Source of the DNA: an uncultured Elusimicrobia bacterium
Lineage (GTDB): Bacteria; Elusimicrobiota; Elusimicrobia; 2-01-FULL-59-12
Assembly: GCA_963702895.1 (NCBI GenBank)
Contig: OY969767.1
Location: 64,001-128,000 of the forward strand
Length of the DNA stretch: 64,000 bases
Direction of reading: 5' to 3'
Shown here piece by piece: positions 1 through 64,000 of this stretch (position 1 is the first letter of the stretch; every line of letters begins with the position of its first letter). The position numbers and the translations under genes were made by a program. The notes beneath the pieces were generated by a model. That model had not been told where the DNA came from. It was given only the letters and a program-made list of their open reading frames with translations, and made no database searches.

Positions 1-3000
1 TTGGAGCCGCCGAGGCCTGTAGAGATCTCGACCTGGATGGTGTTCAGGCCCGCGAGGTCATCGGAGGAGGTGCCGAACATGCCGATGGTGGCGCTGGAGA
101 TGGTGGCGTTGGCATGGGGATAGGTGATGGCGCCGGCGGGGGCGACAAAGTCAACATTAAAGGATACGCTGATCGGCGTACTTTGATTGCCCCCCCCTGT
201 CCCATCACCCAGGGACGCCTTGTCTATCCCCCGGGCCTTGAGCGTCATCACGTGACTCGCATCGGTTGGCCAGACGATATCTTTCACATAAAGCCATCCC
301 GTGCCGGCGTTGAACCATGAGTTCGTATCCGTGACCGTGAACGAGGAGAACTGGTCCGCGTTCCCATCCCAGTAGTAGGTATCCGGCACAAGAAGATAGG
401 AAATCTGTATTTGTGTCTGATTGACACCCGATGCCAAGGCGCCCGGATCGGAGACCGTGCCCGTGAACCGGCTTGTCGTGCCCGATTTCCCGATGTTGTC
501 CGGCATATACGAGTTGCCCATGGTCGGCGGAGCGGTGATGGTGACCGCGGGCACCGCTTTATCGATGACGATCGTGAGCGAAGACGTTCCCACGACAAAG
601 TTGTCCTGCGCGTTGCCCGCCACATCGATGGCCTGACTGACGATCGTGTAGCGCCTGTTATTCTGAAACTTGGAATCCAGGTTCGCCGGCGCGTACATCC
701 AGGAGGTGGCGTCAGGCGAGAGCCATGTCGCCAGCAAAAAGTGCGGCGTGCTTTGGGTGACATTGAAGCCGGAACCGTCAAACCAGGCGGTGTCGGTCGG
801 GCTGTAAATGGCGATCTTCGCCTGACTGTTCGTCAGGCCATCGGCGGCGGTTCCTGAAAGCGACGGCAAACTGCGGATCGCTGTAAGACCGCTGGCGGGC
901 ACGACGATCGTGGAGGTCGGGAAAGCGATATCGTAGGTGAAACCGCCATGGGCAATGTCGACATAATTGCCCGCCTTGTCCGTGACCAGTTCATGAACGA
1001 CATACGAGCGGCCATGTTCCCATGTCCCCGTCCCCGTGTTGATCTGGAAGTAGGTGGTGGTGTAGCTCCAAACCCCTGCGTTGAGGCTGGCGGTGAGATC
1101 GGTCGCCGCGCCCGCGGCGACGGTGAACGTCGAAGCTTGCCAGTTCCAGAACTTCGTTGGATCTTCGCTCCGGGCGACGCGGAAAACAACGGTCTGGACC
1201 TGTCCGGGAGAGGTGTCCGAAGCGGTCCCGGTCAGCGTCGGCAGACTGTTGATTGAGGCGCGGGCATCCGGAAGCGTAACGGTCCCGCCGGGGGCCGTAT
1301 TGTCCACGACAAACGTCGCGGTTTGACCGGGAGACTCCAGCAGGCTCGCGTTGCCGTTATAACTGTAGGACGTGACGCGGTACAGATGATTGGTGGTCCA
1401 TTTTCCAATGGGGATTTCGGTGAATTGCCAGCTGGCGGACAGGAAGCTGCCGGTAAACGAGTTGACGAATCGGGTGCCGTTGAAGGTATCGGTGGATACA
1501 AAATCGGATCCATTCCACGCTTGATCGTCATTGCCCGCGCCGCACGTGAGATCCACGCCGCAGTCGATGACCTGGACGTACACGGTGGTGCTGTTGATGG
1601 CGGTTCCCTGGAGGATCACGGAACCGGGCTTCCAATGGGGCACGGTTCCGTCCGGAGACGTCAGGGTGCTGGCGGGCGAAGGGGCCTGCATGACAATTTG
1701 TATGTATGGACTTCCCAGGGCGGTCGCTCCGGGCTTGGTGGTTTCATTGCCCGCCGCGTCCACTCCCTTGACAAACATCTGATAGGTGATCCCGCCGAGG
1801 CTCGTCACCCAGGTCGGGACATTTCTTTCACTGTAGAGCGCTCCCCAGGTCCCCGCGCCGGCATTGAAGGTCGTGGTGGAGAATTCTTCGGTGACGGCGC
1901 TGAACGAGTCCGTGGCTTGGTGCCACCAGCGGTTCGTATCCACGCGGTAATAAGAGACTTTGACTTCACTGAGCGTGCCGGGGGCGGGATCGCTAACGGT
2001 CCCTGTGACCGAGCTGATGTTGACGGCTGTCGGGGTGGCGTTGGGCCATGAAATGGTTGATGACGGAGCGATAAAGTCGGCCGTAAACGAAACGGTGGCA
2101 AACGAGACGCCGGTATTGCCTGCTTTGTCGAGGATGGAAGCTTCGGCGCTGAAGGCGGCGTTGGTCACCCAGGCATTGTCGGTGAGGACCCAGGCGGTGG
2201 TGTCCGGGGAGAGCCATGTGTTGAGCCAGGTATTGCTTTGGGTCGTCCAGGACGAGCCGGTCCAGAAGTAATTGTAAGCGTTCGTGCTGATTCGGACGCG
2301 GACCTGGTTGACTTTTCCCGGCGATGAGTCAAGACACGTTCCTTGAACGAGGCCCGTTTGCGAGATGTATCCGCTGTTGGTCGGGTACGAAATCGTGACG
2401 GTTGGTTTATTGACGTCATAAACGAAAGTATAGGTGGTTAAATGGACTTCGAGATTGCCAGGTGCGTCCTGCGCTCTGGGTGTGACGGCATACGTCAGAT
2501 TGGGGGTCCAATCGACCGCGGCCAGGCTGTAGCTCCATCCGGACGACATGCCCGTCGCGCTGACCGATGGAAGGTTGGTCAGCGCGGGGCCCCCGCCCGG
2601 CTCCTCGACCCAGGCGCCCGTTTTGTCCCAATAGTTAGTGGTCGCGCCCGCGAACTGGCGGAAAAGGACATAGACGGACTGAAGCTGAACGTTATCCCGG
2701 GCCGTTCCATCCAGAACGGAGGGAGGGACGGCATAGTGCGTGTCGTCGGCCGGGGGTGTTGTAATGTCATCGACATCCGGTCGTTCCGTCGGAAGGGGAT
2801 TATAAATATCGTAGGTGACAATTTTGTAGTTCGGGAACGACGTCTGGACATTCGGGCTGGGGGTGGCCTCGTCCACGGTCCGTGAATAAATGTAATACGT
2901 GCTGCCCGAGGTCAAGGCGGGCATGGGGTAAGACCATGTACCGCTGGAGCTCGATGGGCCATAGGCCGTGTAGACACTGTTGAGCCAGTAGGCGTCGCCT

Positions 3001-6000
3001 GTCAAATTTCCGCCCGGCCAGGATCCGCCCCCCGCGTACGTTTCCGTTAACTGGCTGTTGAACAGGCGGATCTGGAGGTTGGCGACGCGTCCGCCCGGCG
3101 CGTTCGCCGATACGGCTGTCGGAAGGTCGCCGGCCGTGCCCGTCACCGTGGCGAGCGTGTTGACGATGGAGTTCATGACGACATTGGTGATGTCGCTGAC
3201 GCCTTTGGTCTGATCAACCACAAAGGTGGCGGAGCTTAACAACACGACGGTTTGACCCTTCTCCCAGTTGGTCGCGGCATCTTGCGACTTCACGAACGCG
3301 GCGATCCTATGCCCTTCGCGATTGGTCGGGGCTGTCCACATGGTTCCCGGGACCGTCAAGGACCAGGTGTAGGTGTTGCTGTTGCCGGATGTCCCGGAGG
3401 GGGTTAACGTGCCCGCGGGAGTGTAGCGATTCTGTTCCGGCGTCGCGTCCCCGCTGGTCAGCCATTGGCTGCCGATGGAGTCCCACCAATCTCCATTCGA
3501 CAAGTCCACAATCTTGACGCGGACGTCCGAAACCTGGCCCGGGATGGTGTCCAGCGCCCCTCCCGAGATCGAGGTGAGCGAGGTGTAATATTGCCCGTTG
3601 GTGATGCTCGTAATCGAGGAGGTAGGCTGTGAGACATCGTAAGTGAAAGCCGCGTTGATGCTGCTTATTTCGTCGGCAATCGGCGTGATATTGCCGAGGC
3701 TGTCTGTTCCTCGGCCGGTGGCCCGGTAGTATTGGCCGTCGCTCCAGATGGAGTCGGGGTTGTCGTAAGTCCAGTTGCCGCCGGCGCACGTTCCGTTACA
3801 AGCCATGGACCAGGTACTGGAGGCCACCCAGCTGTTTGTAAAGCCGCTCCACCAATATAACGGAGAGGATCCGTTGTTGGCGGCACTTGAGACTCGAAGT
3901 TCAACCCAAGCGACCGTCGCCTGGTGTGCCAGCGGATAGTCCTGGTAGTTTCCTGTGATTTCGGTGACGCTGTTGCGGTATCCCGAAGCCGGCTGGACGT
4001 TGGAAATGACAACAGCTTCGGTGTCAAGATAAACGATATGTGATGACACGCCAACACTGAAATCCCCTTGCGCATTGCCTGCAGTGTCTTGTGCCCGCGA
4101 AACCACCAGGATCGTATCGCCGCTTCTGACATTTTGGCCGACATTGGGAATCGACCCAGCCGGCATAGTCACTGTCCAGGAGCTGGCCCAAAGGTTGGCT
4201 TGAGGCCAACCGGAGGCGGCGGGAGCGGGTCCCGGCTGCCACTGCGTTCCATCCCAATATTTATTGACCGTGAGATCGTGCACCAAATAGCGGACGCTAT
4301 TCACTCCTGAGTCGCGGTCAAAGTGATTGCCGTGCAAGAATGGATCGGCAGCGATGTTACCTCCGTCTTGTATGGAGATAACGCTCGCTGTGGGATAAAG
4401 AACGTCCCACCAGTAAGTGATGCTGCTGGAGGTCACCTGCCAATCTTGTTCGTTTGAGGATACCGCGTCCGTACCATCGCGCGAGCGGTCGCGCGCGGTG
4501 ACGATGATCGTGAAAGACGATCCGCTGATGGACATGGATGAAAAATCAACCCCGAGATTGTAGGCGTCATCATCCCACTCCAGATCATTAAAAGGAAGGT
4601 TCCAGCTTTGGGATTGTGTTTCTGAAGGATCGGCGAAGGTGACGTTGTTGTCGCGGTCATCTCGGGCGTTAACGCCTTGCCCCGCTGCAGGCTCCCAGCC
4701 GGCAACGGTCCAATACGAATTGTCAATGTTGCGCTTAATGCGAACACGAACGCCCTCCAGATATTGCCGCGACTGATCGCTGGCTGTTCCCGTGATGGAG
4801 GTGAACGGGGACTTTCGCCAGGAGCCATGTCCCGGGGAAGTCACGGCCGATACCGGACTCGAGTTGTCCACCACATAATTCCGGGAGGCGGCCACTGGCA
4901 TGAGCTGCGTGTTTCCCGCCGCATCTTCGGCGACCGCTTCAATGGTGAATTGCTGGTTGTTGTAGACATTGGTCGTGAACGTGATGTTCCAGGCATTTGT
5001 CCCTGTGGCCGGGAAATACCGCCGGGTGGTGTTGGGGAATGACGGGTTGCTTGTATTGCCGTCCCAATATTCGCCGTTGCTGTTCACGATGCCGACCGAT
5101 GTGACACGAATCACAAACGCGTCCTGCGCGGTGCCTGCGATCTGTGTAAAAGGTTTGTACGTGCCCAGCTCCGTCCCCGGGAACGTGATGGTCGCGGTCG
5201 GAGACGTCATATCGACAACAAAGGCATTGGTGGAACCGCTCACCATCCAGTTGCCGGCGCGGTCTTGAACCTGCACTCCAACGTAATAGGTTGTTTGATC
5301 CGTCCATGCGGAAGCCGAAATGGTGGATTGCCATACACCTCCTGACCAGGAACTGGTTGCCAGATAAACGATACTACCCCCCCAGCCGGCCGCATTCTGG
5401 TTCCAGTATTGGCCGTCTTCTCTCTGTAAATTGATCGAGATCCGACCGACGGCTCCGGGTGAGGTATCCGCGGCCGTCCCTATGAGCGTCCCGAGCGATC
5501 CGGCACGGTAATAGCCCGATGTGCCGCTTAAGTTGGCGGGATGTGTTACAGCAGCTGTGCCCGGGGTGGTATCAAAGATGATCGTTGCGTTTGTTGTAGG
5601 GTTTTGCGTGTTACGGGCATTGTCGATAGCACGCACCCGGATGGTGTACTGACGGCTATTGGTCCATAGGGCTCCTAAGCTGCCTAAAGACCATGCTGTT
5701 GTTCCAGAGGCATCGTTCCATGCGGCCGTGCTCGAAATGTTTGTCCATCCGCTTCCCACGATGTAGTAGGTGCTGGCGAAAGATAAATCTTGAATCAGGA
5801 CTTGAACCTTGCGGATACCGGAAGAATTGTTCCCGCCGCCATCACTGGCTGTGCCACTGATTGTTGAAAGAGCGTTATAGTGTTGCCCATCCAGAGGAAC
5901 CGATAAAACCGATGTCGGTGGGCTATAATCCTGGGTGTAGCACAACCAGTAGGAATCAAAGTTGGCTACTTGACCCTCACCGCGGTATCCGCTGAAGAGT

Positions 6001-8663
6001 GTCGGAGAAAAAAGATCGGGGAACGTCAGACCATAGAGCGCTCCGGTTTTATGGTAAATGCGCAATTTGGGTTCAGCGTTCGTCACAACCGCAAACATTT
6101 CATCATTGCCAGGGTTGTTCGGTTCACTGAAAAGCTCAATATTACGAATGGCCGCCGCCGTCACGTCGCTGGCGCGCTCCACTGCATCGAGCAGCACCCC
6201 ATTCCAAGCCCGGTGTCTTAGGTTGACATTCCCATCGGCATAGGCCAGAACAAGTTCAGCACCCGAACGCTGCCATGCGATATCAAAGGGTCGATATTGA
6301 GTAGCGCCTCCGGTCATATTGATTTCAACGTTCTGCTGAGTGCTGCCCCAGCTTCTTGTGGTTGCATTCCAAATGGATAATGTCAGGTCATTATCTGTAT
6401 CCATAAGAGCCAGACCAATCTGGTTTGAATTAGATGTTCCTCGGTTCGTAGCCAGTCTCATCCAGCGCACGACCGGCGCGGCCGGGAGCGCGGCGCCCGC
6501 ATCAAAGTCAAACCCCCCCAGCGCCGTGCCCCACAGTTGGCTTGTGCTGAACCAGACGGTATAGCTCCAGTCCTCTGCGGCGGCGGCATTCGCATAGACA
6601 AGTAAGGCATGAGGATTGACATCATCCCAGTTGTAGGCCAGATCAAACGATTGCTGGGCATTGCCTTGGGCGTCGGTGGTGAGTGTTCGTGTGGACCCGC
6701 TGATCCAAGCCGAGCCGCTCCAGACCGCCGCGAAAATATCGTTATTGGTGTCCATCGCCATCATCACGATTTCATCGGAATTCTCGCTGGGGTTGTTCTC
6801 CATGCGTACCCAAAGGACGGCTCCCGTCCCCGGCCAATCGGGAACTGGCAGTGCCGAACTCCATTCTGTGCCTGAGATCCCACGCGTCACGTACTGGGGA
6901 ACGGCGCTATTGTTGGTGTAAACCAATAAAGCATCGCCCGAATTGCGTTCGAAGGCAAAGTCATAGCCCCGATAGAATGTGCGGCCGTTTTCGGCATCGA
7001 CGGATGATGTAATGTTTTGCGTCGATGACCACACAGACCCGTTATGAGATTGAGAAGCAATCTGACCCTTGTTGTCGAGGGCGACCATAATCTTTTTGTT
7101 TTCTTTGGGTGAAGCTAGGATTTTAACCCAGCGCGGTGTGCCTGCGAGGTTGTTGGAGTAGCTATCCGTCGAGTCCCAGTTGTTGGTCCCGGCTTGAACG
7201 TTGCGCACGCCCACTTTGTAGTTGTTGATCGAGTAAGCCACCACATTCTGTGCCAAGCTGAACAGTGCCCTTTGCGCTGTGTAGGCCAAATACGGGGCCA
7301 ATTCTGTGGCGGTGCTCCAGGAGTCAACCGACCCGTCCCAGCGCTGAAACATGAGTTGCCCCAAACTGTTTTCGCCTGCGATCCAGACATCGCTCGATCC
7401 AACAACACCGTACATTTCAATTTTCCTGAGAGTACTGCCCCCGAAACTATTCATGGTTAGTTCGATCCCCAGGCCGCCGCTTTGGGTCCAAATGCGATAA
7501 CGCGGCGAGTTTACGCCATTTTCGGCGTAGGATAGGATGGCCTGGCTGCTGTATTGCTCAAAAGCCACTTGAATAATGGGCAACGTGTTTGATTGTCCAT
7601 TGGTTTCAAGAGCGGAATCAGCCGTTAGGTTTTGCCAGGCGCCATTCACCAGGGCGCCGAAGCTCACGTCGTTTCCCGCATCCAAGGCAGTGACGACAAT
7701 TCTATTGGTCGCGGCTCGATCGGCTCGCGCAAACAGCCATGTGAAGGTGGTATTGTTGCCGTCAAGATCAATGCCGTTATCCGCGACGGCCGTCCATGCT
7801 CCGCCATCGTCCGAGTAAGCCACATCCATTTGATCGCTTGTGGTTCCTGCCGCGAAAACATAGGCTCGACCCGTTGTCGATGCAAAGGCAATATCAAAGG
7901 TTCGTCCGCTATTGCCCCCCTCAAACGTGTTGCCCAGGATTGTTCCATTGGTCAGGGTGGTCCAAGCCCCGGCCGTCTGCGCGTTAAGCCATATCGCGTA
8001 GAGTTCGCCGGTGTCAGCGGATTCGGATGCCACGATGGCGATACGCTTCGAACCTGTCCGGGGCTGGGCTTCGACACGAACCCAGCGATAAGCGACAGCC
8101 CCTGGCTCGGCGGGGAAGGTTCGATTGGTGGTCCAGGTGGTTCCATCCCAGCTGGCGAAGAGCAGTTGAGCGCCGTCGGTTGTCCCCCCTTGGCTGTAGA
8201 CAACGACGAAGGAGCTGCCTTCCCATTCATAGGCTCCGTCAAAGGGCTGGTAGGCAACGAGCGCCGAAAGGTTGGTTGAAAGCGTAGTGGTTTTGGTCGG
8301 ATCCCATGCGCTCCCATTCCAGACCATGGCGACCAGTCGCCCATCGCTTTGAAGAACGATTTTCACACGCTCATCCGGCCTGGGTCCGTCTACGGGGGGT
8401 GCATAAATCTTAATGACTTGTGGAATAGCCTCTGATCCGGAGACCGCGTCTCCGATCGTTTCATCTTCCCAGCTGTTCGATCCGCTATTCCACTCCCGTG
8501 AAATGGGTTTGTACTCAATGCGGTTGTAGCCAACCAAGGCATCACTGGCGGCGTGCAGGTTTTCTGTGATGGCACTCAAAAAGGCGATCAGGCCCAAGAC
8601 AGCAAACCATCCCAACGGGGTTTGTCGTCTGGGGGCCATCCGATTTTTGACTCCTGCCATCAT
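1..8663 (-). CDS. Giant secreted/surface protein (>2,887 aa, runs off the left edge): signal peptide, Trp-rich propeller-like N-terminal region, ~16 bacterial Ig-like repeats
   Basis: Not in the ORF track because no stop lies inside the window. ATG at 8663 overlaps the upstream TGA (ATGA). Starts MMAGVKNRMAPRRQTPLGWFAVLGLIAFLSAITENLHA. The same frame reads ...TPISVSFNVDFVAPAGAITYPHANATISS...GLNTIQVEIS near position 3, and no terminated ORF in this frame appears in the track. Repeats of ~120-140 aa: D-x-x-x-P..I..P..GTA.D..YW.G..W..D.AGN. Confidence 0.88.
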   Translation of the reverse strand, partial: MMAGVKNRMAPRRQTPLGWFAVLGLIAFLSAITENLHAASDALVGYNRIEYKPISREWNSGSNSWEDETIGDAVSGSEAIPQVIKIYAPPVDGPRPDERVKIVLQSDGRLVAMVWNGSAWDPTKTTTLSTNLSALVAYQPFDGAYEWEGSSFVVVYSQGGTTDGAQLLFASWDGTTWTTNRTFPAEPGAVAYRWVRVEAQPRTGSKRIAIVASESADTGELYAIWLNAQTAGAWTTLTNGTILGNTFEGGNSGRTFDIAFASTTGRAYVFAAGTTSDQMDVAYSDDGGAWTAVADNGIDLDGNNTTFTWLFARADRAATNRIVVTALDAGNDVSFGALVNGAWQNLTADSALETNGQSNTLPIIQVAFEQYSSQAILSYAENGVNSPRYRIWTQSGGLGIELTMNSFGGSTLRKIEMYGVVGSSDVWIAGENSLGQLMFQRWDGSVDSWSTATELAPYLAYTAQRALFSLAQNVVAYSINNYKVGVRNVQAGTNNWDSTDSYSNNLAGTPRWVKILASPKENKKIMVALDNKGQIASQSHNGSVWSSTQNITSSVDAENGRTFYRGYDFAFERNSGDALLVYTNNSAVPQYVTRGISGTEWSSALPVPDWPGTGAVLWVRMENNPSENSDEIVMMAMDTNNDIFAAVWSGSAWISGSTRTLTTDAQGNAQQSFDLAYNWDDVNPHALLVYANAAAAEDWSYTVWFSTSQLWGTALGGFDFDAGAALPAAPVVRWMRLATNRGTSNSNQIGLALMDTDNDLTLSIWNATTRSWGSTQQNVEINMTGGATQYRPFDIAWQRSGAELVLAYADGNVNLRHRAWNGVLLDAVERASDVTAAAIRNIELFSEPNNPGNDEMFAVVTNAEPKLRIYHKTGALYGLTFPDLFSPTLFSGYRGEGQVANFDSYWLCYTQDYSPPTSVLSVPLDGQHYNALSTISGTASDGGGNNSSGIRKVQVLIQDLSFASTYYIVGSGWTNISSTAAWNDASGTTAWSLGSLGALWTNSRQYTIRVRAIDNARNTQNPTTNATIIFDTTPGTAAVTHPANLSGTSGYYRAGSLGTLIGTAADTSPGAVGRISINLQREDGQYWNQNAAGWGGSIVYLATSSWSGGVWQSTISASAWTDQTTYYVGVQVQDRAGNWMVSGSTNAFVVDMTSPTATITFPGTELGTYKPFTQIAGTAQDAFVIRVTSVGIVNSNGEYWDGNTSNPSFPNTTRRYFPATGTNAWNITFTTNVYNNQQFTIEAVAEDAAGNTQLMPVAASRNYVVDNSSPVSAVTSPGHGSWRKSPFTSITGTASDQSRQYLEGVRVRIKRNIDNSYWTVAGWEPAAGQGVNARDDRDNNVTFADPSETQSQSWNLPFNDLEWDDDAYNLGVDFSSMSISGSSFTIIVTARDRSRDGTDAVSSNEQDWQVTSSSITYWWDVLYPTASVISIQDGGNIAADPFLHGNHFDRDSGVNSVRYLVHDLTVNKYWDGTQWQPGPAPAASGWPQANLWASSWTVTMPAGSIPNVGQNVRSGDTILVVSRAQDTAGNAQGDFSVGVSSHIVYLDTEAVVISNVQPASGYRNSVTEITGNYQDYPLAHQATVAWVELRVSSAANNGSSPLYWWSGFTNSWVASSTWSMACNGTCAGGNWTYDNPDSIWSDGQYYRATGRGTDSLGNITPIADEISSINAAFTYDVSQPTSSITSITNGQYYTSLTSISGGALDTIPGQVSDVRVKIVDLSNGDWWDSIGSQWLTSGDATPEQNRYTPAGTLTPSGTSGNSNTYTWSLTVPGTMWTAPTNREGHRIAAFVKSQDAATNWEKGQTVVLLSSATFVVDQTKGVSDITNVVMNSIVNTLATVTGTAGDLPTAVSANAPGGRVANLQIRLFNSQLTETYAGGGSWPGGNLTGDAYWLNSVYTAYGPSSSSGTWSYPMPALTSGSTYYIYSRTVDEATPSPNVQTSFPNYKIVTYDIYNPLPTERPDVDDITTPPADDTHYAVPPSVLDGTARDNVQLQSVYVLFRQFAGATTNYWDKTGAWVEEPGGGPALTNLPSVSATGMSSGWSYSLAAVDWTPNLTYAVTPRAQDAPGNLEVHLTTYTFVYDVNKPTVTISYPTNSGYISQTGLVQGTCLDSSPGKVNQVRVRISTNAYNYFWTGSSWTTQSNTWLNTWLSPDTTAWVLTDNAWVTNAAFSAEASILDKAGNTGVSFATVSFTADFIAPSSTISWPNATPTAVNISSVTGTVSDPAPGTLSEVKVSYYRVDTNRWWHQATDSFSAVTEEFSTTTFNAGAGTWGALYSERNVPTWVTSLGGITYQMFVKGVDAAGNETTKPGATALGSPYIQIVMQAPSPASTLTSPDGTVPHWKPGSVILQGTAINSTTVYVQVIDCGVDLTCGAGNDDQAWNGSDFVSTDTFNGTRFVNSFTGSFLSASWQFTEIPIGKWTTNHLYRVTSYSYNGNASLLESPGQTATFVVDNTAPGGTVTLPDARASINSLPTLTGTASDTSPGQVQTVVFRVARSEDPTKFWNWQASTFTVAAGAATDLTASLNAGVWSYTTTYFQINTGTGTWEHGRSYVVHELVTDKAGNYVDIAHGGFTYDIAFPTSTIVVPASGLTAIRSLPSLSGTAADGLTNSQAKIAIYSPTDTAWFDGSGFNVTQSTPHFLLATWLSPDATSWMYAPANLDSKFQNNRRYTIVSQAIDVAGNAQDNFVVGTSSLTIVIDKAVPAVTITAPPTMGNSYMPDNIGKSGTTSRFTGTVSDPGALASGVNQTQIQISYLLVPDTYYWDGNADQFSSFTVTDTNSWFNAGTGWLYVKDIVWPTDASHVMTLKARGIDKASLGDGTGGGNQSTPISVSFNVDFVAPAGAITYPHANATISSATIGMFGTSSDDLAGLNTIQVEISTGLGGS

Positions 8664-9328
8664 TTGTTTTTGGAGCGCCTCCTCACTGATTCCTGGGCCA
8701 TGCGGCGAATGGTTTCATCTCGATCGGATCGCGCGGCCTCCAAAGCTTTGGCTGAACGCTCTCCGGGGATCCGTCCGAGCGCCTGGACGGCGTTCGCCCG
8801 GCTAGCGGGTCGAGAGCTCTTCAAATACGATTGGATCGCGTCTACGCTCTGCTCGCTCCCGCACAGGCTCAGCGCCTGGAGTATGGCGTCCGTCACATCG
8901 CTGTCTTTCTCTTGTCGCAGAGCATCCAGGAGGGCCCGTTCCGCAAGCGCGCCGCCCAGCAAGCCGGTGACTTGCACCGCGCGCTTACGCACGACGATGT
9001 TTTTTTTCTGGAGCATCGGCGCCAGCTGCGGGATGACGCGTTGTTCGTGTGTCGCCCCGATCTGATCCAGGAGTGCGAGAGTAAAGCGCACGTCTTTCTC
9101 TTGGAGGGCGACGGCGACCAGATTTGCCGCGACAGCTGGGCTAGGAGATTTCGCGAGATTTTCGAGAGCGGCATATTTGCGCTTTCCATCGGAGCTTTTG
9201 ATTTCTGCAAGATCGCTGGTTTCAGCAAAAGCGGTCATCGTGAGCAGAAGCATCACTGCGCAGAAGTTAAATAGACGCGCGCGCGCGAAAAAGAAAATGT
9301 TCTGCCTGGTGAATGTCTCAAAACCCAT
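8660..9328 (-). CDS. Exported HEAT-repeat protein
   Basis: Signal-like N-terminus; repeated 'VRKRAVQVTG' / 'RANAVQALGRI' HEAT motifs; SD GAGGAG; translationally coupled to the giant gene. Confidence 0.8.
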   Translation of the reverse strand: MGFETFTRQNIFFFARARLFNFCAVMLLLTMTAFAETSDLAEIKSSDGKRKYAALENLAKSPSPAVAANLVAVALQEKDVRFTLALLDQIGATHEQRVIPQLAPMLQKKNIVVRKRAVQVTGLLGGALAERALLDALRQEKDSDVTDAILQALSLCGSEQSVDAIQSYLKSSRPASRANAVQALGRIPGERSAKALEAARSDRDETIRRMAQESVRRRSKNK

Positions 9329-9445
9329 AATCGCTCCTCGTTGATTTCTAGACCAGATCCGTCACTTGTTTACAGGCACTTCCGTCTCCCGTCAATGGAA
9401 AAATCGCCAGAAATATGGCGGTTTTTAACGGGGCATCTGAGGGGA

Positions 9446-9949
9446 TTAACAACGCAGGATGAGTTGGTTGGAAACAGCGGGGCGGCAACGCAAAGCGCAA
9501 GAAAGCAGGATCAGAGCGCTACAGGGAAAGAGGGTTATGCACAGGATATGAACATTGTGCACAAAGCGCCGCCCGCTCGTCGGAATCGCTTCCTGAAAAA
9601 GCTCAAATATGGCTTTGGCAGACGAGTAAATCAGATTGTTAAGTAGATGTGAAATTGATTCTATCCAGTCATCCCTCTGAGACACGGCATGAGGCAACGC
9701 GTAAACCAGCAAATGCACCAAGTTTTCACGAAAGAGCGCGTCTAATTCCTGAGTCGCGGAAGCTCGCAGAACGGGTTGATTTTGAGCGTCTCTTACATCA
9801 AGGTCGGAGAGGTCTGCGGCTGTGGGGTGAATGAAAAACGCGATTCCTGCATCCGCATTCCCCACCTTTTCGGATGGGGCCCCCTCACAGAGGGCGGACG
9901 CAGGAATCGCGCAGAAAAATAGTGCAGCAAGAATTATTTTAGTCATCAC
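9446..9949 (-). CDS. Hypothetical exported/membrane protein directly downstream of the c-di-GMP riboswitch
   Basis: Signal peptide MTKIILAALFFCAIPASALC and a C-terminal hydrophobic segment; start follows the aptamer 3' end within a few nt. Confidence 0.55.
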   Translation of the reverse strand: MMTKIILAALFFCAIPASALCEGAPSEKVGNADAGIAFFIHPTAADLSDLDVRDAQNQPVLRASATQELDALFRENLVHLLVYALPHAVSQRDDWIESISHLLNNLIYSSAKAIFELFQEAIPTSGRRFVHNVHILCITLFPCSALILLSCALRCRPAVSNQLILRC

Positions 9950-9952
9950 TTT

Positions 9953-10152
9953 TTCGGTAACCCCGCTGGCCTTCGGCCAACTCAGAACTCAGAATGCAGA
10001 ACGCAGAAATAAATTTCTGAGTTCTGAGCTCTGAGTTCTGAGCTGAGCCGCTAGGCTCGGAGGCTTTGCGCACACACCCTAATTACTTTCCGCCACTACG
10101 TCTCTGGCGGACCCGCCAACGTTGTGATGGCGGGAGGGGAAGCCTTTATCGT
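9953..10152 (-). ncRNA. c-di-GMP-I (GEMM) riboswitch with inserted hairpins
   Basis: Minus strand: CGAUAAAGGC...CGCAAAGCCUCCGAGCCUA...GGCCAGCGGGGUUACCGA matches the GEMM consensus; G20- and C92-equivalent positions present. Confidence 0.8.
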
Positions 10153-10239
10153 CGAGCACGCCTTCAAAGAGCATCACGTCAAATTGGGAACCGGCATGCA
10201 TAGTCTGGGGTATGCCAGAGGCAGCCGGTTCTTGAGAGC

Positions 10240-10268
10240 AGTCTAGCCCCGACACGCAAAAGCGTCAA
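10240..10268 (-). promoter_or_regulatory. sigma70-type promoter for the riboswitch leader
   Basis: TTGACG-17 nt-TAGACT on the minus strand. Confidence 0.65.
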
Positions 10269-10303
10269 GGTTTAAACAGGCTTGTAAATGAATGTGAATC
10301 TAT

Positions 10304-11080
10304 CTAGGAGGAGACCGACGTATAACGCCGGGTCGCAAAACGCCAGAAGTGAAGGCTTAAGGTCAAACTTGTCATCGCCATGAAAAACGCATGCAGTAAC
10401 CAGTAGGGAGAAAGCATCCCCAGACATGCTTTCGCGGGGAAACTGATCATCACGGCGACAGGGACAATAAAGGTGAGGATCCCTCTCATGGGCGCGCTGT
10501 AGATATCCGACGGAAAACGGCCCAGGGTCATGAGGTCTCGGTAGATCCAAATCGTATTTTCCAGCTCTTGGGTGAGGACCGCCATCGACGCGACGGCGAT
10601 ATGAATGGCAGCGGCGATCAATAAACCATTCAGCGATAAAATCACATAGAGAACAATCTGAAGGAAAGACACATCGAGCTGCCGGATAATAAAGGCGGCC
10701 AGTCCAAGGATGGGGAAGATCATCAAGACGTCCAAGAAGTCAACGGTATTAAAGGCGACCCGGAAAAGAGGGCTCACGGGTTGAATGAGAAAGTAATCAA
10801 AGTCTCCTTCCCTTATGAGACCCCTGACGCCGTAGATCCCGCGAAAGAAAAGCTGGGCGACAATATCAACCACGTTAAACGTTATGAAAAATAGAGCTAT
10901 TTCTTTAATCGAGTATCCGGCAATCGCGTCCGTGTGCCGGAAAATGGAAAACAGGAAAAACAAGAAGAACCCGATCCGGACGCACTTCCCTAAGAGGTAA
11001 CCCAAGGATGAAATAAAACTTTCCGCCTGGACCAGAAAACTCATGACGGCCAAGCGCCTCCAAATCCTAAAATACCTCAT
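10304..11080 (-). CDS. ABC-2 family (DUF990-like) transporter permease
   Basis: Multi-TM protein; 'IREGDFDYFLIQPVSPLF', 'GRFPSDIY'. Start moved to MRYFRIW because the upstream extension runs into a palindromic repeat. Confidence 0.85.
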   Translation of the reverse strand: MRYFRIWRRLAVMSFLVQAESFISSLGYLLGKCVRIGFFLFFLFSIFRHTDAIAGYSIKEIALFFITFNVVDIVAQLFFRGIYGVRGLIREGDFDYFLIQPVSPLFRVAFNTVDFLDVLMIFPILGLAAFIIRQLDVSFLQIVLYVILSLNGLLIAAAIHIAVASMAVLTQELENTIWIYRDLMTLGRFPSDIYSAPMRGILTFIVPVAVMISFPAKACLGMLSPYWLLHAFFMAMTSLTLSLHFWRFATRRYTSVSS

Positions 11081-11129
11081 ACTCGAAGAAATTATTCCTT
11101 TCGCAAAAGACTTTTTTCGGAAGACTGCT

Positions 11130-11218
11130 TGGGGACGTTCCATCACAAACGTCACAAACTTCAGTCAACCAAGCGCAAGGTTCTGGGAGTTTGTGACGTT
11201 TGTGATGGAACGTCCCCA
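11130..11218. repeat. Palindromic repeat family C, copy 1
   Basis: GGGGACGTTCCATCACAAACGTCACAAACT...AGTTTGTGACGTTTGTGATGGAACGTCCCC; related copy at 62131-62202. Confidence 0.8.
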
Positions 11219-11220
11219 TG

Positions 11221-12015
11221 CTAGCTGCCGGCAGCACTGTACACTCGCAATCCTTTATTCCATACCCAGCGGGCGATGACTGAAAGGAGAGAAATCCATA
11301 AAATCTGTACAAGAATTCCGTTGACAATCTGATGCGAATCTAATTTTCCCAGGAATATCTGGAGTGGGAAGAAAATCAGATAGGGAGAGGGCAGCGCCAT
11401 AAAGATCTGCTGCGCTGTTTTGGGCAAGACATCCAGAGGGAAAAACGTGCCGGCGGTGAATTCTAAAAACAGCTCGAGAACAAAGCGTGGTCCCCAAGTC
11501 TCCGATGTCCAAAAGCCCCCGCATCCAGTCGCAAAACTAATGATGAAATAGAGCCACATGGCTCCTAGGACAGTGGCAAGGAAGGCGAGCCATTGCGTCC
11601 CCTGGGACGGCCATACGATCTGGACCTTAAATAGCCATATGAGGCCACAAACCTCGCAAACTGATGATACTAGATTGATTGATTTCTCAGATAGATCCTT
11701 AAATAGGGTGTAAAACATGAAATTCACAGGCTTTAGGAGGTAAGACGACAACCTCCCATGGTTGATTTCGGCTGTAATCTCTTCGGTCCTAGTGGCAAAG
11801 ATCAGGCTCTTCAGAACATGCATGCCCAGCACATAGGTGAGGATCTGATGACGGTCATACCCGGCAAAGGAGCTGCGGTGTCGTAAGATGGCGTCCCAAA
11901 AATAATAAAAACTCACCAAGACCACGAGCGCTCGGAAGCGTTCCACAAGAAACGTAGCGCGGCGGGTGAGCGCTTCCTGCCAGTAGATGCTAAAGATGCA
12001 CCAATACTTTTTCAT
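11221..12015 (-). CDS. ABC-2 family transporter permease
   Basis: Multi-TM; 'EINHGRLSSYLLKPVNF', 'GTFFPLDVLP'. Confidence 0.85.
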   Translation of the reverse strand: MKKYWCIFSIYWQEALTRRATFLVERFRALVVLVSFYYFWDAILRHRSSFAGYDRHQILTYVLGMHVLKSLIFATRTEEITAEINHGRLSSYLLKPVNFMFYTLFKDLSEKSINLVSSVCEVCGLIWLFKVQIVWPSQGTQWLAFLATVLGAMWLYFIISFATGCGGFWTSETWGPRFVLELFLEFTAGTFFPLDVLPKTAQQIFMALPSPYLIFFPLQIFLGKLDSHQIVNGILVQILWISLLSVIARWVWNKGLRVYSAAGS

Positions 12016-12048
12016 GTTTGTTGTCGTTCACGCGGCCGTCATCCATGC

Positions 12049-12135
12049 TGTCATCCCGGCGGATCGTTAGCCGGGATCCATCACATCATGTGCGTCGTTG
12101 ATGGACCCCGGATGACGGATCTCCGGGGTGACGGC
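12049..12135. repeat. REP-like family A (GTCATCCCGG...CCGGGGTGAC) overlapping the ATPase 3' end
   Basis: Double-hairpin palindrome; contains the stop codon at 12067. Confidence 0.8.
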
Positions 12136-12933
12136 ATTCTGGGTTGACGACATTTGGAAAGCTTCGCGCATCGCCTCCGTAAGAGAATTTTTCTTATGCA
12201 GCTCTTTGAAGGTGTCCAAACTTCCATCAAACAGTAGCCGGCCGTGGTTGATGAGCAGCACGCGTGAACAAAGCTCCGCGACATCTTCCATGTTATGACT
12301 GGTGAGAAGGATGGTGGCCTTGAAGCGCCGATTGTATTCCAGGATAAATTGGCGCACTTTCTGCTGCATCACCACATCCAGGCCGATCGTGGGCTCGTCC
12401 AGAAGAAGGACGCGCGGCCGGTGTAGGAGTGAGCAGGCAAGCTCCGCCTTCATGCGCTGACCGAGCGATAACTTTTTCACGGGGACTTCGAGCAGCTCTT
12501 CAATCTCTAAGAGGCGCGAAAGCTCCGTGAGGGTCGCCTGATACGGCTCGTCGGGAATTTCGAAAATCTCCTTGTTCAGCAGGAAGGAATCGACAGCAGG
12601 CAAGTCCCACCACAGCTGCGTGCGCTGACCCATCACCATGGTCAGCTGCCGCTGGTAGGCACTCTCTCTCTTCCAGGGAATATGTCCGAGCACTTGGGCT
12701 TCGCCGGATGTGGGGTGAAGAAGCCCGGCAAGCATCTTGAGCGTTGTCGTCTTCCCCGCTCCGTTAGGGCCAAGAAATCCGACCAATTCCCCTTCACGGA
12801 TTTGAAAGGAGATGTCTTGAACGGCGTGAACCTTACGATAGGTGCGCTTGAAGAGACCTTTGAGCGAGCCGGCGAGCCCCGCCTCTTTCTGTTCGACCAG
12901 AAAGGTCTTGGAGAGATGAGAAACTTTAATCAT
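12067..12933 (-). CDS. ABC transporter ATP-binding protein
   Basis: Walker A GPNGAGKTT, signature LSLGQ, Walker B LLLDEPT; start MIKVSHL; C-terminal tail encoded by a repeat copy. Confidence 0.92.
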   Translation of the reverse strand: MIKVSHLSKTFLVEQKEAGLAGSLKGLFKRTYRKVHAVQDISFQIREGELVGFLGPNGAGKTTTLKMLAGLLHPTSGEAQVLGHIPWKRESAYQRQLTMVMGQRTQLWWDLPAVDSFLLNKEIFEIPDEPYQATLTELSRLLEIEELLEVPVKKLSLGQRMKAELACSLLHRPRVLLLDEPTIGLDVVMQQKVRQFILEYNRRFKATILLTSHNMEDVAELCSRVLLINHGRLLFDGSLDTFKELHKKNSLTEAMREAFQMSSTQNAVTPEIRHPGSINDAHDVMDPG

Positions 12934-13993
12934 GGAGCAACTTGCCGGCTCCGGCGGAGAGCAGCTGGGCCGCCAGGCGCTCCCCGACGCCCGCCGCGTC
13001 AAAGGGCCGTCCTCGCTCGGCCGCGCGCAGGGCTTCTTTGCCATCGGGTGAAAGAACCATTCCCTTCATGACGAGACTCCCCGATTCAAGCACGGCGTGG
13101 CCGGCAATCGGGGTTTGGCAGCTGCCTCCCAACCCTTTGAGAAAGGCACGCTCCGCGAGCACAGCCTGATGAGAAGGGGCATGATCAATTGCCTTCAGAT
13201 AGGGGGCCATGGCGGCGTCCCCTTTCCGGACTTCAAGGGCGAGCGCCCCTTGGCCGATAGCCGGCAGAAGGACCTCGGGCGAAAGCACTTCCGTGATGTC
13301 CTTGGCCCGCCCCAGGCGTTTGAGCCCGGCCGCGGCCAGGATGATGCCGTCCAGATGTTCTTCCTGGAGCTTGCGAAGCCGCGTGTCCACGTTGCCGCGC
13401 AGGGGAACGATCTCGAGATCGGGTCTGGCCGCTTTGAGCTGAGCCATACGCCTGGCCGCTCCCGTTCCGACGCGCGCGCCATGCCTCAGTTTGCTGAAGG
13501 GGGTATTGTCTTTGGAGATCCAAGCGTCATAGGGATTTTCTCTCTCCGGGACAGCCCCCAGCACAAGGCCTTGGGGCAGCTCGGCGGACATGTCTTTTAA
13601 GGAGTGAACGGCGAGATCGATCCTCTTTTGAAGCAGCGCGTCTTCCAATTCCTTGGTGAAAAGGGCTTTGAGCCCGCCTTTGATGTTCTCCCCTCCATCC
13701 ATTCCCCTCATGGTGTCATCCCCCCCGGTTGTAAGGGGGGGATCCATCAATCCTGGAAATGATGGATCCCGGCTGACGGCATGCCGGGATGACGGCAAAG
13801 AGGTGTCGCCCGGGGGGGATGACGACAGTGCTGAGGCATCCGCCGTGGATGACGACATCTTGTCGCCGGTTGTCGTGATCAGGACGAGTTCGATCTCAAG
13901 CCCTGCAAAGGCCTCTTGGAGTCGCGCGGCCACCCACTTGGCCTGGGTTTGCGCCAGCACGCTCTTGCGGGTCCCTAAGCGGAGCGTTTTCAC
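12926..13993 (-). CDS. hemC: Hydroxymethylbilane synthase (porphobilinogen deaminase) with in-frame repeat insertion
   Basis: LGTRKS.LA, TTGD, LFTKELE, AVHSLKD, LRGNVDTRL, GGSCQTPI; ~50 extra aa between TTGDK and LFTKELE. Confidence 0.95.
   Translation of the reverse strand: MKTLRLGTRKSVLAQTQAKWVAARLQEAFAGLEIELVLITTTGDKMSSSTADASALSSSPPGDTSLPSSRHAVSRDPSFPGLMDPPLTTGGDDTMRGMDGGENIKGGLKALFTKELEDALLQKRIDLAVHSLKDMSAELPQGLVLGAVPERENPYDAWISKDNTPFSKLRHGARVGTGAARRMAQLKAARPDLEIVPLRGNVDTRLRKLQEEHLDGIILAAAGLKRLGRAKDITEVLSPEVLLPAIGQGALALEVRKGDAAMAPYLKAIDHAPSHQAVLAERAFLKGLGGSCQTPIAGHAVLESGSLVMKGMVLSPDGKEALRAAERGRPFDAAGVGERLAAQLLSAGAGKLLHD
13714..13856. repeat. REP-like family A copy and remnants inside hemC
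   Basis: TGTCATCCCCCCCGGTTGTAAGGGGGGGATCCATC...GATGGATCCCGGC...GCCGGGATGACGGC. Confidence 0.85.
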
Positions 13994-13995
13994 AG

Positions 13996-15084
13996 CTAAT
14001 CAGCGGTTGTGACCGGAGGGGTACTGAGGACGGCAGTTGGTGCTCGATGCTTGAGGCCCGTCAGGACGCCATTTCGGTGAGCGCGCAGCCAGCGGATAAA
14101 TTCTCGCGTTTCTTCCTTAACGATTTGCAGGGCGGAGTCGGCTTCTTTGGCCCGCTGAGCGTTGTTGGCGGCCACCATATGCTCAAGATTGTTGATGTTG
14201 TAGAGATAGACATTCTCGATGTCGTTCACGGAAGGCTCCACGTCACGCGGCATGGCGATGTCGATCAAAAAAAGCGAGCGGCCTTTGCGCAGGTCCATGA
14301 TCTGCTCGATATGGCGCCTGGTGATGACGGCGTGCGGCGCGGCCGTCGAGCAAATCACGATGTCCACCTCGCTCATCTTCCGCAGTCCCTCTTCAAAAGG
14401 CAGGGCTGAACCGTTGAAGCGTTTGGCCAGCTCACATGCCCGATCAAACGTCCGGTTGGCGACCAGAATCGATTGCGCGTGCTGCGCCATGAGATGTTTG
14501 GCCGTGACTTCGGCCATTTCGCCTGCTCCCAATATCATAATCTGGCGATCGCGGAGCTCTCCAAAGATGCGCGTCGCCATCCCAACAGCAATGCTTCCTA
14601 CGGAAGCAGCGCCCTCTCCGAGGGCGGTTTCGGTTCTGACTCGCTTTCCCACATACAAGCTCCGCTGAAAAAGAACATTCAGGAGTTTGCCGGTCACGCC
14701 AGCTTGCTGGGCGATTTGGTACGCCTGTTTCACCTGCGCGAGGATTTCATGCTCGCCTTTGACCATGGAGTCAAGCCCCGCGGCGACGGAGAAGAGGTGC
14801 AGTACCGCCGCGTCGCTTTCGTGGAAATACAGATACTGAGGGAGGGCCCCGAGATGAGCATGCTGCACCAGAAGCCCCTCGAGAGCCTCTCTGGCCCGGA
14901 CACGGTTTTGGGCCCGAACGTAGAGCTCGGTTCGATTGCATGTTGAAAGGCACACGAGCTCTTCAACGTCCGCTTTGGTTTTCCATTCGTGGAGTGTGGC
15001 AGGCAGCTCCTGCGCCGCCAGGGTGAGCTTCTCGCGGATGTCCAGCGGCGCGCTTTCGTGATTAAGCCCCAAGACAAAAGGCAT
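13996..15084 (-). CDS. hemA: Glutamyl-tRNA reductase (short form)
   Basis: GLNHESAP, LSTCNRTE, GLDSMVKGEHEIL.Q, GAGEMA, DIAMPRDVE; start overlaps the upstream TGA (TGATG). Confidence 0.95.
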   Translation of the reverse strand: MPFVLGLNHESAPLDIREKLTLAAQELPATLHEWKTKADVEELVCLSTCNRTELYVRAQNRVRAREALEGLLVQHAHLGALPQYLYFHESDAAVLHLFSVAAGLDSMVKGEHEILAQVKQAYQIAQQAGVTGKLLNVLFQRSLYVGKRVRTETALGEGAASVGSIAVGMATRIFGELRDRQIMILGAGEMAEVTAKHLMAQHAQSILVANRTFDRACELAKRFNGSALPFEEGLRKMSEVDIVICSTAAPHAVITRRHIEQIMDLRKGRSLFLIDIAMPRDVEPSVNDIENVYLYNINNLEHMVAANNAQRAKEADSALQIVKEETREFIRWLRAHRNGVLTGLKHRAPTAVLSTPPVTTAD

Positions 15085-15545
15085 CAGCGCCCTCCTTGCG
15101 CGTGCAGCGGGCTCAAGAAAGGCAGCGTGACGAGCGCGGTTAAAATCACCGCGAAACCGATCAGAGCAAGATACGTCGAGCGACGTCCGCGCCATCCCAA
15201 GGTCCAGCGAGTGACGAGATAGATGGCATAGATTGTCCAGGTCAGAAAAGAGAGGGTTTCGGATGGATCGTACCCCCAGTAGCTCTTGCGCGTAAAGATG
15301 GCCCAGTGGCCCCCCAGGAGAATTCCTAGGGTCAACAGGGGAAATGATATGGCGATCATCCGGTAAATAAAGCGGTCCAGAGTCTCCAGCGGCGGCAGTC
15401 GTGATGTGATGGCATCGACGTCATGACTTTTGATCCGATGTTCCTGGACCAAAAACAGGATGCCGGCGCCCGCGGCCAGAAGAAAGAGAACACAGGAAGC
15501 AAAGATAAAAGGCACATGCAGCAAGATCCAAGGCGGGGGTTTCAT
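15084..15545 (-). CDS. Cytochrome c assembly (CcsA/HemX-like) membrane protein, short
   Basis: 'LPPLETLDR', 'FPLLTLGILLG..WA', 'WGYDP.E', 'GWRGRR'; typical position upstream of hemA. Confidence 0.8.
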   Translation of the reverse strand: MKPPPWILLHVPFIFASCVLFLLAAGAGILFLVQEHRIKSHDVDAITSRLPPLETLDRFIYRMIAISFPLLTLGILLGGHWAIFTRKSYWGYDPSETLSFLTWTIYAIYLVTRWTLGWRGRRSTYLALIGFAVILTALVTLPFLSPLHAQGGR

Positions 15546-15643
15546 AGCAAGCCTTCTGGAATCATTCCTTGAAATTTCACCGAACGTTCGCGATTCCCTT
15601 AAGTGACGGGAGAATCGCTCAAAACAGGGGCCGGGTTTCCAGC

Positions 15644-16648
15644 CTAAGCGGGGACCGGCACATCGGGAACGGCCTGTTCTTTCTTGCGAAGCAAGCCTTC
15701 AAACTCCTCCAGCACATGTTTGTCCCACCAGCCTTTGTTGACCTCATCCCACATGATCTCCAGGGCGATATCCGGGGGCAGCCGCTTGCGGTAAGAGCGC
15801 GTGGTGGTTAAGGCATCGTAGATGTCGACAATCGTCATAATACGGGCCAAGAGCGGAATATCCTCGCCCGAGAGCTGATCGGGGTAGCCGGTTCCGTCCA
15901 GACGCTCGTGATGGTGGCGGATCACGGGGATGGCGCCCTTGATCGATTTCAGCTTTTCGCAGATTTTGGCGCCTTGTCCCGGATGCATCCGGATGATCTT
16001 GCGCTCCTCCGTTGTTAAAGGCCCCGCCTTGTTTAGAATTCTGTCCGGCACGCCGATTTTCCCGATATCGTGGAGGATGCCTCCTTTTCGGAGGGAATCG
16101 ATCTCATCCTCCCCAAGGCCCAAGTGCTCGCCCAGGCTCACCGCCATTTGCGAGACGCGCTCCACATGGCCCTGGGTGTAGGCATCCTTCGCTTCAATGG
16201 CGCGAGCCATGGAAAAGAGAACGGCTTCTGCGGAGTCCAGCTGCTCATTGAGATACTTCACTTTAAGAAGAGATTTGATGCGGGTGACGAGCTCCACCGT
16301 GTTGTAGGGTTTGTTCACAAAATCATCGGCCCCCGCCTCGAGGGCCTCGAGCTTCTTCTCGAAATCGGAGTGGGCGGTGAGCATGATGACCGGGGTGAGG
16401 CGCGCCTCCTCGTCATTTTTGAGCTGCCGGCACATGGAAATGCCGTCCATGCGGGGCATATTGACGTCTAAAAGGAGGATATCGGGCGAAAGCAATTTCA
16501 TTTTCTCGAGCCCTTCGACGCCATCACGAGCCACAGCAACAGAAAACCCCTTGGAGACAAGAATCGGCTCAAGAATGCCAACGGCATGAGGATCATCTTC
16601 AACCAGGAGGACTTTCGCTCCTGCGAAGGAATGGCCGGACGGTAGCAT
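15644..16648 (-). CDS. Response regulator with HD-GYP c-di-GMP phosphodiesterase domain (RpfG family)
   Basis: REC domain (VEDD, LLDVNMP, KP); HDIGKIG; HHERLDGTGYP. Confidence 0.92.
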   Translation of the reverse strand: MLPSGHSFAGAKVLLVEDDPHAVGILEPILVSKGFSVAVARDGVEGLEKMKLLSPDILLLDVNMPRMDGISMCRQLKNDEEARLTPVIMLTAHSDFEKKLEALEAGADDFVNKPYNTVELVTRIKSLLKVKYLNEQLDSAEAVLFSMARAIEAKDAYTQGHVERVSQMAVSLGEHLGLGEDEIDSLRKGGILHDIGKIGVPDRILNKAGPLTTEERKIIRMHPGQGAKICEKLKSIKGAIPVIRHHHERLDGTGYPDQLSGEDIPLLARIMTIVDIYDALTTTRSYRKRLPPDIALEIMWDEVNKGWWDKHVLEEFEGLLRKKEQAVPDVPVPA

Positions 16649-16672
16649 GGATTTATTGTATCACCTTTTCAC

Positions 16673-16857
16673 AGACCGCAAGCCGGCGTGGATCCGACGA
16701 GGCAGGCCCCTCTGCCGCGTAAAAACGCGATCAAAAGCGGGGTGTCGCACCCGCCATTTTCCCCCTTGAAAAGGAAGTGGACCCCTGTTAGCCTTCCCGA
16801 GTCTGTCGGGGGTCGCCCTTCCTGAGTTGTAAGGGTCCTGGTTCACCGCAGCAATCT
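16673..16857 (-). ncRNA. Candidate structured RNA (~185 nt), identity unknown
   Basis: Termini pair (AGAUUGC/GCGGUCU and CGGUG/CGCCG, with G-U pairs on the minus strand) and enclose several hairpins. Confidence 0.35.
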
Positions 16858-16880
16858 TGATCACTTGATTGAGGTCCATT

Positions 16881-17099
16881 ATGGAAAAACATGTTTTGCT
16901 TGGCAGTCTCTTTTTACGCATCGCGTCGATCTACGCTGGCACGACGCACAGTGACCTGGCCGCGCATCGGAAGCACCGTAGGCGGAAGAAAGTGGATCAC
17001 GAGGACGTGCTGGAGAAAGCGCGCTGGAAAGTGGAGCTCCTTTCGAAGACCACAGAAGAGGCTTCTCACAAAGCCAACGGATCGGGAAAACTTAATTAG
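16881..17099 (+). CDS. Small basic hypothetical protein
   Basis: GAGG upstream of ATG; 72 aa; no recognised motif. Confidence 0.3.
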   Translation: MEKHVLLGSLFLRIASIYAGTTHSDLAAHRKHRRRKKVDHEDVLEKARWKVELLSKTTEEASHKANGSGKLN

Positions 17100-17101
17100 G
17101 A

Positions 17102-17310
17102 TGTCACCCCGGCGGTTGTAAGCCGGGGTCTATCAACAGAGTGACAGACATGATGGATCCCGGGTCTCCACAAGACCGGCGACCCTCCGCCACACGACAG
17201 GCGGAGAGCTCCGCCACAAGGCAGGCGGACCAGCCTGTAGTGTGGCTGGGCCTGGTGGGTGGCGCTCGGCCCGCCGGGTGTGTGGAGGGCCGGCTTTCGC
17301 CGGGATGACA
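17102..17310. repeat. Nested composite REP-like element (family A with internal inserts)
   Basis: TGTCACCCCGG...CCGGGATGACA termini; internal GTCTCCACAAG...TGGAGGGCCGG module and TCCGCCA...GGCGGA hairpins. Confidence 0.8.
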
Positions 17311-18411
17311 TCAGAGGCACGCCAGCGGTGTGTAAGGGAGCTTCTGGGCATCCGCGACGGGACGGCATAAGACTTTTCCCCCATGCGTTTGAATCCCCTT
17401 CGCTAGTCCGGGTGCCTCTCTGAGCACTCTCGTGAGGCTTGTCTCTGTCAGCACACGCACATACGCCAGGGACACGTTCGTCAGCGCCAGGGTCGAGGTC
17501 CGCCCATAGGCGCCCGGCATGTTGGGGACCGCGTAATGAAGGACATTCTCCTCGATATAGGTCGGTTTTGCGTGGCTCGTAGGGTGTGAGGTTTCAGAAC
17601 TACCCCCTTGGTCGATCGCCACATCGATGATCACGCTCCGAGGTTTCATCCTTTTCACCATGGCGCGTGTGACGAGCCGCGGCGTGCGGGCGCCCGGGAT
17701 GTGGACCGCGCCAATCAGGATGTCGGCGGTACTCACGGCGTTTCGAATGGCGACGGGATCGGCCATAAGGGTTTCCACGTGAGGCATAATCTCGTCCAAA
17801 TAGCGCATGCGGTCGGATCGTCGCTCGAGGATCGTGACATGGGATCCCATGCCGAGCGCTACGCGCGCCGCGTTTTCCCCCACCGTCCCGCCGCCCAGGA
17901 CCACCACATGGGCCGGGAGAACCCCGGGCATTCCTCCAAAGAGGATGCCGCGTCCACCCTGAGGATTGGCTTGGTAATAAGCGCCCATGAGCGCAGCGAT
18001 GCGGCCGGCGATCTCCGACATCGGTTCCAAGATCGGGAGATTCCCTTTGTCGTCTTCCACGGTCTCGTAGGCGATGGCGGTGACATGCCGCCGCAAAAGA
18101 GCTTTCACGAGCGGCGGGTTGGGTGCTAAGTGTAAGAAGGTAAAGAGAATCTGCTTGGGCCTGAAGTATTTGAATTCCTGGGGGAGCGGCTCTTTCACTT
18201 TGACGATGAGGTCTGCGCTCCAGGCGCGCCGGGCATCGACAAGCGTCGCCCCGGCTTTTCGGTATTCGGCGTCGGAGAAGCCCGCGTGCTCGCCGGCGCT
18301 TTTTTGGATGAGGACCCGATGGCCAAGGCTCTGCAGGGACTCGGCGCCGCCCGGGGTGAGCGCGACGCGAAATTCGCCGCTCTTAATTTCTTTAGGTATC
18401 CCTATTAACAT
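17311..18411 (-). CDS. ald: Alanine dehydrogenase
   Basis: [51 protein letters not shown]. Confidence 0.95.
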
Positions 18412-18491
18412 AGATGGTCGTGATTAGGTGAGTAAGTGATTAAGTGATTGGGGGAAAGACAATCCACCCCTTCATCCCCTAATCACGCACC

Positions 18492-18668
18492 TTAACCTTG
18501 AAGTTTCCCCCCCATGGACCATTTTTCACGCTCCACATCTTCAAAGACAATCCAGGTATGGTCATCGGTGATTTTGCAATGTTTGCTGATCACCTGGGTG
18601 AGCTCTTTGGCGAGCGCTTCTTTCACTTCTTTGGGTCTTGGAAACATGGAAATACGAACAAAGGGCAT
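18492..18668 (-). CDS. 4-oxalocrotonate tautomerase family protein (58 aa, not in the ORF track)
   Basis: MPFVRISMFPRPKEVKEALAKELTQVISKHCKITDDHTWIVFEDVEREKWSMGGKLQG; Pro-1 and W..GG end; SD AAGGAGG. Confidence 0.85.
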   Translation of the reverse strand: MPFVRISMFPRPKEVKEALAKELTQVISKHCKITDDHTWIVFEDVEREKWSMGGKLQG

Positions 18669-18685
18669 GCCGTCCTCCTTCTTTC

Positions 18686-18794
18686 TGTCATCCCCGAGGT
18701 CGTCATCGGGGATCCATCATACCAACGTCATACCGGCGGAAGCCGGTATCCATTATTGCCCATGATAGACCCCGGCTTTCGCCGGGGTGACGGC
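18686..18794. repeat. REP-like family A copy
   Basis: GTCATACCGGCGGAAGCCGGTATCCAT...GACCCCGGCTTTCGCCGGGGTGACGGC. Confidence 0.85.
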
Positions 18795-18797
18795 AAG

Positions 18798-20336
18798 TTA
18801 TTTACCAATACAAAACTGTGAAAACACTTGATCCAACAAATCTTCCGTCGTCGTTTGGCCAATGATCTCACCGAGAGCCGATAGAGCGCTTTGGAGCTCC
18901 AGCGCCACGCATTCCTCATGGGCGTCCTGCCGGGCGGCCTCGGCGGCCTGCGTGACGGCCGTCTGGGCGCGCTCGAGCGCCGAGGTGTGCCGCGCGTTCA
19001 AAAGCCACCGGGCCTCGCCGGCGGTCGCCCTTTCGGCGATCGCGCTGCGAACGATGGCGTCGATGAGATCCTCCAGCCCTGTTCCGGTCTTGGCGGACAA
19101 GGGGATCACCTCGCCTCCGCCGTTCATCGAGCGGAGCTTTTGAGCGGAGACACGCGAAGGCAGATCGCATTTGTTGAGGACCCACAGATGCGGTTTCCTG
19201 GCCGCTTCCACGATGACCTGCTCGTCTTCCGGGGTCCATTCTTCCGAGCCGTCAAAGAGGCCGATGACGATATCGGCGCTGTCCACCGACTGGCGCGTGC
19301 GCTCGATTCCCAGCTTCTCGACCGGGTCCTGGGCGCGGCGCCTCAGTCCCGCGGTGTCCGTCAAGACGACCGGAATCCCGCGGAGGTCGAGTGTCTCTTC
19401 CAGCGTGTCGCGCGTCGTGCCCGCGATGGGCGTGACGATGGCCCGTTCCTCTTTTAAAAGCGAATTCATGAGACTCGATTTGCCCACGTTGGGCCGTCCC
19501 AGGAGCGCGACGCGATAGCCTTCGCGCAGCACTTTGCCTATCCGCGAGGACGCCATGATTTGAGCGATCTCCTGTTGCAGGAACTGGCAGGTGGAAATCA
19601 GTTCTTCGCGCGGAAGAACACCATGGTCCTCCTCCGCGTGGTCCAGGCCCACCTCGATGCGGGCCAGAAGCGGCAGGAGCTTCTCGCGGAGGCCGCGGAC
19701 GCGCGCGGCGAGGCTCCCCCGCAGTTGAGCGAAAGCCGCGGCCTGGGATTTCTCCGTTTTGGCGGCGATGAGCTCGGCGACGGCTTCGGCCTGGGTGAGG
19801 TCCATCTTGCCGTTCAGGAAGGCGCGGGCGGTGAATTCTCCGGGTCCCGCGAGCCGTGCGCCGCCCGCGACGCAGAGCTTCAGGATCTTCCGCAGCGTCA
19901 AAGGACTTCCGTGGGCGGAGATCTCCACGACGTCCTCGCCGGTGTAGCTGTGCGGCGCCCGAAAAAGAGTGATCACAACCTGATCAACGTCAATGCCGTC
20001 ATCCCCCCCGGTTGTCCCCTTCCTGTTGTCATCCCCCCCGGTCGTAAGGGGGGGACCCATCACGTCTTGTTCGGCAACGATGGACCCCGGCTTTCGCCGG
20101 GGTGACGTCGTATCTTCGGGTATCATCCCCGGGGTGACGTCAGAGACGCTTCGGTCAAGAATCGTCCCAAAATAACACGTGTGGGAAGGAGCCGTAGAAA
20201 GATCGACTGGTTTTAGTGGAGAAAAAATGGATTTGGCGATCCCGAGCGCTGTTTGTCCGCTTACCCGGATCACGCCCAGCCCTCCTTCGCCGAGCGGTGT
20301 GGCGATCGCGGCGATGGTGTCTTCTGGAGCGATCAT
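18798..20336 (-). CDS. mnmE: tRNA modification GTPase MnmE with in-frame repeat insertion
   Basis: DTIAAIATP.G.GG, HSYTGEDVVEI, GRPNVGKSS, GTTRD, DTAGLR, NKCD, FCIGK. Confidence 0.97.
   Translation of the reverse strand: MIAPEDTIAAIATPLGEGGLGVIRVSGQTALGIAKSIFSPLKPVDLSTAPSHTCYFGTILDRSVSDVTPGMIPEDTTSPRRKPGSIVAEQDVMGPPLTTGGDDNRKGTTGGDDGIDVDQVVITLFRAPHSYTGEDVVEISAHGSPLTLRKILKLCVAGGARLAGPGEFTARAFLNGKMDLTQAEAVAELIAAKTEKSQAAAFAQLRGSLAARVRGLREKLLPLLARIEVGLDHAEEDHGVLPREELISTCQFLQQEIAQIMASSRIGKVLREGYRVALLGRPNVGKSSLMNSLLKEERAIVTPIAGTTRDTLEETLDLRGIPVVLTDTAGLRRRAQDPVEKLGIERTRQSVDSADIVIGLFDGSEEWTPEDEQVIVEAARKPHLWVLNKCDLPSRVSAQKLRSMNGGGEVIPLSAKTGTGLEDLIDAIVRSAIAERATAGEARWLLNARHTSALERAQTAVTQAAEAARQDAHEECVALELQSALSALGEIIGQTTTEDLLDQVFSQFCIGK
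19995..20140. repeat. REP-like family A copy inside mnmE
   Basis: GTCATCCCCCCCGGTCGTAAGGGGGGGACCCATC...GGACCCCGGCTTTCGCCGGGGTGAC. Confidence 0.85.
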
Positions 20337-21898
20337 TCCTTGACGAGGGTGGTTTCGACGACCTGGGACGGCTTGCGGGTGATGCGCTCAAAACCCCACT
20401 GCGTGGCCATCGTCATGAGGTTTTGGGTGAGCCAGTAGAGGACAAGCCCGGACGGGAAGCCGTAGAACATGAACGTGAACATGATGGGCATCAGCGTCAT
20501 CATGTGGCGTTGCGTGGGATCGGACACGGCGCCGGACATGCGCTGCTGAAAATACATCGCGCCACCCATGACCAGCGGCAGCACATGCACCGGGATACTT
20601 CCCACACGGGTGATCACGTCGGGCACAGAAAGATCATGGATCCATCCGACAAACGGCGTCCCTCGCAGCTCATAGGCGTTGCGGAGCGTGTTAAAGAGCG
20701 CAAGAAAGATCGGCATTTGGAGCAGCATGGGAAGACACCCTCCAAAGGGATTGGTGCCGGAGGTTTTGTAGACGTTCATCATCTCAACATTCAAGCGCTT
20801 GGGATCACTCTTATAACGTGCCTGGATTTCCGCGATTTTGGGCTGGAGCTTTTTCATCGCCAGCGTCGCTTTGAAACTTTTGATGGTGAGCGGCAGCATG
20901 AGAATCTGGATCACGATGGTCAGGAGAATGATGGCCAGGCCGTAGTTGCCGGTGAGCGCTCGGAAGTAGTAGAGCGCGTTCAGGATCAGTCGGCCAAGAC
21001 TGGTGAACCACCCGAAATCAACGCTGTTTTCCAGATGACGGCCGTATTTCTTGAGCGCTGTGTAGCCTTTGGGCCCGACGTAAAGATCGTAAGAGATCTC
21101 GGTTTGACCCCCGGCGGGAATGACGGTCTTTTCCGTAAGACGCATCTGTGTCTGGTCTTTCGCGCCCGCCATCGACACTTCCGCCGCGTGGCCGGCCAGC
21201 GGCAGAAACGCGACGAGATAATAGCGATTGTCGATCGCGGCCCACTGCTCGAGATCCTGGCGCATATCGGCCTTGAGCGTGTGGACCTTGAGCTTCCCGA
21301 GTTGAATGACGCGGATCACGCTCGCGTTTTCCTTCATTTCCGCCGCGTCGGTTCCAAGCCCCGGTCCCCAACCCCAGGACCAGCCGGGCAGCGTCACGGC
21401 TCGAGAGGTCGTGTTGGTGAACTTGTAGGAAATCTTATGGAGATGCCCCGTGGGAGCAAGCGCCAAAGTCTTGGTCACACGCAGGCCATTGCCAAGCGAA
21501 GCCTGCATGATGGCGGCGGACTCTTGAACCGTGATGCTGTAGGACACTTCTGGGAATGAGGCTAAGGGAAGGGTCTCGGCATCGGGAGAAAGGACCATGT
21601 CCATTTCCTTGCCGCCCAGCTTCAGCCGCCAGGTCTTGATGGCGCCGCCTTTTGGCGTGATCACAATCTCATTACCCGCGTCGCGCAGGATCGCGTCCTT
21701 GAGGACAACGGGCTCGCCCTGACGCTTGTGGGCCGATGAGATTTCCATCTTGGGCTGGGTTTCAATCACGGCCTCTTGTGCGGCGGTCGTCGGAGCGGGA
21801 GTTGGGCGCGGCGTGAATCGCGGCACGACAACGACGGACCATAGGAAAAGGAAACCTACGATCAAAGCCATCGCGAGAAGGAAATTCTTTTGTTCCAT
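20333..21898 (-). CDS. yidC: Membrane protein insertase YidC
   Basis: VDFGWF, NYGLAIILLT, NPFGGCLPMLLQMPIF, WIHDLS, PSGLVLYW. Confidence 0.97.
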   Translation of the reverse strand: MEQKNFLLAMALIVGFLFLWSVVVVPRFTPRPTPAPTTAAQEAVIETQPKMEISSAHKRQGEPVVLKDAILRDAGNEIVITPKGGAIKTWRLKLGGKEMDMVLSPDAETLPLASFPEVSYSITVQESAAIMQASLGNGLRVTKTLALAPTGHLHKISYKFTNTTSRAVTLPGWSWGWGPGLGTDAAEMKENASVIRVIQLGKLKVHTLKADMRQDLEQWAAIDNRYYLVAFLPLAGHAAEVSMAGAKDQTQMRLTEKTVIPAGGQTEISYDLYVGPKGYTALKKYGRHLENSVDFGWFTSLGRLILNALYYFRALTGNYGLAIILLTIVIQILMLPLTIKSFKATLAMKKLQPKIAEIQARYKSDPKRLNVEMMNVYKTSGTNPFGGCLPMLLQMPIFLALFNTLRNAYELRGTPFVGWIHDLSVPDVITRVGSIPVHVLPLVMGGAMYFQQRMSGAVSDPTQRHMMTLMPIMFTFMFYGFPSGLVLYWLTQNLMTMATQWGFERITRKPSQVVETTLVKE

Positions 21899-21907
21899 AC
21901 TTTCTCC

Positions 21908-22135
21908 TTAAATAGGAATAGGGTCATAACCCCCGGGGTGCCAGGGGTGGCATTTGAGAAGTCGTCGAACGGTCATGACAAAACCTTTGGAAAATCCTTT
22001 GGCGGAGAGCGCCTGCAGCGCGTAATCCGAGCAGGTGGGGTAAAACCGGCAGCGGCGAGGCCGTCCTGCGAAGCCCATCTGATAAAGGCGAATCAGGAGT
22101 TTGGCGGCGCTTGTAATAAATTGGCTTGCGTCCAT
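21908..22135 (-). CDS. yidD: Membrane protein insertion efficiency factor YidD
   Basis: CRFYPTCSDY, RLLKCHPWHPGGYDP. Confidence 0.95.
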   Translation of the reverse strand: MDASQFITSAAKLLIRLYQMGFAGRPRRCRFYPTCSDYALQALSAKGFSKGFVMTVRRLLKCHPWHPGGYDPIPI

Positions 22136-22536
22136 AGTTTCAGCACCAACTGCTCGATCGTTTGATACCGGGGCTTCACGAGGGACGAACGGGCGGAAAA
22201 CACCATATCGACCCCCGGAGGCAACTTCACTTTATTGAGCCTGAACGTCTCGCGAAGAAGGCGCTTCATCCTGTTTCGCGCGACAGCGTTGCCAAAGGCT
22301 TTTGGAATCGCAAGACCCAGCCGCGGCTTCTCCTCGCGCTCTGAGCCTTCGCGTCTGTAGATCCATATCGTGAGACCTGAATTCCCAAGTCGGCGGCCTT
22401 GCTCAAAGACACGCTTGAAATCACATTTCCGGTGGAGTTTTTCGTCCCAGCGGAATCGCCCGCCGCGTGGCTGGCAAGGCTGTCCTCCCTCCTGGGCGGC
22501 GGGCCTCTGCCCGCTTTCTGGAGGACGCTGGTTCAC
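22093..22536 (-). CDS. rnpA: Ribonuclease P protein component
   Basis: RLGLAIPKAFGNAVARNRMKRLLRE; conserved gene order. Start uncertain (~30-aa N-terminal extension). Confidence 0.9.
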   Translation of the reverse strand: MNQRPPESGQRPAAQEGGQPCQPRGGRFRWDEKLHRKCDFKRVFEQGRRLGNSGLTIWIYRREGSEREEKPRLGLAIPKAFGNAVARNRMKRLLRETFRLNKVKLPPGVDMVFSARSSLVKPRYQTIEQLVLKLWTQANLLQAPPNS

Positions 22537-22540
22537 TTGC

Positions 22541-22681
22541 TTACTTGGGGGTCAGCCGCCAGCGGCCCTTTTGCCTGCGGTTTTTGAGCACGCGGCGGCC
22601 GCCGGGAGTTTTCATCTTGGCTCGAAATCCATGAACCTTCGCGCGGTGGCGCACATTAGGCTGATAAGTTCGTTTTGGCAT
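22541..22681 (-). CDS. rpmH: 50S ribosomal protein L34 (not in the ORF track)
   Basis: [46 protein letters not shown]. Confidence 0.97.
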
Positions 22682-22717
22682 AACGGGGGTGATTATACAT
22701 CACCTTGGTGGGAACAG

Positions 22718-23335
22718 CGACGGCGGATCTTCAGTTCCGTGGGGCGGATCTTTGGTACCGTGCGGCAGATCCTTGGGACCCTGAGGCAGATCTTTGGGAC
22801 CGTGGGGCGGATCTTTGGTACCGTGCGGCAGATCTCAGGCTCCGTGCGGCGGATTCAAGGAACCATGCGGCGGATCTCAGGAACCATGGGGCGGATCTCA
22901 GGCTCCATGAGGCGGATTCGATGGACCGTGAGGCGGATCTGCGGCACCATGAGGCAGATATTCGGTTCCGTGGGGCGGATCTTTGGTGCCGTGAGGCAGA
23001 TCCTCAGTACCGTGCGGCAGATCTCAGGCTCCGTGCGGCGGATTCAAGGAACCATGCGGCGGATCTCCAGTACCATGGGGCGGATCTCAGGCTCCGTGCG
23101 GCGGATCCGTGGAACCATGGGGCGGATCTCAGGCTCCGTGAGGCGGATCCGCGGAACCATGAGGCGGATTCGATGGATCGTGAGGCAGATCCGCCGTATG
23201 GTACTTGAGATCCGCTGTATGGAACCGAAGATCCGCCGTATGGAGCCGAAGATCCGCCGTATGGTACTGGAGATCCGCCGTACGGTACTTGAGATCCGCC
23301 GTACGGAGCCGAAGATCCACCGTGCGAACTCGTGA
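22718..23335. repeat. 21-bp tandem array: ~22 direct units then ~7 inverted units
   Basis: Unit GCGGATCnnnGGnnCCRTGnG; orientation flips at GATC 23188-23191. Confidence 0.9.
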
Positions 23336-23360
23336 TCGGATGTATAATTCGCAAGACCTC

Positions 23361-24488
23361 ATGAACCCCAATGACCTCAAGCGCTATCGTGCCAACCTCC
23401 AAGCGGAGATCGACGCCCTCAATCTCTATCTGGCCATGGCCGAAGCCGAACCTCAGGCTCCCCTGGCAGAGCTCTATCGTCGTCTAGCGCAAGTGGAAGA
23501 AAAGCACGCGCACTTTTGGGAAGCAAAACTTCGCGCTGCCGGTGCGCCGGTGGCCGTGTGGGCCCCCACCCTGCGCACACGGATCAAGGTGTGGCTGGCC
23601 CGCCGGCTGGGGCCCGGGGTGATCTTGCCCTCGATCGCTGCCACGGAAGGCGCCGATCAGACCGTCTATGATCATCAGCCGGAATCCCAGGGGACGGGAA
23701 TGCCGCAAGACGAGCGCTCGCACGCGCGCATTCTGCGTTTGATGGCGAGGACTTTGCCGAGCGGGATGGAAGGGAGCGCGCTTGCCCGGGTGGAAGGCCG
23801 ACACCGGGCCATCGGAGGAAACGCCTTGCGTGCTTCCGTCCTGGGAGCTAACGACGGTCTTCTGTCGAACCTCAGTCTGGTCATGGGTGTTGCCGGCGCC
23901 AACCTGTCCAGCCATTCGGTGCTCGTCACCGGCATTGCGGGCCTGTTGGCCGGGGCCTTTTCGATGGCCATCGGCGAATGGATTTCTGTCCAGAGCTCGC
24001 GGGAGCTCAACCAGTTTCAAATTGCTACAGAGGCCGATGAGCTTGCGGAAGCCCCGGAGGAAGAGGAAGAGGAGCTCGCGCTCATTTACGAGGCCAAAGG
24101 ATTGCCCCAGGAGCAGGCCCGGGCACTTGCGAAAAAGCTGATCAGCGATCCCGCGAAAGCTCTGGATGCCCTCACACGCGAGGAGCTGGGGATCGATCCG
24201 ACAGATCTGGGGGGCTCACCCTGGGAGGCGGCGCTGGCGTCCTTTGTTCTGTTTGCTGTGGGCGCGATCATTCCTGTGGTACCCTTCATGTTTGTGGATG
24301 GAACGCGGGCCGTCCCGATCGCCTTGTGCATCAGTGCTCTGGGGCTTTTTGGCATAGGCGCCGCGATCACACTGCTGACAGGCCGCTCCATCTGGGTGTC
24401 GGGAACCCGCCAGCTCGTTTTTGGCCTTGCCGCCGCCGGCCTCACCTACGGGATAGGCCATTTGATTGGCGCACAATTAACGGGATAA
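23361..24488 (+). CDS. VIT1/CCC1 family Fe/Mn transporter with rubrerythrin-like N-terminal domain
   Basis: E..HA..W, DERSHAR, LRASVLGANDGL, AGAFSMAIGEWISVQS, REELGIDP; start placed at MNPNDL after TATAAT. Confidence 0.88.
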   Translation: MNPNDLKRYRANLQAEIDALNLYLAMAEAEPQAPLAELYRRLAQVEEKHAHFWEAKLRAAGAPVAVWAPTLRTRIKVWLARRLGPGVILPSIAATEGADQTVYDHQPESQGTGMPQDERSHARILRLMARTLPSGMEGSALARVEGRHRAIGGNALRASVLGANDGLLSNLSLVMGVAGANLSSHSVLVTGIAGLLAGAFSMAIGEWISVQSSRELNQFQIATEADELAEAPEEEEEELALIYEAKGLPQEQARALAKKLISDPAKALDALTREELGIDPTDLGGSPWEAALASFVLFAVGAIIPVVPFMFVDGTRAVPIALCISALGLFGIGAAITLLTGRSIWVSGTRQLVFGLAAAGLTYGIGHLIGAQLTG

Positions 24489-24717
24489 AAAGTACCACAC
24501 AATACACATCTATTAATCAGCAATATATTGCGCTCCACCATATTTGTGTTAACTCACGTTAACTTTACTTGCCTTTGGGCAGAACTCAGGCTATCCACGG
24601 GTTGTAAGCGGTTCGGAATTTTCGAATTCATTCATTCTTCCTCCAAAGTCAGACCCTGGTTGTAGAAGTTGTTCCTGCGACGTTCAGAAACTTAATCGAT
24701 ACGAGGAGGGTACATCT

Positions 24718-26169
24718 ATGCCATTTGGCGACCTTGGCAAGAGAATGAATGATTATGTCTCAACCAAGACCATCCAATTCACAGGAGGCGGCGCTGAAGC
24801 CTACTGCAAGTTGGGGTCTCGCTACGAAGAGATGGGATGGAAACGGGAAGCTGAAGAAACCTACCTCCGGGCCATCGCGACCGATCCCCGGCATCCACTG
24901 GCCTATTCCAGACTGGCTCAAATAGCCTGGCGTCAAGGAGACGAAAGGAAAGCCTCTGATTCGGCCCGGAAGGCCATTGAGCTCGGGATCCAGGACCCTG
25001 CCCCTTACGCGACTCTGGGCCAGATCATGGAAAAACGCGGGGATGTGGGCGAGGCATGCGCGATTTATCGGCAATCCCTTGAACTCAAGACGCACCACGG
25101 CGAAGCGTTCCGGCTCATCGGCTTCCGTCTGGCGAACGCCGGATCCTTCGAGGCTGCCGTCCAAGCCTATCGCAAAGCCGTGCGTATTGACCCCGCGAAA
25201 GCCTCCGCGTACGGGATCCTCCCCGCCAATCAAGCCAAGCTGAAGGAGCATCCCGAAGCGGTGGAAGCCTTCCGGCAGGCGGTGAACAACAAACCGAGCT
25301 CCGACGCCTTCGCTATTTTGGGAAGCGCTTATGAAATCCTCGGGCGTCTACCGGAAGCCGTGGAAGCTTATGAGACGTCCCTGGCTCACAAAGAGCAGGA
25401 GGACGTAATGGGTGCCCGGTGGAACCTGGGTCAAAGACACCCCAGCAAAGAAGCGGTCCAGGCCCTCAAACATGCGATCCGACTGCGGCCGAATGACCCC
25501 AAGCTTTACTATCAATTGGGGCTCATGTATAGCGAGATGAATCTCCCGAGTAATGCCATGGAAGTTTTGCGCCATGCGACACGTTTGGATGCCCATCAGC
25601 CGTCCTATTGGCATTTGTTGGGGACGCTCGCGATGCGCGAGGGACGTTTCGAAGAGGCGTGGCAAGCTTGGCGGCATGCGGAACGCCTGGTGCCGAATGA
25701 TGTGATCGCCAAGAATAACCTGGGAGCGGTGTTTGGCCGCCTGGGTCGGTATAAAGAGGCGATCACCGTGTCTCTGGAAGCGCTCCGACTGCGCCCAACG
25801 GACTCCGATGCCTACAACAACCTGGGGGCCGCTTACGCCGGACTCAAGCAATATAAGGACGCTGAAAAAGCCTATCTCCGAGCGATCAAGCACAACCCTC
25901 AAGACCCCATCGTGTTCTGCAATCTGGGGGAGCTGTATAGTCTTCAGTACCATCACGACCGGGCCATTCAGCTCTACAAACAGGCGGTTCGACTCGATCA
26001 CCGAAACAAAGTGGCGCGTTATGAACTGGCGGTTCTCCTGGCCCGTACGGGAGAGACGAAAAAAGCCCAGGCGCAACTTGCCATGTTGCGGGAGCTCGAC
26101 AAATCGAAAGCTCTTGAGCTGGAAGCGGAATTGCGCCATATCACGGAACAAAATCCTCTGGGGGGTTAG
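24718..26169 (+). CDS. Tetratricopeptide repeat protein
   Basis: Multiple TPRs (AYNNLGAAY...EA...Y..A...P); SD GAGGAGG. Confidence 0.88.
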   Translation: MPFGDLGKRMNDYVSTKTIQFTGGGAEAYCKLGSRYEEMGWKREAEETYLRAIATDPRHPLAYSRLAQIAWRQGDERKASDSARKAIELGIQDPAPYATLGQIMEKRGDVGEACAIYRQSLELKTHHGEAFRLIGFRLANAGSFEAAVQAYRKAVRIDPAKASAYGILPANQAKLKEHPEAVEAFRQAVNNKPSSDAFAILGSAYEILGRLPEAVEAYETSLAHKEQEDVMGARWNLGQRHPSKEAVQALKHAIRLRPNDPKLYYQLGLMYSEMNLPSNAMEVLRHATRLDAHQPSYWHLLGTLAMREGRFEEAWQAWRHAERLVPNDVIAKNNLGAVFGRLGRYKEAITVSLEALRLRPTDSDAYNNLGAAYAGLKQYKDAEKAYLRAIKHNPQDPIVFCNLGELYSLQYHHDRAIQLYKQAVRLDHRNKVARYELAVLLARTGETKKAQAQLAMLRELDKSKALELEAELRHITEQNPLGG

Positions 26170-26185
26170 CCGTCAATCTGCATTT

Positions 26186-26297
26186 GTCGTCATCCCGGTG
26201 AAAACCGGGATCCAGTCCATCGTCGTTGAACTGGACCCCGGGTCTCCACAAGTCCGGCGACCCGGCCCGCCGGGCGTCTGGAGGGCCGGCTTTCGCC
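26186..26297. repeat. REP-like family A copy interrupted by IS110 (remainder at ~27545-27556)
   Basis: ...CCGGCTTTCGCC | IS | (C)GGGGTGACGGC reconstitutes the intact end seen at 18772-18794. Confidence 0.88.
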
Positions 26298-26310
26298 TAT
26301 TAGACTTTTC

Positions 26311-26482
26311 TCGAGTCTTTGTAGACTCTAGAAGAAGACACCGACAAGAATGGAATAAGTCTAACTTTCGCCAAGGTGAAAACCATACCCCGGTAAAGAC
26401 CCCATTCTTTCGTGATCCAAAGCTAGATAGAAGTGATGTCATAAAAACCCTTAATAGGCAAAGCTCGCATCACGAATGTCGG
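26311..26482 (+). ncRNA. Predicted IS110 bridge RNA
   Basis: 5' hairpin GAGTCT/AGACTC; basal stem CCGACA/TGTCGG; target loop with CTTTCGCC and ACCCCGG; donor loop with ATAGAAGT and TAATAGG. Confidence 0.82.
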
Positions 26483-26502
26483 CACTTACAAAAAGGAGCC
26501 TT

Positions 26503-27528
26503 ATGAACCCACCTCTCCATTACATAGGCGTTGATATCGCCGATCAAACCTTCAGCGCAACACATTACAGCTCAGCCGAACAAAAGTATTCCAAACATCA
26601 GACGCTCGCCAATACACCCGCCGGCTTTGAGGAATTCGAAGCCTGGTTTAAGAAACGCGGAGTCGATTCCACCAATACCGTGGTCTGCATGGAAGCCACC
26701 GGTGTTTATGCGGAGCAGCTCTGCTACTGGCTCTGTGCCAAAGGCTATCCGGTGTCGGTGGAGGCGCCGCATAAAACCAAACGCGCCTTTCACCCCCTGG
26801 GAGCCAAAAGCGACCCCATCGATAGCCGCCAGCTCGCCGAATATGCCTGGCGCTTTTTCGATCAACTCGCGTTCTGGAAACCCTCGGAAGCCTTGATCGA
26901 ACAAGTCCGTGTTCTTCTGACGACGCGCGAGCAGCTGACCGGCCAGATGACCGCCAATCAAAATGCCTTGTCGGCCATCAGCCGGAAAGTCGTTCGCACG
27001 ATCCTCGCCGAACAAAGCTTCCTGGACACCATCCGCCATCTCAAAGAACAGATCAAAAAAATCGATCAGGCCTTGGATCAACTGATCTCAAACCACCCCA
27101 CCATTGGCCCCATGGTGAGCTTGCTGCTCACCATCCCTGGGGTGGGCCGACTCTTGACGGCCCATTTGATGGTCATCAGCCAAGGCTTTACGCGATCCCT
27201 GGAACCCCGCCGCATCGCCTCGTATTTGGGCATGTGCCCACTCGAACACTCCAGCGGAACTTCCGTGCGCAAGAATGCAAGCTCTCGCGGGATCGGTCCG
27301 GACATCATCCGCAAGCTATTGCACCTGGCAGCCCGATCCCTTCGCACACATCATCAGCAGTTCAGGCACTACTTTGAAAGAAAAGTACAAGCCGGAAAAG
27401 CCAAACGCTTGGCGCTCAACAACATTGCCAACAAACTCTTGCGCATTATCTGTGCCGTACTGCGCACAAAGTCACCGTATCTTGCTGACTATAGGTCAGT
27501 CAATCCTCGGATCCTAAAAAATGCTTGA
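26503..27528 (+). CDS. IS110 family recombinase/transposase
   Basis: YIGVDIA (D), MEATG (E), KSDPID (D,D), TIPGVG, SSGTS (catalytic Ser region); SD AAGGAG. Confidence 0.95.
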   Translation: MNPPLHYIGVDIADQTFSATHYSSAEQKYSKHQTLANTPAGFEEFEAWFKKRGVDSTNTVVCMEATGVYAEQLCYWLCAKGYPVSVEAPHKTKRAFHPLGAKSDPIDSRQLAEYAWRFFDQLAFWKPSEALIEQVRVLLTTREQLTGQMTANQNALSAISRKVVRTILAEQSFLDTIRHLKEQIKKIDQALDQLISNHPTIGPMVSLLLTIPGVGRLLTAHLMVISQGFTRSLEPRRIASYLGMCPLEHSSGTSVRKNASSRGIGPDIIRKLLHLAARSLRTHHQQFRHYFERKVQAGKAKRLALNNIANKLLRIICAVLRTKSPYLADYRSVNPRILKNA

Positions 27529-27687
27529 CCGAGGTCATAGAAATCGGGGTGACGGCACAAAAAAGTGCATCGAGTTCAGACGATGAGGCAAAATGAACCG
27601 AAGATCTCCGGTTAGCTTCGGCCGCAGCAGGGGGCACTCATGAGGAGTCTCTTAGGCGCTGATTTTATCTACAAATAAAGTCAAAAT

Positions 27688-29075
27688 GAGTTCTTGTCAA
27701 ATGTACTGGAAATAGGGCAACGCCCCTTTCGTTGAATGTCTCTTAGGCCGCGACCTCCAGCTTCTCTCTTTCCACAAATAGTACTTCAACCAATTCCGGC
27801 TTTGCGATCGGCTTCCAGAACTGCGCTAAACGCTCAATGACCTTGTAGACGAATGCCACGCCTGTTCGGGATTTCTGGAACCGGCGCACGACTCGCGTCC
27901 GCAACCGCACTCCCGCGAAGACCGACTCAATCGGATTGCTCGTCTTCAAATGGACCCAGTGCTCCTTCGGAAAGTCGAAGTACCTCAGCAACGTGTCATG
28001 ATCCTTGCGCACACAAGCCGCAGCCTTCGGATAGCGAATTTCAAGATCCTCAGCCAACAAGGCCAACTGGTTCTCCGCGTCTTCGCGGCGCTCCGCCTGA
28101 TAGGCCACCCGCAGGCGATTGAGGACTTCATCCTGCTTAGCCTTCGGCACTTTATCCACGACGTTGCGCATCTTGTGCTTCCAACACCGTTGATCCTTCG
28201 CCGAGGGATACACCTCTGCCACCGCCTCCCAGAGCCCTCCGATCCCGTCGCCGATGACCAACAGCGGAGCAGGCATACCGCGCTCCGCGACCCCTCTCCA
28301 GATTTCCTTCCAGGAATCCCGGCTCTCCCGGTAGCCTTCCATCAGCGCGATCAGTTCCTTCTGGCCTTTCGCGTTGACGCCCACCAGAACCAGAAGCGCT
28401 GTGTTCTCTTTTTCCAGCCCCGCTTTTAAATACACGCCGTCTGCCCAGACATAGGCGTAACGCGTCTCCGATAGGTCCCGGCGACTGAACGTAGCCAGGT
28501 CCGACTGAAACTTCGCCGATAGACGCAGGATCGTGCTGGCTGATAAGGTGGCTCCATCCCCGATCAGTGCTCGCAACGCCGGCTCAAAGTCCCGACTCGA
28601 GAGTCCCTCCAGGTACAGCCGCCGGAATAACTCCTCGACCCCTTCCGTCCGCCGCTGGTAGGGCCGCAAGATGCTCGACTCAAACTCGCCTCCGTCCACC
28701 TGGGGCACCGATAGCTTCAGCCCCGCCCCCAACACCGTCACCTTCCGCTCCCGCGTTCCGTTCCGATAGCCTTTCTCCAGATTCTTCGCCCGTTCATAGC
28801 GCCGACGCTCTAAATACATCGTCACTTCTTCTTCCAGGGCCTCCACCAGCATCTTGCGCGCTCCTTCACGGGCCAGATAATCCACCATGCTCTCGCCTTT
28901 GTGCTGAGTCCCTTTCTCGTTTACAATGGTTTCCATAACGGCGTCTCCTTTTCGTTTATTGTCCGCTCGAACGGACAGGTTTGTGTGTTTCAACGAAAGG
29001 GTACGCCGTTTCTATTTCCTAAGGCAAATCCTTCCTTGCCTTAAAACCTATTTCCAGCACTTTTGATGGTAACTC
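27688..29075 (-). mobile_element. IS256-family insertion sequence (1,388 bp)
   Basis: Imperfect 29-bp TIRs (GAGTT....TCAAA.GT.CTGGAAATAGG, 23/29) and 8-bp TSD GTCAAAAT at 27680-27687 and 29076-29083. Confidence 0.92.
27743..28936 (-). CDS. IS256 family (Mutator-like) DDE transposase
   Basis: YRNG, YVWADGVY, LVIGDG, QRCWKHK.RN, KTSNPIES; SD AAGGAG before METIVNE. Confidence 0.95.
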   Translation of the reverse strand: METIVNEKGTQHKGESMVDYLAREGARKMLVEALEEEVTMYLERRRYERAKNLEKGYRNGTRERKVTVLGAGLKLSVPQVDGGEFESSILRPYQRRTEGVEELFRRLYLEGLSSRDFEPALRALIGDGATLSASTILRLSAKFQSDLATFSRRDLSETRYAYVWADGVYLKAGLEKENTALLVLVGVNAKGQKELIALMEGYRESRDSWKEIWRGVAERGMPAPLLVIGDGIGGLWEAVAEVYPSAKDQRCWKHKMRNVVDKVPKAKQDEVLNRLRVAYQAERREDAENQLALLAEDLEIRYPKAAACVRKDHDTLLRYFDFPKEHWVHLKTSNPIESVFAGVRLRTRVVRRFQKSRTGVAFVYKVIERLAQFWKPIAKPELVEVLFVEREKLEVAA

Positions 29076-29107
29076 GTCAAAATCGATGCATAAGACCTAG
29101 TTCCTTA

Positions 29108-29176
29108 TGGGCCCTTTAGGACAAGAAAATTAGCCCTCCGATCTATTTAAGCTCAGGTTCAAATCCCGCATAATTT
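29108..29176 (+). promoter_or_regulatory. Conserved upstream motif of giant protein 1
   Basis: TGGGCCCTTT-N12-TTAGCCCTCCG-N28-CATAAT; homologous to 42263-42331 (-). Confidence 0.7.
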
Positions 29177-29225
29177 ACTATCGGTTCGGTCGCCAGACGC
29201 CTGGCGACCGCGCACGGAATTCATC

Positions 29226-32200
29226 ATGAACAAACGCCTCAAGCGTCTCATCGCGCTCCTCCTTGTTTTCTGCCTCGTCGCGGATCCCGCCACGGCCGCC
29301 GCCTGGGGAGCTTTCGCGACGCGCCGGCCGGCGCCCGCCGCCGCGCCAAGCCTGTTTGCCGAACAGGCCCTGACTGCATACTTAACCCAGCACCGGAGGC
29401 CCTCCTTCGGCGAATCCGCTCACCGTATTGATAAAGAAACGGGCCAGGCTCGTGATCCTTTACAAACAAAACCTGATTCCGCATCGAGCGCCCCGCTGGC
29501 GCGCTCCTTCCGCGGATCTGTTCGCACGACTGCATTATTGGTTTTGGCGCTGGCCGTAGGCGCCCTGACCAGCCCGGCGGAAGCCAATCCCATAATCGCG
29601 GCGATGAATCCTCCGGCGATTGCCGGCGCGATTGCCGCCGGGGCAGCGCAGAGCGGCCTCGGGACGATCGTTGTCCCCATGGCCCAGGCGCTCCAGGCCC
29701 AGGAGTCCCCGCTCGCCCCGCAGGCAGTCCAGGAACGAATCAAGACGCTGGCTGAGCAACTCCTCACCCATCCGGAAGCCCGGATGCGGATCGCGGCCGC
29801 TCGAGAGCTGGGCCGGATTTCCGACCCGGCGGCGATCGACAGCCTGATCCAAGGCATCAGCGACCCCGAGGGAAGGCGGCAATACAGCACGCACCTGGAA
29901 TTTGGGGTGAAGGTGGTAAAAGGTGGGCGTGATGCCGGGGTCGTGTCCTGGGCGATGGAAGGCCTCATCAAAATAGGAGATCCAGCAGCAGATGCTGTTT
30001 TGGGGGAGCTGAACCAGCAGCTCGCAGATCCGACCCCCTCGTTGGTCGGCCTTCACAATATAGCCGTGATTTTGGGAGAGGTCGGGCGGCCAAACGCCAT
30101 CCCCTCCCTTCAAACACTCCTCCAATTTGAAGATCCCGAACTGAGTTCGGTGGCCACGAAAGCCATCGACATGATTCAAGCTCGCGCCTTGCCGAAGGCC
30201 CTGTCATGGATTGTCTGGTTGGCCACCCTGGGACTCTTCCCCACGATTCTCATGGCGGCCTCACGACGTTCACGCATGCCTAAAACGAAAACGATGTCCC
30301 CGCCAGCGAAGAAAGAAAACCGACCCAAAGATCTTGGCCAGCTCGGAAGGGAAAAACTGGAGAGACTGAATTCCGCGACGCTCTTCGATCTGGTGCTGCT
30401 GCAACTGCATCCCACAGTGGCGAAGAAGATTCTTACCGCAAAGGGACATAAACCCTTTAAAGATTTGCAGGATTTAAGCTCTCGGCTGCAGGGTCAAGGT
30501 CTGAACAGGGCTGAAATCAGTTCGATTGTCGTGCTTCTGCAACAAAGCGAAATACCCATAGCGCACACAGCGGTTCTAGACTACGTGCGCGACAAAAGCG
30601 TCAATTTCTCCGAAACAGCGGTATTGCTATTGTTGGAGGGCGTTAAAGCCACGCCTGACGACCTTCTTCTTATGGCGCGCGCCATCGCGCAGGCGATCCA
30701 AGAAGAGAAAACAGTGGACGAAATCTTGGAGCTCCCGGAGCTGCAAGCCAAGGGAAGCGCTTTCCGGTTTGCCCGGAATCTTGAGTGGAAGGCCCGGCGC
30801 TTCTTGGACCAGTTTCGATTTGACCTCCACATGGCACTTGCGCGTTACAACCTTACAGCAGAAGACTTCGACGTTGCCGCGGGTTATGCCGCTGAGGCTC
30901 GTGACGCGGCGCGCTTCTTTGATTTACAAGACCCAGATAATCAAAAAAGAATCAAGGATCTTGAGCAACTGATGGGGGACATCGACTCTGCTCGGTTCCT
31001 GCATCGGCCTAGCGCTAACCCCATTGGCCAGACTATGGGCTCCGGCCCGCGCCGGGGCGTGAGGGGTGGAACCGAGGCCATCGAACCGAAGGTCATCGAT
31101 TATCTTGAGCGGCAAACAAGACTTTCCAGGGATAAGGTTCAACAAGTTCTGGGAGAACTCAAAGTTTCCAAGGCTAATCAGTATGGGGTCTGGCTTCGAC
31201 AAATCTACGACCTTTCGCGATCAAATGGGGGTATGCCGCTGAGCCGTATGCCCCGCGACAATGGCCTGATTGCCGCCCTTCGCGCGCTCCAGGACAAAAA
31301 GACGAGTTCGCCCTCTCCGAGCGCGCCTCGTGACGTTCAGAAGGAGCGGCGGATGATCCTCGCCGAAATCCAGGCACTCCTCAAGAAAATTCCAGCGCCC
31401 CCCGGGGAGACACGGCCCGTCATCACCGACCAACAACTCGCGCACGCCCTCGATAATCGCATTGATTTGTCCAACACCCTTCAAGTCGTCAGTATTCCCC
31501 GATCGGTAAAACGCGAAATCGGCCCTCTGCTGGAGAGACTCGAAAAGAGGTGGCCCACAATACTGTCTCCGGCAGAGTTCGCCTCCCTCACTCCCCACGA
31601 CCACCTGGCGAGAGCCCGGCAGATGTCGGGGGCGAAAAGATATGGCGAAGCAATTGCCGCTTACCAACAGGTTTTGAAGGAAGCGCCCCGCTATGACTTT
31701 GAAATCAGACACATTGCCATGCTGGAATTGGCGAACGCTTATCGTTTATCGGAGGACTATGACGCCGCCCTGGCGGTGCTGGCACAATTGCTCGAGGCTC
31801 TTCATGGGCGGACCGTGAACCCTCTAGAACCTTTGGTTAATGACAGGTTCGAGCATGACGCGCTTTACCTCCAGGCGGAGTGTGAAGCTGCCCTGGGTCA
31901 CGTCGATCTGGCGATCCATGATTACCTGCAATCCCTCAAGCTCCTGGAGAATCGCCGGAAAGCAATCGCGGGATCAACGTCTCTCCGGGACGATCCAAAA
32001 AAGACAGCGGCTGCTCTGGCAGAGCACGACCAACTCATCCTCAGCCGGTCCTGTTCCCTGGCGCGGGTTTACATGAAGCAAAAGCAATGGACCTTGGCCA
32101 AAGCGGCCTTGAAACGGGCACAGGCCGTCGACCCGGAAAACCCGGTGTATCTGGACGCCCGCCTCTCTTTTGCCAACCTGTACGTTTATGCTCTCTTAAC

Positions 32201-35200
32201 GGCCGATCCCCGTTCCCTCGAGCGCGATCTTCAAGAGATTGAACACTTGCTCCTGGAAGCGGTGGCCTTATCCCAGGCGCTGCGGCTGCGAATTGAGACG
32301 TCGCCTCCTTCCGCCCAAAAGGATGCCCTTTTAAAAAGATTTCTTGAAGACGAGATCTCGGCAAGAGCCGACCTGACGTTTCAAGTTCTGGAGCCGCAAC
32401 ATCGGTATGCCGAAGTGGAACAGCAGGTCCGAAGTATATTGGCGATAAGCCAGGATGAAGAGCTCAAGCAGCAGTGCCGGAACGCGTTGGCATGGGGTGC
32501 TTATTACCAGGAGGATTTGTGGGGGGCTTGGAAAGCCTTGCACCTGGAGGTGAACCACCTTCCGGTCGATTACCAGCCCGTGTTGCTGGAGAAGGACAAT
32601 CTGAACCTCTGGACCCTCGACACCATGATCCGGCTGCGCCTGGCTCAGCACCAGGGCCAACAGAATGTGGAGGCTCAAGAGGTCGATAGGAAGCATCCCT
32701 TGCCGTCTGATCCCGTTTCGCGGGGACTGGAAATCCGCTGGCGTCGCGAAGCGGCCTTCAGTGATGCTTTGGGCCCGGCCGGTACCGCCCTGTGGCGGCT
32801 GGCGGAGATGGAGCGCGGCGGCGAGGCCGGCGCGGCCCCCGCGCTGAGGCCTTCGCCCTACGACCGAATCCGGCAGGGGCTGGACAAGCTGCGCTTTTCC
32901 CGGGAGAAACTTGGGAAGCCCGACCAGGACATTGCCGAATTACTTATGGTGGTAGGCGAGATCGCGGTCGAAGCCCGCTGGCTGGACCTCGCCCAGGAGG
33001 CCTTCGATCTCGCCGTCGAATTTTACGATTCACCCCAGACCCGGCTCTACGCGGAGAGCATCCCCGCGCTCTGGTTGAAGGACGACAGGTCTCGAGACGA
33101 GAAGAAGACAGCGCGTGAAAGGTATGACTCCCATCGATTTCTCTTCCTTGAGAAAAGGGAAACCCCATCATGGGTCAGCGAGTCCCAAACAGCGCTTCAG
33201 GACCTGGGAGAGAATCCCACGGTGCCGCAATTGGAAAAATTCCTCACCGATCTGCGGGCCCGCACGCTCTTCTTTGAAGATTTCCAATTAGACCCGGATC
33301 CGTCGATCGCCAGGGCCGCTTTGGCGGGCCGACTCAATCAGGCGCGCTTGCGATCGGAGTGGCTTGATCATTTCGAAACAGACTTAGAGGCTTTCGGAGA
33401 TCAGGCCGATTCGATTAGAGCCCTGGTGTGGGATGTTTACAAGATCAAACTGGGGAACGGCCACCTGGGTGTGGACCTCGTGGATTGGCTGGGATCGATT
33501 CCGCCGGACCAAAGAGAGGTTTATGTCAAAGCCCTCTCTCTTGACAAACGCCAAAACCCCTTGATTAGCCTAGTAGAGGCGTGGCTTTCGCTTTACCTGA
33601 CCAGCGTCTCGTTTATTCTTCCGCCCAAGGCGCGCAACAAGCTGGCGTCCGTGGCGGTGACACGAGACTGCGCGCTGACCGTTCTCGAACAGATTGTCCT
33701 CCGGATGAGGAAGGCGAAGCTGCAGAATGTCGCCGCCAGCGAGGCCGCCGGAGAAATCGCCGATGCCATTCATTCTGACCGCACGGACGTGGAGGTGATG
33801 GCGGAGGTTGATAAGATCCTGGGCCTCCCGCAGACGGCTGGATCGGCGAAGGAGCGAACCGGCGAACCGGCGACAGAACCGCAAAATGTTTCGCCGAAAC
33901 GCCCCCTCGCCGATTCGCCCGCTCGACCGCCCAATCTGTCCCCCGTCGCCGCGTCGGATGTCGCGCGCGCGGCCGGGAATGGGAGTTCCTCCGGTGCCGT
34001 GGATGTGGTAATCCTCGCGTGCGTGGCCGCGTTGGCGGGAGTTCTTCGCTTTGCTCTGGGTGATGATTCTGGTGCTGCTGGGGTCATGGCTGCAGGTCTC
34101 ATCCCTTGGAAGTCCCTTCGGCCCGTGGTGATCTGGATACAGCGGCAATTCGAAGATCCTTTGGCTGAATTGGGGCGTGGACAGGAATCGGACACGCAAG
34201 GACCTGCCGCGCATTTGGGCGCAGAAACAGTTCAGAGAATGTGGGTCGAACTCTCCAAACTGTCGCCCCCTGCAGGATCGCAAGGACGGGGACCGCTTGA
34301 AGATGCGCTCCGTCGGGACTCTGGCCAGGATGACGAGGATCATGCCGAATTCAAGTCGAAGATCGAAAACCGGAAGCACATCCTGAATACGCTCATGGCC
34401 TTTTTGTCTGTCGAGGTGGTCTGTGAATCACTGGCCCATCAATTTACCAGGGCAGGGCACGCTGTCAGGCTATTGTCAGACCAGATCAAAGGACAACTTT
34501 CACTTCGCAAGCCAGGGGCATCCTATTTCATCAGTCCAGCCCTCGCCAGGACATTGGATCTTCATTGCGGGCCATCCGCCAAGGCCCTCGGGAAAGCACT
34601 CCTTCAGGAAGTTTGGCTGAAGGATCCTATCTCGACCGCGAAGCTCCTGATGACATTAAGCACCACAGGCGAGGAGCATTCTTTCCAATCGGTTGTGAGC
34701 GTCTTGGGGATCGAACGCCTGCGCCAGGCCCTGCTCCGCTCCCCTTCCATTTGTGCGCAAACAATCGAGAGACTGATGAGCCACCCTCACCGTTCGGGAC
34801 AGTGGGCCGAGTGGTGGCGCACCCAGACCTCCTTCCCGATGCCGTTGCCGTTTGGAGCATGGGAGTACCTGGCGCACAAAGACGTCTTTGGACCGAAGGT
34901 GCTGCAGGACAGCTTCGACCAGCATCCCGTCGAGCTGGGAATTCTGGTGATTGAAATTGAACGGCTCCCTGCCGCGTTCGAGGCCTTGGTTCAGGGCTTG
35001 CATGATTCGAAGCATCCGTCCGATCCCCTGTGGCGGCTCAAGGGTCTCGTCTCCTCCAACCCGGGGGTCCTGATCCCGCTGCTCCGTGTGTTGTCTGACC
35101 CGAAGAGTCAAAGGGCGTTTGCTCACCTGATCCGCAGGTGGGGGCCTGTGGATATCGCGGACTCTCTCGAGACCAGCCCCAGCGAATTGATCCGCGAGCT

Positions 35201-36263
35201 TGAACACGCGAGAAAGGAGGAGAAATTCAGTTTCATCGATAGCCTTCGCCACAAAATCCACAAACGCGTCTTTCGTTCGCTGCACAAGAATCTTACAGAT
35301 CTGCAGAAGTCCTTTATGCCCGAGCGTTGGAAATCAGAAGAGTTCAAAAAGAAGGCGACAGATGAGATCGAACGGTGGGTCAAAGAGCACCCGTTTGGAG
35401 TGAATTATATCCTGCCACGGGTCTTGAGAAGGCGGCTGCGAGGCCAAACGTATCAGTGGACATTTCTGGGGGGTGACTCCGCAGTGCTTATCTATGCGCA
35501 GGAATGGGCGCCCGGCTCCAGCGTGCTCGCTCCGCCGACTCAGTATACGGACCATATGAATGCAGTGATTCCTCTGGAGCACGGCCTCACTCTCAAGCGG
35601 TATATCATCCATCGCGCTCCCGAAGTGGGAGCCCAGGCGCTCTCCTCGAGCCGACACAAAGAGGTGGTTGACCTCACACTGGCGGACACGCGCCAGCCTG
35701 AGAAAGACCGCGTCCAATGGCTCTCCACCAAGACGAACGAAGTCGAGCAAATCGTCAACAACGCCGGGTCCAGGGTGTTCGTTTTGAACATCGTTTTCTA
35801 CGGCTACCCGCTCGTCACGACGTTCATCCCGGAAGGCTCCCAGCCAGACCGAAATCAAGTGAGATGCATTGCCCGGCGTCACGTGGCCGATGATCCGACC
35901 TTGCCGATCGGTGAGGCGCTGATCGGAGAGCGAGGAACGGTCAAGCTCAAAAAAGACCAGGTCGCGAAATTGAGACGTACGTTAGAGGCCTCTTTGGAAG
36001 GAAATGTTGACATGCCGGAAATCTATACAGCCGAAGGGACCGCACTCATCACGCCCATAGAGGCCTTGGACTATATGGATCAGCACCGCCTCACGATCTA
36101 TCGCACCAGAGATCATGCCTATGTTTTCAAGTCCTCCGGCTTCGCGGCATCGCAGGGCGGCGCGTCGGGGACCCCGTTGTCACCGAAACCCTCAAAAACA
36201 TCCCCCCCTGCGGACGCTTCTCCCTCCCCATCGCTGCTCCGACGCCTCGCCGCCGCCGCTTAA
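29226..36263 (+). CDS. Giant modular protein 1 (2,345 aa): signal peptide, HEAT, TM, HhH-like, TPR, TM, cupin-like
   Basis: Long ORF; MNKRLKRLIALLLVFCLVADPATA; HEAT 'RIAAARELGRISDP'; TPR region; ends LRRLAAAA. Confidence 0.85.
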   Translation: MNKRLKRLIALLLVFCLVADPATAAAWGAFATRRPAPAAAPSLFAEQALTAYLTQHRRPSFGESAHRIDKETGQARDPLQTKPDSASSAPLARSFRGSVRTTALLVLALAVGALTSPAEANPIIAAMNPPAIAGAIAAGAAQSGLGTIVVPMAQALQAQESPLAPQAVQERIKTLAEQLLTHPEARMRIAAARELGRISDPAAIDSLIQGISDPEGRRQYSTHLEFGVKVVKGGRDAGVVSWAMEGLIKIGDPAADAVLGELNQQLADPTPSLVGLHNIAVILGEVGRPNAIPSLQTLLQFEDPELSSVATKAIDMIQARALPKALSWIVWLATLGLFPTILMAASRRSRMPKTKTMSPPAKKENRPKDLGQLGREKLERLNSATLFDLVLLQLHPTVAKKILTAKGHKPFKDLQDLSSRLQGQGLNRAEISSIVVLLQQSEIPIAHTAVLDYVRDKSVNFSETAVLLLLEGVKATPDDLLLMARAIAQAIQEEKTVDEILELPELQAKGSAFRFARNLEWKARRFLDQFRFDLHMALARYNLTAEDFDVAAGYAAEARDAARFFDLQDPDNQKRIKDLEQLMGDIDSARFLHRPSANPIGQTMGSGPRRGVRGGTEAIEPKVIDYLERQTRLSRDKVQQVLGELKVSKANQYGVWLRQIYDLSRSNGGMPLSRMPRDNGLIAALRALQDKKTSSPSPSAPRDVQKERRMILAEIQALLKKIPAPPGETRPVITDQQLAHALDNRIDLSNTLQVVSIPRSVKREIGPLLERLEKRWPTILSPAEFASLTPHDHLARARQMSGAKRYGEAIAAYQQVLKEAPRYDFEIRHIAMLELANAYRLSEDYDAALAVLAQLLEALHGRTVNPLEPLVNDRFEHDALYLQAECEAALGHVDLAIHDYLQSLKLLENRRKAIAGSTSLRDDPKKTAAALAEHDQLILSRSCSLARVYMKQKQWTLAKAALKRAQAVDPENPVYLDARLSFANLYVYALLTADPRSLERDLQEIEHLLLEAVALSQALRLRIETSPPSAQKDALLKRFLEDEISARADLTFQVLEPQHRYAEVEQQVRSILAISQDEELKQQCRNALAWGAYYQEDLWGAWKALHLEVNHLPVDYQPVLLEKDNLNLWTLDTMIRLRLAQHQGQQNVEAQEVDRKHPLPSDPVSRGLEIRWRREAAFSDALGPAGTALWRLAEMERGGEAGAAPALRPSPYDRIRQGLDKLRFSREKLGKPDQDIAELLMVVGEIAVEARWLDLAQEAFDLAVEFYDSPQTRLYAESIPALWLKDDRSRDEKKTARERYDSHRFLFLEKRETPSWVSESQTALQDLGENPTVPQLEKFLTDLRARTLFFEDFQLDPDPSIARAALAGRLNQARLRSEWLDHFETDLEAFGDQADSIRALVWDVYKIKLGNGHLGVDLVDWLGSIPPDQREVYVKALSLDKRQNPLISLVEAWLSLYLTSVSFILPPKARNKLASVAVTRDCALTVLEQIVLRMRKAKLQNVAASEAAGEIADAIHSDRTDVEVMAEVDKILGLPQTAGSAKERTGEPATEPQNVSPKRPLADSPARPPNLSPVAASDVARAAGNGSSSGAVDVVILACVAALAGVLRFALGDDSGAAGVMAAGLIPWKSLRPVVIWIQRQFEDPLAELGRGQESDTQGPAAHLGAETVQRMWVELSKLSPPAGSQGRGPLEDALRRDSGQDDEDHAEFKSKIENRKHILNTLMAFLSVEVVCESLAHQFTRAGHAVRLLSDQIKGQLSLRKPGASYFISPALARTLDLHCGPSAKALGKALLQEVWLKDPISTAKLLMTLSTTGEEHSFQSVVSVLGIERLRQALLRSPSICAQTIERLMSHPHRSGQWAEWWRTQTSFPMPLPFGAWEYLAHKDVFGPKVLQDSFDQHPVELGILVIEIERLPAAFEALVQGLHDSKHPSDPLWRLKGLVSSNPGVLIPLLRVLSDPKSQRAFAHLIRRWGPVDIADSLETSPSELIRELEHARKEEKFSFIDSLRHKIHKRVFRSLHKNLTDLQKSFMPERWKSEEFKKKATDEIERWVKEHPFGVNYILPRVLRRRLRGQTYQWTFLGGDSAVLIYAQEWAPGSSVLAPPTQYTDHMNAVIPLEHGLTLKRYIIHRAPEVGAQALSSSRHKEVVDLTLADTRQPEKDRVQWLSTKTNEVEQIVNNAGSRVFVLNIVFYGYPLVTTFIPEGSQPDRNQVRCIARRHVADDPTLPIGEALIGERGTVKLKKDQVAKLRRTLEASLEGNVDMPEIYTAEGTALITPIEALDYMDQHRLTIYRTRDHAYVFKSSGFAASQGGASGTPLSPKPSKTSPPADASPSPSLLRRLAAAA

Positions 36264-37720
36264 GAACGGCTTGGCCGGGGGTTCTGGAAGTTCAGGCGGC
36301 GATTGAATTCGGAGGCGAGCCAGTCGGCCTGGCTTTTGTCGCGGAGCATCGCGAAGACGATGAGCGGCTTGCTGACTCTTCGTCGCAGCATGATCCCATA
36401 GGATGGATTCTGGTTGGTTTGCGCCATCACCGAGATGCCGGCCTCGAGAACCTCTCCCGGCGGCGCTTTCCAGGATTTCTGAAAACCCAGGAGCCGGTAC
36501 GTCAACACCACGCCGTCGGACCCCATGGTGAGGCGCACTTCGCCCGCCGCCGCCCACAGCAGCGCCAGCACCACGATCATCCCGAACAGGCCAGCCACCA
36601 GAGGAAAAATAAGCGGGGCTCCCGCTTTTGAGATCACCATGGCGACCGCGACCGTGAACGCCAACGACAGGAGGCATCCCAGGGCGCTGGCGGCCCCTCC
36701 CGGCGGAGCCAGGATGAACTGGGTGCCGCCCGGCACAGACACGATGCGGACCCGGGAAGGCGCTGGCGCCTCGCCCCGGCTGGCGGGCCGGATGAAGCCG
36801 TCGGGAAGCGTTTCACGCGGCTGGCTCGGGTCTTCCGGCAGGGTCCGGAAGACCGGCACCTCAAAGATCAGGTTGAGATCGGCGCCCGGCACGGCCGCCG
36901 ACACCCGCAGCCGCCAGATCACCTGGCGGTCCGCCGACTCGTCATTCCAGGGCTCGCACTCCGGCGGAATGGGGATCGACACGGGAACAGCCGTGAGCGC
37001 CTCCGGATAAGAAGGGACGGGGCCGGGCACGCGCGCGCCCGCTTCCCAGAGGATGTGCTCTTGCGTATCGTCGGAGCCGTGCGTGCGCCGCAGGCAGGAA
37101 AGTTTCACTTCAAAGCCGGCTGCCGGGTCAAGCCGCGGCGGGATCAGCACCACGCCCTTGAGGCTGCCGCCGATGGCCGCGGGCGCCGCGCTCATGTGAA
37201 AGACGCACCGGCGGAACCGGAGCCAGCGCAGCGTCTGCGCGAGCGCCCAATACAGCAGCCCCGCGCCAAAGAGCGGAAAAATAAGAATGAGCAAAATCCG
37301 CCAGTCGCCCTTTTGCGCATACTCCCGGACCGCCAGAACGGCTCCCGCCAGTGCGGCCGCATTCCAGAAGAGGGAAAACCCCGTGATGAACAACAGGCCG
37401 GCTTCTCCTTTGGCCGGAAGCACGCCGCGGGCAAAGTCATCCCGCCACAGCCAGGGGCGGCCGGGGTTGGCGGCGCGCTGTTCAGCGCGCCGGCGCTCCT
37501 CGCGCCGGCTGTAGAGGAGAAGCGCCGCCAACCCGCACGGAAAGGCGAGGAAGACGACGCCGAAAGCCGCAAGGGCCAGCCCCTGCGGCCACTGTCCCTT
37601 CACCGCCAGGCCTATGCCTATCACGACCGCCGCCAGGCCCGCCAGAAGAAAAGGGACAAGAAAAAAGGATAGGCCGATGGGGGCTCTCCGCCACCAACCC
37701 CGGACGCGATCGGTCGCCAT
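36260..37720 (-). CDS. Hypothetical multi-pass membrane protein
   Basis: Three TM hairpins; 'PWLWRDD', 'SLFWN', 'IFPLFGAGLL', 'FEVPVF'; TAGGAT 6 nt upstream of ATG. Confidence 0.8.
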   Translation of the reverse strand: MATDRVRGWWRRAPIGLSFFLVPFLLAGLAAVVIGIGLAVKGQWPQGLALAAFGVVFLAFPCGLAALLLYSRREERRRAEQRAANPGRPWLWRDDFARGVLPAKGEAGLLFITGFSLFWNAAALAGAVLAVREYAQKGDWRILLILIFPLFGAGLLYWALAQTLRWLRFRRCVFHMSAAPAAIGGSLKGVVLIPPRLDPAAGFEVKLSCLRRTHGSDDTQEHILWEAGARVPGPVPSYPEALTAVPVSIPIPPECEPWNDESADRQVIWRLRVSAAVPGADLNLIFEVPVFRTLPEDPSQPRETLPDGFIRPASRGEAPAPSRVRIVSVPGGTQFILAPPGGAASALGCLLSLAFTVAVAMVISKAGAPLIFPLVAGLFGMIVVLALLWAAAGEVRLTMGSDGVVLTYRLLGFQKSWKAPPGEVLEAGISVMAQTNQNPSYGIMLRRRVSKPLIVFAMLRDKSQADWLASEFNRRLNFQNPRPSRS

Positions 37721-37782
37721 GGCCCAATCCTATACGGCATGGCTCATTTTGGCAATGGCGAATGGAGGAGGAATGGCCGCGC

Positions 37783-40700
37783 TTAGGCAGCCTGCAAGAG
37801 GCCGGGATGGGGCAAGGCGCCAGACGCGCTCGCCTGAGGCCTCCGGAGAAACCGGAACAACCCATACATGGCCACGGCGCTGATCGCCGAGATGAGGATC
37901 GGCCCGGGACCAGCCTGGAGAAGAATGGATCCGCCCAAGAGGTCTATCCGTTCGCCATACGAGCCGAGGCTCGCTGGATGGGCCGCCTCCACGCTTCGAT
38001 AGAGAAAGCTGGCGAAGTTCTTCATCAAGAAGGAATTGAGAAGCAGCAGCGGCAAGGCGCTGAAGGTGGTGCTTGTCCAGCTTCCTTGTCCAGCCTCCGG
38101 CAGGGTGTCCCACTCCACGTCAATGCCGTCCGGAGGCAGCTGCGTGAAGGTGATTCGAAATCCACCCTCGGGGACCTTAGACACCTTGAATTGAAAGTGC
38201 ATCGACGGGAGATCTCGATCCCCGTCAACGTTATCGTCCGCACCGGACGACCCGATGCTGACGACCTGGTCAAACTCAACCTTCACAGGCGATGTGCCTT
38301 CGACAAACCACAGCCGGCCTCCACGCTGATAGAGCCTGAAACGAAATCCTCGCGTGTCGATCCGGATATTATTTCCGAAATGAACCATGACGGGATCGAC
38401 GTTTTCGCCGGGCGGCGCTTGACGCGTTGGAGCGCCTAGACGCGCCAGGCAAATACCCTTCGCCCAATACAACCTCTTATGAGGACCCATCCCAAGATAT
38501 CCTGCACCCGCTGCCCTCAACGCCAAATCCTTCGGAATATGGTCAACATCCTGGGAGTGCATGGAGCGCCTTACGGGAACGGCGGCCCCCTGCGGCCCCG
38601 ATTCCAATCCGAGGATCAGTCGGTTCTGCTCCAAGAGATCCGTGAGAAAGCTCGGAGCGTGGACAAGCTCAAAGGACCCCGAGCTGACCCTTTCAACGGC
38701 CAGGGTGACCCGTCTGGAAAACGACAGCAATCTCGACGCTCGATCGTCAGAAGGCCAAAACCGGTTGACGTTTCGTGCGTCCGCGTCATCCGTCCCCTCG
38801 AAGAGGACCTTTTTTCCATCGGGCGTCATTTTCTCTATTTCTCGAAAGAGGCGCTCCGGAAGAATCGCCACCCTGTTTGAATCAGGCAATCTGACCGCGA
38901 CCGCGGAAGCAAGGGATTCTCCGTACAAAGCCAGCAGGTGATGCTGGCCAACCGGGATGTCCGTCATCTGAGGTAGGACCAGATGCTCCAGCCCTTCATG
39001 GATCAAACCGGCGAGACCGTTGTCGTGGATGAACAGTCGGATCGTCCCTGTTTCGCTGGGCGCGTCCGGTTCCGATTTCCAACAAAACGCCTCAACCCGT
39101 GTCTCATTCTCCTCAAACAGGAGGTCGGAAGGGAAAACAAGGACTTCAAACTGATACCGCTTTCCGTCGATCAAGAGCTCTGATGGATCGGACCTCAACA
39201 AGTCGGCCAATCTTCTTAACGGATCGATCAGCTCGGGCAGCTGCTCAAAAAGGATTTGGGTCGTGAAATCTTGTTGATCGATCCACTGATCAATCAGGCG
39301 AGCGGCATCTGACAATTGTGTTCTTGTGGCGACACGGCCCAAGTTAATCTGGCGCTTCCCAAAACCCTCCTGCTGGGCTTCGGTAAACCCATCGCCCAGC
39401 AGGCTGTGCTGGCCCTGGGTGGGCGTGCGCGGCGTCGGCGCTGTCGTCGGTTCCTCCTTGCCTTTTGGCGACGCCGGCTTGGACGGAGGTTTCTTCAATT
39501 GAATGACGAGTTGATCACCCTTTCTCAAGACCGTTTGATCTCTAACCGGAATCATCTGTCCATTATCTGAATGGGGGGCAGCGCCGGGTGACGGACGTTG
39601 CAGGTAGACCACGAACGAGGGGTTCACATTTCCCTGCAGTTTGAACAGGCCGTCCAAGAGGAGCGCGTGAGTTTCGGAAACCTCTCTGTGATCATGGAGC
39701 CAAGGCCAAAATTCTCTCCACCGGAGAGGCTGGTCGCCCTTCATGAATTCGCGCAAAAGTTTATCCGGCACGATGGAAGCGCCCTGATCCGCCGATTTCA
39801 CACGCTTTTTGAACTCGGCTCGCCGTTTGTTCCGCGAGGCCGCAAGAGACGTCTGTGCCGCCCCCGCGATCGCCAGCGCCGCCCGACGCTTCCTTGCAAG
39901 ATCCGCACGGATCTTCTTCTGCTTTCTGGAAATACCTTGGATGACTCGTCGCAGATGGGCCAGGTCCTTTGGGGAAATATCTTTATCACGTAGACGTTCG
40001 GACAAATCCCCTATGCCCGATTGCTCCTCCAAATAGCGTATGGGAATTTTCATATTCCTCATTGCTTTTAACAGTTCGAGCAGTTTCGACCGCCGGGCCT
40101 CCCTTTGTTGCTTTTCATCTGCTGTGAGGCGGTGCCCTCGCCCCTCCTTGACGGCTGGAGGCGTTAAGACTCTTGACTTCGGATCTCCATGCGGCCGTTC
40201 TTTTGTCGAGAGTCTTATTCGAAGCCTTTTAATCAGCAGACCGCCCATGGCTGGAGATTCCATTGAGAAATATTGCTTCAAGTCCTCGAAGCTCTGGAAT
40301 GGGTTCGCCCCTCCTGCGTCGGCAGCTCTCCTGGCGGAGAGCAGCGTCTCCCGTGTGGCAAGTGGAATTCCATAATTAATGAGGGATTGGATATCCCCGG
40401 AAATGTCATACAAGAATTGGAGTTCCTTGGCTTCGGCACGAGCGGCGGCTTCGTCTTTTGGTGGAAGGAAAACCGCGGCGATCACGCCTGCGATGCCGAG
40501 CGCTGTCGGCGCGGCCGCCCACAGCGCCTCCGGATTCCATCGCTCAGCCAGCCCGCTGACCCATAAGGCCGCCGGATGCGTCAGCGAACTCCCCGAGAAG
40601 TCCGACAGATGCGGCCAAACCAGCGGTAAGACCATCGCCAGCAAGACAATCAGGACGGATGCGCCCAGCAGCAGGACGGCATTCGAAAGGCCTCGATTCG

Positions 40701-42195
40701 ACGATGGACTCAGTTTGATGATGATTTTGTCGCCCGGCTGCAAGACCACAACTTCTCTGTTGTTGGAGATGGGAAGAGATAGCGCCTGGATGGCCCGGGG
40801 TTGGGGGCCTGGAATCGACCTTAGAAGCTTAACAGTAAACGCACGGTTGGTATTCCCCTCCGGTGTGAACAGGCCGTCCAAGAGGAGCGCGTGGGTGTTG
40901 GAATCCTCTCTGTGTTTTAGGAGCCAAGACCAAAATTCTCTCCACTCGTGAGTCCGGGGGTCCTGCATGAATGCGTTCAAAATGTAATCCGGCACGATGT
41001 AAGCACCCCGATTCGCCGAAGTCACGAGCTCTTTGAGCTTGGCTTTCTGATCGTCCCGCGAGGCCCTATGAGTCTTACGTGCCGCCACCGCGCTTGCTAG
41101 CGCAACCTGATGCTTCCTTGCAAGATACGCACGGATCCCCTTCTGATTTCTGGAAATAACTTCCACAATTCGTCGCAAACGGTCCAGTTGTTCTTCGGTA
41201 ATAGTATCTTTACGATCGGACAATTTCTTAAGACCTGCTATGGCCCCCAAATAGGGTATGGAAATGCCCATTTCCTCCATTGCGCCGAACAGGGCGGCCA
41301 GTTCCAACCGCCGGGCCTCCCTTTGTTTCGGTTGATCTGCTGTGAGGGGCTTTCCTGGCCTCTTCATGACGGCTGGAGGCGTTAAGACTCCCGCCTTCGG
41401 TTGCCCTGCTTCGCGGAAAGTCTCTAGAAGCCCAATAGTCAGCGGACTGGCCGTGTCTGGAAATTCCAATAAGAAATATTGATTCAAGTCATGGAAGCTG
41501 CGGAATGGGTTCGGATACCCCTCATCGGCAGCTTTCCTGGCCTTGAAAAGCAACTCCATCGTGGCCGGGGGAATTCCATGCTCAGCGAGGGATTTGATAT
41601 CCCCGGAAATGTCATACAAGAATTGGAGTTCCTTGGCTTCGGCACGAGCGGCGGCTTCGTCTTTTGGTGGAAGGAAAACCGCGGCGATCACGCCTGCGAT
41701 GCCGAGCGCTGTCGGCGCGGCCGCCCACAGCGCCTCCGGATTCCATCGCTCAGCCAGCCCGCTGACCCATAAGGCCGCCGGATGCGTCAGCGAACTCCCC
41801 GAGAAGTCCGACAGATGCGGCCAAACCAGCGGTAAGACCATCGCCAGCAAGACAATCAGGACGGATGCGCCCAGCAGCCGGTCGGCGTTCGGAAGGTCTT
41901 GATTCGACGAAGCCAAGAGTGTTTGTGCGGCAACCCGCGAGGCCGCTCGAGTCCGGTTTGCTTGTCGCCATCCCTCCACCCACTGGCGCATGTGCTGCCC
42001 GCTGGCGATGCCGTGCGTGAAGGGGACGGCCAGCGCGGCGAGGGCCTCCTGATCCAGGCGCGCCGCGTCCATTCGAGTCATCAGCGAAACCCTGCTTGTG
42101 GCGGGAGGACAAGAAAGGACGGAAGCCGTCGCCGGCTCGATGAGCAGGCCGGGAATCAAAAGGAGCGAAATCAAACGCCTGAGGGTATTGGGCAT
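37783..42195 (-). CDS. Giant modular protein 2 (~1,470 aa) with a ~402-aa internal duplication and an HExxEH motif
   Basis: MPNTLRRLISLLLIPGLLIEPATA; duplicated TM+HhH+beta-grasp-like module; GLIHEGLEH; ends GLLQAA. Confidence 0.85.
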   Translation of the reverse strand: MPNTLRRLISLLLIPGLLIEPATASVLSCPPATSRVSLMTRMDAARLDQEALAALAVPFTHGIASGQHMRQWVEGWRQANRTRAASRVAAQTLLASSNQDLPNADRLLGASVLIVLLAMVLPLVWPHLSDFSGSSLTHPAALWVSGLAERWNPEALWAAAPTALGIAGVIAAVFLPPKDEAAARAEAKELQFLYDISGDIKSLAEHGIPPATMELLFKARKAADEGYPNPFRSFHDLNQYFLLEFPDTASPLTIGLLETFREAGQPKAGVLTPPAVMKRPGKPLTADQPKQREARRLELAALFGAMEEMGISIPYLGAIAGLKKLSDRKDTITEEQLDRLRRIVEVISRNQKGIRAYLARKHQVALASAVAARKTHRASRDDQKAKLKELVTSANRGAYIVPDYILNAFMQDPRTHEWREFWSWLLKHREDSNTHALLLDGLFTPEGNTNRAFTVKLLRSIPGPQPRAIQALSLPISNNREVVVLQPGDKIIIKLSPSSNRGLSNAVLLLGASVLIVLLAMVLPLVWPHLSDFSGSSLTHPAALWVSGLAERWNPEALWAAAPTALGIAGVIAAVFLPPKDEAAARAEAKELQFLYDISGDIQSLINYGIPLATRETLLSARRAADAGGANPFQSFEDLKQYFSMESPAMGGLLIKRLRIRLSTKERPHGDPKSRVLTPPAVKEGRGHRLTADEKQQREARRSKLLELLKAMRNMKIPIRYLEEQSGIGDLSERLRDKDISPKDLAHLRRVIQGISRKQKKIRADLARKRRAALAIAGAAQTSLAASRNKRRAEFKKRVKSADQGASIVPDKLLREFMKGDQPLRWREFWPWLHDHREVSETHALLLDGLFKLQGNVNPSFVVYLQRPSPGAAPHSDNGQMIPVRDQTVLRKGDQLVIQLKKPPSKPASPKGKEEPTTAPTPRTPTQGQHSLLGDGFTEAQQEGFGKRQINLGRVATRTQLSDAARLIDQWIDQQDFTTQILFEQLPELIDPLRRLADLLRSDPSELLIDGKRYQFEVLVFPSDLLFEENETRVEAFCWKSEPDAPSETGTIRLFIHDNGLAGLIHEGLEHLVLPQMTDIPVGQHHLLALYGESLASAVAVRLPDSNRVAILPERLFREIEKMTPDGKKVLFEGTDDADARNVNRFWPSDDRASRLLSFSRRVTLAVERVSSGSFELVHAPSFLTDLLEQNRLILGLESGPQGAAVPVRRSMHSQDVDHIPKDLALRAAGAGYLGMGPHKRLYWAKGICLARLGAPTRQAPPGENVDPVMVHFGNNIRIDTRGFRFRLYQRGGRLWFVEGTSPVKVEFDQVVSIGSSGADDNVDGDRDLPSMHFQFKVSKVPEGGFRITFTQLPPDGIDVEWDTLPEAGQGSWTSTTFSALPLLLLNSFLMKNFASFLYRSVEAAHPASLGSYGERIDLLGGSILLQAGPGPILISAISAVAMYGLFRFLRRPQASASGALPHPGLLQAA
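40390..41878. repeat. 283-bp direct repeat (40390-40672 and 41596-41878)
   Basis: Copies look identical by eye, offset 1,206 bp; flanks are diverged. Confidence 0.9.
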
Positions 42196-42262
42196 AGCCG
42201 ACGAGACGGCCCGAAGACGGGACACGAGATCCCTCGCCTTCCCGACGGGCCGCCTGACCCTA

Positions 42263-42331
42263 CAATATTAAGGGTTTAGCGCCAGAGGTTCTATGGGGCG
42301 GAGGGCTAAAAATGCTGGGCCAAAGGGCCCA
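42263..42331 (-). promoter_or_regulatory. Conserved upstream motif of giant protein 2
   Basis: TGGGCCCTTT-N12-TTAGCCCTCCG-N28-TAATAT. Confidence 0.7.
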
Positions 42332-42407
42332 GACTTTGCAGTAGGACCCTGCCTCGCGGTGTACGCATGTGAAGTTCGCAGCGCCGAAGCCTGAAATCTT
42401 TGGGGGC

Positions 42408-42598
42408 CCTTGCTGTGGGGGAGGGAGGCGGCGAACGACTCGTGGACGGCGGCTGGGTGGTGAGCGCGTCCAGCCGAGGATGGTTGAGCCTCGACCTCTG
42501 ATGTACAGGGAGGAGGCGAGTTCCGGAGGCTGCGCGAAGCACCCAGCCGGGGTGTCCGGGAGCGCCGGAGTGAGCGGCCCCCCTCCCCCACAGCAAGG
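42408..42598. repeat. MITE-like palindromic element D
   Basis: Perfect 18-bp terminal inverted repeat CCTTGCTGTGGGGGAGGG. Confidence 0.65.
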
Positions 42599-42760
42599 AC
42601 TCCTGAAGACTTCATGCTTCGCTTAGAATGTTCGCGGGTGGACGGGCCGTCTGAGAATAAGTAACATTCCTGTGCAGGGACGAGGGACGAGCGATGAGAG
42701 ATGAGGCTGTTCCCGTCCCTCCTCTCTCGTGGCTCATCTCTAAGATGGAAGGAGGCCGGT

Positions 42761-43186
42761 ATGAAAAAGAAAGCGGCGAAAGCCAAAGCGAAGTCCAAAG
42801 CCCCTAGGAAAGCCAAAGCGAAAAAGCCCGTCCCATCGAAGACGAAGGCGGCCAAAGCAAAAGCTAAAAAATCACCCTCACGCCGGACTCCCGCGAAAGC
42901 TGGCTCGACGCCCAAACCGGGCGTGATCGCCCCGCCGAAGAGCGTTCTCGTGGGCTATGTGGAGGATTATTTCGCTAAGATCGGCGTGATCGCCCTGACG
43001 CTCAAAGCCCCGCTCGCCGTTGGCCGGAAGATCCAAGTGCTGGGCCACACGACGAATTTTGAGCAACCCGTCGACTCCATGCAGATTGACCATGCCGCCG
43101 TCGAGAAAGCCCGTGCGAAAGACAGCATCGGCATCAAGGTCATCGATCGGGCCCGATGCGGGGACCACGTCTACTTGCTGAAATAA
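42761..43186 (+). CDS. Lys/Ala-rich tail fused to an EF-Tu domain II-like beta-barrel
   Basis: MKKKAAKAKAKSKAP...; 'VGYVEDYFAKIGVIAL...GHTTNFEQPVDSMQIDH...GIKV...GDHVY'; SD GGAGG. Confidence 0.8.
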   Translation: MKKKAAKAKAKSKAPRKAKAKKPVPSKTKAAKAKAKKSPSRRTPAKAGSTPKPGVIAPPKSVLVGYVEDYFAKIGVIALTLKAPLAVGRKIQVLGHTTNFEQPVDSMQIDHAAVEKARAKDSIGIKVIDRARCGDHVYLLK

Positions 43187-43864
43187 GTGTTGGTCCGTCC
43201 AGCCCCCTTTGTCCTGGCCCTTCTGGGAGGGATGCTTTCACTCTCTCCTGTTCTGGGCACCTCTCCTCGGTTATTGGAAGGCAAGGTGATCGTCCTTGAC
43301 CCTGGACATGCGGTCAAAAACGATGCCGGTAAGATCATTAATCCCGGGTCACAGGCCCGTCGTGGCGCGTTCGAACGAGACGTCACCCTCCAGGTCGCTG
43401 AAACCGTGGCGCCGCTCCTCGAGGCCCAAGGGGCCAAGGTCTTCTTGACGCGCACGAAGATGAACCCTTGGCGATACGGATATTCTCCGCAAGCCGACAA
43501 CCGCGGACGCGCGGTCCTGGCGAACCTTGTGGACGCGGACGCCTATGTCCGCCTTCATTGCGATTGGAACAGGGATAAACGATTCAAGGGCTTCACGACT
43601 TTTTATTACCGATGGGGCAGTCGGGCGCTGGCCGCGCGCATCCACGATTCTTTGGCGAAAGCCTTGGTGGGGCATCGCAATAACGGCCTGAAGCGCCGGA
43701 GCTTTGTGAGCATCTCTGCGCGAATGCCCGCGGTGCTCGTGGAACTGGGCGTCATGTCCCATCCTCAAGAAGGCAAGGACCTCGCCCAGGAAACGTACCA
43801 GGCCCATATGGCGATGGCCGTCGCAGAAGGCATCATCGATTATTTTCAGAATAGCGAATCTTAA
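43187..43864 (+). CDS. N-acetylmuramoyl-L-alanine amidase (Amidase_3)
   Basis: IVLDPGH, E, VFLTR, LHCD, PAVLVELG. Confidence 0.9.
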   Translation: MLVRPAPFVLALLGGMLSLSPVLGTSPRLLEGKVIVLDPGHAVKNDAGKIINPGSQARRGAFERDVTLQVAETVAPLLEAQGAKVFLTRTKMNPWRYGYSPQADNRGRAVLANLVDADAYVRLHCDWNRDKRFKGFTTFYYRWGSRALAARIHDSLAKALVGHRNNGLKRRSFVSISARMPAVLVELGVMSHPQEGKDLAQETYQAHMAMAVAEGIIDYFQNSES

Positions 43865-45802
43865 ATGTACGTCTACAGCAAAACCTATGACGTGATTGTT
43901 GTGGGGGCCGGCCACGCAGGATGCGAAGCGGCCCTGGCGGCTTCGCGGATGGGCCACGCGACGCTGCTTGTGACCATGAATCTGGACACGGTGGCGCAGA
44001 TGTCCTGCAACCCGTCCATTGGGGGACTGGCCAAAGGGCAAATCGTTCGAGAGCTTGACGCTCTGGGCGGCGAGATGGCGAAGAACACGGACCGCTCCGG
44101 TTTGCAGTTCCGGATGCTCAATTCCGCGCGCGGCCCGGCGGTGCAGTCGCCGCGCGCCCAGTGCGACAAGAAGCTCTACCAGTTCTCGATGAAGCACGTG
44201 CTGGAGCGCCAGCCGGGCCTCGACCTCAAGCAAGGGGAGACGGTCCGCGTCCTCACGGAGCACGGACGAGCGGTGGGGGTCGAGGTCAAGACGGGCACCG
44301 TCTATCATGGGAAAGCGGTCATTCTGACGACGGGCACGTTCCTGCGCGGGCTGATGCATGTGGGGCTGACCCAGCACCTGGGCGGCCGCGCCGGGGAACA
44401 TGCAGCGCAGCATCTGTCCGGGTCGCTCTTGGAACTCGGCTTTGAGATGGGACGTCTCAAGACCGGCACACCGCCTCGCTTGAACGCGCGAAGCATCGAC
44501 TTTTCTGTATGCGAGAAACAGCCGGGAGATGAGCCTCCCGTCCCTTTTTCCCATTTTACGGAGCGTCTCACGCAGGAGCAGCTCCCCTGCTGGATCACCC
44601 ACACCCGGGAGGAAACGCACCGCATCATCCGGGAGAACCTGGACCGCTCTCCGCTGTACTCGGGCGTGATCAAGTCCAAGGGCCCCCGCTATTGCCCGTC
44701 CATTGAGGACAAGGTTGTCAAATTCCCGGAGAAGACCCGGCACCACATCTTTCTTGAGCCTGAAGGCTACCACACGGAAGAGATCTATGTGAACGGAATC
44801 TCCACAAGCCTGCCGGAGGACGTGCAGATTCGTATTGTCCATTCGATCCCGGGCCTTGAGCGCGCCGAGTTGATGCGGCCGGGATATGCGGTCGAATATG
44901 ACTATTGTCCCCCCACACAGCTCAAGAGCACGCTGGAGACCAAGAAGGTCGAGTGCCTCTATTTCGCCGGGCAGATCAACGGAACGACGGGCTACGAGGA
45001 GGCCGCCGGGCAGGGTTTCCTGGCCGGCGTCAACGCGGTCCTTAAGGTTCGCGGCGAAGAACCGCTGGTCTTAAAGAGAGACGAAGCCTATCTTGGGGTT
45101 CTCATCGATGACCTGGTGACCAAAGGCGTGGATGAGCCCTACCGCATGTTCACGTCCCGCTCGGAATATCGCCTTCATCTGCGCACCGATAACGCGGACC
45201 TTCGGCTCATGGATTACGGTTATCGGCTGGGACTCCTTCAGGACGAGACCTACAGGGCCTTCTCGAATTACAAAGCTCTAGTGGAAAGAAACCTTCAGCA
45301 TTTGGAGCGTACCCGCAAAGCGGGGACCCAGGACACCCTGGCCAAACGGCTCCGACAGGGAGAGGCCCTGCCGATGAAGTGGATTGAAACTCCTTCTCCC
45401 GACCTTGTGTCGGGAGAAGGTCGGGATGAGGGCACGCCCAAGACTTTGCCCTCACCCGAGGCTACGCCTCGCCCTCTCCCGTCTCACGCCGGGAGAGGGG
45501 ATAGGCTCTACCCCTGGACACCGGAAAAGGTCCGTCAGCAAGTTGAAATACAGATCAAATATGACGGTTACCTGCGCCGCCAGCAGTCCGAGATCCAGCG
45601 GTTCGCCCGCATGGAACGTCGGCGCATCCCTCCTGAATTTGATTTCGACCGCGTCACCGGGCTTCTGACCGAAACACGGCAAAAGATGAATCACATTCGG
45701 CCTGCCTCGATTGGCCAGGCGAGCCGCATCCCGGGGGTGACCCCCTCCGACATCAGCCTGCTCCTCGTGCACCTCGAGCGCCAAAAAGAAGTGGCACGGT
45801 GA
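43865..45802 (+). CDS. mnmG: tRNA uridine 5-carboxymethylaminomethyl modification enzyme MnmG (GidA) with in-frame repeat insertion
   Basis: [59 protein letters not shown]. Confidence 0.97.
45391..45500. repeat. Palindromic family B (CCCTCTCCC...GGGAGAGGG) copy inside mnmG
   Basis: Near reverse complement of the intergenic copy at 48497-48607. Confidence 0.88.
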
Positions 45803-48471
45803 TGAGCTTGTCTCGGTCCTCTTCATCCGACAAACTCGCCCCCCTGCGGCGTGATATCGATTTCCTGGCCCGCCTCCTGGGTGAAGCGATCCTCACGCAT
45901 GCCGGCGAGCCGGTCTACAAGGCGGTGGCGCATGTCCGCCGTGCCACGCTTGCCCTGCGCCGAAAATACAGTCCCGCCGCGGAGAAAAAGCTGCTGCATT
46001 ACATCCGCGCCCAAGATCTTTCGACCTCCACCCAGATCATTCGCGCCTTCGCGCTGTATTTCCAGCTGGTCAATCTCGCCGAAGAGGTCCATCGTGTCCG
46101 ACGCAAGCGCCATTATGAGAGCCTGCCCAACCACGCGCCCCAGAAAGGGTCGTTGGAGGAGGTGGTGCTCAAGCTTGGCGCTCGCGGCGTCACCCCTCCG
46201 GAAATCCAGAAAAGCCTTGAGCGCATGTCGATCGAAATCGTCCTCACCGCGCACCCCACGGAGGCCCAGCGCCAGACCATTTTGACCAAACTCCTGCGCA
46301 TCGCGGTCTTCATGATCGATCATGAGCGCGCGCGCGCCACGCCTCTGGAAGAGGAGGCCTTTGTCGCGCAGGTGCGCGGCGAAGTGGACGCGCTCTGGCA
46401 AACGGAAAGCATCCGCCGCCGGAAGGTCACCCCGCTCGACGAGGCGGAAAACGGTCTTTTTTATCTCGACCAGATGCTCTTTGAGCGCGTCCCCCGGACG
46501 CTGGAGAAGCTCGAATACCATTTGAATCAGGTCTATGGACGAAAGCTCCGCGTCGGAGACGTCCTGCATGTCGGCTCCTGGATGGGCGCGGACCGCGACG
46601 CCAATCCCTTCGTGACCCACTCGATCACGCGGAAAGTCGCGGAGATGTCCCGGCAGCTCGTTCTGCGCAAATATTTTTCGGCCGTGGATGAGCTGATTGG
46701 CCGCTGCAGCCTCTCCTCGGAGCTCGCGCCGCCCCTGCCGAGTCTGATGGCATCCCTCAAGCGGGACGTCGAGCGCTTGAGCAGACACGCGAAGACCCTC
46801 GAAGGGCGCTTTATGAATGAACCTTATCGCCAGAAGCTTTCCTTTATGAAGCACAAGTTGGGGATGATGATCGCGGGAGGCAAGGGGTACCCCAACGCCA
46901 GGTCCTTCCTCAGGGACGCCGAGCTGATCGAGGACGCCCTCCGTCACGCTCGTTCGGCCTTGGCGGGAGACGTGGCGTTTCTCTGCCGCCAGATCAGGAT
47001 CTTCGGATTTCATCTGGTTTCGCTTGACATCCGGGAGAATTCGCTGGCCATCCATGCCGCTTCCATCGCTAAACGATCGGGTACCCTGAGCGCCGATACC
47101 AAGGAAGTTCTTCAAACGATCCGCGCCATCAGGAAGATTCAGGACGAGGTTGACCCGAAAAGCCTCACGGCCTACGTGATCAGCTTGGCCCATGAGAAGG
47201 ATGATGTTCTGGAGCTCCTCGCTTTGCTTCAAAAAGAAGGCCTGGGCGGACGCGTGGACATCGTGCCGCTTTTTGAGAGCATCGCGGATTTGAGACATTC
47301 CGATGAGGTGATGTCCGAGCTCTACGAACATCCTGTCTACCGCCGGCATCTTAAAGAGCGCGGCAATGTCCAAGAAATTATGGTGGGCTATTCCGATTCC
47401 AACAAAGACGGCGGCTTCTTCACCTCGGGCTGGGAGCTCTATAAAGCGCAGCTGGAACTCACCGAGGCCGCCAAGCGCCACGGCGTTCGCCAGGTGCTCT
47501 TCCATGGTCGGGGCGGCGCGATCGGCCGCGGCGGTGGTCCGCTCAATCAGGCGATTCTGGCTCAGCCTCTCGAAACGGTGCAGGGCATGATCAAAATGAC
47601 CGAGCAGGGGGAGATGATCCATAACAAGTACGGCAACCCCTATCTCGCTGATCGAAACCTTGAGCTCATTCTTTCGGCCATGATCGAAAGTGATTTGCTG
47701 ACGGAGCCCTTGGCGCTGGAGGGAGCCTGGGTCAAAGCCGCGGAAGATCTTTCACAGCTTTCCTTTAAGGCTTACCGGGGCCTTGTGTACGATGATCCGG
47801 ATTTTGAGACCTTTTTTGACGAGTGCACACCCATCCGTGAGATCCAGGAACTGAATATCGGCTCGCGCCCCGCGCGCCGCGTGGCAGATTCCACGCGCAT
47901 CGAGGACCTGCGCGCCATTCCCTGGGTCTTTTCCTGGACCCAGTCCCGCTATACGCTGCCGGGTTGGTACGGGTTCGGCACCGCCCTGAAGTTCTGGCTG
48001 GAGGGCAGAGGAGTGAAGAATGAGAAGAAACACGGTTCCAGCCGCCCTTCCTCCCATGGCCATCGCCTCTCGGTCCTCCGGCAGATGTACCGGGACTGGC
48101 CTTTTTTCAAGTCCCAAGTCGATTTTATGGCCATGAGCGCGCAAAAGGCCGACATGCATATCGCCCGGCGCTACGCGGAGCTGGTGGAGGACAAGAGCAT
48201 GCGTGAGAGGATCTTCTCGCGCATCGAAGGGGAGCACCGGTGGCTGGTCGAGGGCATTCTCTCGATCACCGGAGAAAAGGCGACGCTGCAGTCCAATCCG
48301 ACGCTGCAGAGCTCGATCAAGCGGCGCAACCCTTACGTTGACGCGCTCAGCTATTTCCAGATCAGCCTTCTCCAGGCCTGGCGGGCTTCCGGTCGGACGC
48401 GGGATGATTTGAAGCATGCCGTTCTTTTATCCATCAATGGGGTCGCCAACGGCATGCGAAATACGGGATAA
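45799..48471 (+). CDS. ppc: Phosphoenolpyruvate carboxylase
   Basis: [57 protein letters not shown]. Confidence 0.97.
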
Positions 48472-48496
48472 TAGAACAGCCTATCCGAAAAACACC

Positions 48497-48607
48497 CCCC
48501 TCTCCCGGCGTGAGACGGGAGAGGGCGAGGCGTAGCCTCGGGTGAGGGCAAAGGCTTGAGCGTGCCCTCATCCCGACCTTCTCCCATCCTGCGGACGGGA
48601 GAAGGGG
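48497..48607. repeat. Palindromic family B copy (intergenic)
   Basis: CCCTCTCCCGGCGTGAGACGGGAGAGGG...GGTGAGGG...CCCTCATCCCGACCTTCTCCC...GGGAGAAGG. Confidence 0.88.
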
Positions 48608-48650
48608 TTTCTGGAACCGCCTCTAAGGAAAGCAACAGAAAGGATCCGTT

Positions 48651-49133
48651 ATGTCCAAACCCTTGGTCATAGTCTTAATGGGCAGCAAATCCGATTGGGA
48701 GACGATGCAGCATGCCTGCGTGACACTGAATGAGTTCAAGGTGCCGCATGAAAGCCGGGTGCTTTCCGCACACCGGACCCCCAAAGAAACGGCGGAGTAT
48801 ATCACGAAAGCGGAAGGTCGAGGCGTCGAGGTCGTGATCGCGGCGGCAGGCGGCGCGGCGCACTTGGCCGGCGTTTGCGCGGCGCATACGGCCCTTCCCG
48901 TGCTGGGCGTGCCCATGACGAGCGCTTTGAATGGCCTGGACTCCTTGCTCTCCACCGTCCAAATGCCTGCTGGTATTCCCGTGGGAACTTTGGCGATCGG
49001 CAAAGCAGGAGCGACGAACGCCGCTCTCTTGGCGGTGTCGATCCTCTCGCTTTCACGGCCTGAGCTCAAGAAGAAGATCAAACAATACCGTCAAGCGCAG
49101 TCGAACAAAGTCTTAACGGAGAAGCTGTCCTAA
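48651..49133 (+). CDS. purE: N5-carboxyaminoimidazole ribonucleotide mutase
   Basis: MGSKSD, SAHRTP, AGGAAHL, GLDSLLSTVQMPAGIPVGT. Confidence 0.97.
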   Translation: MSKPLVIVLMGSKSDWETMQHACVTLNEFKVPHESRVLSAHRTPKETAEYITKAEGRGVEVVIAAAGGAAHLAGVCAAHTALPVLGVPMTSALNGLDSLLSTVQMPAGIPVGTLAIGKAGATNAALLAVSILSLSRPELKKKIKQYRQAQSNKVLTEKLS

Positions 49134-49146
49134 GCAGAAAGAATTC

Positions 49147-50217
49147 ATGAACCAACAACCGCTCACACGCGACGTCCTCATTCGCATTTTCTTCTTTAGT
49201 GCTTTTGCTTTGATCTTATACCAGCTCTTTCTTCTGGCGCGGCCTTTCTTGACCGCCATGTTGGGTGCTGCGATGCTGGCCTTGATCTTTTATCCCCTTC
49301 ACGTGCGAATCGTCAGAAAGCTTCGTAACCGGACCGCCGCCTCGCTCCTGAGCACCCTCGGCGTGCTGCTCTTGGGCGTGCTTCCTCTGGTGGGGATCAC
49401 ATGGTTCTTTATCCGTGAAGCCTCGGACCTGGCGCCGGTCATCAAAAGGTTCTTGGATGAGCTCCGGGCGCGCGACTGGCCGACACTCGAGGCGCGTCTC
49501 CCTTCCATTCTTCAACGCGCTGTTGGGTTTTTGTCCAATATCTTCACGCATATGAATGTTGATTTTAGAGAGGTCCTCTTGGACAATGCCCGCACGGTGG
49601 GAACGAAGGTCACCTTTTGGGCTTCACAGGCGCTTCGCAACATCGCGGTGACGCTGCTCAATATCTTGATCCTTTCCATCGCGCTCTTCTTCGCCTTCCT
49701 CGATGGGGAGCGCCTGCTGCAGTGGGCGATTTCCCTCATTCCGATGCGGGCTTCCCATAAACAAATTGTCGCCCAACGAGTCTATGAGACCTTCCGAGCT
49801 GTCGTTGTGGGTTCATTTTTGACCGCGACCGCTCAAGGGGCGCTCGCCATCATCGGCTTTCTGATCGCCGGCGTGAAGCTTCCCGTGGTGTTGGGGATCA
49901 CCACGAGCCTTGCGGCGATGCTGGGGGCTTCTATCCTCGTCACCATTCCCGTCGCTCTGTCGGTGATGCGGGAGAATGTCGGGTGGGGTTTCTTTCTTCT
50001 TGTCTGGGCGCTCGGCGTGGTGGGGGTCGTGGATAATTTTCTTAAACCCATTCTCATTGGCTCGCGCGCGAGGATGCCCATTATCCTGATTTTCTTCAGC
50101 ATTGTCGGGGGCGTCAAACTCTATGGGTTTCTCGGCTTTATCCTCGGCCCCCTCCTGATGGCCGGCTTTTTGTCCTTCGTTAAAATCTACCGCGAGGAAT
50201 ACGACACCAATTCATGA
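49147..50217 (+). CDS. AI-2E family transporter
   Basis: Multi-TM; 'DNFLKPILIG', 'GG...YGFLGFILGP'. Confidence 0.9.
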   Translation: MNQQPLTRDVLIRIFFFSAFALILYQLFLLARPFLTAMLGAAMLALIFYPLHVRIVRKLRNRTAASLLSTLGVLLLGVLPLVGITWFFIREASDLAPVIKRFLDELRARDWPTLEARLPSILQRAVGFLSNIFTHMNVDFREVLLDNARTVGTKVTFWASQALRNIAVTLLNILILSIALFFAFLDGERLLQWAISLIPMRASHKQIVAQRVYETFRAVVVGSFLTATAQGALAIIGFLIAGVKLPVVLGITTSLAAMLGASILVTIPVALSVMRENVGWGFFLLVWALGVVGVVDNFLKPILIGSRARMPIILIFFSIVGGVKLYGFLGFILGPLLMAGFLSFVKIYREEYDTNS

Positions 50218-50984
50218 CGGACTCCGCCAAGAAGGCCCTGCAGGCAACCGCCTCTTTTTTCTGGGTGGTGGCCTTTGGGGTGGGGGTTGTCCGCGTCCGC
50301 TCCGCATTCGTGAAGTCTGCCGATGCCCTCCAAGAGACCCAGGCGCTCGTCACGCAAATCGCTCAAGAATCCCTCACCCTTGAGAACGCGACACGCCGTA
50401 TCCAGGAGGCCGACCAACAAACAGAGTTTTTAAGAGGGCTTGTCAGTTTATTGCCTGAGAGCAAGAGTTTCGTTCGCACGCAGCGCGCGATGTCGGACGA
50501 AGTCGAGGCCCTGCGCTACAAAGTCGGCCGCAAAGTCAAAAATGACCTGCATGTTCTGGTGGATACCCGCGCCAATAAACTTTATGTGAAACAGGGCCTG
50601 GTCCTCCTCTGGGAAGCGGACTGTTCCGTGGGCCGAGGCGGCATCCTCACGGATATGCTCACGGGACGCCGCTGGGAGTTTGTGACGCCCCGCGGGCAAT
50701 TTGAGATACGCGAGAAGATCGAAAACCCTTTATGGATTAAGCCTGACTGGGCGTTTGTCGAAGAGAAAAAACCGATTCCCCCTCCCGGAGATGCGAGCCG
50801 TCAAGCGGAGGGCGAATTGGGAGGCTATGTGCTTAATCTCGGAGATGGCTATCTCATTCACGGCACGAAGGATGAGTCCGCGTTGGGACGTCCGGTCTCT
50901 CATGGTTGCGTACGTCTCGGGGCCCAGGACCTCGAGCGCCTCTATGAAATCGCACCCAAGTGGACGAAGGTGTACATCTACTGA
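50214..50984 (+). CDS. L,D-transpeptidase (YkuD) with N-terminal TM/coiled coil
   Basis: TPRGQF, P.W..PDW, YLIHGT...GRPVSHGCVRL. Confidence 0.9.
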   Translation: MTDSAKKALQATASFFWVVAFGVGVVRVRSAFVKSADALQETQALVTQIAQESLTLENATRRIQEADQQTEFLRGLVSLLPESKSFVRTQRAMSDEVEALRYKVGRKVKNDLHVLVDTRANKLYVKQGLVLLWEADCSVGRGGILTDMLTGRRWEFVTPRGQFEIREKIENPLWIKPDWAFVEEKKPIPPPGDASRQAEGELGGYVLNLGDGYLIHGTKDESALGRPVSHGCVRLGAQDLERLYEIAPKWTKVYIY

Positions 50985-51808
50985 TGAGCTCCGATCAAAT
51001 TTTATCGAAACTGCTGGGCCAGGCCCGCCCGCTTTGGGTCATGCTTGTGGCGGTGGGGATCCTCATCGCGCTTTTCATCGCCCCGTGGACCCTGCACGAG
51101 ATCATGCTTCGTGAAAAGGCCCTCCAGGACGATCTTCGCGTTACGCTCGAGCAAAGCATTGCTGCGCGTGAGCGCGTGAGCGCCCATGATACCCTCAAGA
51201 CGCTCGATCTGGAGCAGCTCAAAGCGGGACTGAGCGGGAACGCGCAATCACAAAAATCACTCTTTGAGTCCGGATTGTCGCTTCAAGAAGAACGCCGGCT
51301 CCTGGAGAAGCAGCTGGAAATTATCACCACGAGCCTGTTTGTGAACCCTTCCCTTCAGCGTGTCTTCTTGATGCGTGCCGAACAGCCCCTGCAAAGCTAC
51401 TTGTTGTCCTATGTTCCCCTCAAAGCGTATGCCGGCGCACCCGTGACGCTTCCGGGCGTGGTCCGGATCACGTCCAAGGAACGCTTCGCGCATCCAGAGC
51501 GAGGCATGTCCGAACAGATTGAGGGTTTTCTGCAATGGGTACCGCCGCAAGTGGGCACTTCCCTGCGGTCTAAAGCTCTGGGGGAATTTGTGATGTTTAC
51601 CAACAGTGCCCTCATTCTGCATGGGGCCCCTGTGAATGCGGAAGACCACGAACGGTTTCAGCACGCGTGTTTAGGATTAGAAAGCGAAGCGGCGAGAAAA
51701 CTCTATCGTGCCAGCTTCATCGGGACCAAAATCTCACTCACCAACATCACGATCGAGGGAGTCCCTTTGCCGCTGCCCTCTGAGCTCACGCCCGGCACCA
51801 CACCTTAA
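50984..51808 (+). CDS. Divergent L,D-transpeptidase-like protein
   Basis: TM + coiled coil; 'LILHGAP...QHACLGL...LY...IGTKI'; TGATG coupling to the upstream gene. Confidence 0.6.
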   Translation: MSSDQILSKLLGQARPLWVMLVAVGILIALFIAPWTLHEIMLREKALQDDLRVTLEQSIAARERVSAHDTLKTLDLEQLKAGLSGNAQSQKSLFESGLSLQEERRLLEKQLEIITTSLFVNPSLQRVFLMRAEQPLQSYLLSYVPLKAYAGAPVTLPGVVRITSKERFAHPERGMSEQIEGFLQWVPPQVGTSLRSKALGEFVMFTNSALILHGAPVNAEDHERFQHACLGLESEAARKLYRASFIGTKISLTNITIEGVPLPLPSELTPGTTP

Positions 51809-51814
51809 GATAGG

Positions 51815-53047
51815 TTACATAGAGCGCGATCGCCACGCTCGCTCGGAGGTCTTGGAATCCGGTTCCACACGAAAACGCACCGAACCAATCGTGCGGCCAT
51901 CTTCTGTTTCAATGAGCACCCGCCACCGCCCCGGTTCGTACCTCGATTTCGCGCCATAACCACGGTAACCTTCCCCCCGGCCCCCCACGATGGGAAGAGG
52001 GAAGCGGTCCGTCGTGATAAACGTGTTGTTCTCCCGATCCTCCTTCTCCCAGACCAAAAAGATCCGATGCGTGAACCGACGAGGCGCAAACACGCGCACA
52101 AAACAGAAAATGGCGTCCCCCGGTCGCGCGAGAAAGATGCGACTGTCGTGTTGCCAGAAGCGGTACCAAGGCGGCTTGGGCGAGGCGAGCTTGTAGCGGT
52201 CTCCTTCTCGGCTCACCTGATGATAGATCCCTCCATACTGCATGGACAATGGCACAGGAGGGATCCACTTCAACACATAGAGCGCGATCACAAGCAGCAA
52301 AAGCACAGCCGGAGGCCACCCTAAGGCGATAGCAGTGGCACGCTCGGAAACGACCGGGTCTTGTGTCGTCATCCCGGCGGAAGCCGGCCCTCCAAACTCC
52401 CGGCGGGCCGGGTCGCCGGCTGCTTGGAGACCCGGGATCCACGGTTCGCTTGTTTCTGGACCCCGGTTTTCACCGGGGTGACGTCTTATCTCGACAATTC
52501 GGGTCAACCGCGCCAGGTGCCGCACGAGATAATAGGAGCACAGCCCTGTGAGAAGGACCGCGAGCGCAAAGGTCCACCCACCCATCCGCCCTACGAGGAT
52601 GGGGATGAGGTAGTTGAGATAGGACACCAAGCAAAACGCGTGAAGCCCCAGGCGCATCTTGGAACCGGCGGCCTTCACCTGCGGCATTTCGTTCGCAAAC
52701 ATCAGGAGAAGCACGAGGAGCAGAAACACCATGGAACGCGGCCCGGTCGTGCTTTTGAAATAGAGGATCACATAAGCGCTCAGGAGTCCTCCGTAACAGA
52801 AGTGAATGGCTTCTGTTTCGAAGTGCCAGAGGCGTGCCACCCAGCCGGTCGGGCGCCATATCCCCAATTCATAGCGGAATTGGCGGACCAGGATGAGCGT
52901 GATCAGACCTAAGTAGGTGCTCTGGTAGATCAGATCAAGAAGGGAGTCAATTCGGACCAATGTGAAAACGTCAAAAAGGAACCCGCCCACAAAGAAGAGG
53001 ACGTTGCGATTTCGGGAGGCCCAGTCTTTGGCGATTCGATAATCCAC
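51815..53047 (-). CDS. DUF2914-like membrane protein with in-frame repeat insertion
   Basis: FFVGGFLFD, multi-TM, 'IPPVPLS', 'VFAP', 'GGRGEGYRGY..K....GRWRV.IETEDGR.IG'. Confidence 0.85.
   Translation of the reverse strand: MDYRIAKDWASRNRNVLFFVGGFLFDVFTLVRIDSLLDLIYQSTYLGLITLILVRQFRYELGIWRPTGWVARLWHFETEAIHFCYGGLLSAYVILYFKSTTGPRSMVFLLLVLLLMFANEMPQVKAAGSKMRLGLHAFCLVSYLNYLIPILVGRMGGWTFALAVLLTGLCSYYLVRHLARLTRIVEIRRHPGENRGPETSEPWIPGLQAAGDPARREFGGPASAGMTTQDPVVSERATAIALGWPPAVLLLLVIALYVLKWIPPVPLSMQYGGIYHQVSREGDRYKLASPKPPWYRFWQHDSRIFLARPGDAIFCFVRVFAPRRFTHRIFLVWEKEDRENNTFITTDRFPLPIVGGRGEGYRGYGAKSRYEPGRWRVLIETEDGRTIGSVRFRVEPDSKTSERAWRSRSM
52364..52485. repeat. REP-like family A composite inside the DUF2914-like gene
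   Basis: GTCATCCCGGCGGAAGCCGG...GGACCCCGGTTTTCACCGGGGTGAC, with the same internal module as 17102 and 26186 in reverse orientation. Confidence 0.85.
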
Positions 53048-53086
53048 TCTGTGATATTCTACCTGTTAAACCAGTATGATAAAGGC

Positions 53087-53455
53087 ATGTCGAACCCCAG
53101 CGCTCATTCGCGAAAGCGGGCGCCCCGAAGAAATCTCGTCGCCATCGATGGGACGCTCGATGTTGTTTCCAAGCTCTCGATTGAGGTCCAGGAAAATGGT
53201 CTGAACGCGGAACCTTTTGAGCTGCGGATCATTCACCGGGACGGCGTGCGGGAGCATGTGGAGTGCAACAACCCTGCTTGCTTTGAGGGTGGCTTCTCGT
53301 TGGGACAAGTGCTGCGCGAGATGGTGGCCAACCGCCAGGGGGAGTTTATCGGTACGTGCTTCTGCACGGGCCAGGAAGGCCATCCCGATGAGGAAGGCCC
53401 CCACCCCTCCTGCTCCACCCGCTTTGAAGTAGAAGTCACCCTCCACTACCGCTGA
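53087..53455 (+). CDS. Small Cys-containing hypothetical protein (possible Zn-binding)
   Basis: CNNPAC..GGF, CFCTGQEG, C; TATGAT 6 nt upstream of ATG. Confidence 0.65.
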   Translation: MSNPSAHSRKRAPRRNLVAIDGTLDVVSKLSIEVQENGLNAEPFELRIIHRDGVREHVECNNPACFEGGFSLGQVLREMVANRQGEFIGTCFCTGQEGHPDEEGPHPSCSTRFEVEVTLHYR

Positions 53456-53778
53456 ACCATCCCGCGCCAACCGAGTGGTGGGCTGCTCGTTCCGTCGGCT
53501 TGTATCGCCAGACGTCTGGCGATCACGTCCCTCCGGCTCCGATTCCTCGTACAACTCCTCGCCCCCCGGACCCCCCATCTTAAGAGGACGGGGGGCTTCG
53601 TCGTCCCGCCCACTTTATAAGCGCCGGAGGCGCGGGTATAGTCGGGACAGCCCCGGCCTTCTAGTAATTCATGAGGAAGCGGGGCGAACAGTACTCGGAG
53701 AATCATCTCCGTCTTCGGGACTCAAGCCTCCAAGTCACTCGCTAGCCCACCACTCGGCTGGCGCGAGTGAATAACAAA

Positions 53779-54008
53779 TGGTCAAAAGGGCTGATGGGGC
53801 TAGGTGAGCGACTCGGTGATTTCAGCCGGATCCCTGAGGACGCCTAGGCCGAACTGTTTGACGAAGTCCCCCATCCGCTAAAGATAGGGGGCCTGGGGGA
53901 CGAGGAGTTGTGAGGCCTGTCCGAAGGGAGACGGCGGTCCTCCGTAGCCATGGCGAAGGAGGAGAAATCACCGCGGAGCGAACGTAGCCCCATCAGCCCT
54001 TCTGACCA
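53779..54008. repeat. MITE-like palindromic element E
   Basis: 23/24-bp terminal inverted repeat TGGTCA(A/G)AAGGGCTGATGGGGCTA; internal segment resembles the reverse complement of ~53550-53602. Confidence 0.65.
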
Positions 54009-54021
54009 GACGATGGCTTGC

Positions 54022-54603
54022 CTATTTATAGTAGTCGGGTTCGTTGCCCGGTTTCCATTTGATGTTGCAGCCGGTCGCGGGCCGCTGGTCCTGTGAAACG
54101 GGCTGGTCGCTCAGCACGGCGTCGATCGCCGCGCGCAGGTCCTTGCCGGTGACCGGCTTGCCGTTTCCGGGACGCGAATCATCGAGTTGTCCCCGGTACA
54201 CCAGTGTTCTTTCCTTATCAAATAAAAAGATATCAGGCGTACAGGCGGCCGTGTAGAGCTTGGCCACGTCCTGGGATTCGTCATAGAGAAGTGGGTAGGT
54301 GATGCCGGACTCTTTCACAAACTTCGCCAGCTCCTCCGGCGCGTCATCGGGGTACCGTTCGGTGTCATTGGAGCTGATCCCGACCATGCCAAGGTCTTTG
54401 CCCTTGTAATCTTTCCCGAGCCTGGCCAGCTCACCTTTGATGTGCTGGACGTAGGGGCAATGCTGGCAGATAAACATGACCAAGAGCCCCTTCTTCTTGG
54501 CGAAATCCTTGAGCGAATAGATTTTTCCGGATCTAACCTCCGGAAGCTTGAAATCGACCGCGGTCGTTCCCAGCGGCAGCATCGTTGACGGGGTAAGCGA
54601 CAT
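54022..54603 (-). CDS. Thioredoxin/AhpC-TSA family protein
   Basis: MFICQHCPYV, ISSND...YPDD, AACTPD, YRGQLDDSRP, GCNIKWK; SD AGGAGGAGG. Confidence 0.92.
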   Translation of the reverse strand: MSLTPSTMLPLGTTAVDFKLPEVRSGKIYSLKDFAKKKGLLVMFICQHCPYVQHIKGELARLGKDYKGKDLGMVGISSNDTERYPDDAPEELAKFVKESGITYPLLYDESQDVAKLYTAACTPDIFLFDKERTLVYRGQLDDSRPGNGKPVTGKDLRAAIDAVLSDQPVSQDQRPATGCNIKWKPGNEPDYYK

Positions 54604-54721
54604 ACGCATCCTCCTCCTGTCCATTGTTTTGACACTCACGCCTTACGGCGCTCGCCTGCTTCTCTTGCCTCATTCTACATGAGCGTGGGAACTCAATTTC
54701 AACCTCCCTGTTACATGCAGC

Positions 54722-55468
54722 ATGGTGAAAGTGATGGAGACCCCCTCAATGGATATACGGCGCAAACAGGATCACTTTCATACCAAAGCGGGTTGGTTGG
54801 ATTCGCGGCACGCCTTCAGTTTTAGCCACCATTACGATCCCTCCAACACGCATCACGGTTTGCTCCTGGTGAGCAATGAGGACTTGATCAAGCCCGGCAC
54901 GGGTTTTGAGACCCATCCGCATCGTGATATGGAGATTGTGACGTGGGTCATCCGTGGGGAGCTTGAACATAAGGATTCTCAAAAAAACAGAGGGATCATC
55001 TACCCAGGGCTTGCCCAGCGTATGAGCGCAGGGACAGGAATTTGGCATTCGGAAATGAATCCCAGCGGCGAAAAGGAAGTGCATTTGGTGCAGATGTGGG
55101 TGATTCCCGACACCGAAAGCATCGAGCCTTCCTATGAGCAGCTTGATATCAACCCTCAGTTGGACAAGGGAGGACTGGTCCCCATCGCATCGGGGAAGGG
55201 ACACCACACCGCGATCCGTATCCGTCAACAGGGTGCTGTCCTATGGGCTGGGCGCTTAAAGCCGGGAGAGACCGTTCGTATCCCGGAAGCGCGATGGGCT
55301 CATCTGCATGTCGCCACAGGCAGCGTGACCTTGGATCGAGCCGGCACTCTCGGTTCAGGCGACACAGCAAGGCTCATGGGTACGGACCGACATAAGCTTG
55401 TAGCCGATGACAAGATGGGAGCCGAAGTGCTAATCTGGCAGATGGACAAGGAGCTGTATGAGGCCTGA
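54722..55468 (+). CDS. Pirin family protein (YhhW-like)
   Basis: GWLDSRHAFSF, GFETHPHRDMEI, QRMSAGTGIWHSEMN; exact start uncertain. Confidence 0.92.
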   Translation: MVKVMETPSMDIRRKQDHFHTKAGWLDSRHAFSFSHHYDPSNTHHGLLLVSNEDLIKPGTGFETHPHRDMEIVTWVIRGELEHKDSQKNRGIIYPGLAQRMSAGTGIWHSEMNPSGEKEVHLVQMWVIPDTESIEPSYEQLDINPQLDKGGLVPIASGKGHHTAIRIRQQGAVLWAGRLKPGETVRIPEARWAHLHVATGSVTLDRAGTLGSGDTARLMGTDRHKLVADDKMGAEVLIWQMDKELYEA

Positions 55469-55577
55469 GAAAGGGGTGATCCTGATGGGACCCAATAAAC
55501 CCTGCGGTTGCTAACATTTGTGAGCAGTGCACAGCAGACGTCGCACGCTCGGCGGTCTGCTGGACTCTTCCCATAAC

Positions 55578-56537
55578 ATGAAGTCTATCCGAGTTCATCA
55601 ATTCGGGGGTCCGGAGGTCTTGAAGCTCGAGGACGTTCCCCTCCCACAGCCCGGCCAGGGTGAAGTCCTGGTGCGGGTCAAAGCCGTTGGCGTCAACCCT
55701 GTCGATACCTACATCCGCGGCGGGCTCTACGGCCAGCGGGATTTCCCCTTCACGCCGGGGCTCGATGCCGCGGGCGTCGTGGAATCCGCAGGGCCTGGCG
55801 TGAGCCGTTGGAAACCGGGCGCGCGCGTCTATGTGTATGGTTCCTTGAGCGGAACTTACGCGGAGTATGTGCTGTGCCGGGAAAATCAGGTTCATCCTTT
55901 ACCCGAGCCGCTTTCATTTGCCCAAGGCGCCGCGGTCGGAGCTGCCTACGTCACCGCTTGCTTTGCGCTTCTCAACAGAGCCAAAGCGCTTCCCGGAGAG
56001 GTCGTTCTGATCCACGGGGCCTCCGGCGGAGTGGGAGTGGCGTCCATCCAAGTGGCGCGGATGCTTAAGCTCACGGTCATTGGAACGGCCGGCACCGATC
56101 GAGGGCGCGACCTGGTCAAGCATGAAGGGGCGCAGCATGTGCTGGATCACCACGCCGCCGGCCATCTTGATGAGGTCATGAAGCTCTCGGGCGGCAAGGG
56201 CGCCGATATCGTTCTCGAAATGCTCGCCAATGAGAACCTGGGGAAGGACCTGAAAGTCCTCGCTTCGCGCGGCCGCGTCATTGTCGTCGGAAGCCGTGGC
56301 CCTGTGACGATCGATCCCCGGGACACCATGGCCCGCCATGCCGACATACGGGGCATGGCCATCCTCACAGTCCCTGAAGCGGAATTGGCCTCCGTTCATG
56401 ATACGATCGCGGAAGGTCTGGCCCATGGCGCACTGCGTCCGGTTGTGGGAGCGGAATTCCCCCTCGCGCAGGCCGCTCGCGCTCAGGAGCGGGTGATGCA
56501 GTCCGGCGCCTACGGAAAAATTGTTTTAATACCTTAA
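55578..56537 (+). CDS. NADPH:quinone reductase (MDR family)
   Basis: FGGPEVL, GVNPVD, HGASGGVG, GKIVL. Confidence 0.92.
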   Translation: MKSIRVHQFGGPEVLKLEDVPLPQPGQGEVLVRVKAVGVNPVDTYIRGGLYGQRDFPFTPGLDAAGVVESAGPGVSRWKPGARVYVYGSLSGTYAEYVLCRENQVHPLPEPLSFAQGAAVGAAYVTACFALLNRAKALPGEVVLIHGASGGVGVASIQVARMLKLTVIGTAGTDRGRDLVKHEGAQHVLDHHAAGHLDEVMKLSGGKGADIVLEMLANENLGKDLKVLASRGRVIVVGSRGPVTIDPRDTMARHADIRGMAILTVPEAELASVHDTIAEGLAHGALRPVVGAEFPLAQAARAQERVMQSGAYGKIVLIP

Positions 56538-56548
56538 AGGAGGTCGTC

Positions 56549-56788
56549 ATGGATAAAAAGGAAGAAAACGCGGGTCAAGAAGGTTGCTGCTCGGACGGAA
56601 AGGGAAGTTGCTGCACGGGTGGTAAATGTTGTCCTGGTAAGTGGGCGCTCGGGCTTGTGCTGCTCCTCATTGCCGGGATGATCGGTTACAGTTTTGGAAA
56701 ATGTAACTATTCTAAATGGTGCTGCAAAGGCGACATGTCGAAATGCCCGATAACTGGAGAGAAATCCCCCACTCCGGCTGCGAAATAG
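56549..56788 (+). CDS. Small Cys-rich single-TM protein
   Basis: SD AAGGAGG; CC..CC..CC before the TM helix and C..CC..C after it. Confidence 0.7.
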   Translation: MDKKEENAGQEGCCSDGKGSCCTGGKCCPGKWALGLVLLLIAGMIGYSFGKCNYSKWCCKGDMSKCPITGEKSPTPAAK

Positions 56789-56799
56789 TTCGTTCTGAA

Positions 56800-56962
56800 C
56801 TCCCTCTCCCACGTTCCGTGGGAGACCCGCGCTTCCACAATTTCTTATAGCGCGCAGGTCCCGAGTCGTGTTCGGGAGGGCTGGGGTGAGGGCAAGTCAG
56901 AATCAGCGAGAGGGGTCTGTGCCCTCGCCCTGACTCTCTCCCGCCTAAGAGCGGGAGAGGGA
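56800..56962. repeat. Palindromic family B copy (expanded)
   Basis: CCCTCTCCC...GGGGTGAGGG...CCCTCGCCCTGACTCTCTCCC...GGGAGAGGG between convergent genes. Confidence 0.75.
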
Positions 56963-56977
56963 AGAATAGAACGCCGT

Positions 56978-57262
56978 CTATTCATCGTCCTTTTCCCCCT
57001 CTTCGTCGCCCTCTTCTTCGCCGTCTTCCTCGTCGTCCTCCTCTTCCAGGTCGTAGTCAGCGGCATCGCTCGCCAGTTCTTTGGCGTCCGCTCCCGCGTA
57101 GAGGACATACGTCGGGCGGGAAGGTTCGTCCCACACTTTCACACCCCAAACTTTCCCGTCTGATGAGGAACGGAGCTCGAAATCGTCCTCCGTGCCCTTG
57201 CGCACGATCTGGAGTGTTTCAAAAATCTCTTGCAGCGTCTTTTTGTCAGAAGACAGCGCCAT
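56978..57262 (-). CDS. Small protein with acidic C-terminal tail
   Basis: SD GAGGAGG and TAGAAT upstream; D/E-rich tail. Confidence 0.7.
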   Translation of the reverse strand: MALSSDKKTLQEIFETLQIVRKGTEDDFELRSSSDGKVWGVKVWDEPSRPTYVLYAGADAKELASDAADYDLEEEDDEEDGEEEGDEEGEKDDE

Positions 57263-57515
57263 AGTCCCTCCTCTTTAGGCGACATTCTACACGATGAATT
57301 TGACGTGTGGCCTGAAATAGATAGAATGGTCTAGAAAATGAAGCACAGGTCACATCTTTTCCGCATGAACCCGCAAGCTGCGTACCGACCGCGAAGGCTT
57401 CCAAAACTTTCAACGCTCCTCTCCGCGATCTTCGTTCTTTCCGTTGCCGCGCTTTATTGGATCGGCAAGTTTTACGGCCGATAATCACGCAACTTAAAAA
57501 ATGATTTAATGGGCC

Positions 57516-57998
57516 GTGCCCGTCGACCCCCGTTTATCGTTTCGACCGGCGTCGATCGCGGACCGCAAGGCGGTGCTCGCGATGGTCGACGCCTTGGCGG
57601 ACTGTGACAACATGCCGCGCTTGGACGAAGAGGCCCAGCAGCGGCTCATTCGAGACGCTTTTGAGCGCAAGCGCGTCGAATTTGTTTTGGCGGACTGGGA
57701 AGGGAAAGCCATCGGCTATGCGGCCCTCTTTGAGACCTATTCGACCTTCGAGGCGCGCCCCACGCTTTTTATTGATGACCTTTTTGTGTTGCCCGAGTTC
57801 CGTGGGCGGCATGTGGCCTATGAGCTGTTCCGCTATTGTTTAAGGGAGGCCCAACGCCGCGATTGCGGCCGGATGGAATGGTTGGTCCTGGAGGGCAACC
57901 GCCCGGCGTTTGGTTTTTATGATCATCTCCAGGCCAAACGCCTTAAAAACTGGGTCCCTTTTCGTCTGAACCGCGACGATATCCAACGAATGGCGTAA
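57516..57998 (+). CDS. GNAT family N-acetyltransferase (SSAT-like)
   Basis: FETYSTF, FIDDLFVLPEFRGR, CGRMEWLVL..N..A..FY. Confidence 0.92.
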   Translation: MPVDPRLSFRPASIADRKAVLAMVDALADCDNMPRLDEEAQQRLIRDAFERKRVEFVLADWEGKAIGYAALFETYSTFEARPTLFIDDLFVLPEFRGRHVAYELFRYCLREAQRRDCGRMEWLVLEGNRPAFGFYDHLQAKRLKNWVPFRLNRDDIQRMA

Positions 57999-58109
57999 GC
58001 GCTCCTCGACTCAGATAAGAATGCCATGCCGCTAAGAAATCAGCACCGCCCTGCTGCTCCTCGAAGGATGTCGCGCGTCTGAGATGTCCCGCCTCAAGCT
58101 CCTCTTTGG

Positions 58110-59702
58110 CTAGTTGTTGAGGATAGCGAGCGCCTCCTCGCGGCTGCACTCCATCAGGTACGGGATCCCCGTCACTTTGGCGCACTCCTCCGAAAGGGAC
58201 ATCAGGTCGTGCCGGCTGATCACGCTTAGGTTAAAGGCGCGCGCCCCCGCCATGATTTGCTGTAAGCCCACGCGGAGCTTGTCGACGTAGCTGTAGATGC
58301 CGATCGCCCCGAGCGGGATCTTCTTGATCTCCTCTCGGCCGACGATATCCGCCACGCGCTCATAGCACACAAAGATTTCCTCGGGCGATGTGCCGTACTC
58401 CGCGACTGTTTTGGGCAGACTCTTTTCTTCGAGCCATTGGGCGATGTTTTTGCCGACCATCCCCGGGATCATGAGGGCCCGGCCCATGCAGATCGCCTTG
58501 ACGAACGGCGCTCCCAGAGCCAGCGCCTTGAAAATGCCGTCTTCGGAGCTAAAACCGCCCGCAAACGCCAAGTCCGGGACTCGCTCTTCTTTGTGGTGAA
58601 GCACGCGCGCGAACTCCGCCGCCGCGGAGTGGAGGTAGATCGAAGGCATTCCCCACTCTTCCATCATGCGCCACGGGCTCATGCCGGTCCCGCCGGATGC
58701 GCCGTCGATCGTCAGGAGGTCAATTTTGGCCCGCGATGCCCATTTGATCGCCATCGCCAGCTCGGGCAAACCGTAGGCGCCGGTTTTTAAGGTGATACGC
58801 TGGAATCCCAGCTTGCGCAGGCGCTCCACTTCCTTATAAAAGGCTTCCTCTTCGATAAAGCCAAGGCGGCTGTGCCGTTCAAATTCCTTCAAAGCACCGC
58901 TCTTAAAAGCAGCCTGCTGTACCGGCTCGTCAGGATCCGGCGTCACGATGTAGCCGCGGCGCTTGAGCTCCTGGGCGCGCTCGAGGGAATTCACCTTGAT
59001 CTCGCCGCCGATACATTTGGCGCCCTGTCCCCATTTAAGCTCAATCGTCTTAATGCCATGCTTTTCGATGATGTATTCCGCCACACCCAGCCTGGTGTCT
59101 TCGACGTTCATTTGGATGAGCATTTCGCCTTCATCCTTGTGATATTTGCGGTAGGCCTCGATGCGACGGGTCATCTCCGGGGACTTCTTGATTTTCTTTT
59201 TCTTGTCCAGCTCCAGACCCGGATCGATGCCGCAGACGTTTTCCCCACAGACGATGGTGACGCCTGACAGAGCGGCTCCCACGGCGAAGTGGTCCCAGTT
59301 TTTCCGAGCGATGTCCGTCGATCCCAGGGCCCCCGTGAAGATAGGCATGGACATCCGGACCTTCTTTTTCCAGCCGTATTGGGTGGTCGTGTCCACCATG
59401 GGGAAGCGCGCGGTGTCGGGGTTACCCTTAACGCCTGGCGGAAGACCGCGTGCGCCTAAAGCGTAACCCTGGATGTTGAGGTGGGAATAGTCGACGGGAT
59501 AATTCTTATCTCCTCCGGCGGTCACTTCTCCGAAGGGGCCCGGGTAAATCAGTTCTCGTCCGCGAAAGGTGGCCTTAAAGACCTCGCAGTTGCCACGGCA
59601 GCCGTCCACGCAGCGCGAGCATAGGCCGCTTGTGGGGACAACATTTTTCGACCGGTTAAAGGTGCTGGTGGCGTCGTTGGCGTTCGGGGGGCGCAGATTC
59701 AT
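58110..59702 (-). CDS. FMN-binding glutamate synthase family protein
   Basis: CSRCVDGC, IELKWGQGAK, IDGASGGTGMSP, KALALGAP. Confidence 0.9.
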   Translation of the reverse strand: MNLRPPNANDATSTFNRSKNVVPTSGLCSRCVDGCRGNCEVFKATFRGRELIYPGPFGEVTAGGDKNYPVDYSHLNIQGYALGARGLPPGVKGNPDTARFPMVDTTTQYGWKKKVRMSMPIFTGALGSTDIARKNWDHFAVGAALSGVTIVCGENVCGIDPGLELDKKKKIKKSPEMTRRIEAYRKYHKDEGEMLIQMNVEDTRLGVAEYIIEKHGIKTIELKWGQGAKCIGGEIKVNSLERAQELKRRGYIVTPDPDEPVQQAAFKSGALKEFERHSRLGFIEEEAFYKEVERLRKLGFQRITLKTGAYGLPELAMAIKWASRAKIDLLTIDGASGGTGMSPWRMMEEWGMPSIYLHSAAAEFARVLHHKEERVPDLAFAGGFSSEDGIFKALALGAPFVKAICMGRALMIPGMVGKNIAQWLEEKSLPKTVAEYGTSPEEIFVCYERVADIVGREEIKKIPLGAIGIYSYVDKLRVGLQQIMAGARAFNLSVISRHDLMSLSEECAKVTGIPYLMECSREEALAILNN

Positions 59703-59951
59703 GGCAAGTTCTCCTTTTTCCTCTCCACATTGAGAGGAGTGCCTTAGGGTGATTTTCGATTTCGTGGGCTTGACTGCAGGAACGCCTCATTGCGTCCAAC
59801 AGAACATCCCGTAAGGATCCGGCGAATTCTAATAACCCACCGGAAAAATTGCAATGGAAAATAAATGACGCGAAAAGGCACAGCCCCAACTCACAAACGT
59901 AACGACGGCTGGCTTAAGCCTATTGCCCGGCCCTGTCTCAAAGGGCCCCCC

Positions 59952-60734
59952 CTACTTTATCGACGATAAATCCCGCAAACTCTTCTCTTCGCCGGGCTTG
60001 AAAGCTTCCATACGCGAGACAACGCCGAGGCGTTTCATTTCGCGCGCGAGGTCATCGGGCGTGCCGGTGAGGATGGGGAAGGTCCCGTAGTGCATCGGGA
60101 TCACGGTGCGCGCCTGCAGAGCCCTAGCAGCATAGGCTGCTTCGAAAGGCTTCATTGTGAAAACTCCGCCAATCGGCAAGATCACGACTTGCGGGCTATA
60201 GAGTTCGGCAATGAGGGACATGTCGGAGAAAACAGCCGTGTCGCCTGCGTGGTAAAAAGTCGCTGACCCCTCGTCAGAAATAATAAATCCCAAGGGGGCG
60301 CCCGCGTAGCGCATGGTTTTCCCCTCCCCGCAGCTCGAAGAGTGAATCGCGGGAACGGCCGTGATCGTGACGGTCTCAATTTTGGTGCTGCCATTGGGGT
60401 TGAGGGACACGACGCTCGAGACACCTTCCTCTTTACCGATCTCCGTCAGTTCGTAACTCGCGATCACGGGAGCTTTGAATTTTTTGGCCAGATCAAAAGC
60501 TCCTGTCACGTGATCGGAGTGACCATGCGTGAGAAGGATCCCCTCGATATGCGTAAAGGAAATCCCCTTCGGCGCTTTCGGGTTGGAGAGCCATGGGTCG
60601 ATCAAAAATATTTTCCCCCCTCTCGACGAGAATTGAAAGGACGAATGGCCAAGCCACTTTAATTTGGGCTCCGCGGCAGAGCTGACGGATGCCATCGAGA
60701 CTAAAGCAAGAAGACTCCAGAGATATCGTTTCAC
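59952..60734 (-). CDS. Metallo-beta-lactamase-fold hydrolase (UPF0173-like) with signal peptide
   Basis: WLGHS, IDPW, THGHSDH, YHAGDT, IPMHYGTF. Confidence 0.9.
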   Translation of the reverse strand: MKRYLWSLLALVSMASVSSAAEPKLKWLGHSSFQFSSRGGKIFLIDPWLSNPKAPKGISFTHIEGILLTHGHSDHVTGAFDLAKKFKAPVIASYELTEIGKEEGVSSVVSLNPNGSTKIETVTITAVPAIHSSSCGEGKTMRYAGAPLGFIISDEGSATFYHAGDTAVFSDMSLIAELYSPQVVILPIGGVFTMKPFEAAYAARALQARTVIPMHYGTFPILTGTPDDLAREMKRLGVVSRMEAFKPGEEKSLRDLSSIK

Positions 60735-60781
60735 AGTGGGACCTCCGTATTTGATTTATCGCTACGTATTATAATCAGCGA

Positions 60782-61447
60782 ATGCTCACAGGCAAACAAC
60801 TCCTTGAGAAATACGCGCAGGCGGTGCTCGCCGCGCCGGAGTCGCTGCATCTCACGGCGACGCGTGAGCCGGGAGAGTTTTGGTCTCGCCATGTGCTCGA
60901 TGCGCTCAAGCTGGTGGAGCTTATCCCCCCCTCTGAGCAAAAAAGACCATTAAAGGTTCTTGATATCGGCAGCGGGAACGGTATTCCAGGGATTCCCATG
61001 GCCATTGCTGTCCCAATTTGGTCTATGGATTTGCTGGAGTCAAATTCGAAAAAGAGTGGATTTCTAGATATGTTTTGTAAGTCTACTGGAATCAAAAATG
61101 TGCGTGTTCTGACAGGGCGAGCCGAACTGCTGGGGAGGGGGGAGGGAAGGAATTCTTATGATTTCGTCTTTGCCAGGGCGCTAGGTAAGCTGCCGGTTGC
61201 TCTTGAGCTTGCTGCGCCGTTTGTAAGAGTGGGGGGGAGTCTCATTGTTCCACATGGAACATCTTGGAATTTGGAGGTTAAGCGATCAGCCAAGGCCTTG
61301 TCCGAGCTTCGGCTCATTCTAAAAGAGCCAATACCTTACTCCATAGGGAGGGGTGTCAATTTTGTGTCTCTCTTGTTTGAAAAGATCGGTTCTACGCCAG
61401 ATATCTATCCCAGAGCGGTGGGAATACCCAGCAAGAGGCCCCTGTGA
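60782..61447 (+). CDS. rsmG: 16S rRNA m7G527 methyltransferase RsmG (GidB)
   Basis: H.LDAL, LDIGSGNGIPGIP, KK..FL, GRAE, ARAL, YPR..G.P.KRPL. Confidence 0.93.
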   Translation: MLTGKQLLEKYAQAVLAAPESLHLTATREPGEFWSRHVLDALKLVELIPPSEQKRPLKVLDIGSGNGIPGIPMAIAVPIWSMDLLESNSKKSGFLDMFCKSTGIKNVRVLTGRAELLGRGEGRNSYDFVFARALGKLPVALELAAPFVRVGGSLIVPHGTSWNLEVKRSAKALSELRLILKEPIPYSIGRGVNFVSLLFEKIGSTPDIYPRAVGIPSKRPL

Positions 61448-62124
61448 TCCCTTTACGAGACAATATCCCATCCAGGATCACTCCTTTTATAACCTGGCTT
61501 CTGATTGCGGCCAATTGCTATGTGTTTTTTCTGCAGATTACGGCAGGAGGAGTAAAGGGGTTTGAAAAATTTGTCTACCAATGGGCAGTCATACCTTCAC
61601 ATTTATTCTCGAACCCATCCCAATACTGGTATACCCTGATCACAGCGACCTTTCTGCATGGGGGTTGGGGACATATTATTGGGAACATGGTGTTTCTCTA
61701 TATCTTTGGCGACAATGTTGAGGACCGAATGGGCCACTTTAAATATCTCATCTTCTACTTTCTGATAGGCATCGTCGCGAATTTCTCGCAAGCGCTTCTT
61801 TCTCAGACGAGTCAAATTCCACTTTTGGGGGCATCAGGCGCCATCGCCGGCGTTCTGGGCTCTTATTTCTTTTACTATCCTCACGCCCGAATCATGACTT
61901 TGGTCCCTCTCGGTTTTTTCTCACGCATCATCGAAGTACCGGCGTTTGTGTTTCTAGGGATTTGGTTTTTAATGCAGACGCTGAACACGACGGTCTCCAT
62001 CTCCGTCCAGATGGCAACCAAGCAGACGTCTGGAGGTGTTGCCTTTCTCGCCCATGCCGCTGGCTTTGTTGGTGGTCTCGTTCTGAGCCCCATCTTCGGC
62101 TCCAAACGCTCCCGCTTCAAATGA
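61444..62124 (+). CDS. Rhomboid family intramembrane serine protease
   Basis: MIPLRD, FLHGGWGHIIGNM, GASGAIAG, AHAAGF. Confidence 0.93.
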   Translation: MIPLRDNIPSRITPFITWLLIAANCYVFFLQITAGGVKGFEKFVYQWAVIPSHLFSNPSQYWYTLITATFLHGGWGHIIGNMVFLYIFGDNVEDRMGHFKYLIFYFLIGIVANFSQALLSQTSQIPLLGASGAIAGVLGSYFFYYPHARIMTLVPLGFFSRIIEVPAFVFLGIWFLMQTLNTTVSISVQMATKQTSGGVAFLAHAAGFVGGLVLSPIFGSKRSRFK

Positions 62125-62130
62125 CGGCAC

Positions 62131-62202
62131 GGGGACGTTCTTCACAAATTCACAAAGTCCACACTGAATGACAGACTTTGTGAATTTGTGAAGAACGTCC
62201 CC
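62131..62202. repeat. Palindromic repeat family C, copy 2
   Basis: GGGGACGTTCTTCACAAATTCACAAAGTC...GACTTTGTGAATTTGTGAAGAACGTCCCC. Confidence 0.8.
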
Positions 62203-62214
62203 ATGTTGTATATT

Positions 62215-62230
62215 TGTTCCACGTGAAACA
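62215..62230. promoter_or_regulatory. parS: parS centromere-like site
   Basis: TGTTCCACGTGAAACA, one mismatch to TGTTTCACGTGAAACA, directly upstream of parA. Confidence 0.9.
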
Positions 62231-62242
62231 ATTTATGGCAGG

Positions 62243-63118
62243 TTGCCTTTGAAAATCATCGTTATCGCCAATCAAAAGGGGGGAGTTGCAAAAACAACGA
62301 CCGTCGTCAATTTAGCTTCCTATCTCGGACTCGCTGGAAAACAAGTTCTCCTCATCGACCTCGACCCACAAGCCAACGCCACCTCCGGTATCGGTATCGA
62401 TAAGTCCAAAGTGGAGAAGAGCATTTACGATGTTCTCATCGGCAAGGGGGAAATCGAAGGCGTTGTGCTGCCAACTCCAGAGACGAATGTTTCGCTCGTA
62501 CCCGCCAACCTTGCCCTCGTAGGAGCAGAGGTGGAGCTCGTTCACGCCCCACGGCGCGAGTTCCGATTGGCGGATAGTATATTCAAAAACGATTCTATAA
62601 ATAGATATGATTATGCAATCATAGATACGCCACCTTCGCTTGGCCTGCTGACCATCAATGCGTTTACAGCGGCGGAGAGCGTGCTTATCCCGATGCAGTG
62701 CGAGTACTATGCCTTGGAAGGGCTGGCCCAACTATATAAGACAATTCAACTGGTGCGGCAGAACTCCAACCCAGCTCTTCGCATCGAAGGGCTGGTGTTT
62801 TCGATGGTGGACATGCGCGCCAACCTCACGGTGCAAGTGATGGAAGAAGTGAAGAAGATCTTGAAGGACAAAGTTTACGAAACGGTGGTGCCAAGAAATA
62901 TTCGCCTCGCGGAGGCCCCGAGTTTTGGTAAGGCGATTGCCTCCTATGACAAGCATTCCAAAGGCGCAGAAGCTTACCTGCGCCTCGCCAATGAATTTCT
63001 GCAGCGCAACAGTCCGACGGGAAGCGCAGAACCGCTAACGCCCACCCACGTCATTCAATCCGGAGATGTGGTTGAAACGGCCACTCCCGCCGAGATCCAG
63101 GAGGTTTCATCGATATGA
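62243..63118 (+). CDS. parA: Chromosome partitioning ATPase ParA/Soj
   Basis: NQKGGVAKTTT, DLDPQANAT, DTPPSLG, PMQCEYYALEG, LAEAPSFG. Confidence 0.96.
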   Translation: MPLKIIVIANQKGGVAKTTTVVNLASYLGLAGKQVLLIDLDPQANATSGIGIDKSKVEKSIYDVLIGKGEIEGVVLPTPETNVSLVPANLALVGAEVELVHAPRREFRLADSIFKNDSINRYDYAIIDTPPSLGLLTINAFTAAESVLIPMQCEYYALEGLAQLYKTIQLVRQNSNPALRIEGLVFSMVDMRANLTVQVMEEVKKILKDKVYETVVPRNIRLAEAPSFGKAIASYDKHSKGAEAYLRLANEFLQRNSPTGSAEPLTPTHVIQSGDVVETATPAEIQEVSSI

Positions 63119-63996
63119 GATCTGCACTTGGTAAAGGTCTTGAGGCACTGATTTCAGAGGACACCGTCGCGGACGTCTCCGCCGCCAAAGCCAAGCCGTC
63201 GGGCGTCACCACCGTGGCGCTGGAGCTGATCTCGCCCAACAAGAAGCAACCACGACACTCGTTTTCTGATGAGACGCTCCAAGAACTTGCGGCGTCGATT
63301 AAGAAAAATGGAATTTTGCAGCCGCTGGTTGTCACCGAAAACGCAAGCGGTGGCTATGAGATTATCGCTGGCGAGCGAAGGTACCGCGCGGCGCACTTGG
63401 CCGGCCTCAAAGAAGTCCCCGTCGTGCTCCGCCAAGGGAGCGAACTCGAGCGCTTTGAAATGTCGCTTGTCGAAAATCTACAACGGGAAGATCTGAATCC
63501 CATGGACCTTGCTGAAGGCTTCAAGCGCCTTCAGGATGAGTTCGAGATGACGCAAGAAATGATCGCGCAAGCCGTCGGGAAAGCCCGTTCGGTGGTGGCC
63601 AATACGCTGCGCCTCTTAGACTTGTCGCTTCAGATCCAGAACGCGATACGGGCTGGACAAATCACGAGCGGCCATGCCAAAGCGTTGCTCGCCGTCGAGG
63701 ATGTCGCGGCGCGCGACGCGCTCTTCCAGGAGATTCTCTCCGAAGGCCTGACCGTCCGTCACGTCGAAAGCGCCGCGCGCGATCACAAACAGGGGATCAA
63801 AAGGGAACACCTGCGCGTGGCTGGCTACGAACAGAGATCTCCCGAGGTGCGCGCGCAGGAAGAAGCGCTGCAAGGGCACTTGGCGCGAAAAGTGGAAATC
63901 CATACCTCGAGCCCAACTTCTCACAAGGGCTGGATTAAGCTAGAATTTTACTCGCTCGATGATTTCGACGCGCTCTTCCAAAAACTCAAAAGCTAA
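63115..63996 (+). CDS. parB: Chromosome partitioning protein ParB/Spo0J
   Basis: [33 protein letters not shown] '[14 protein letters not shown]'. Confidence 0.96.
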
Positions 63997-64000
63997 GCCT

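Follow-up and report, generated by a model that had tools for sequence, protein, structure and literature searches.

We found that positions 26298..27545 of the window (the whole 64,000-nt stretch analysed here, from an uncultured Elusimicrobia bacterium) hold a complete insertion sequence of the IS110 family, 1248 bp long (TATTAG...GAAATC). It is very probably an autonomous element of the IS110 group that chooses its landing site by means of a bridge RNA specified by its own left end, a reading drawn from sequence comparison. The mechanism is not new: the element is a fresh example of the kind described in 2024, and it or its near orthologues may figure in the supplements of the bridge-RNA papers cited below. 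An earlier note, made from the letters of the window, had suggested an IS110 recombinase together with a four-guide bridge RNA of the IS621 type, and this proposal is borne out by the domains, the strand rule, the copies and the covariation described here. The strings, stems and guides that it had named were all found in the window where it had placed them. Features are on the plus strand unless stated otherwise.

The host genome is a single contig of 2.72 Mb, and the element is present in it in five copies, all 100% identical over 1248 bp and with intact reading frames; it was apparently active recently. The limits of the element follow from these copies and from its removal in silico. The junctions ...CTTTCGCC|TATTAG...GAAATC|GGGGTGACG are alike at all five copies, which share ...CCGGCTTTCGCC as upstream flank and GGGGTGACG... 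as downstream flank, and deletion of the 1248 bp in silico restored the exact 13-mer CTTTCGCCGGGGT each time. The boundary is ambiguous by one C. In the window, the left junction reads CTTTCGCC (26290-26297) and then TATTAG from 26298, and the right junction reads ATAGAAATC (27537-27545) and then GGGGT from 27546. According to the earlier note, copies at unrelated sites would have spoken against guided insertion; all five lie in the same 13-mer. Neither an empty site nor a joint of the two ends nor a circle was seen among the assembled contigs of four sequencing runs; the share of sampled words present was 0.47 in one run and small in the rest. An IS110-family gene also lies elsewhere in the genome.

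The only long reading frame of the element encodes a recombinase of 341 amino acids (26503..27528), preceded by a Shine-Dalgarno sequence AAGGAG (26493..26498) that is kept in relatives. Both of its domains, the N-terminal DEDD RuvC-like domain (DEDD_Tnp_IS110, PF01548; 5e-22, 78.7 bits) and the C-terminal transposase domain (Transposase_20, PF02371; 7e-17, 62 bits), score above the curated cut-offs. Over residues 3-329 the protein aligns with the IS621 transposase of known structure (8WT6, E 3.5e-28); the second-best solved relative is the ISCro4 transposase (9T56, residues 2-329, E 1.7e-26). The active site of IS621, named as D11, E60, D102, D105 and S241 in the structure paper (PMC11208158), aligns to D11, E64, D104, D107 and S251 of our protein, none of which varies among 50 aligned homologues. 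Since 205 nt precede the start codon and 17 nt follow the stop codon, the layout is that of the IS110 group, not of the IS1111 group. The two closest proteins are 87% and 85% identical to the recombinase. A protein search of a collection of genome contigs returned one distant relative (30% identity), and close relatives were not found among 400 other sampled genomes of the same phylum, one of which matched at E<=1e-20.

The 205 nt of the left end contain a 5′ hairpin, followed by one loop for binding the target and one for binding the donor. The 5′ hairpin (26306..26335) was identified by folding and varies in length among relatives; if the RNA starts about 7 nt past the proposed −10 element (see below), only the inner part of this hairpin would be included in it. 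Both loops are enclosed by a closing helix, CCGAC/GTCGG (26341-45/26478-82, spanning 26341..26482). The target-binding module (26346..26409), supported by the family model and by covariation, is closed by the stem AAGAATGG/CCATTCTT (26346-53/26402-09), read directly in the window, and the family model adds a second stem (26359-62/26397-400) and a tip hairpin, GGT-GAAA-ACC (26375-84). The donor-binding module (26411..26474), placed by the family model and a constrained fold, has two stems that can be read in the window, CGTGAT/ATCACG (26411-16/26469-74) and AGCT/AGCT (26421-24/26462-65), and a tip hairpin that in the fold is down to two pairs (26438-39/26447-48). The minimum-free-energy fold of the window RNA has −52.4 kcal/mol (z −3.26), with part of the guides paired, and the homology-guided fold has −45.8 kcal/mol, 6.6 kcal/mol above the minimum. 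The minimum-free-energy fold draws the donor loop otherwise than the earlier note had done.

To follow this structure beyond the window we used 80 metagenome loci encoding recombinases at 44-59% identity. For a covariance model of the two-loop region, R1, the structure was set by hand on 11 sequences; RNAalifold, run on the same 11-sequence alignment, found the target loop and missed the donor loop. In the sources searched, R1 matched 78 places, all on the plus strand, namely the window and 77 of the 80 metagenome loci upstream of the recombinase gene, the 11 seed sequences matching by construction; in the other three loci the upstream DNA is too short. In the element's own genome, the only matches were the five copies. 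Of the cells in the R1-based alignment, 91.5% pair; the corresponding figures are 72.6% for shuffles and 30-47% for partners slid by 1-3 columns. Both sides are altered at 29 of 35 pairs, although such pair counts overstate independence, since the alignment was fitted to the structure of the model and the homologues are related. The closing helix, which is absent from the earlier note, corresponds to helix 1 of the model, where changes on both sides occur at eight of eight pairs. In the window row, R1 puts this helix and the basal donor one in the wrong register, and both were placed by hand through complementarity; the basal donor helix placed in this way agrees with CGTGAT/ATCACG. A scan of positions 25000-29000 against Rfam at E up to 1 gave no match, so that the RNA either has no curated Rfam family or is too distant from one.

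The two loops carry four guides. By the published rule for IS621, core included, a left guide reads as the top strand does and a right guide as its reverse complement (PMC11208160); all four window guides are on the strands so defined. The left target guide, CTTTCGCC (26365..26372), is identical to the flanking left target with its target-side core (CTTTCG+CC, 26290..26297); it reads as the top strand does and so has the bottom strand as its partner. The right target guide, ACCCCGG (26387-26393; with the following U26394, 26387..26394), is the reverse complement of CCGGGGT and so reads the flanking right target GGGGT (27546..27550), a part of the 3′ arm GCCGGGGT of the repeat described below. 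At all five copies, the left target guide matches in eight of eight bases and the right one in seven of seven. The donor guides face the element itself. The right donor, TATTA at the left end (26298..26302), which covaries with its guide in relatives, is read by the right donor guide TAATAGG (26452-26458; with C26459, 26452..26459), which pairs at five of five bases on TATTA and with the last core base, and places a G opposite the donor T at the first core base. The left donor with its donor-side core at the right end (ATAGAAA+TC, 27537..27545), defined by the junctions and by relatives, faces the left donor guide ATAGAAGT (26427..26434), which pairs with the right end ATAGAAAT at seven of eight bases and with one G:T wobble; the next base, a G, fails to match the last core base C.

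In the structure paper on IS621, the bases 3′ of the right guides form a handshake with the other partner after exchange (PMC11208158). In our element, U26394, the base after the right target guide, is a candidate for such a handshake with donor A7, and C26459, which follows the right donor guide, can by its sequence pair with target G7; TAATAGGC and the left junction GCCTATTA are thus exact reverse complements.

The guides were seen to change together with the sites in relatives, a check that the earlier note had proposed for homologues. In relatives, the 5′ side of the target loop repeats the left flank of its own element, and the 3′ side repeats the element's right junction in reverse complement. 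The longest exact match of the 5′ loop side averaged 5.81 with its own left flank and 3.66 with the flanks of others (64 non-redundant loci); for the reverse complement of the 3′ side the means were 8.05 with its own right junction and 4.78 with those of others (66 non-redundant loci). On either side, none of 10,000 label permutations reached the observed mean, a figure that, like the pair counts above, overstates independence, the homologues being related. The left end of one locus (L020) was mis-set by the search pattern, which works against this result. The left flanks in relatives include GTCACCCC, CTTCTCTC, GTCATCCC and TTCG.TCCTC, and the right junctions TCGGCGA, TCTGCGG, TCGAATG, TTCAAGCT and TTCCCGAG. 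In some relatives, the left guide is aligned with the flank in a register one base away from that of the window element. One relative (L019) has the target GTCACCCC|GGCGAAAGCCGGGG, the reverse complement of the window target, and uses the same bond in the opposite orientation. The donor side behaves alike: right donors and guides covary as TATTA/TAATA, TGTTA/TAACA and CATTA/TAATG, and the right ends ATAGAAAT, ATAGTATT and ATAGCATT pair with their own donor loops. In the close clade, the ends have T[AG]TTAGAC...ATAGAAAT-C in common.

The 13-mer target, CTTTCGCC|GGGGT, makes up the loop and the 3′ arm of a hairpin, ACCCCGGC-TTTC-GCCGGGGT, with the crossover falling inside the 3′ arm. The hairpin belongs to a REP-like repeat family scattered through the genome. 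The commonest 8-mer before GGGGTGAC in the whole genome is CTTTCGCC (36 of 249); the target is the commonest variant of the REP-like hairpin arm in the genome. Perfect 13-mer sites number 42, of which five are filled and 37 free, and none of the 58 one-mismatch sites is filled (hypergeometric p ~0.011), all five insertions lying in perfect sites. In the window there are two free perfect targets, an intergenic one at 18776..18788 and one inside the mnmE reading frame at 20091..20103, as well as a free one-mismatch site (GGGAT) at 17294..17306; the earlier note had listed the same three sites with the same degree of match.

That note had also described the repeat as invading genes, which is true for two of them. 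In mnmE (18798-20336, minus strand), about 53 extra residues lie between positions 43 and 116 in comparison with solved MnmE, and the extra DNA is made of REP-like repeats that include the free target at 20091; nadB, outside the window, has about 31 extra residues at another free perfect target. The repeat is in frame within both. These are the two of the 37 free perfect targets that lie inside conserved enzymes, and because of them the element could knock out housekeeping genes. Further free targets lie in long open frames at three loci (four sites). In the frames for a TPR protein, an M16-type peptidase and a GT4 glycosyltransferase, the free site is upstream of the first matched domain; a fourth frame has no family match. 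A broken known gene was looked for at the five filled sites and found at none of them. At the copy at 152301 of the genome, a 230-codon open frame spans the restored site, and neither half of it matches Pfam. A RAYT-type gene (PF01797) was also sought, with a single hit that lay at the cut-off, of 23.3 bits and in a frame of 89 aa.

The ends of the element suggest how such an RNA might be expressed. Joining them in silico produced TTGACC-18-TAGACT, with a proposed −35 element, TTGACC (27525..27530), that overlaps the stop codon, and a proposed −10 element, TAGACT (26301..26306), so that the putative promoter would be formed only in the circle. A promoter scan of the integrated copy predicted none. 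A sigma-70-type rule was passed by 55 of 57 non-redundant joined ends in the family, compared with one of 58 integrated left junctions. The commonest junction promoter in the family is TTGACA-17-TAGACT, and TTGAC stands at a fixed distance from the right tip throughout, whichever stop codon is used. By analogy with IS621, the element would leave as a circle, in which the joined right and left ends would build the promoter TTGACC-18 nt-TAGACT. From this promoter an RNA of about 170 nt, with the target-binding and donor-binding loops, would be transcribed; its donor loop would present AUAGAAGU and the UAAUAGG guide to the joined ends, and the DEDD/Ser recombinase would exchange strands at the core. 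Transcription, the circle, binding of the RNA by the protein and current activity are all inferred by this analogy.

Other explanations of the same locus were weighed against guided insertion by a bridge RNA. The element might be a real IS110 member with a bridge RNA but a silent resident, its five copies stemming from one past burst and no longer moving, which we consider improbable. The integrated copy indeed has no predicted promoter, resident IS621 loci are described as expressing bridge RNA weakly and excising inefficiently (PMC13626964), and the weak tip hairpin of the donor loop and the imperfect pairing of the left donor guide would also fit such a state. However, five copies identical over 1248 bp with intact reading frames, the retention of all catalytic residues and guides that match the commonest repeat variant perfectly all argue against it. 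Alternatively, the structured left end might be only a 5′ leader that controls translation of the recombinase, the flank matches then coming from a few target bases copied by the element and not from RNA guidance. The RNA immediately precedes the Shine-Dalgarno sequence and the start codon, which would suit a leader, but the matching bases are found in two internal loops, 67-160 nt into the element, and on the strands that the IS621 rule predicts. Moreover, in relatives they vary with the flanks while the stems are kept by compensatory changes, and the recombinase shows full-length homology to bridge recombinases of known structure, making a mere leader very improbable.

The notion that the element is programmed against the repeat, put forward in the earlier note, amounts to its being an antagonist of the host or of the repeat that is kept because it disables a gene-invading repeat family. 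The repeat does lie in frame inside mnmE and nadB, and the guide does fit its commonest variant. Yet only five of the 42 perfect sites are filled, the filled sites show neither a disrupted known gene nor a benefit, insertion leaves the repeat in place, and REP targeting is ordinary in the IS110 family, REP-type hairpins being the usual landing site in published accounts (PMC11208160; 10.64898/2026.03.19.712850). We found no evidence of antagonism and regard this explanation as scarcely credible.

The closest described counterpart is IS621 of E. coli (PMC11208160, PMC11208158; 8WT6-8WT9). As described in those papers, IS621 has in common with our element the pair of domains and the catalytic D-E-D-D residues plus Ser; a left-end RNA in which a 5′ hairpin precedes one loop for the target and one for the donor; the strand rule for left and right guides, with handshake bases (candidates in our element) on the 3′ side of the latter; a promoter, here predicted, that is divided between the two ends; and landing in a REP hairpin. 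In contrast to IS621, to whose recombinase our protein is a distant relative (E 3.5e-28), the left donor guide here does not pair with the last core base, little is left of the tip hairpin in the donor loop, and an extra helix closes both loops together. ISPpu10 of Pseudomonas putida (10.64898/2026.03.19.712850) and ISPpu9 (PMC12288879) resemble the element in having several identical copies in one conserved repeat and a GC-rich stem-loop in the target beside the guide-matched bases; as far as those reports describe the site, they differ in that the crossover here falls within the hairpin's 3′ arm. For ISPpu10, the stem-loop is reported to act as a second determinant of the target. ISCro4 (9T56), whose recombinase aligned over residues 2-329, was compared by its protein alone. 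The IS1111 group shares the recombinase family and the guide logic, but its seekRNA lies 3′, downstream of the gene, whereas the RNA here is upstream and the element ends 17 nt past the stop codon. The 'new recombinase/bridge RNA pair' of the earlier note holds in the sense of an uncharacterised orthologue and not in any wider one.

As to the mechanism itself, nothing here goes beyond the 2024 descriptions. The element adds a compact bridge recombinase (341 aa) with a predicted RNA of about 170 nt, whose guides are fully readable and whose natural target set is known (42 perfect sites, five of them filled), and its relatives provide a ready covariation table for guide design.

The core, which the earlier note had given as CC, is CC on the target side, but on the donor side it is TC, and only one base, a C, is common to the junctions. 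The left junction retains the CC of the target and the right junction the TC of the donor. The structure paper on IS621 places top-strand cutting just 3′ of the core (PMC11208158), and CC on the left with TC on the right is exactly what such cutting predicts. Likewise, TAATAGG, which that note had read as the reverse complement of the left end, does match the integrated left junction (CC+TATTA) but not the junction expected in the circle (TC+TATTA). Unequal cores were also found in six relatives with CC targets, while most of the family has TC in both partners; the core of IS621, as published, is CT in both. Both right guides of our element, unlike those of IS621, have a G opposite the variable core base, so that pairing as G:C or as G:T is possible. 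The unequal cores and this wobble-capable G are natural data on the strictness of the core rule, which limits the targets of bridge editing.

A possible case of guide change was found in a metagenome run, X2, where a 221-nt contig covers 26279-26462 with seven differences from the window. Five consecutive differences, at 26364-26368, turn the left guide into GAACCGCC, and the flank is still CTTTCGCC. The contig may come from a copy whose guide changed after landing, or two sequences may have been joined in assembly, as a chimera, over a run of 66 identical bases. If no chimera is involved, the guide of this copy no longer matches its site. Two bolder readings, separate from each other, are that this clade recombines partners with unlike cores and that guides are rewritten in blocks in nature; we hold them only tentatively and think them rather unlikely. 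If true, unequal-core recombination would relax the rule of identical cores drawn from IS621, and the X2 variant would point to block rewriting of guides rather than slow point mutation.

The REP-like repeats, which carry the 13-nt target of the IS, are also found inside protein-coding genes. In mnmE (18798-20336, minus strand) about 53 residues are encoded by a stretch of these repeats inserted in frame (19989-20210), within which lies a perfect target (20091-20103). When the product was aligned to chain 3GEH of a solved structure, residues 6-42 and 117-512 matched residues 8-47 and 69-462 of the chain. Similarly, nadB, encoding L-aspartate oxidase and located outside the window (locus L097; C1:1680084-1681856 of the 2.72-Mb genome, minus strand), has about 31 additional residues; residues 10-173 and 210-566 of its product match residues 8-172 and 178-522 of structure chain 1CHU, and the extra stretch is situated at another free perfect target of the IS.

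A near-identical IS was found in another metagenome, on a 221-nt contig of sequencing run X2. Five consecutive bases are changed in it (26364-26368), exactly at the left target guide of the predicted bridge RNA, which turns CTTTCGCC into GAACCGCC; besides this block, the element has only two differences over 184 nt. Despite the changed guide, the flank of the element still reads CTTTCGCC. Either the guide of this copy was rewritten, or the contig is a chimera created during assembly.

Among the relatives, the one at L019:522-1830 (56% protein identity) has landed between GTCACCCC and GGCGAAAGCCGGGG, the reverse complement of the window target, at the same bond, indicating that the same type of hairpin is used in the opposite orientation. 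Most relatives (those at L021, L023, L038, L053 and many others) have landed between ...GCTCCTC on the left and GCAATGAC on the right, a different repeat-like target that is common to many metagenomes.

The whole genome encodes 13 IS110-family recombinases: the five copies of the IS and eight others, which split into three score groups of 3, 2 and 3 copies. Of these genes, the one at 671508 has a free target of the IS about 170 nt away. To the right of the IS, at a distance of 200 nt, is an IS256/Mutator-family transposase gene (27743-28993, minus strand; PF00872, 2e-73). In other systems REP elements are mobilised by the Y1 transposase family, the sole match to which here is an 89-aa frame at C1:390719-390889, scoring 23.3 bits, at the cut-off.

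Follow-up and report, generated by a model that had tools for sequence, protein, structure and literature searches.

Very long mosaic proteins from Omnitrophota and related phyla ('Archaeovorin' type), which carry signal peptides and numerous membrane helices, mix metabolic with regulatory domains and are encoded near pilus-type secretion genes, are described in sections of four reports (10.1101/2023.11.21.568195; 10.64898/2026.06.07.730766; PMC10066038; PMC11573180), and passages of the first of these, a 2023 preprint, describe the N-terminal regions of such giants as generally lacking identifiable domains (10.1101/2023.11.21.568195). Sections of work on FtsH report that this protease degrades LpxC via a nonpolar C-terminal degron, that it also degrades ssrA-tagged proteins (PMC8138137), and that it pulls on cytosolic stretches as handles (PMC13039401).

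We analysed two modular ORFs (Table 1) in the window, which is the whole 64,000-nucleotide stretch from an uncultured Elusimicrobia bacterium. Like the giants of Omnitrophota and Elusimicrobiota, the window proteins combine a mosaic ORF, a signal-type N-terminus and several membrane helices (predicted from hydropathy only). Their lengths of 2345 and 1470 residues, however, fall below the 10,000 or more for which the 2023 preprint uses 'very large' or 'giant', and their short leader was found in one genome family only. The shared tail, the short FxxQAL leader and the TIKI-like head reported below have no description in the sections of the papers on 'Archaeovorin'-type giants; neither FtsH nor TIKI is mentioned anywhere in the main texts of 10.1101/2023.11.21.568195, 10.64898/2026.06.07.730766 and PMC10066038. 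A literature search, with most subscription papers and bioRxiv supplements outside its scope, found no paper on the tail, the leader or the FtsH paralog. The SecA DEAD domain, divergent in known giants, gave no Pfam hit in the window proteins or 19 other members (a 6672-residue member left out), a search that may miss divergent copies.

Table 1. Coordinates of the window proteins, their parts and the FtsH paralog of the same genome.
Feature	Position	Strand	Remarks
Giant modular protein 1	29226..36263	+	2345 aa; short-leader (class A) member
Protein 1 leader, signal-peptide-like	29226..29303	+	consensus R-x-x-A-L-L-L-V-P-C-L-x-x-D-P-x-x-A-x-A; cleavage predicted, from shape only
Protein 1 F-x-x-Q-A-L motif	29355..29372	+	
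Protein 1 HEAT repeats	29742..29870	+	Pfam HEAT_2, E 2e-9
Protein 1 predicted transmembrane helix, then basic stretch	30198..30254	+	hydropathy only
Protein 1 ComEA/GspK-like helix-hairpin-helix	30408..30527	+	putative; under Pfam cut-off
Protein 1 TPR repeats	31632..32141	+	TPR_19 E 5e-8, TPR_1 E 8e-7
Protein 1 C-terminal tail	36231..36263	+	Ala-Ala end, hydrophobic -5, Arg upstream; preceded by Pro/Ser-rich linker
Giant modular protein 2	37783..42195	-	1470 aa from ATG; class A member; no Pfam match
Protein 2 leader, signal-peptide-like	42124..42195	-	conserved
Protein 2 L-x-x-E-A-L	42040..42057	-	variant of FxxQAL motif
Protein 2 400-residue unit, copy 1	40711..41910	-	predicted hydrophobic hairpin, PF motif, basic helical region
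Protein 2 400-residue unit, copy 2	39496..40704	-	60% identity to copy 1
Protein 2 basic tail, 20 residues	37783..37845	-	behind last predicted membrane helix; ends Leu-Leu-Gln-Ala-Ala
FtsH paralog	G000:C1:711029-712669		546 aa

Both ORFs exist with the N- and C-termini quoted in the initial annotation (starting at the GTG at 42225 would lengthen protein 2 to 1480 residues), the two bodies are not related to each other (lowest BLASTP E 0.10), and a crude hydropathy scale predicts six hydrophobic segments between domains in each. The annotation had also placed a ComEA-like helix-hairpin-helix after a membrane segment. The underlying PF-x-[DS]-[LF]-x-[DE]-[LI] motif is indeed specific to the two proteins: the ORFs of the genome total ~826,000 residues, and its three occurrences are confined to this pair, two of them as copies within the internal duplication of protein 2. 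In Pfam, protein 1 gave sub-threshold matches to HHH_6 (E 2.7e-4) and HHH_3 (E 0.038), the gathering scores of the ComEA models HHH_3/HHH_6 were not reached (21.5 against 25.6 and 14.5 against 27 bits), and protein 2 had no match. The helix-hairpin-helix assignment is a weak one.

An HMM seeded only on the two window leaders retrieved 11 leaders from this genome at E<0.01, nine in long ORFs and the remaining two in broken genes; all nine of the long ORFs end in AA or SA (7/7 without the seeds). With a leader-only profile, this Elusimicrobiota genome yielded 16 loci, and nine of ten relatives 5-33 matches each; leader and tail co-occur in ten genomes. The FxxQAL motif mostly lies 20-35 residues downstream of the leader's DP, and a [QE]A[LFIVM] site is present in 89/97 leaders of relatives. 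Because an 88-sequence leader profile had zero matches in G007, G011, G015, G020 and G144, the short leader seems confined, among the genomes searched, to family f1. The genes carrying it are paralogous mosaics with repeated cassettes, and one paralog in the genome has 12,887 residues.

Tail counts in relatives were made on leader ORFs from 80 of 117 regions around the leader matches listed, after excluding 29 of 97 ORFs that ran past a contig or region edge. Complete leader-selected ORFs of at least 300 residues from nine related genomes ended in AA in 34/60, in [AS]A in 46/60 and in [AS][AS] in 52/60 cases, compared with 25/1086 (AA) and 31/1086 ([AS]A) background ORFs of this genome. The earlier proposal of a family that both ends define is supported. 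Within this genome, position -1 was Ala and position -5 was L, F, V or I in 22/22 tails, a set partly picked by the tail. Across the tails, each of the four Ala codons and each of the three stop codons occurs, and the DNA downstream is not the same; the tail motif therefore acts at the protein level, and a DNA element at the gene ends was ruled out. Sortase LPXTG, PEP-CTERM and GlyGly-CTERM signals likewise equip many unrelated proteins with a C-terminal helix and, behind it, a basic tail; unlike these, the family has no fixed motif before the helix and conserves its last five residues.

The same tail ends giants that start, across Elusimicrobiota and Omnitrophota, with the TIKI/ChaN-like head of the long-leader members, a head which proteins 1 and 2 do not have. 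This head alone forms 8,514 clusters at 50% identity. [AS]A ended 12 of 18 TIKI-headed giants, and a tally of 18 TIKI-headed ORFs from 14 genomes gave 12 AA, one SA, one NA, three AG and one other. Omnitrophota tails follow the pattern xx[AS][ALMIV], with a nonpolar last residue in 20/20 and A or S at -2 in 18/20. Among head-cluster representatives of at least 1000 residues, truncated sequences included, 51/94 end in [AS][ALIV]; the background for [AS][ALMIV] ends is 49/1042.

Members of the TIKI/EreA/ChaN superfamily share conserved His, Glu and Arg residues and a GxxH pattern. In 15 head sequences D40, H42, E71, R324 and G388-H391 were invariant (D-x-H, E, R, GGFH), and GG[FY]H was present in 108/108 cluster representatives of at least 700 residues. 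When the head model was compared with known structures, five TIKI/EreA/ChaN members ranked highest among the matches that reached both its ends (Z 6.8-7.5, rmsd 3.9-5.9, 146-186 residues aligned); Foldseek returned nothing at E<=0.001, with EreC on top at 0.1. The modelled head may share the split alpha/beta core of the TIKI/TraB/EreA/ChaN superfamily (EreC 6xcq, BcR135/136 2rad/2qgm, HopBA1 5t09, ChaN 2g5g) and differs in its large helical insert and fused giant cargo. It had no Pfam or NCBIfam match above cut-off, and none of leader, tail, head and lipoprotein is represented by an NCBIfam model. Atlas searches with the head and with the lipoprotein described next found only Elusimicrobiota and Omnitrophota clusters (scores 0.89-0.94).

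A candidate reader of the tail is a paralog of FtsH. Walker A/B and the SRH are conserved and the pore-1 FVG is present; the M41 zinc site HExGH is retained in 114/115 paralogs and the third zinc Asp in 115/115. The protein has its own aromatic pore-2 loop, distinct from that of FtsH, and a short conserved loop replaces the FtsH periplasmic domain between the two membrane helices, which form an unusually conserved hairpin. Against TIGR01241, the FtsH equivalog model, it scored 476.5 bits (cut-off 600) and forms a separate subfamily. A lipoprotein motif follows the paralog in 33/45 loci, and at 7/29 paralog loci a tailed long ORF or family start lies within 1.5 kb (one with an atypical end, ...AAQ). 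For the lipoprotein, a model of the first 175 residues (pLDDT 86) gave only middling alpha/beta matches, the best (Z 6.4) to a CamS-type lipoprotein, with BON, KH and ring-building domains ranking lower. Complex prediction with two copies of the paralog membrane hairpin and the lipoprotein gave a score of 0.20 (mark 0.32) and does not enter the argument. As in FtsH-dependent degradation of LpxC and ssrA-tagged proteins, the elements are a membrane AAA+ zinc protease, a putative nonpolar handle and a predicted cytosolic tail of ~20 residues; the differences are that the paralog is separate and single-copy, lacks the periplasmic domain, has a pore-2 loop of its own and lies next to a lipoprotein, and that each genome apparently encodes tens of tagged giants.

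We found the head in 42, the paralog in 53 and the lipoprotein in 48 of 121 Elusimicrobiota genomes. The paralog was present in 38/42 head-positive and 15/79 head-negative genomes, and the lipoprotein, whose profile was trained mostly on family-positive genomes, in 41/42 and 7/79, these genomes being kin and the counts carrying no tree correction. The Tad ATPase, used as a control, was found in 32/42 and 65/79. In 41 closer genomes head and lipoprotein were concordant in 38, and in all 14 families; in f20 (1/10) and f26 (1/6), head, paralog and lipoprotein all occurred in the same single genome. Of 101 Omnitrophota genomes, 83 have the head at the start of long ORFs, 87 the paralog (78/83 head-positive, 9/18 head-negative) and 88 the lipoprotein (79/83 and 9/18). 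The association has exceptions. G007, from the same family and 95% complete, keeps paralog and lipoprotein, while leader and TIKI-like head were not found and its syntenic site is without the Tad/giant block. Paralog and lipoprotein also occur without a detected head in six small genomes of genus g42, in G083 and in nine Omnitrophota genomes. Since eight further genomes hold the paralog with lipoprotein and head absent, the paralog either has other work or outlasts loss of the family.

Helices and topology were predicted with a crude hydropathy scale only. Among family proteins, 25 have a predicted helix in their last 60 residues, and in all 25 the tail behind it spans 17 residues or more (on average 4.9 K/R against 1.2 D/E); of background tails behind such a helix, 60/118 were shorter. 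The remaining 49 of 74 members have no such helix, protein 1 has none near its tail, and some TIKI-headed giants of the phylum-wide set carry a long soluble region, not a helix, ahead of the tail. Judged from charge, the tails look cytoplasmic, and the giants are likely membrane-anchored. Where cargo domains could be recognised, they are mostly enzymes or regulators of the cytoplasm. The initial annotation had suggested cleavage of polyproteins at the linkers; internal FxxQAL-like sites were rarer than background (7 in 134,598 family residues against 43 in 490,959) and internal Tat-like signals (2 against 5) were not enriched, so these two motif types lend cleavage at the linkers no support.

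With a probability of about one half, we favour the reading that the giants are anchored in the inner membrane and that the tail is a cytoplasmic handle for the second FtsH, co-inherited with the lipoprotein, the protease trimming or destroying them. The leader would direct the chain into the membrane, the hydrophobic hairpins would keep enzyme and regulator domains, together with the tail, in the cytoplasm, and the paralog would thread the tail through its pore, pulling from the C-terminus. Either spent or jammed giants would be removed in this way, or the paralog would stop at folded domains and release pieces. A broader extension, which we put forward tentatively, is an undescribed envelope pathway of Elusimicrobiota and Omnitrophota, in which a specialised FtsH and its lipoprotein partner would pull on a genome-encoded C-terminal tag of thousands of shuffled giants, processing them into active pieces or driving them through the membrane, and so arm host-dependent bacteria with interchangeable cargo; the window proteins would be streamlined forms whose TIKI-like head shrank to a 50-residue leader. 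The reading bears on the function of giant genes in both phyla and on how cells handle chains of 2,000 to more than 24,000 residues. Leader and tail provide a means to recognise and annotate the family, and tail, head and two-gene partner allow assays with one peptide, one protease and one lipoprotein, with no need to express a giant. If the paralog processes rather than destroys, this would be a new use of the FtsH motor in bacteria.

In our estimate it is unlikely that housekeeping proteases (ClpXP, Lon or canonical FtsH) read the tail as an ordinary degron and that paralog and lipoprotein are inherited together for a different reason, for instance a host-associated lifestyle common to these bacteria. 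The tmRNA tag encoded in this genome has the end L-A-L-A-A, much like the family tail, both sharing small nonpolar last residues with the ssrA/ClpXP degron; the genome also encodes ClpX, Lon, canonical FtsH and Prc, any of which could recognise Ala-Ala; AA or NA also terminates transposases here; and the pair persists without the family in G007 and others. ClpX prefers an Ala-Ala end, however, and 10/20 Omnitrophota tails have L, V, M or I as their last residue. The family tail is moreover gene-encoded, with a basic stretch and a hydrophobic -5, and a housekeeping degron leaves unexplained both the adjacency of the paralog to tailed genes and the matching single-genome presences in f20 and f26. 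Of the earlier proposal that the AA end serves as a ssrA/ClpX-like handle, the resemblance to a degron or AAA+ handle stands, now with a candidate machine in paralog and lipoprotein; ClpX as its specific reader is not supported, as half of the Omnitrophota tails differ and it is the second FtsH that tracks the family.

Export was the other function first proposed, and we consider it doubtful that the tail is a C-terminal export or translocation signal and that the giants are effector payloads which the paralog, acting as motor with the lipoprotein as its partner in the periplasm, pulls through the envelope for delivery to a host or prey cell. Enzymes and regulators are mixed at random in the cargo, which also includes a lytic transglycosylase and LysM, the modelled head may share a fold family with ChaN/EreA/HopBA1, the paralog's membrane hairpin is strikingly conserved, and sections of two reports link Omnitrophota giants to predation (10.1101/2023.11.21.568195; PMC10066038). 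A giant cluster (G000:C1:730476-807853) also follows the Tad locus in this genome, but the Tad ATPase does not track the family, which ruled it out as the dedicated machine, and no pilus/T2SS-type locus was found beside the window genes. The protease site is intact in nearly all paralogs, therefore a fully threaded chain would be cut, and many predicted helices behind a signal-type leader fit membrane insertion better. Passage out of the cell is a putative role only; the tails look cytoplasmic, as do most of the recognisable types of domain.

Prc prefers small nonpolar C-termini and is encoded in this genome, yet the tail is very unlikely to be a substrate of this periplasmic tail-specific protease (Prc/CtpA) after export: Prc was found in 5/5 genomes tested, two of them without the family, and where a helix precedes the tail, the tail is strongly basic, which fits the cytoplasmic side. 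It is highly improbable that the ends in common merely survive from gene duplication or mark a DNA-level element and have no role as protein signals: the mosaic, cassette-bearing genes would suit it, but codons, stops and downstream DNA vary, a neutral tail would be expected to change at -5, -2 and -1 as its neighbours do, and the pattern holds in two phyla with otherwise unalignable sequences.

The open reading frames of the two giant modular proteins (proteins 1 and 2; see table) were present with the termini reported in the initial annotation, and their bodies, described there as unrelated, gave no alignment (best E 0.10). Protein 1 matched Pfam families for HEAT repeats, TPR repeats and, weakly, a helix-hairpin-helix; protein 2 had no Pfam match and contains an internal duplication of 400 residues. 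The PF motif said to be common to both proteins is indeed rare, with three occurrences across the ORFs of the source genome (G000; 2.72 Mb in one contig, window at C1:64001-128000), but two of the three are copies within the protein 2 duplication. A predicted membrane protein without a Pfam or NCBIfam match lies between the two giants. At four of nine sites listed, a transposase copy of IS256 type lay no more than ~250 bases from a family gene; one of these copies immediately precedes protein 1 and is accompanied there by an IS110 gene, and the IS256 proteins themselves terminate in Ala-Ala. The window also holds the start of a very long ORF that lacks the short leader and tail described below and has no Pfam match in its first 2887 residues.

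Locations of the features discussed (C1, the contig of G000; G104, a related genome)
Feature	Location	Strand	Size
Protein 1	window 29226-36263	+	2345 aa
Protein 2	window 37783-42195	-	1470 aa
Predicted membrane protein	window 36260-37720	-	486 aa
IS256-type transposase copies	window 26476-28993; G000:C1:808009, 1400608, 1731903		
Very long ORF	G000:C1:31591-72663 (start at window 3-8663)		13,690 aa
Broken short-leader gene regions	G000:C1:1408982-1416426 and 1604215-1608903		
Gly/Thr-rich proteins	G000:C1:698365-702806		740 aa each
FtsH paralog	G000:C1:711029-712669		
Five-giant cluster	G000:C1:730476-807853		
Tailed protein beside Tad genes	G000:C1:730476-742682		4068 aa
Second lipoprotein copy	G104:C16:23527-23940		
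Repeated DNA element	G000:C1:750022, 1725844, 2386879, 817576 and others		

A profile seeded solely on the leaders of proteins 1 and 2, in which a signal-peptide-like segment precedes an FxxQAL motif (the short leader), found 11 leaders in G000 at E<0.01. Nine belong to long ORFs, all nine terminating in AA or SA; the remaining two mark broken genes, one with in-frame stops and one frameshifted between leader and FxxQAL motif, whose downstream frames terminate in AA and which may reflect real decay or assembly error. An 88-sequence profile gave 17 matches at 16 loci, and 14/14 intact ORFs ended in AA or SA, several of them belonging to the training set. Across 40 relatives on record as Elusimicrobiota, a 13-row profile matched 9/10 same-family genomes, at 5-33 matches per genome, and gave only three weak single matches outside that family. 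Examination of 80 of the 117 regions planned around matches in relatives yielded 97 leader ORFs, 68 with a stop, and the 60 of these with at least 300 aa were used for tail counts. On the initial annotation's reading both ends should co-occur, with AA enriched among leader proteins, and this set did not refute it: AA ended 34/60, [AS]A 46/60 and [AS][AS] 52/60, compared with 25/1086 (AA) and 31/1086 ([AS]A) for background ORFs, drawn from G000 only. Seven leader-selected ORFs did not end in [AS][ASG], including one GA and one with an assembly gap whose continuation ends in AA. The codons of the tail vary in G000, indicating that selection acts on the peptide.

The common tail was found on 22 ORFs of G000 (535-12,887 aa), five of which start with a 430-residue domain (the head) in place of the short leader; the 12,887-aa protein carries a short-leader-type signal followed by this domain. 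In the head, the D-x-H, E, R and GGFH residues are invariant and the model is confident (pLDDT 84), and because its best end-to-end structural matches were EreC, BcR135/136, HopBA1 and ChaN (Z 6.8-7.5), there is moderate support for a TIKI/ChaN-like fold. It starts long ORFs in 42/121 Elusimicrobiota and 83/101 Omnitrophota genomes, and its profile matches 8,514 clusters at 50% identity. An [AS]A tail was present in 12/18 head-bearing giants, and those of 14 further genomes ended in AA (12), SA (1), NA (1), AG (3) or otherwise (1). In 20 Omnitrophota ORFs (1,830-23,964 aa) the last residue was nonpolar in every case, with A or S at -2 in 18, and 51/94 long cluster representatives, truncated ones included, ended in [AS][ALIV]. 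One tailed protein lies directly 3′ of TadG/TadE-like genes, and the profiles found neither leader type on it; at the equivalent position a related genome (G004, region L148) has a 3245-aa ORF with a QA end.

Pfam matches in the family bodies were mainly to cytoplasmic enzymes and regulators (FBPase, TIM, GHMP and PfkB kinases, RmlD, URO-D, histidine-kinase ATPase, DnaJ, sigma-70 region 4, methyltransferases, glycogen synthase), alongside SLT and LysM. On a crude hydropathy scale, family proteins have ~3 membrane helices per 1000 residues, and 25/74 tailed proteins have a helix within 60 residues of the end. The tails behind these 25 helices are basic and 17-58 residues long, mostly 17-25, while 60/118 comparable background proteins have shorter ones. 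Under the positive-inside rule, such basic tails suggest that the tail is probably cytoplasmic.

A second FtsH gene (the paralog), followed by a lipoprotein gene, sits upstream of the Tad locus and five-giant cluster. The paralog lacks the periplasmic domain and scores below the FtsH equivalog cut-off; its membrane hairpin is conserved, its pore-2 loop is aromatic and distinct, and all ATPase and zinc-protease residues are kept across 115 sequences. Just 5′ of the regulator and paralog genes are two Gly/Thr-rich proteins with hydrophobic C-terminal halves. Among 121 Elusimicrobiota genomes, which are kin to one another, the paralog occurred in 38/42 head-positive versus 15/79 head-negative genomes and the lipoprotein in 41/42 versus 7/79, whereas a Tad ATPase control gave 32/42 versus 65/79. 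By taxonomic family the lipoprotein was found in 13/13 head-positive and 1/14 head-negative families, and in each of two mixed families head, paralog and lipoprotein fell in one and the same genome. In 41 closer genomes, head and lipoprotein were both present in 20 and both absent from 18; the head stood alone in two (73% complete) and the lipoprotein in one, G007. Among 101 Omnitrophota genomes, likewise kin, the paralog occurred in 78/83 head-positive versus 9/18 negative genomes and the lipoprotein in 79/83 versus 9/18. A tailed long ORF or family start lay within 1.5 kb of the paralog at 7/29 loci, and coordinates suggest three more. In G104 a giant gene with a TIKI-like head ends next to a second, stop-interrupted lipoprotein copy.

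With leader-tail and head-tail coupling, co-occurrence and adjacency of the pair, and intact catalytic residues all observed, we propose at a probability of about 0.5 that the tail is a cytoplasmic handle for the FtsH paralog. The leader would insert the giant into the membrane, leaving the tail on the cytoplasmic side, where the paralog would engage it for turnover of the giant or its trimming from C to N. This is suggested because FtsH is described as using nonpolar C-terminal degrons (PMC8138137) and cytosolic stretches (PMC13039401) as handles.

Several findings speak against the paralog as reader. G007 keeps the pair, and profiles found neither short leader nor head there; its region L224 (G007:C1:28000-47999) is syntenic on both flanks with G000:C1:714380-812828 and lacks the ~98-kb block in which G000 has its Tad locus and five giants. 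The pair also occurs, with no head detected, in seven further Elusimicrobiota and nine Omnitrophota genomes. The paralog alone, with neither lipoprotein nor head, is carried by eight genomes; it lies beside TadE/TadG-like genes in the four whose Tad-adjacent loci were viewed, and two encode other leader-bearing proteins without the tail. In lineages with paralog and no lipoprotein (G040 and G019; L227 and L240), large proteins near the paralog share a different leader and have no Ala-Ala tail. G000 also encodes ClpX, Lon, canonical FtsH and Prc, each a possible reader, and its tmRNA tag end resembles the tail; a housekeeping degron is an unlikely explanation. An export signal is somewhat less probable again. 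Prc, although present, is very improbable as the protease for a tail that is probably cytoplasmic.

Giant mosaic membrane proteins of Elusimicrobiota and Omnitrophota are already published (10.1101/2023.11.21.568195, 10.64898/2026.06.07.730766, PMC10066038, PMC11573180), and ideas of predation and host attachment come from Omnitrophota papers (10.1101/2023.11.21.568195, PMC10066038). The literature search and the giant-protein papers, supplements aside, gave no mention of the tail, short leader, TIKI-like head or FtsH-lipoprotein pair; that tailed giants and pair form a new processing or delivery pathway is a tentative and rather doubtful suggestion. At least 24 ORFs of G000, including family heads and a DnaX-like gene, contain in-frame copies of a repeated DNA element, one 15-base core of which is found 41 times across the two strands.
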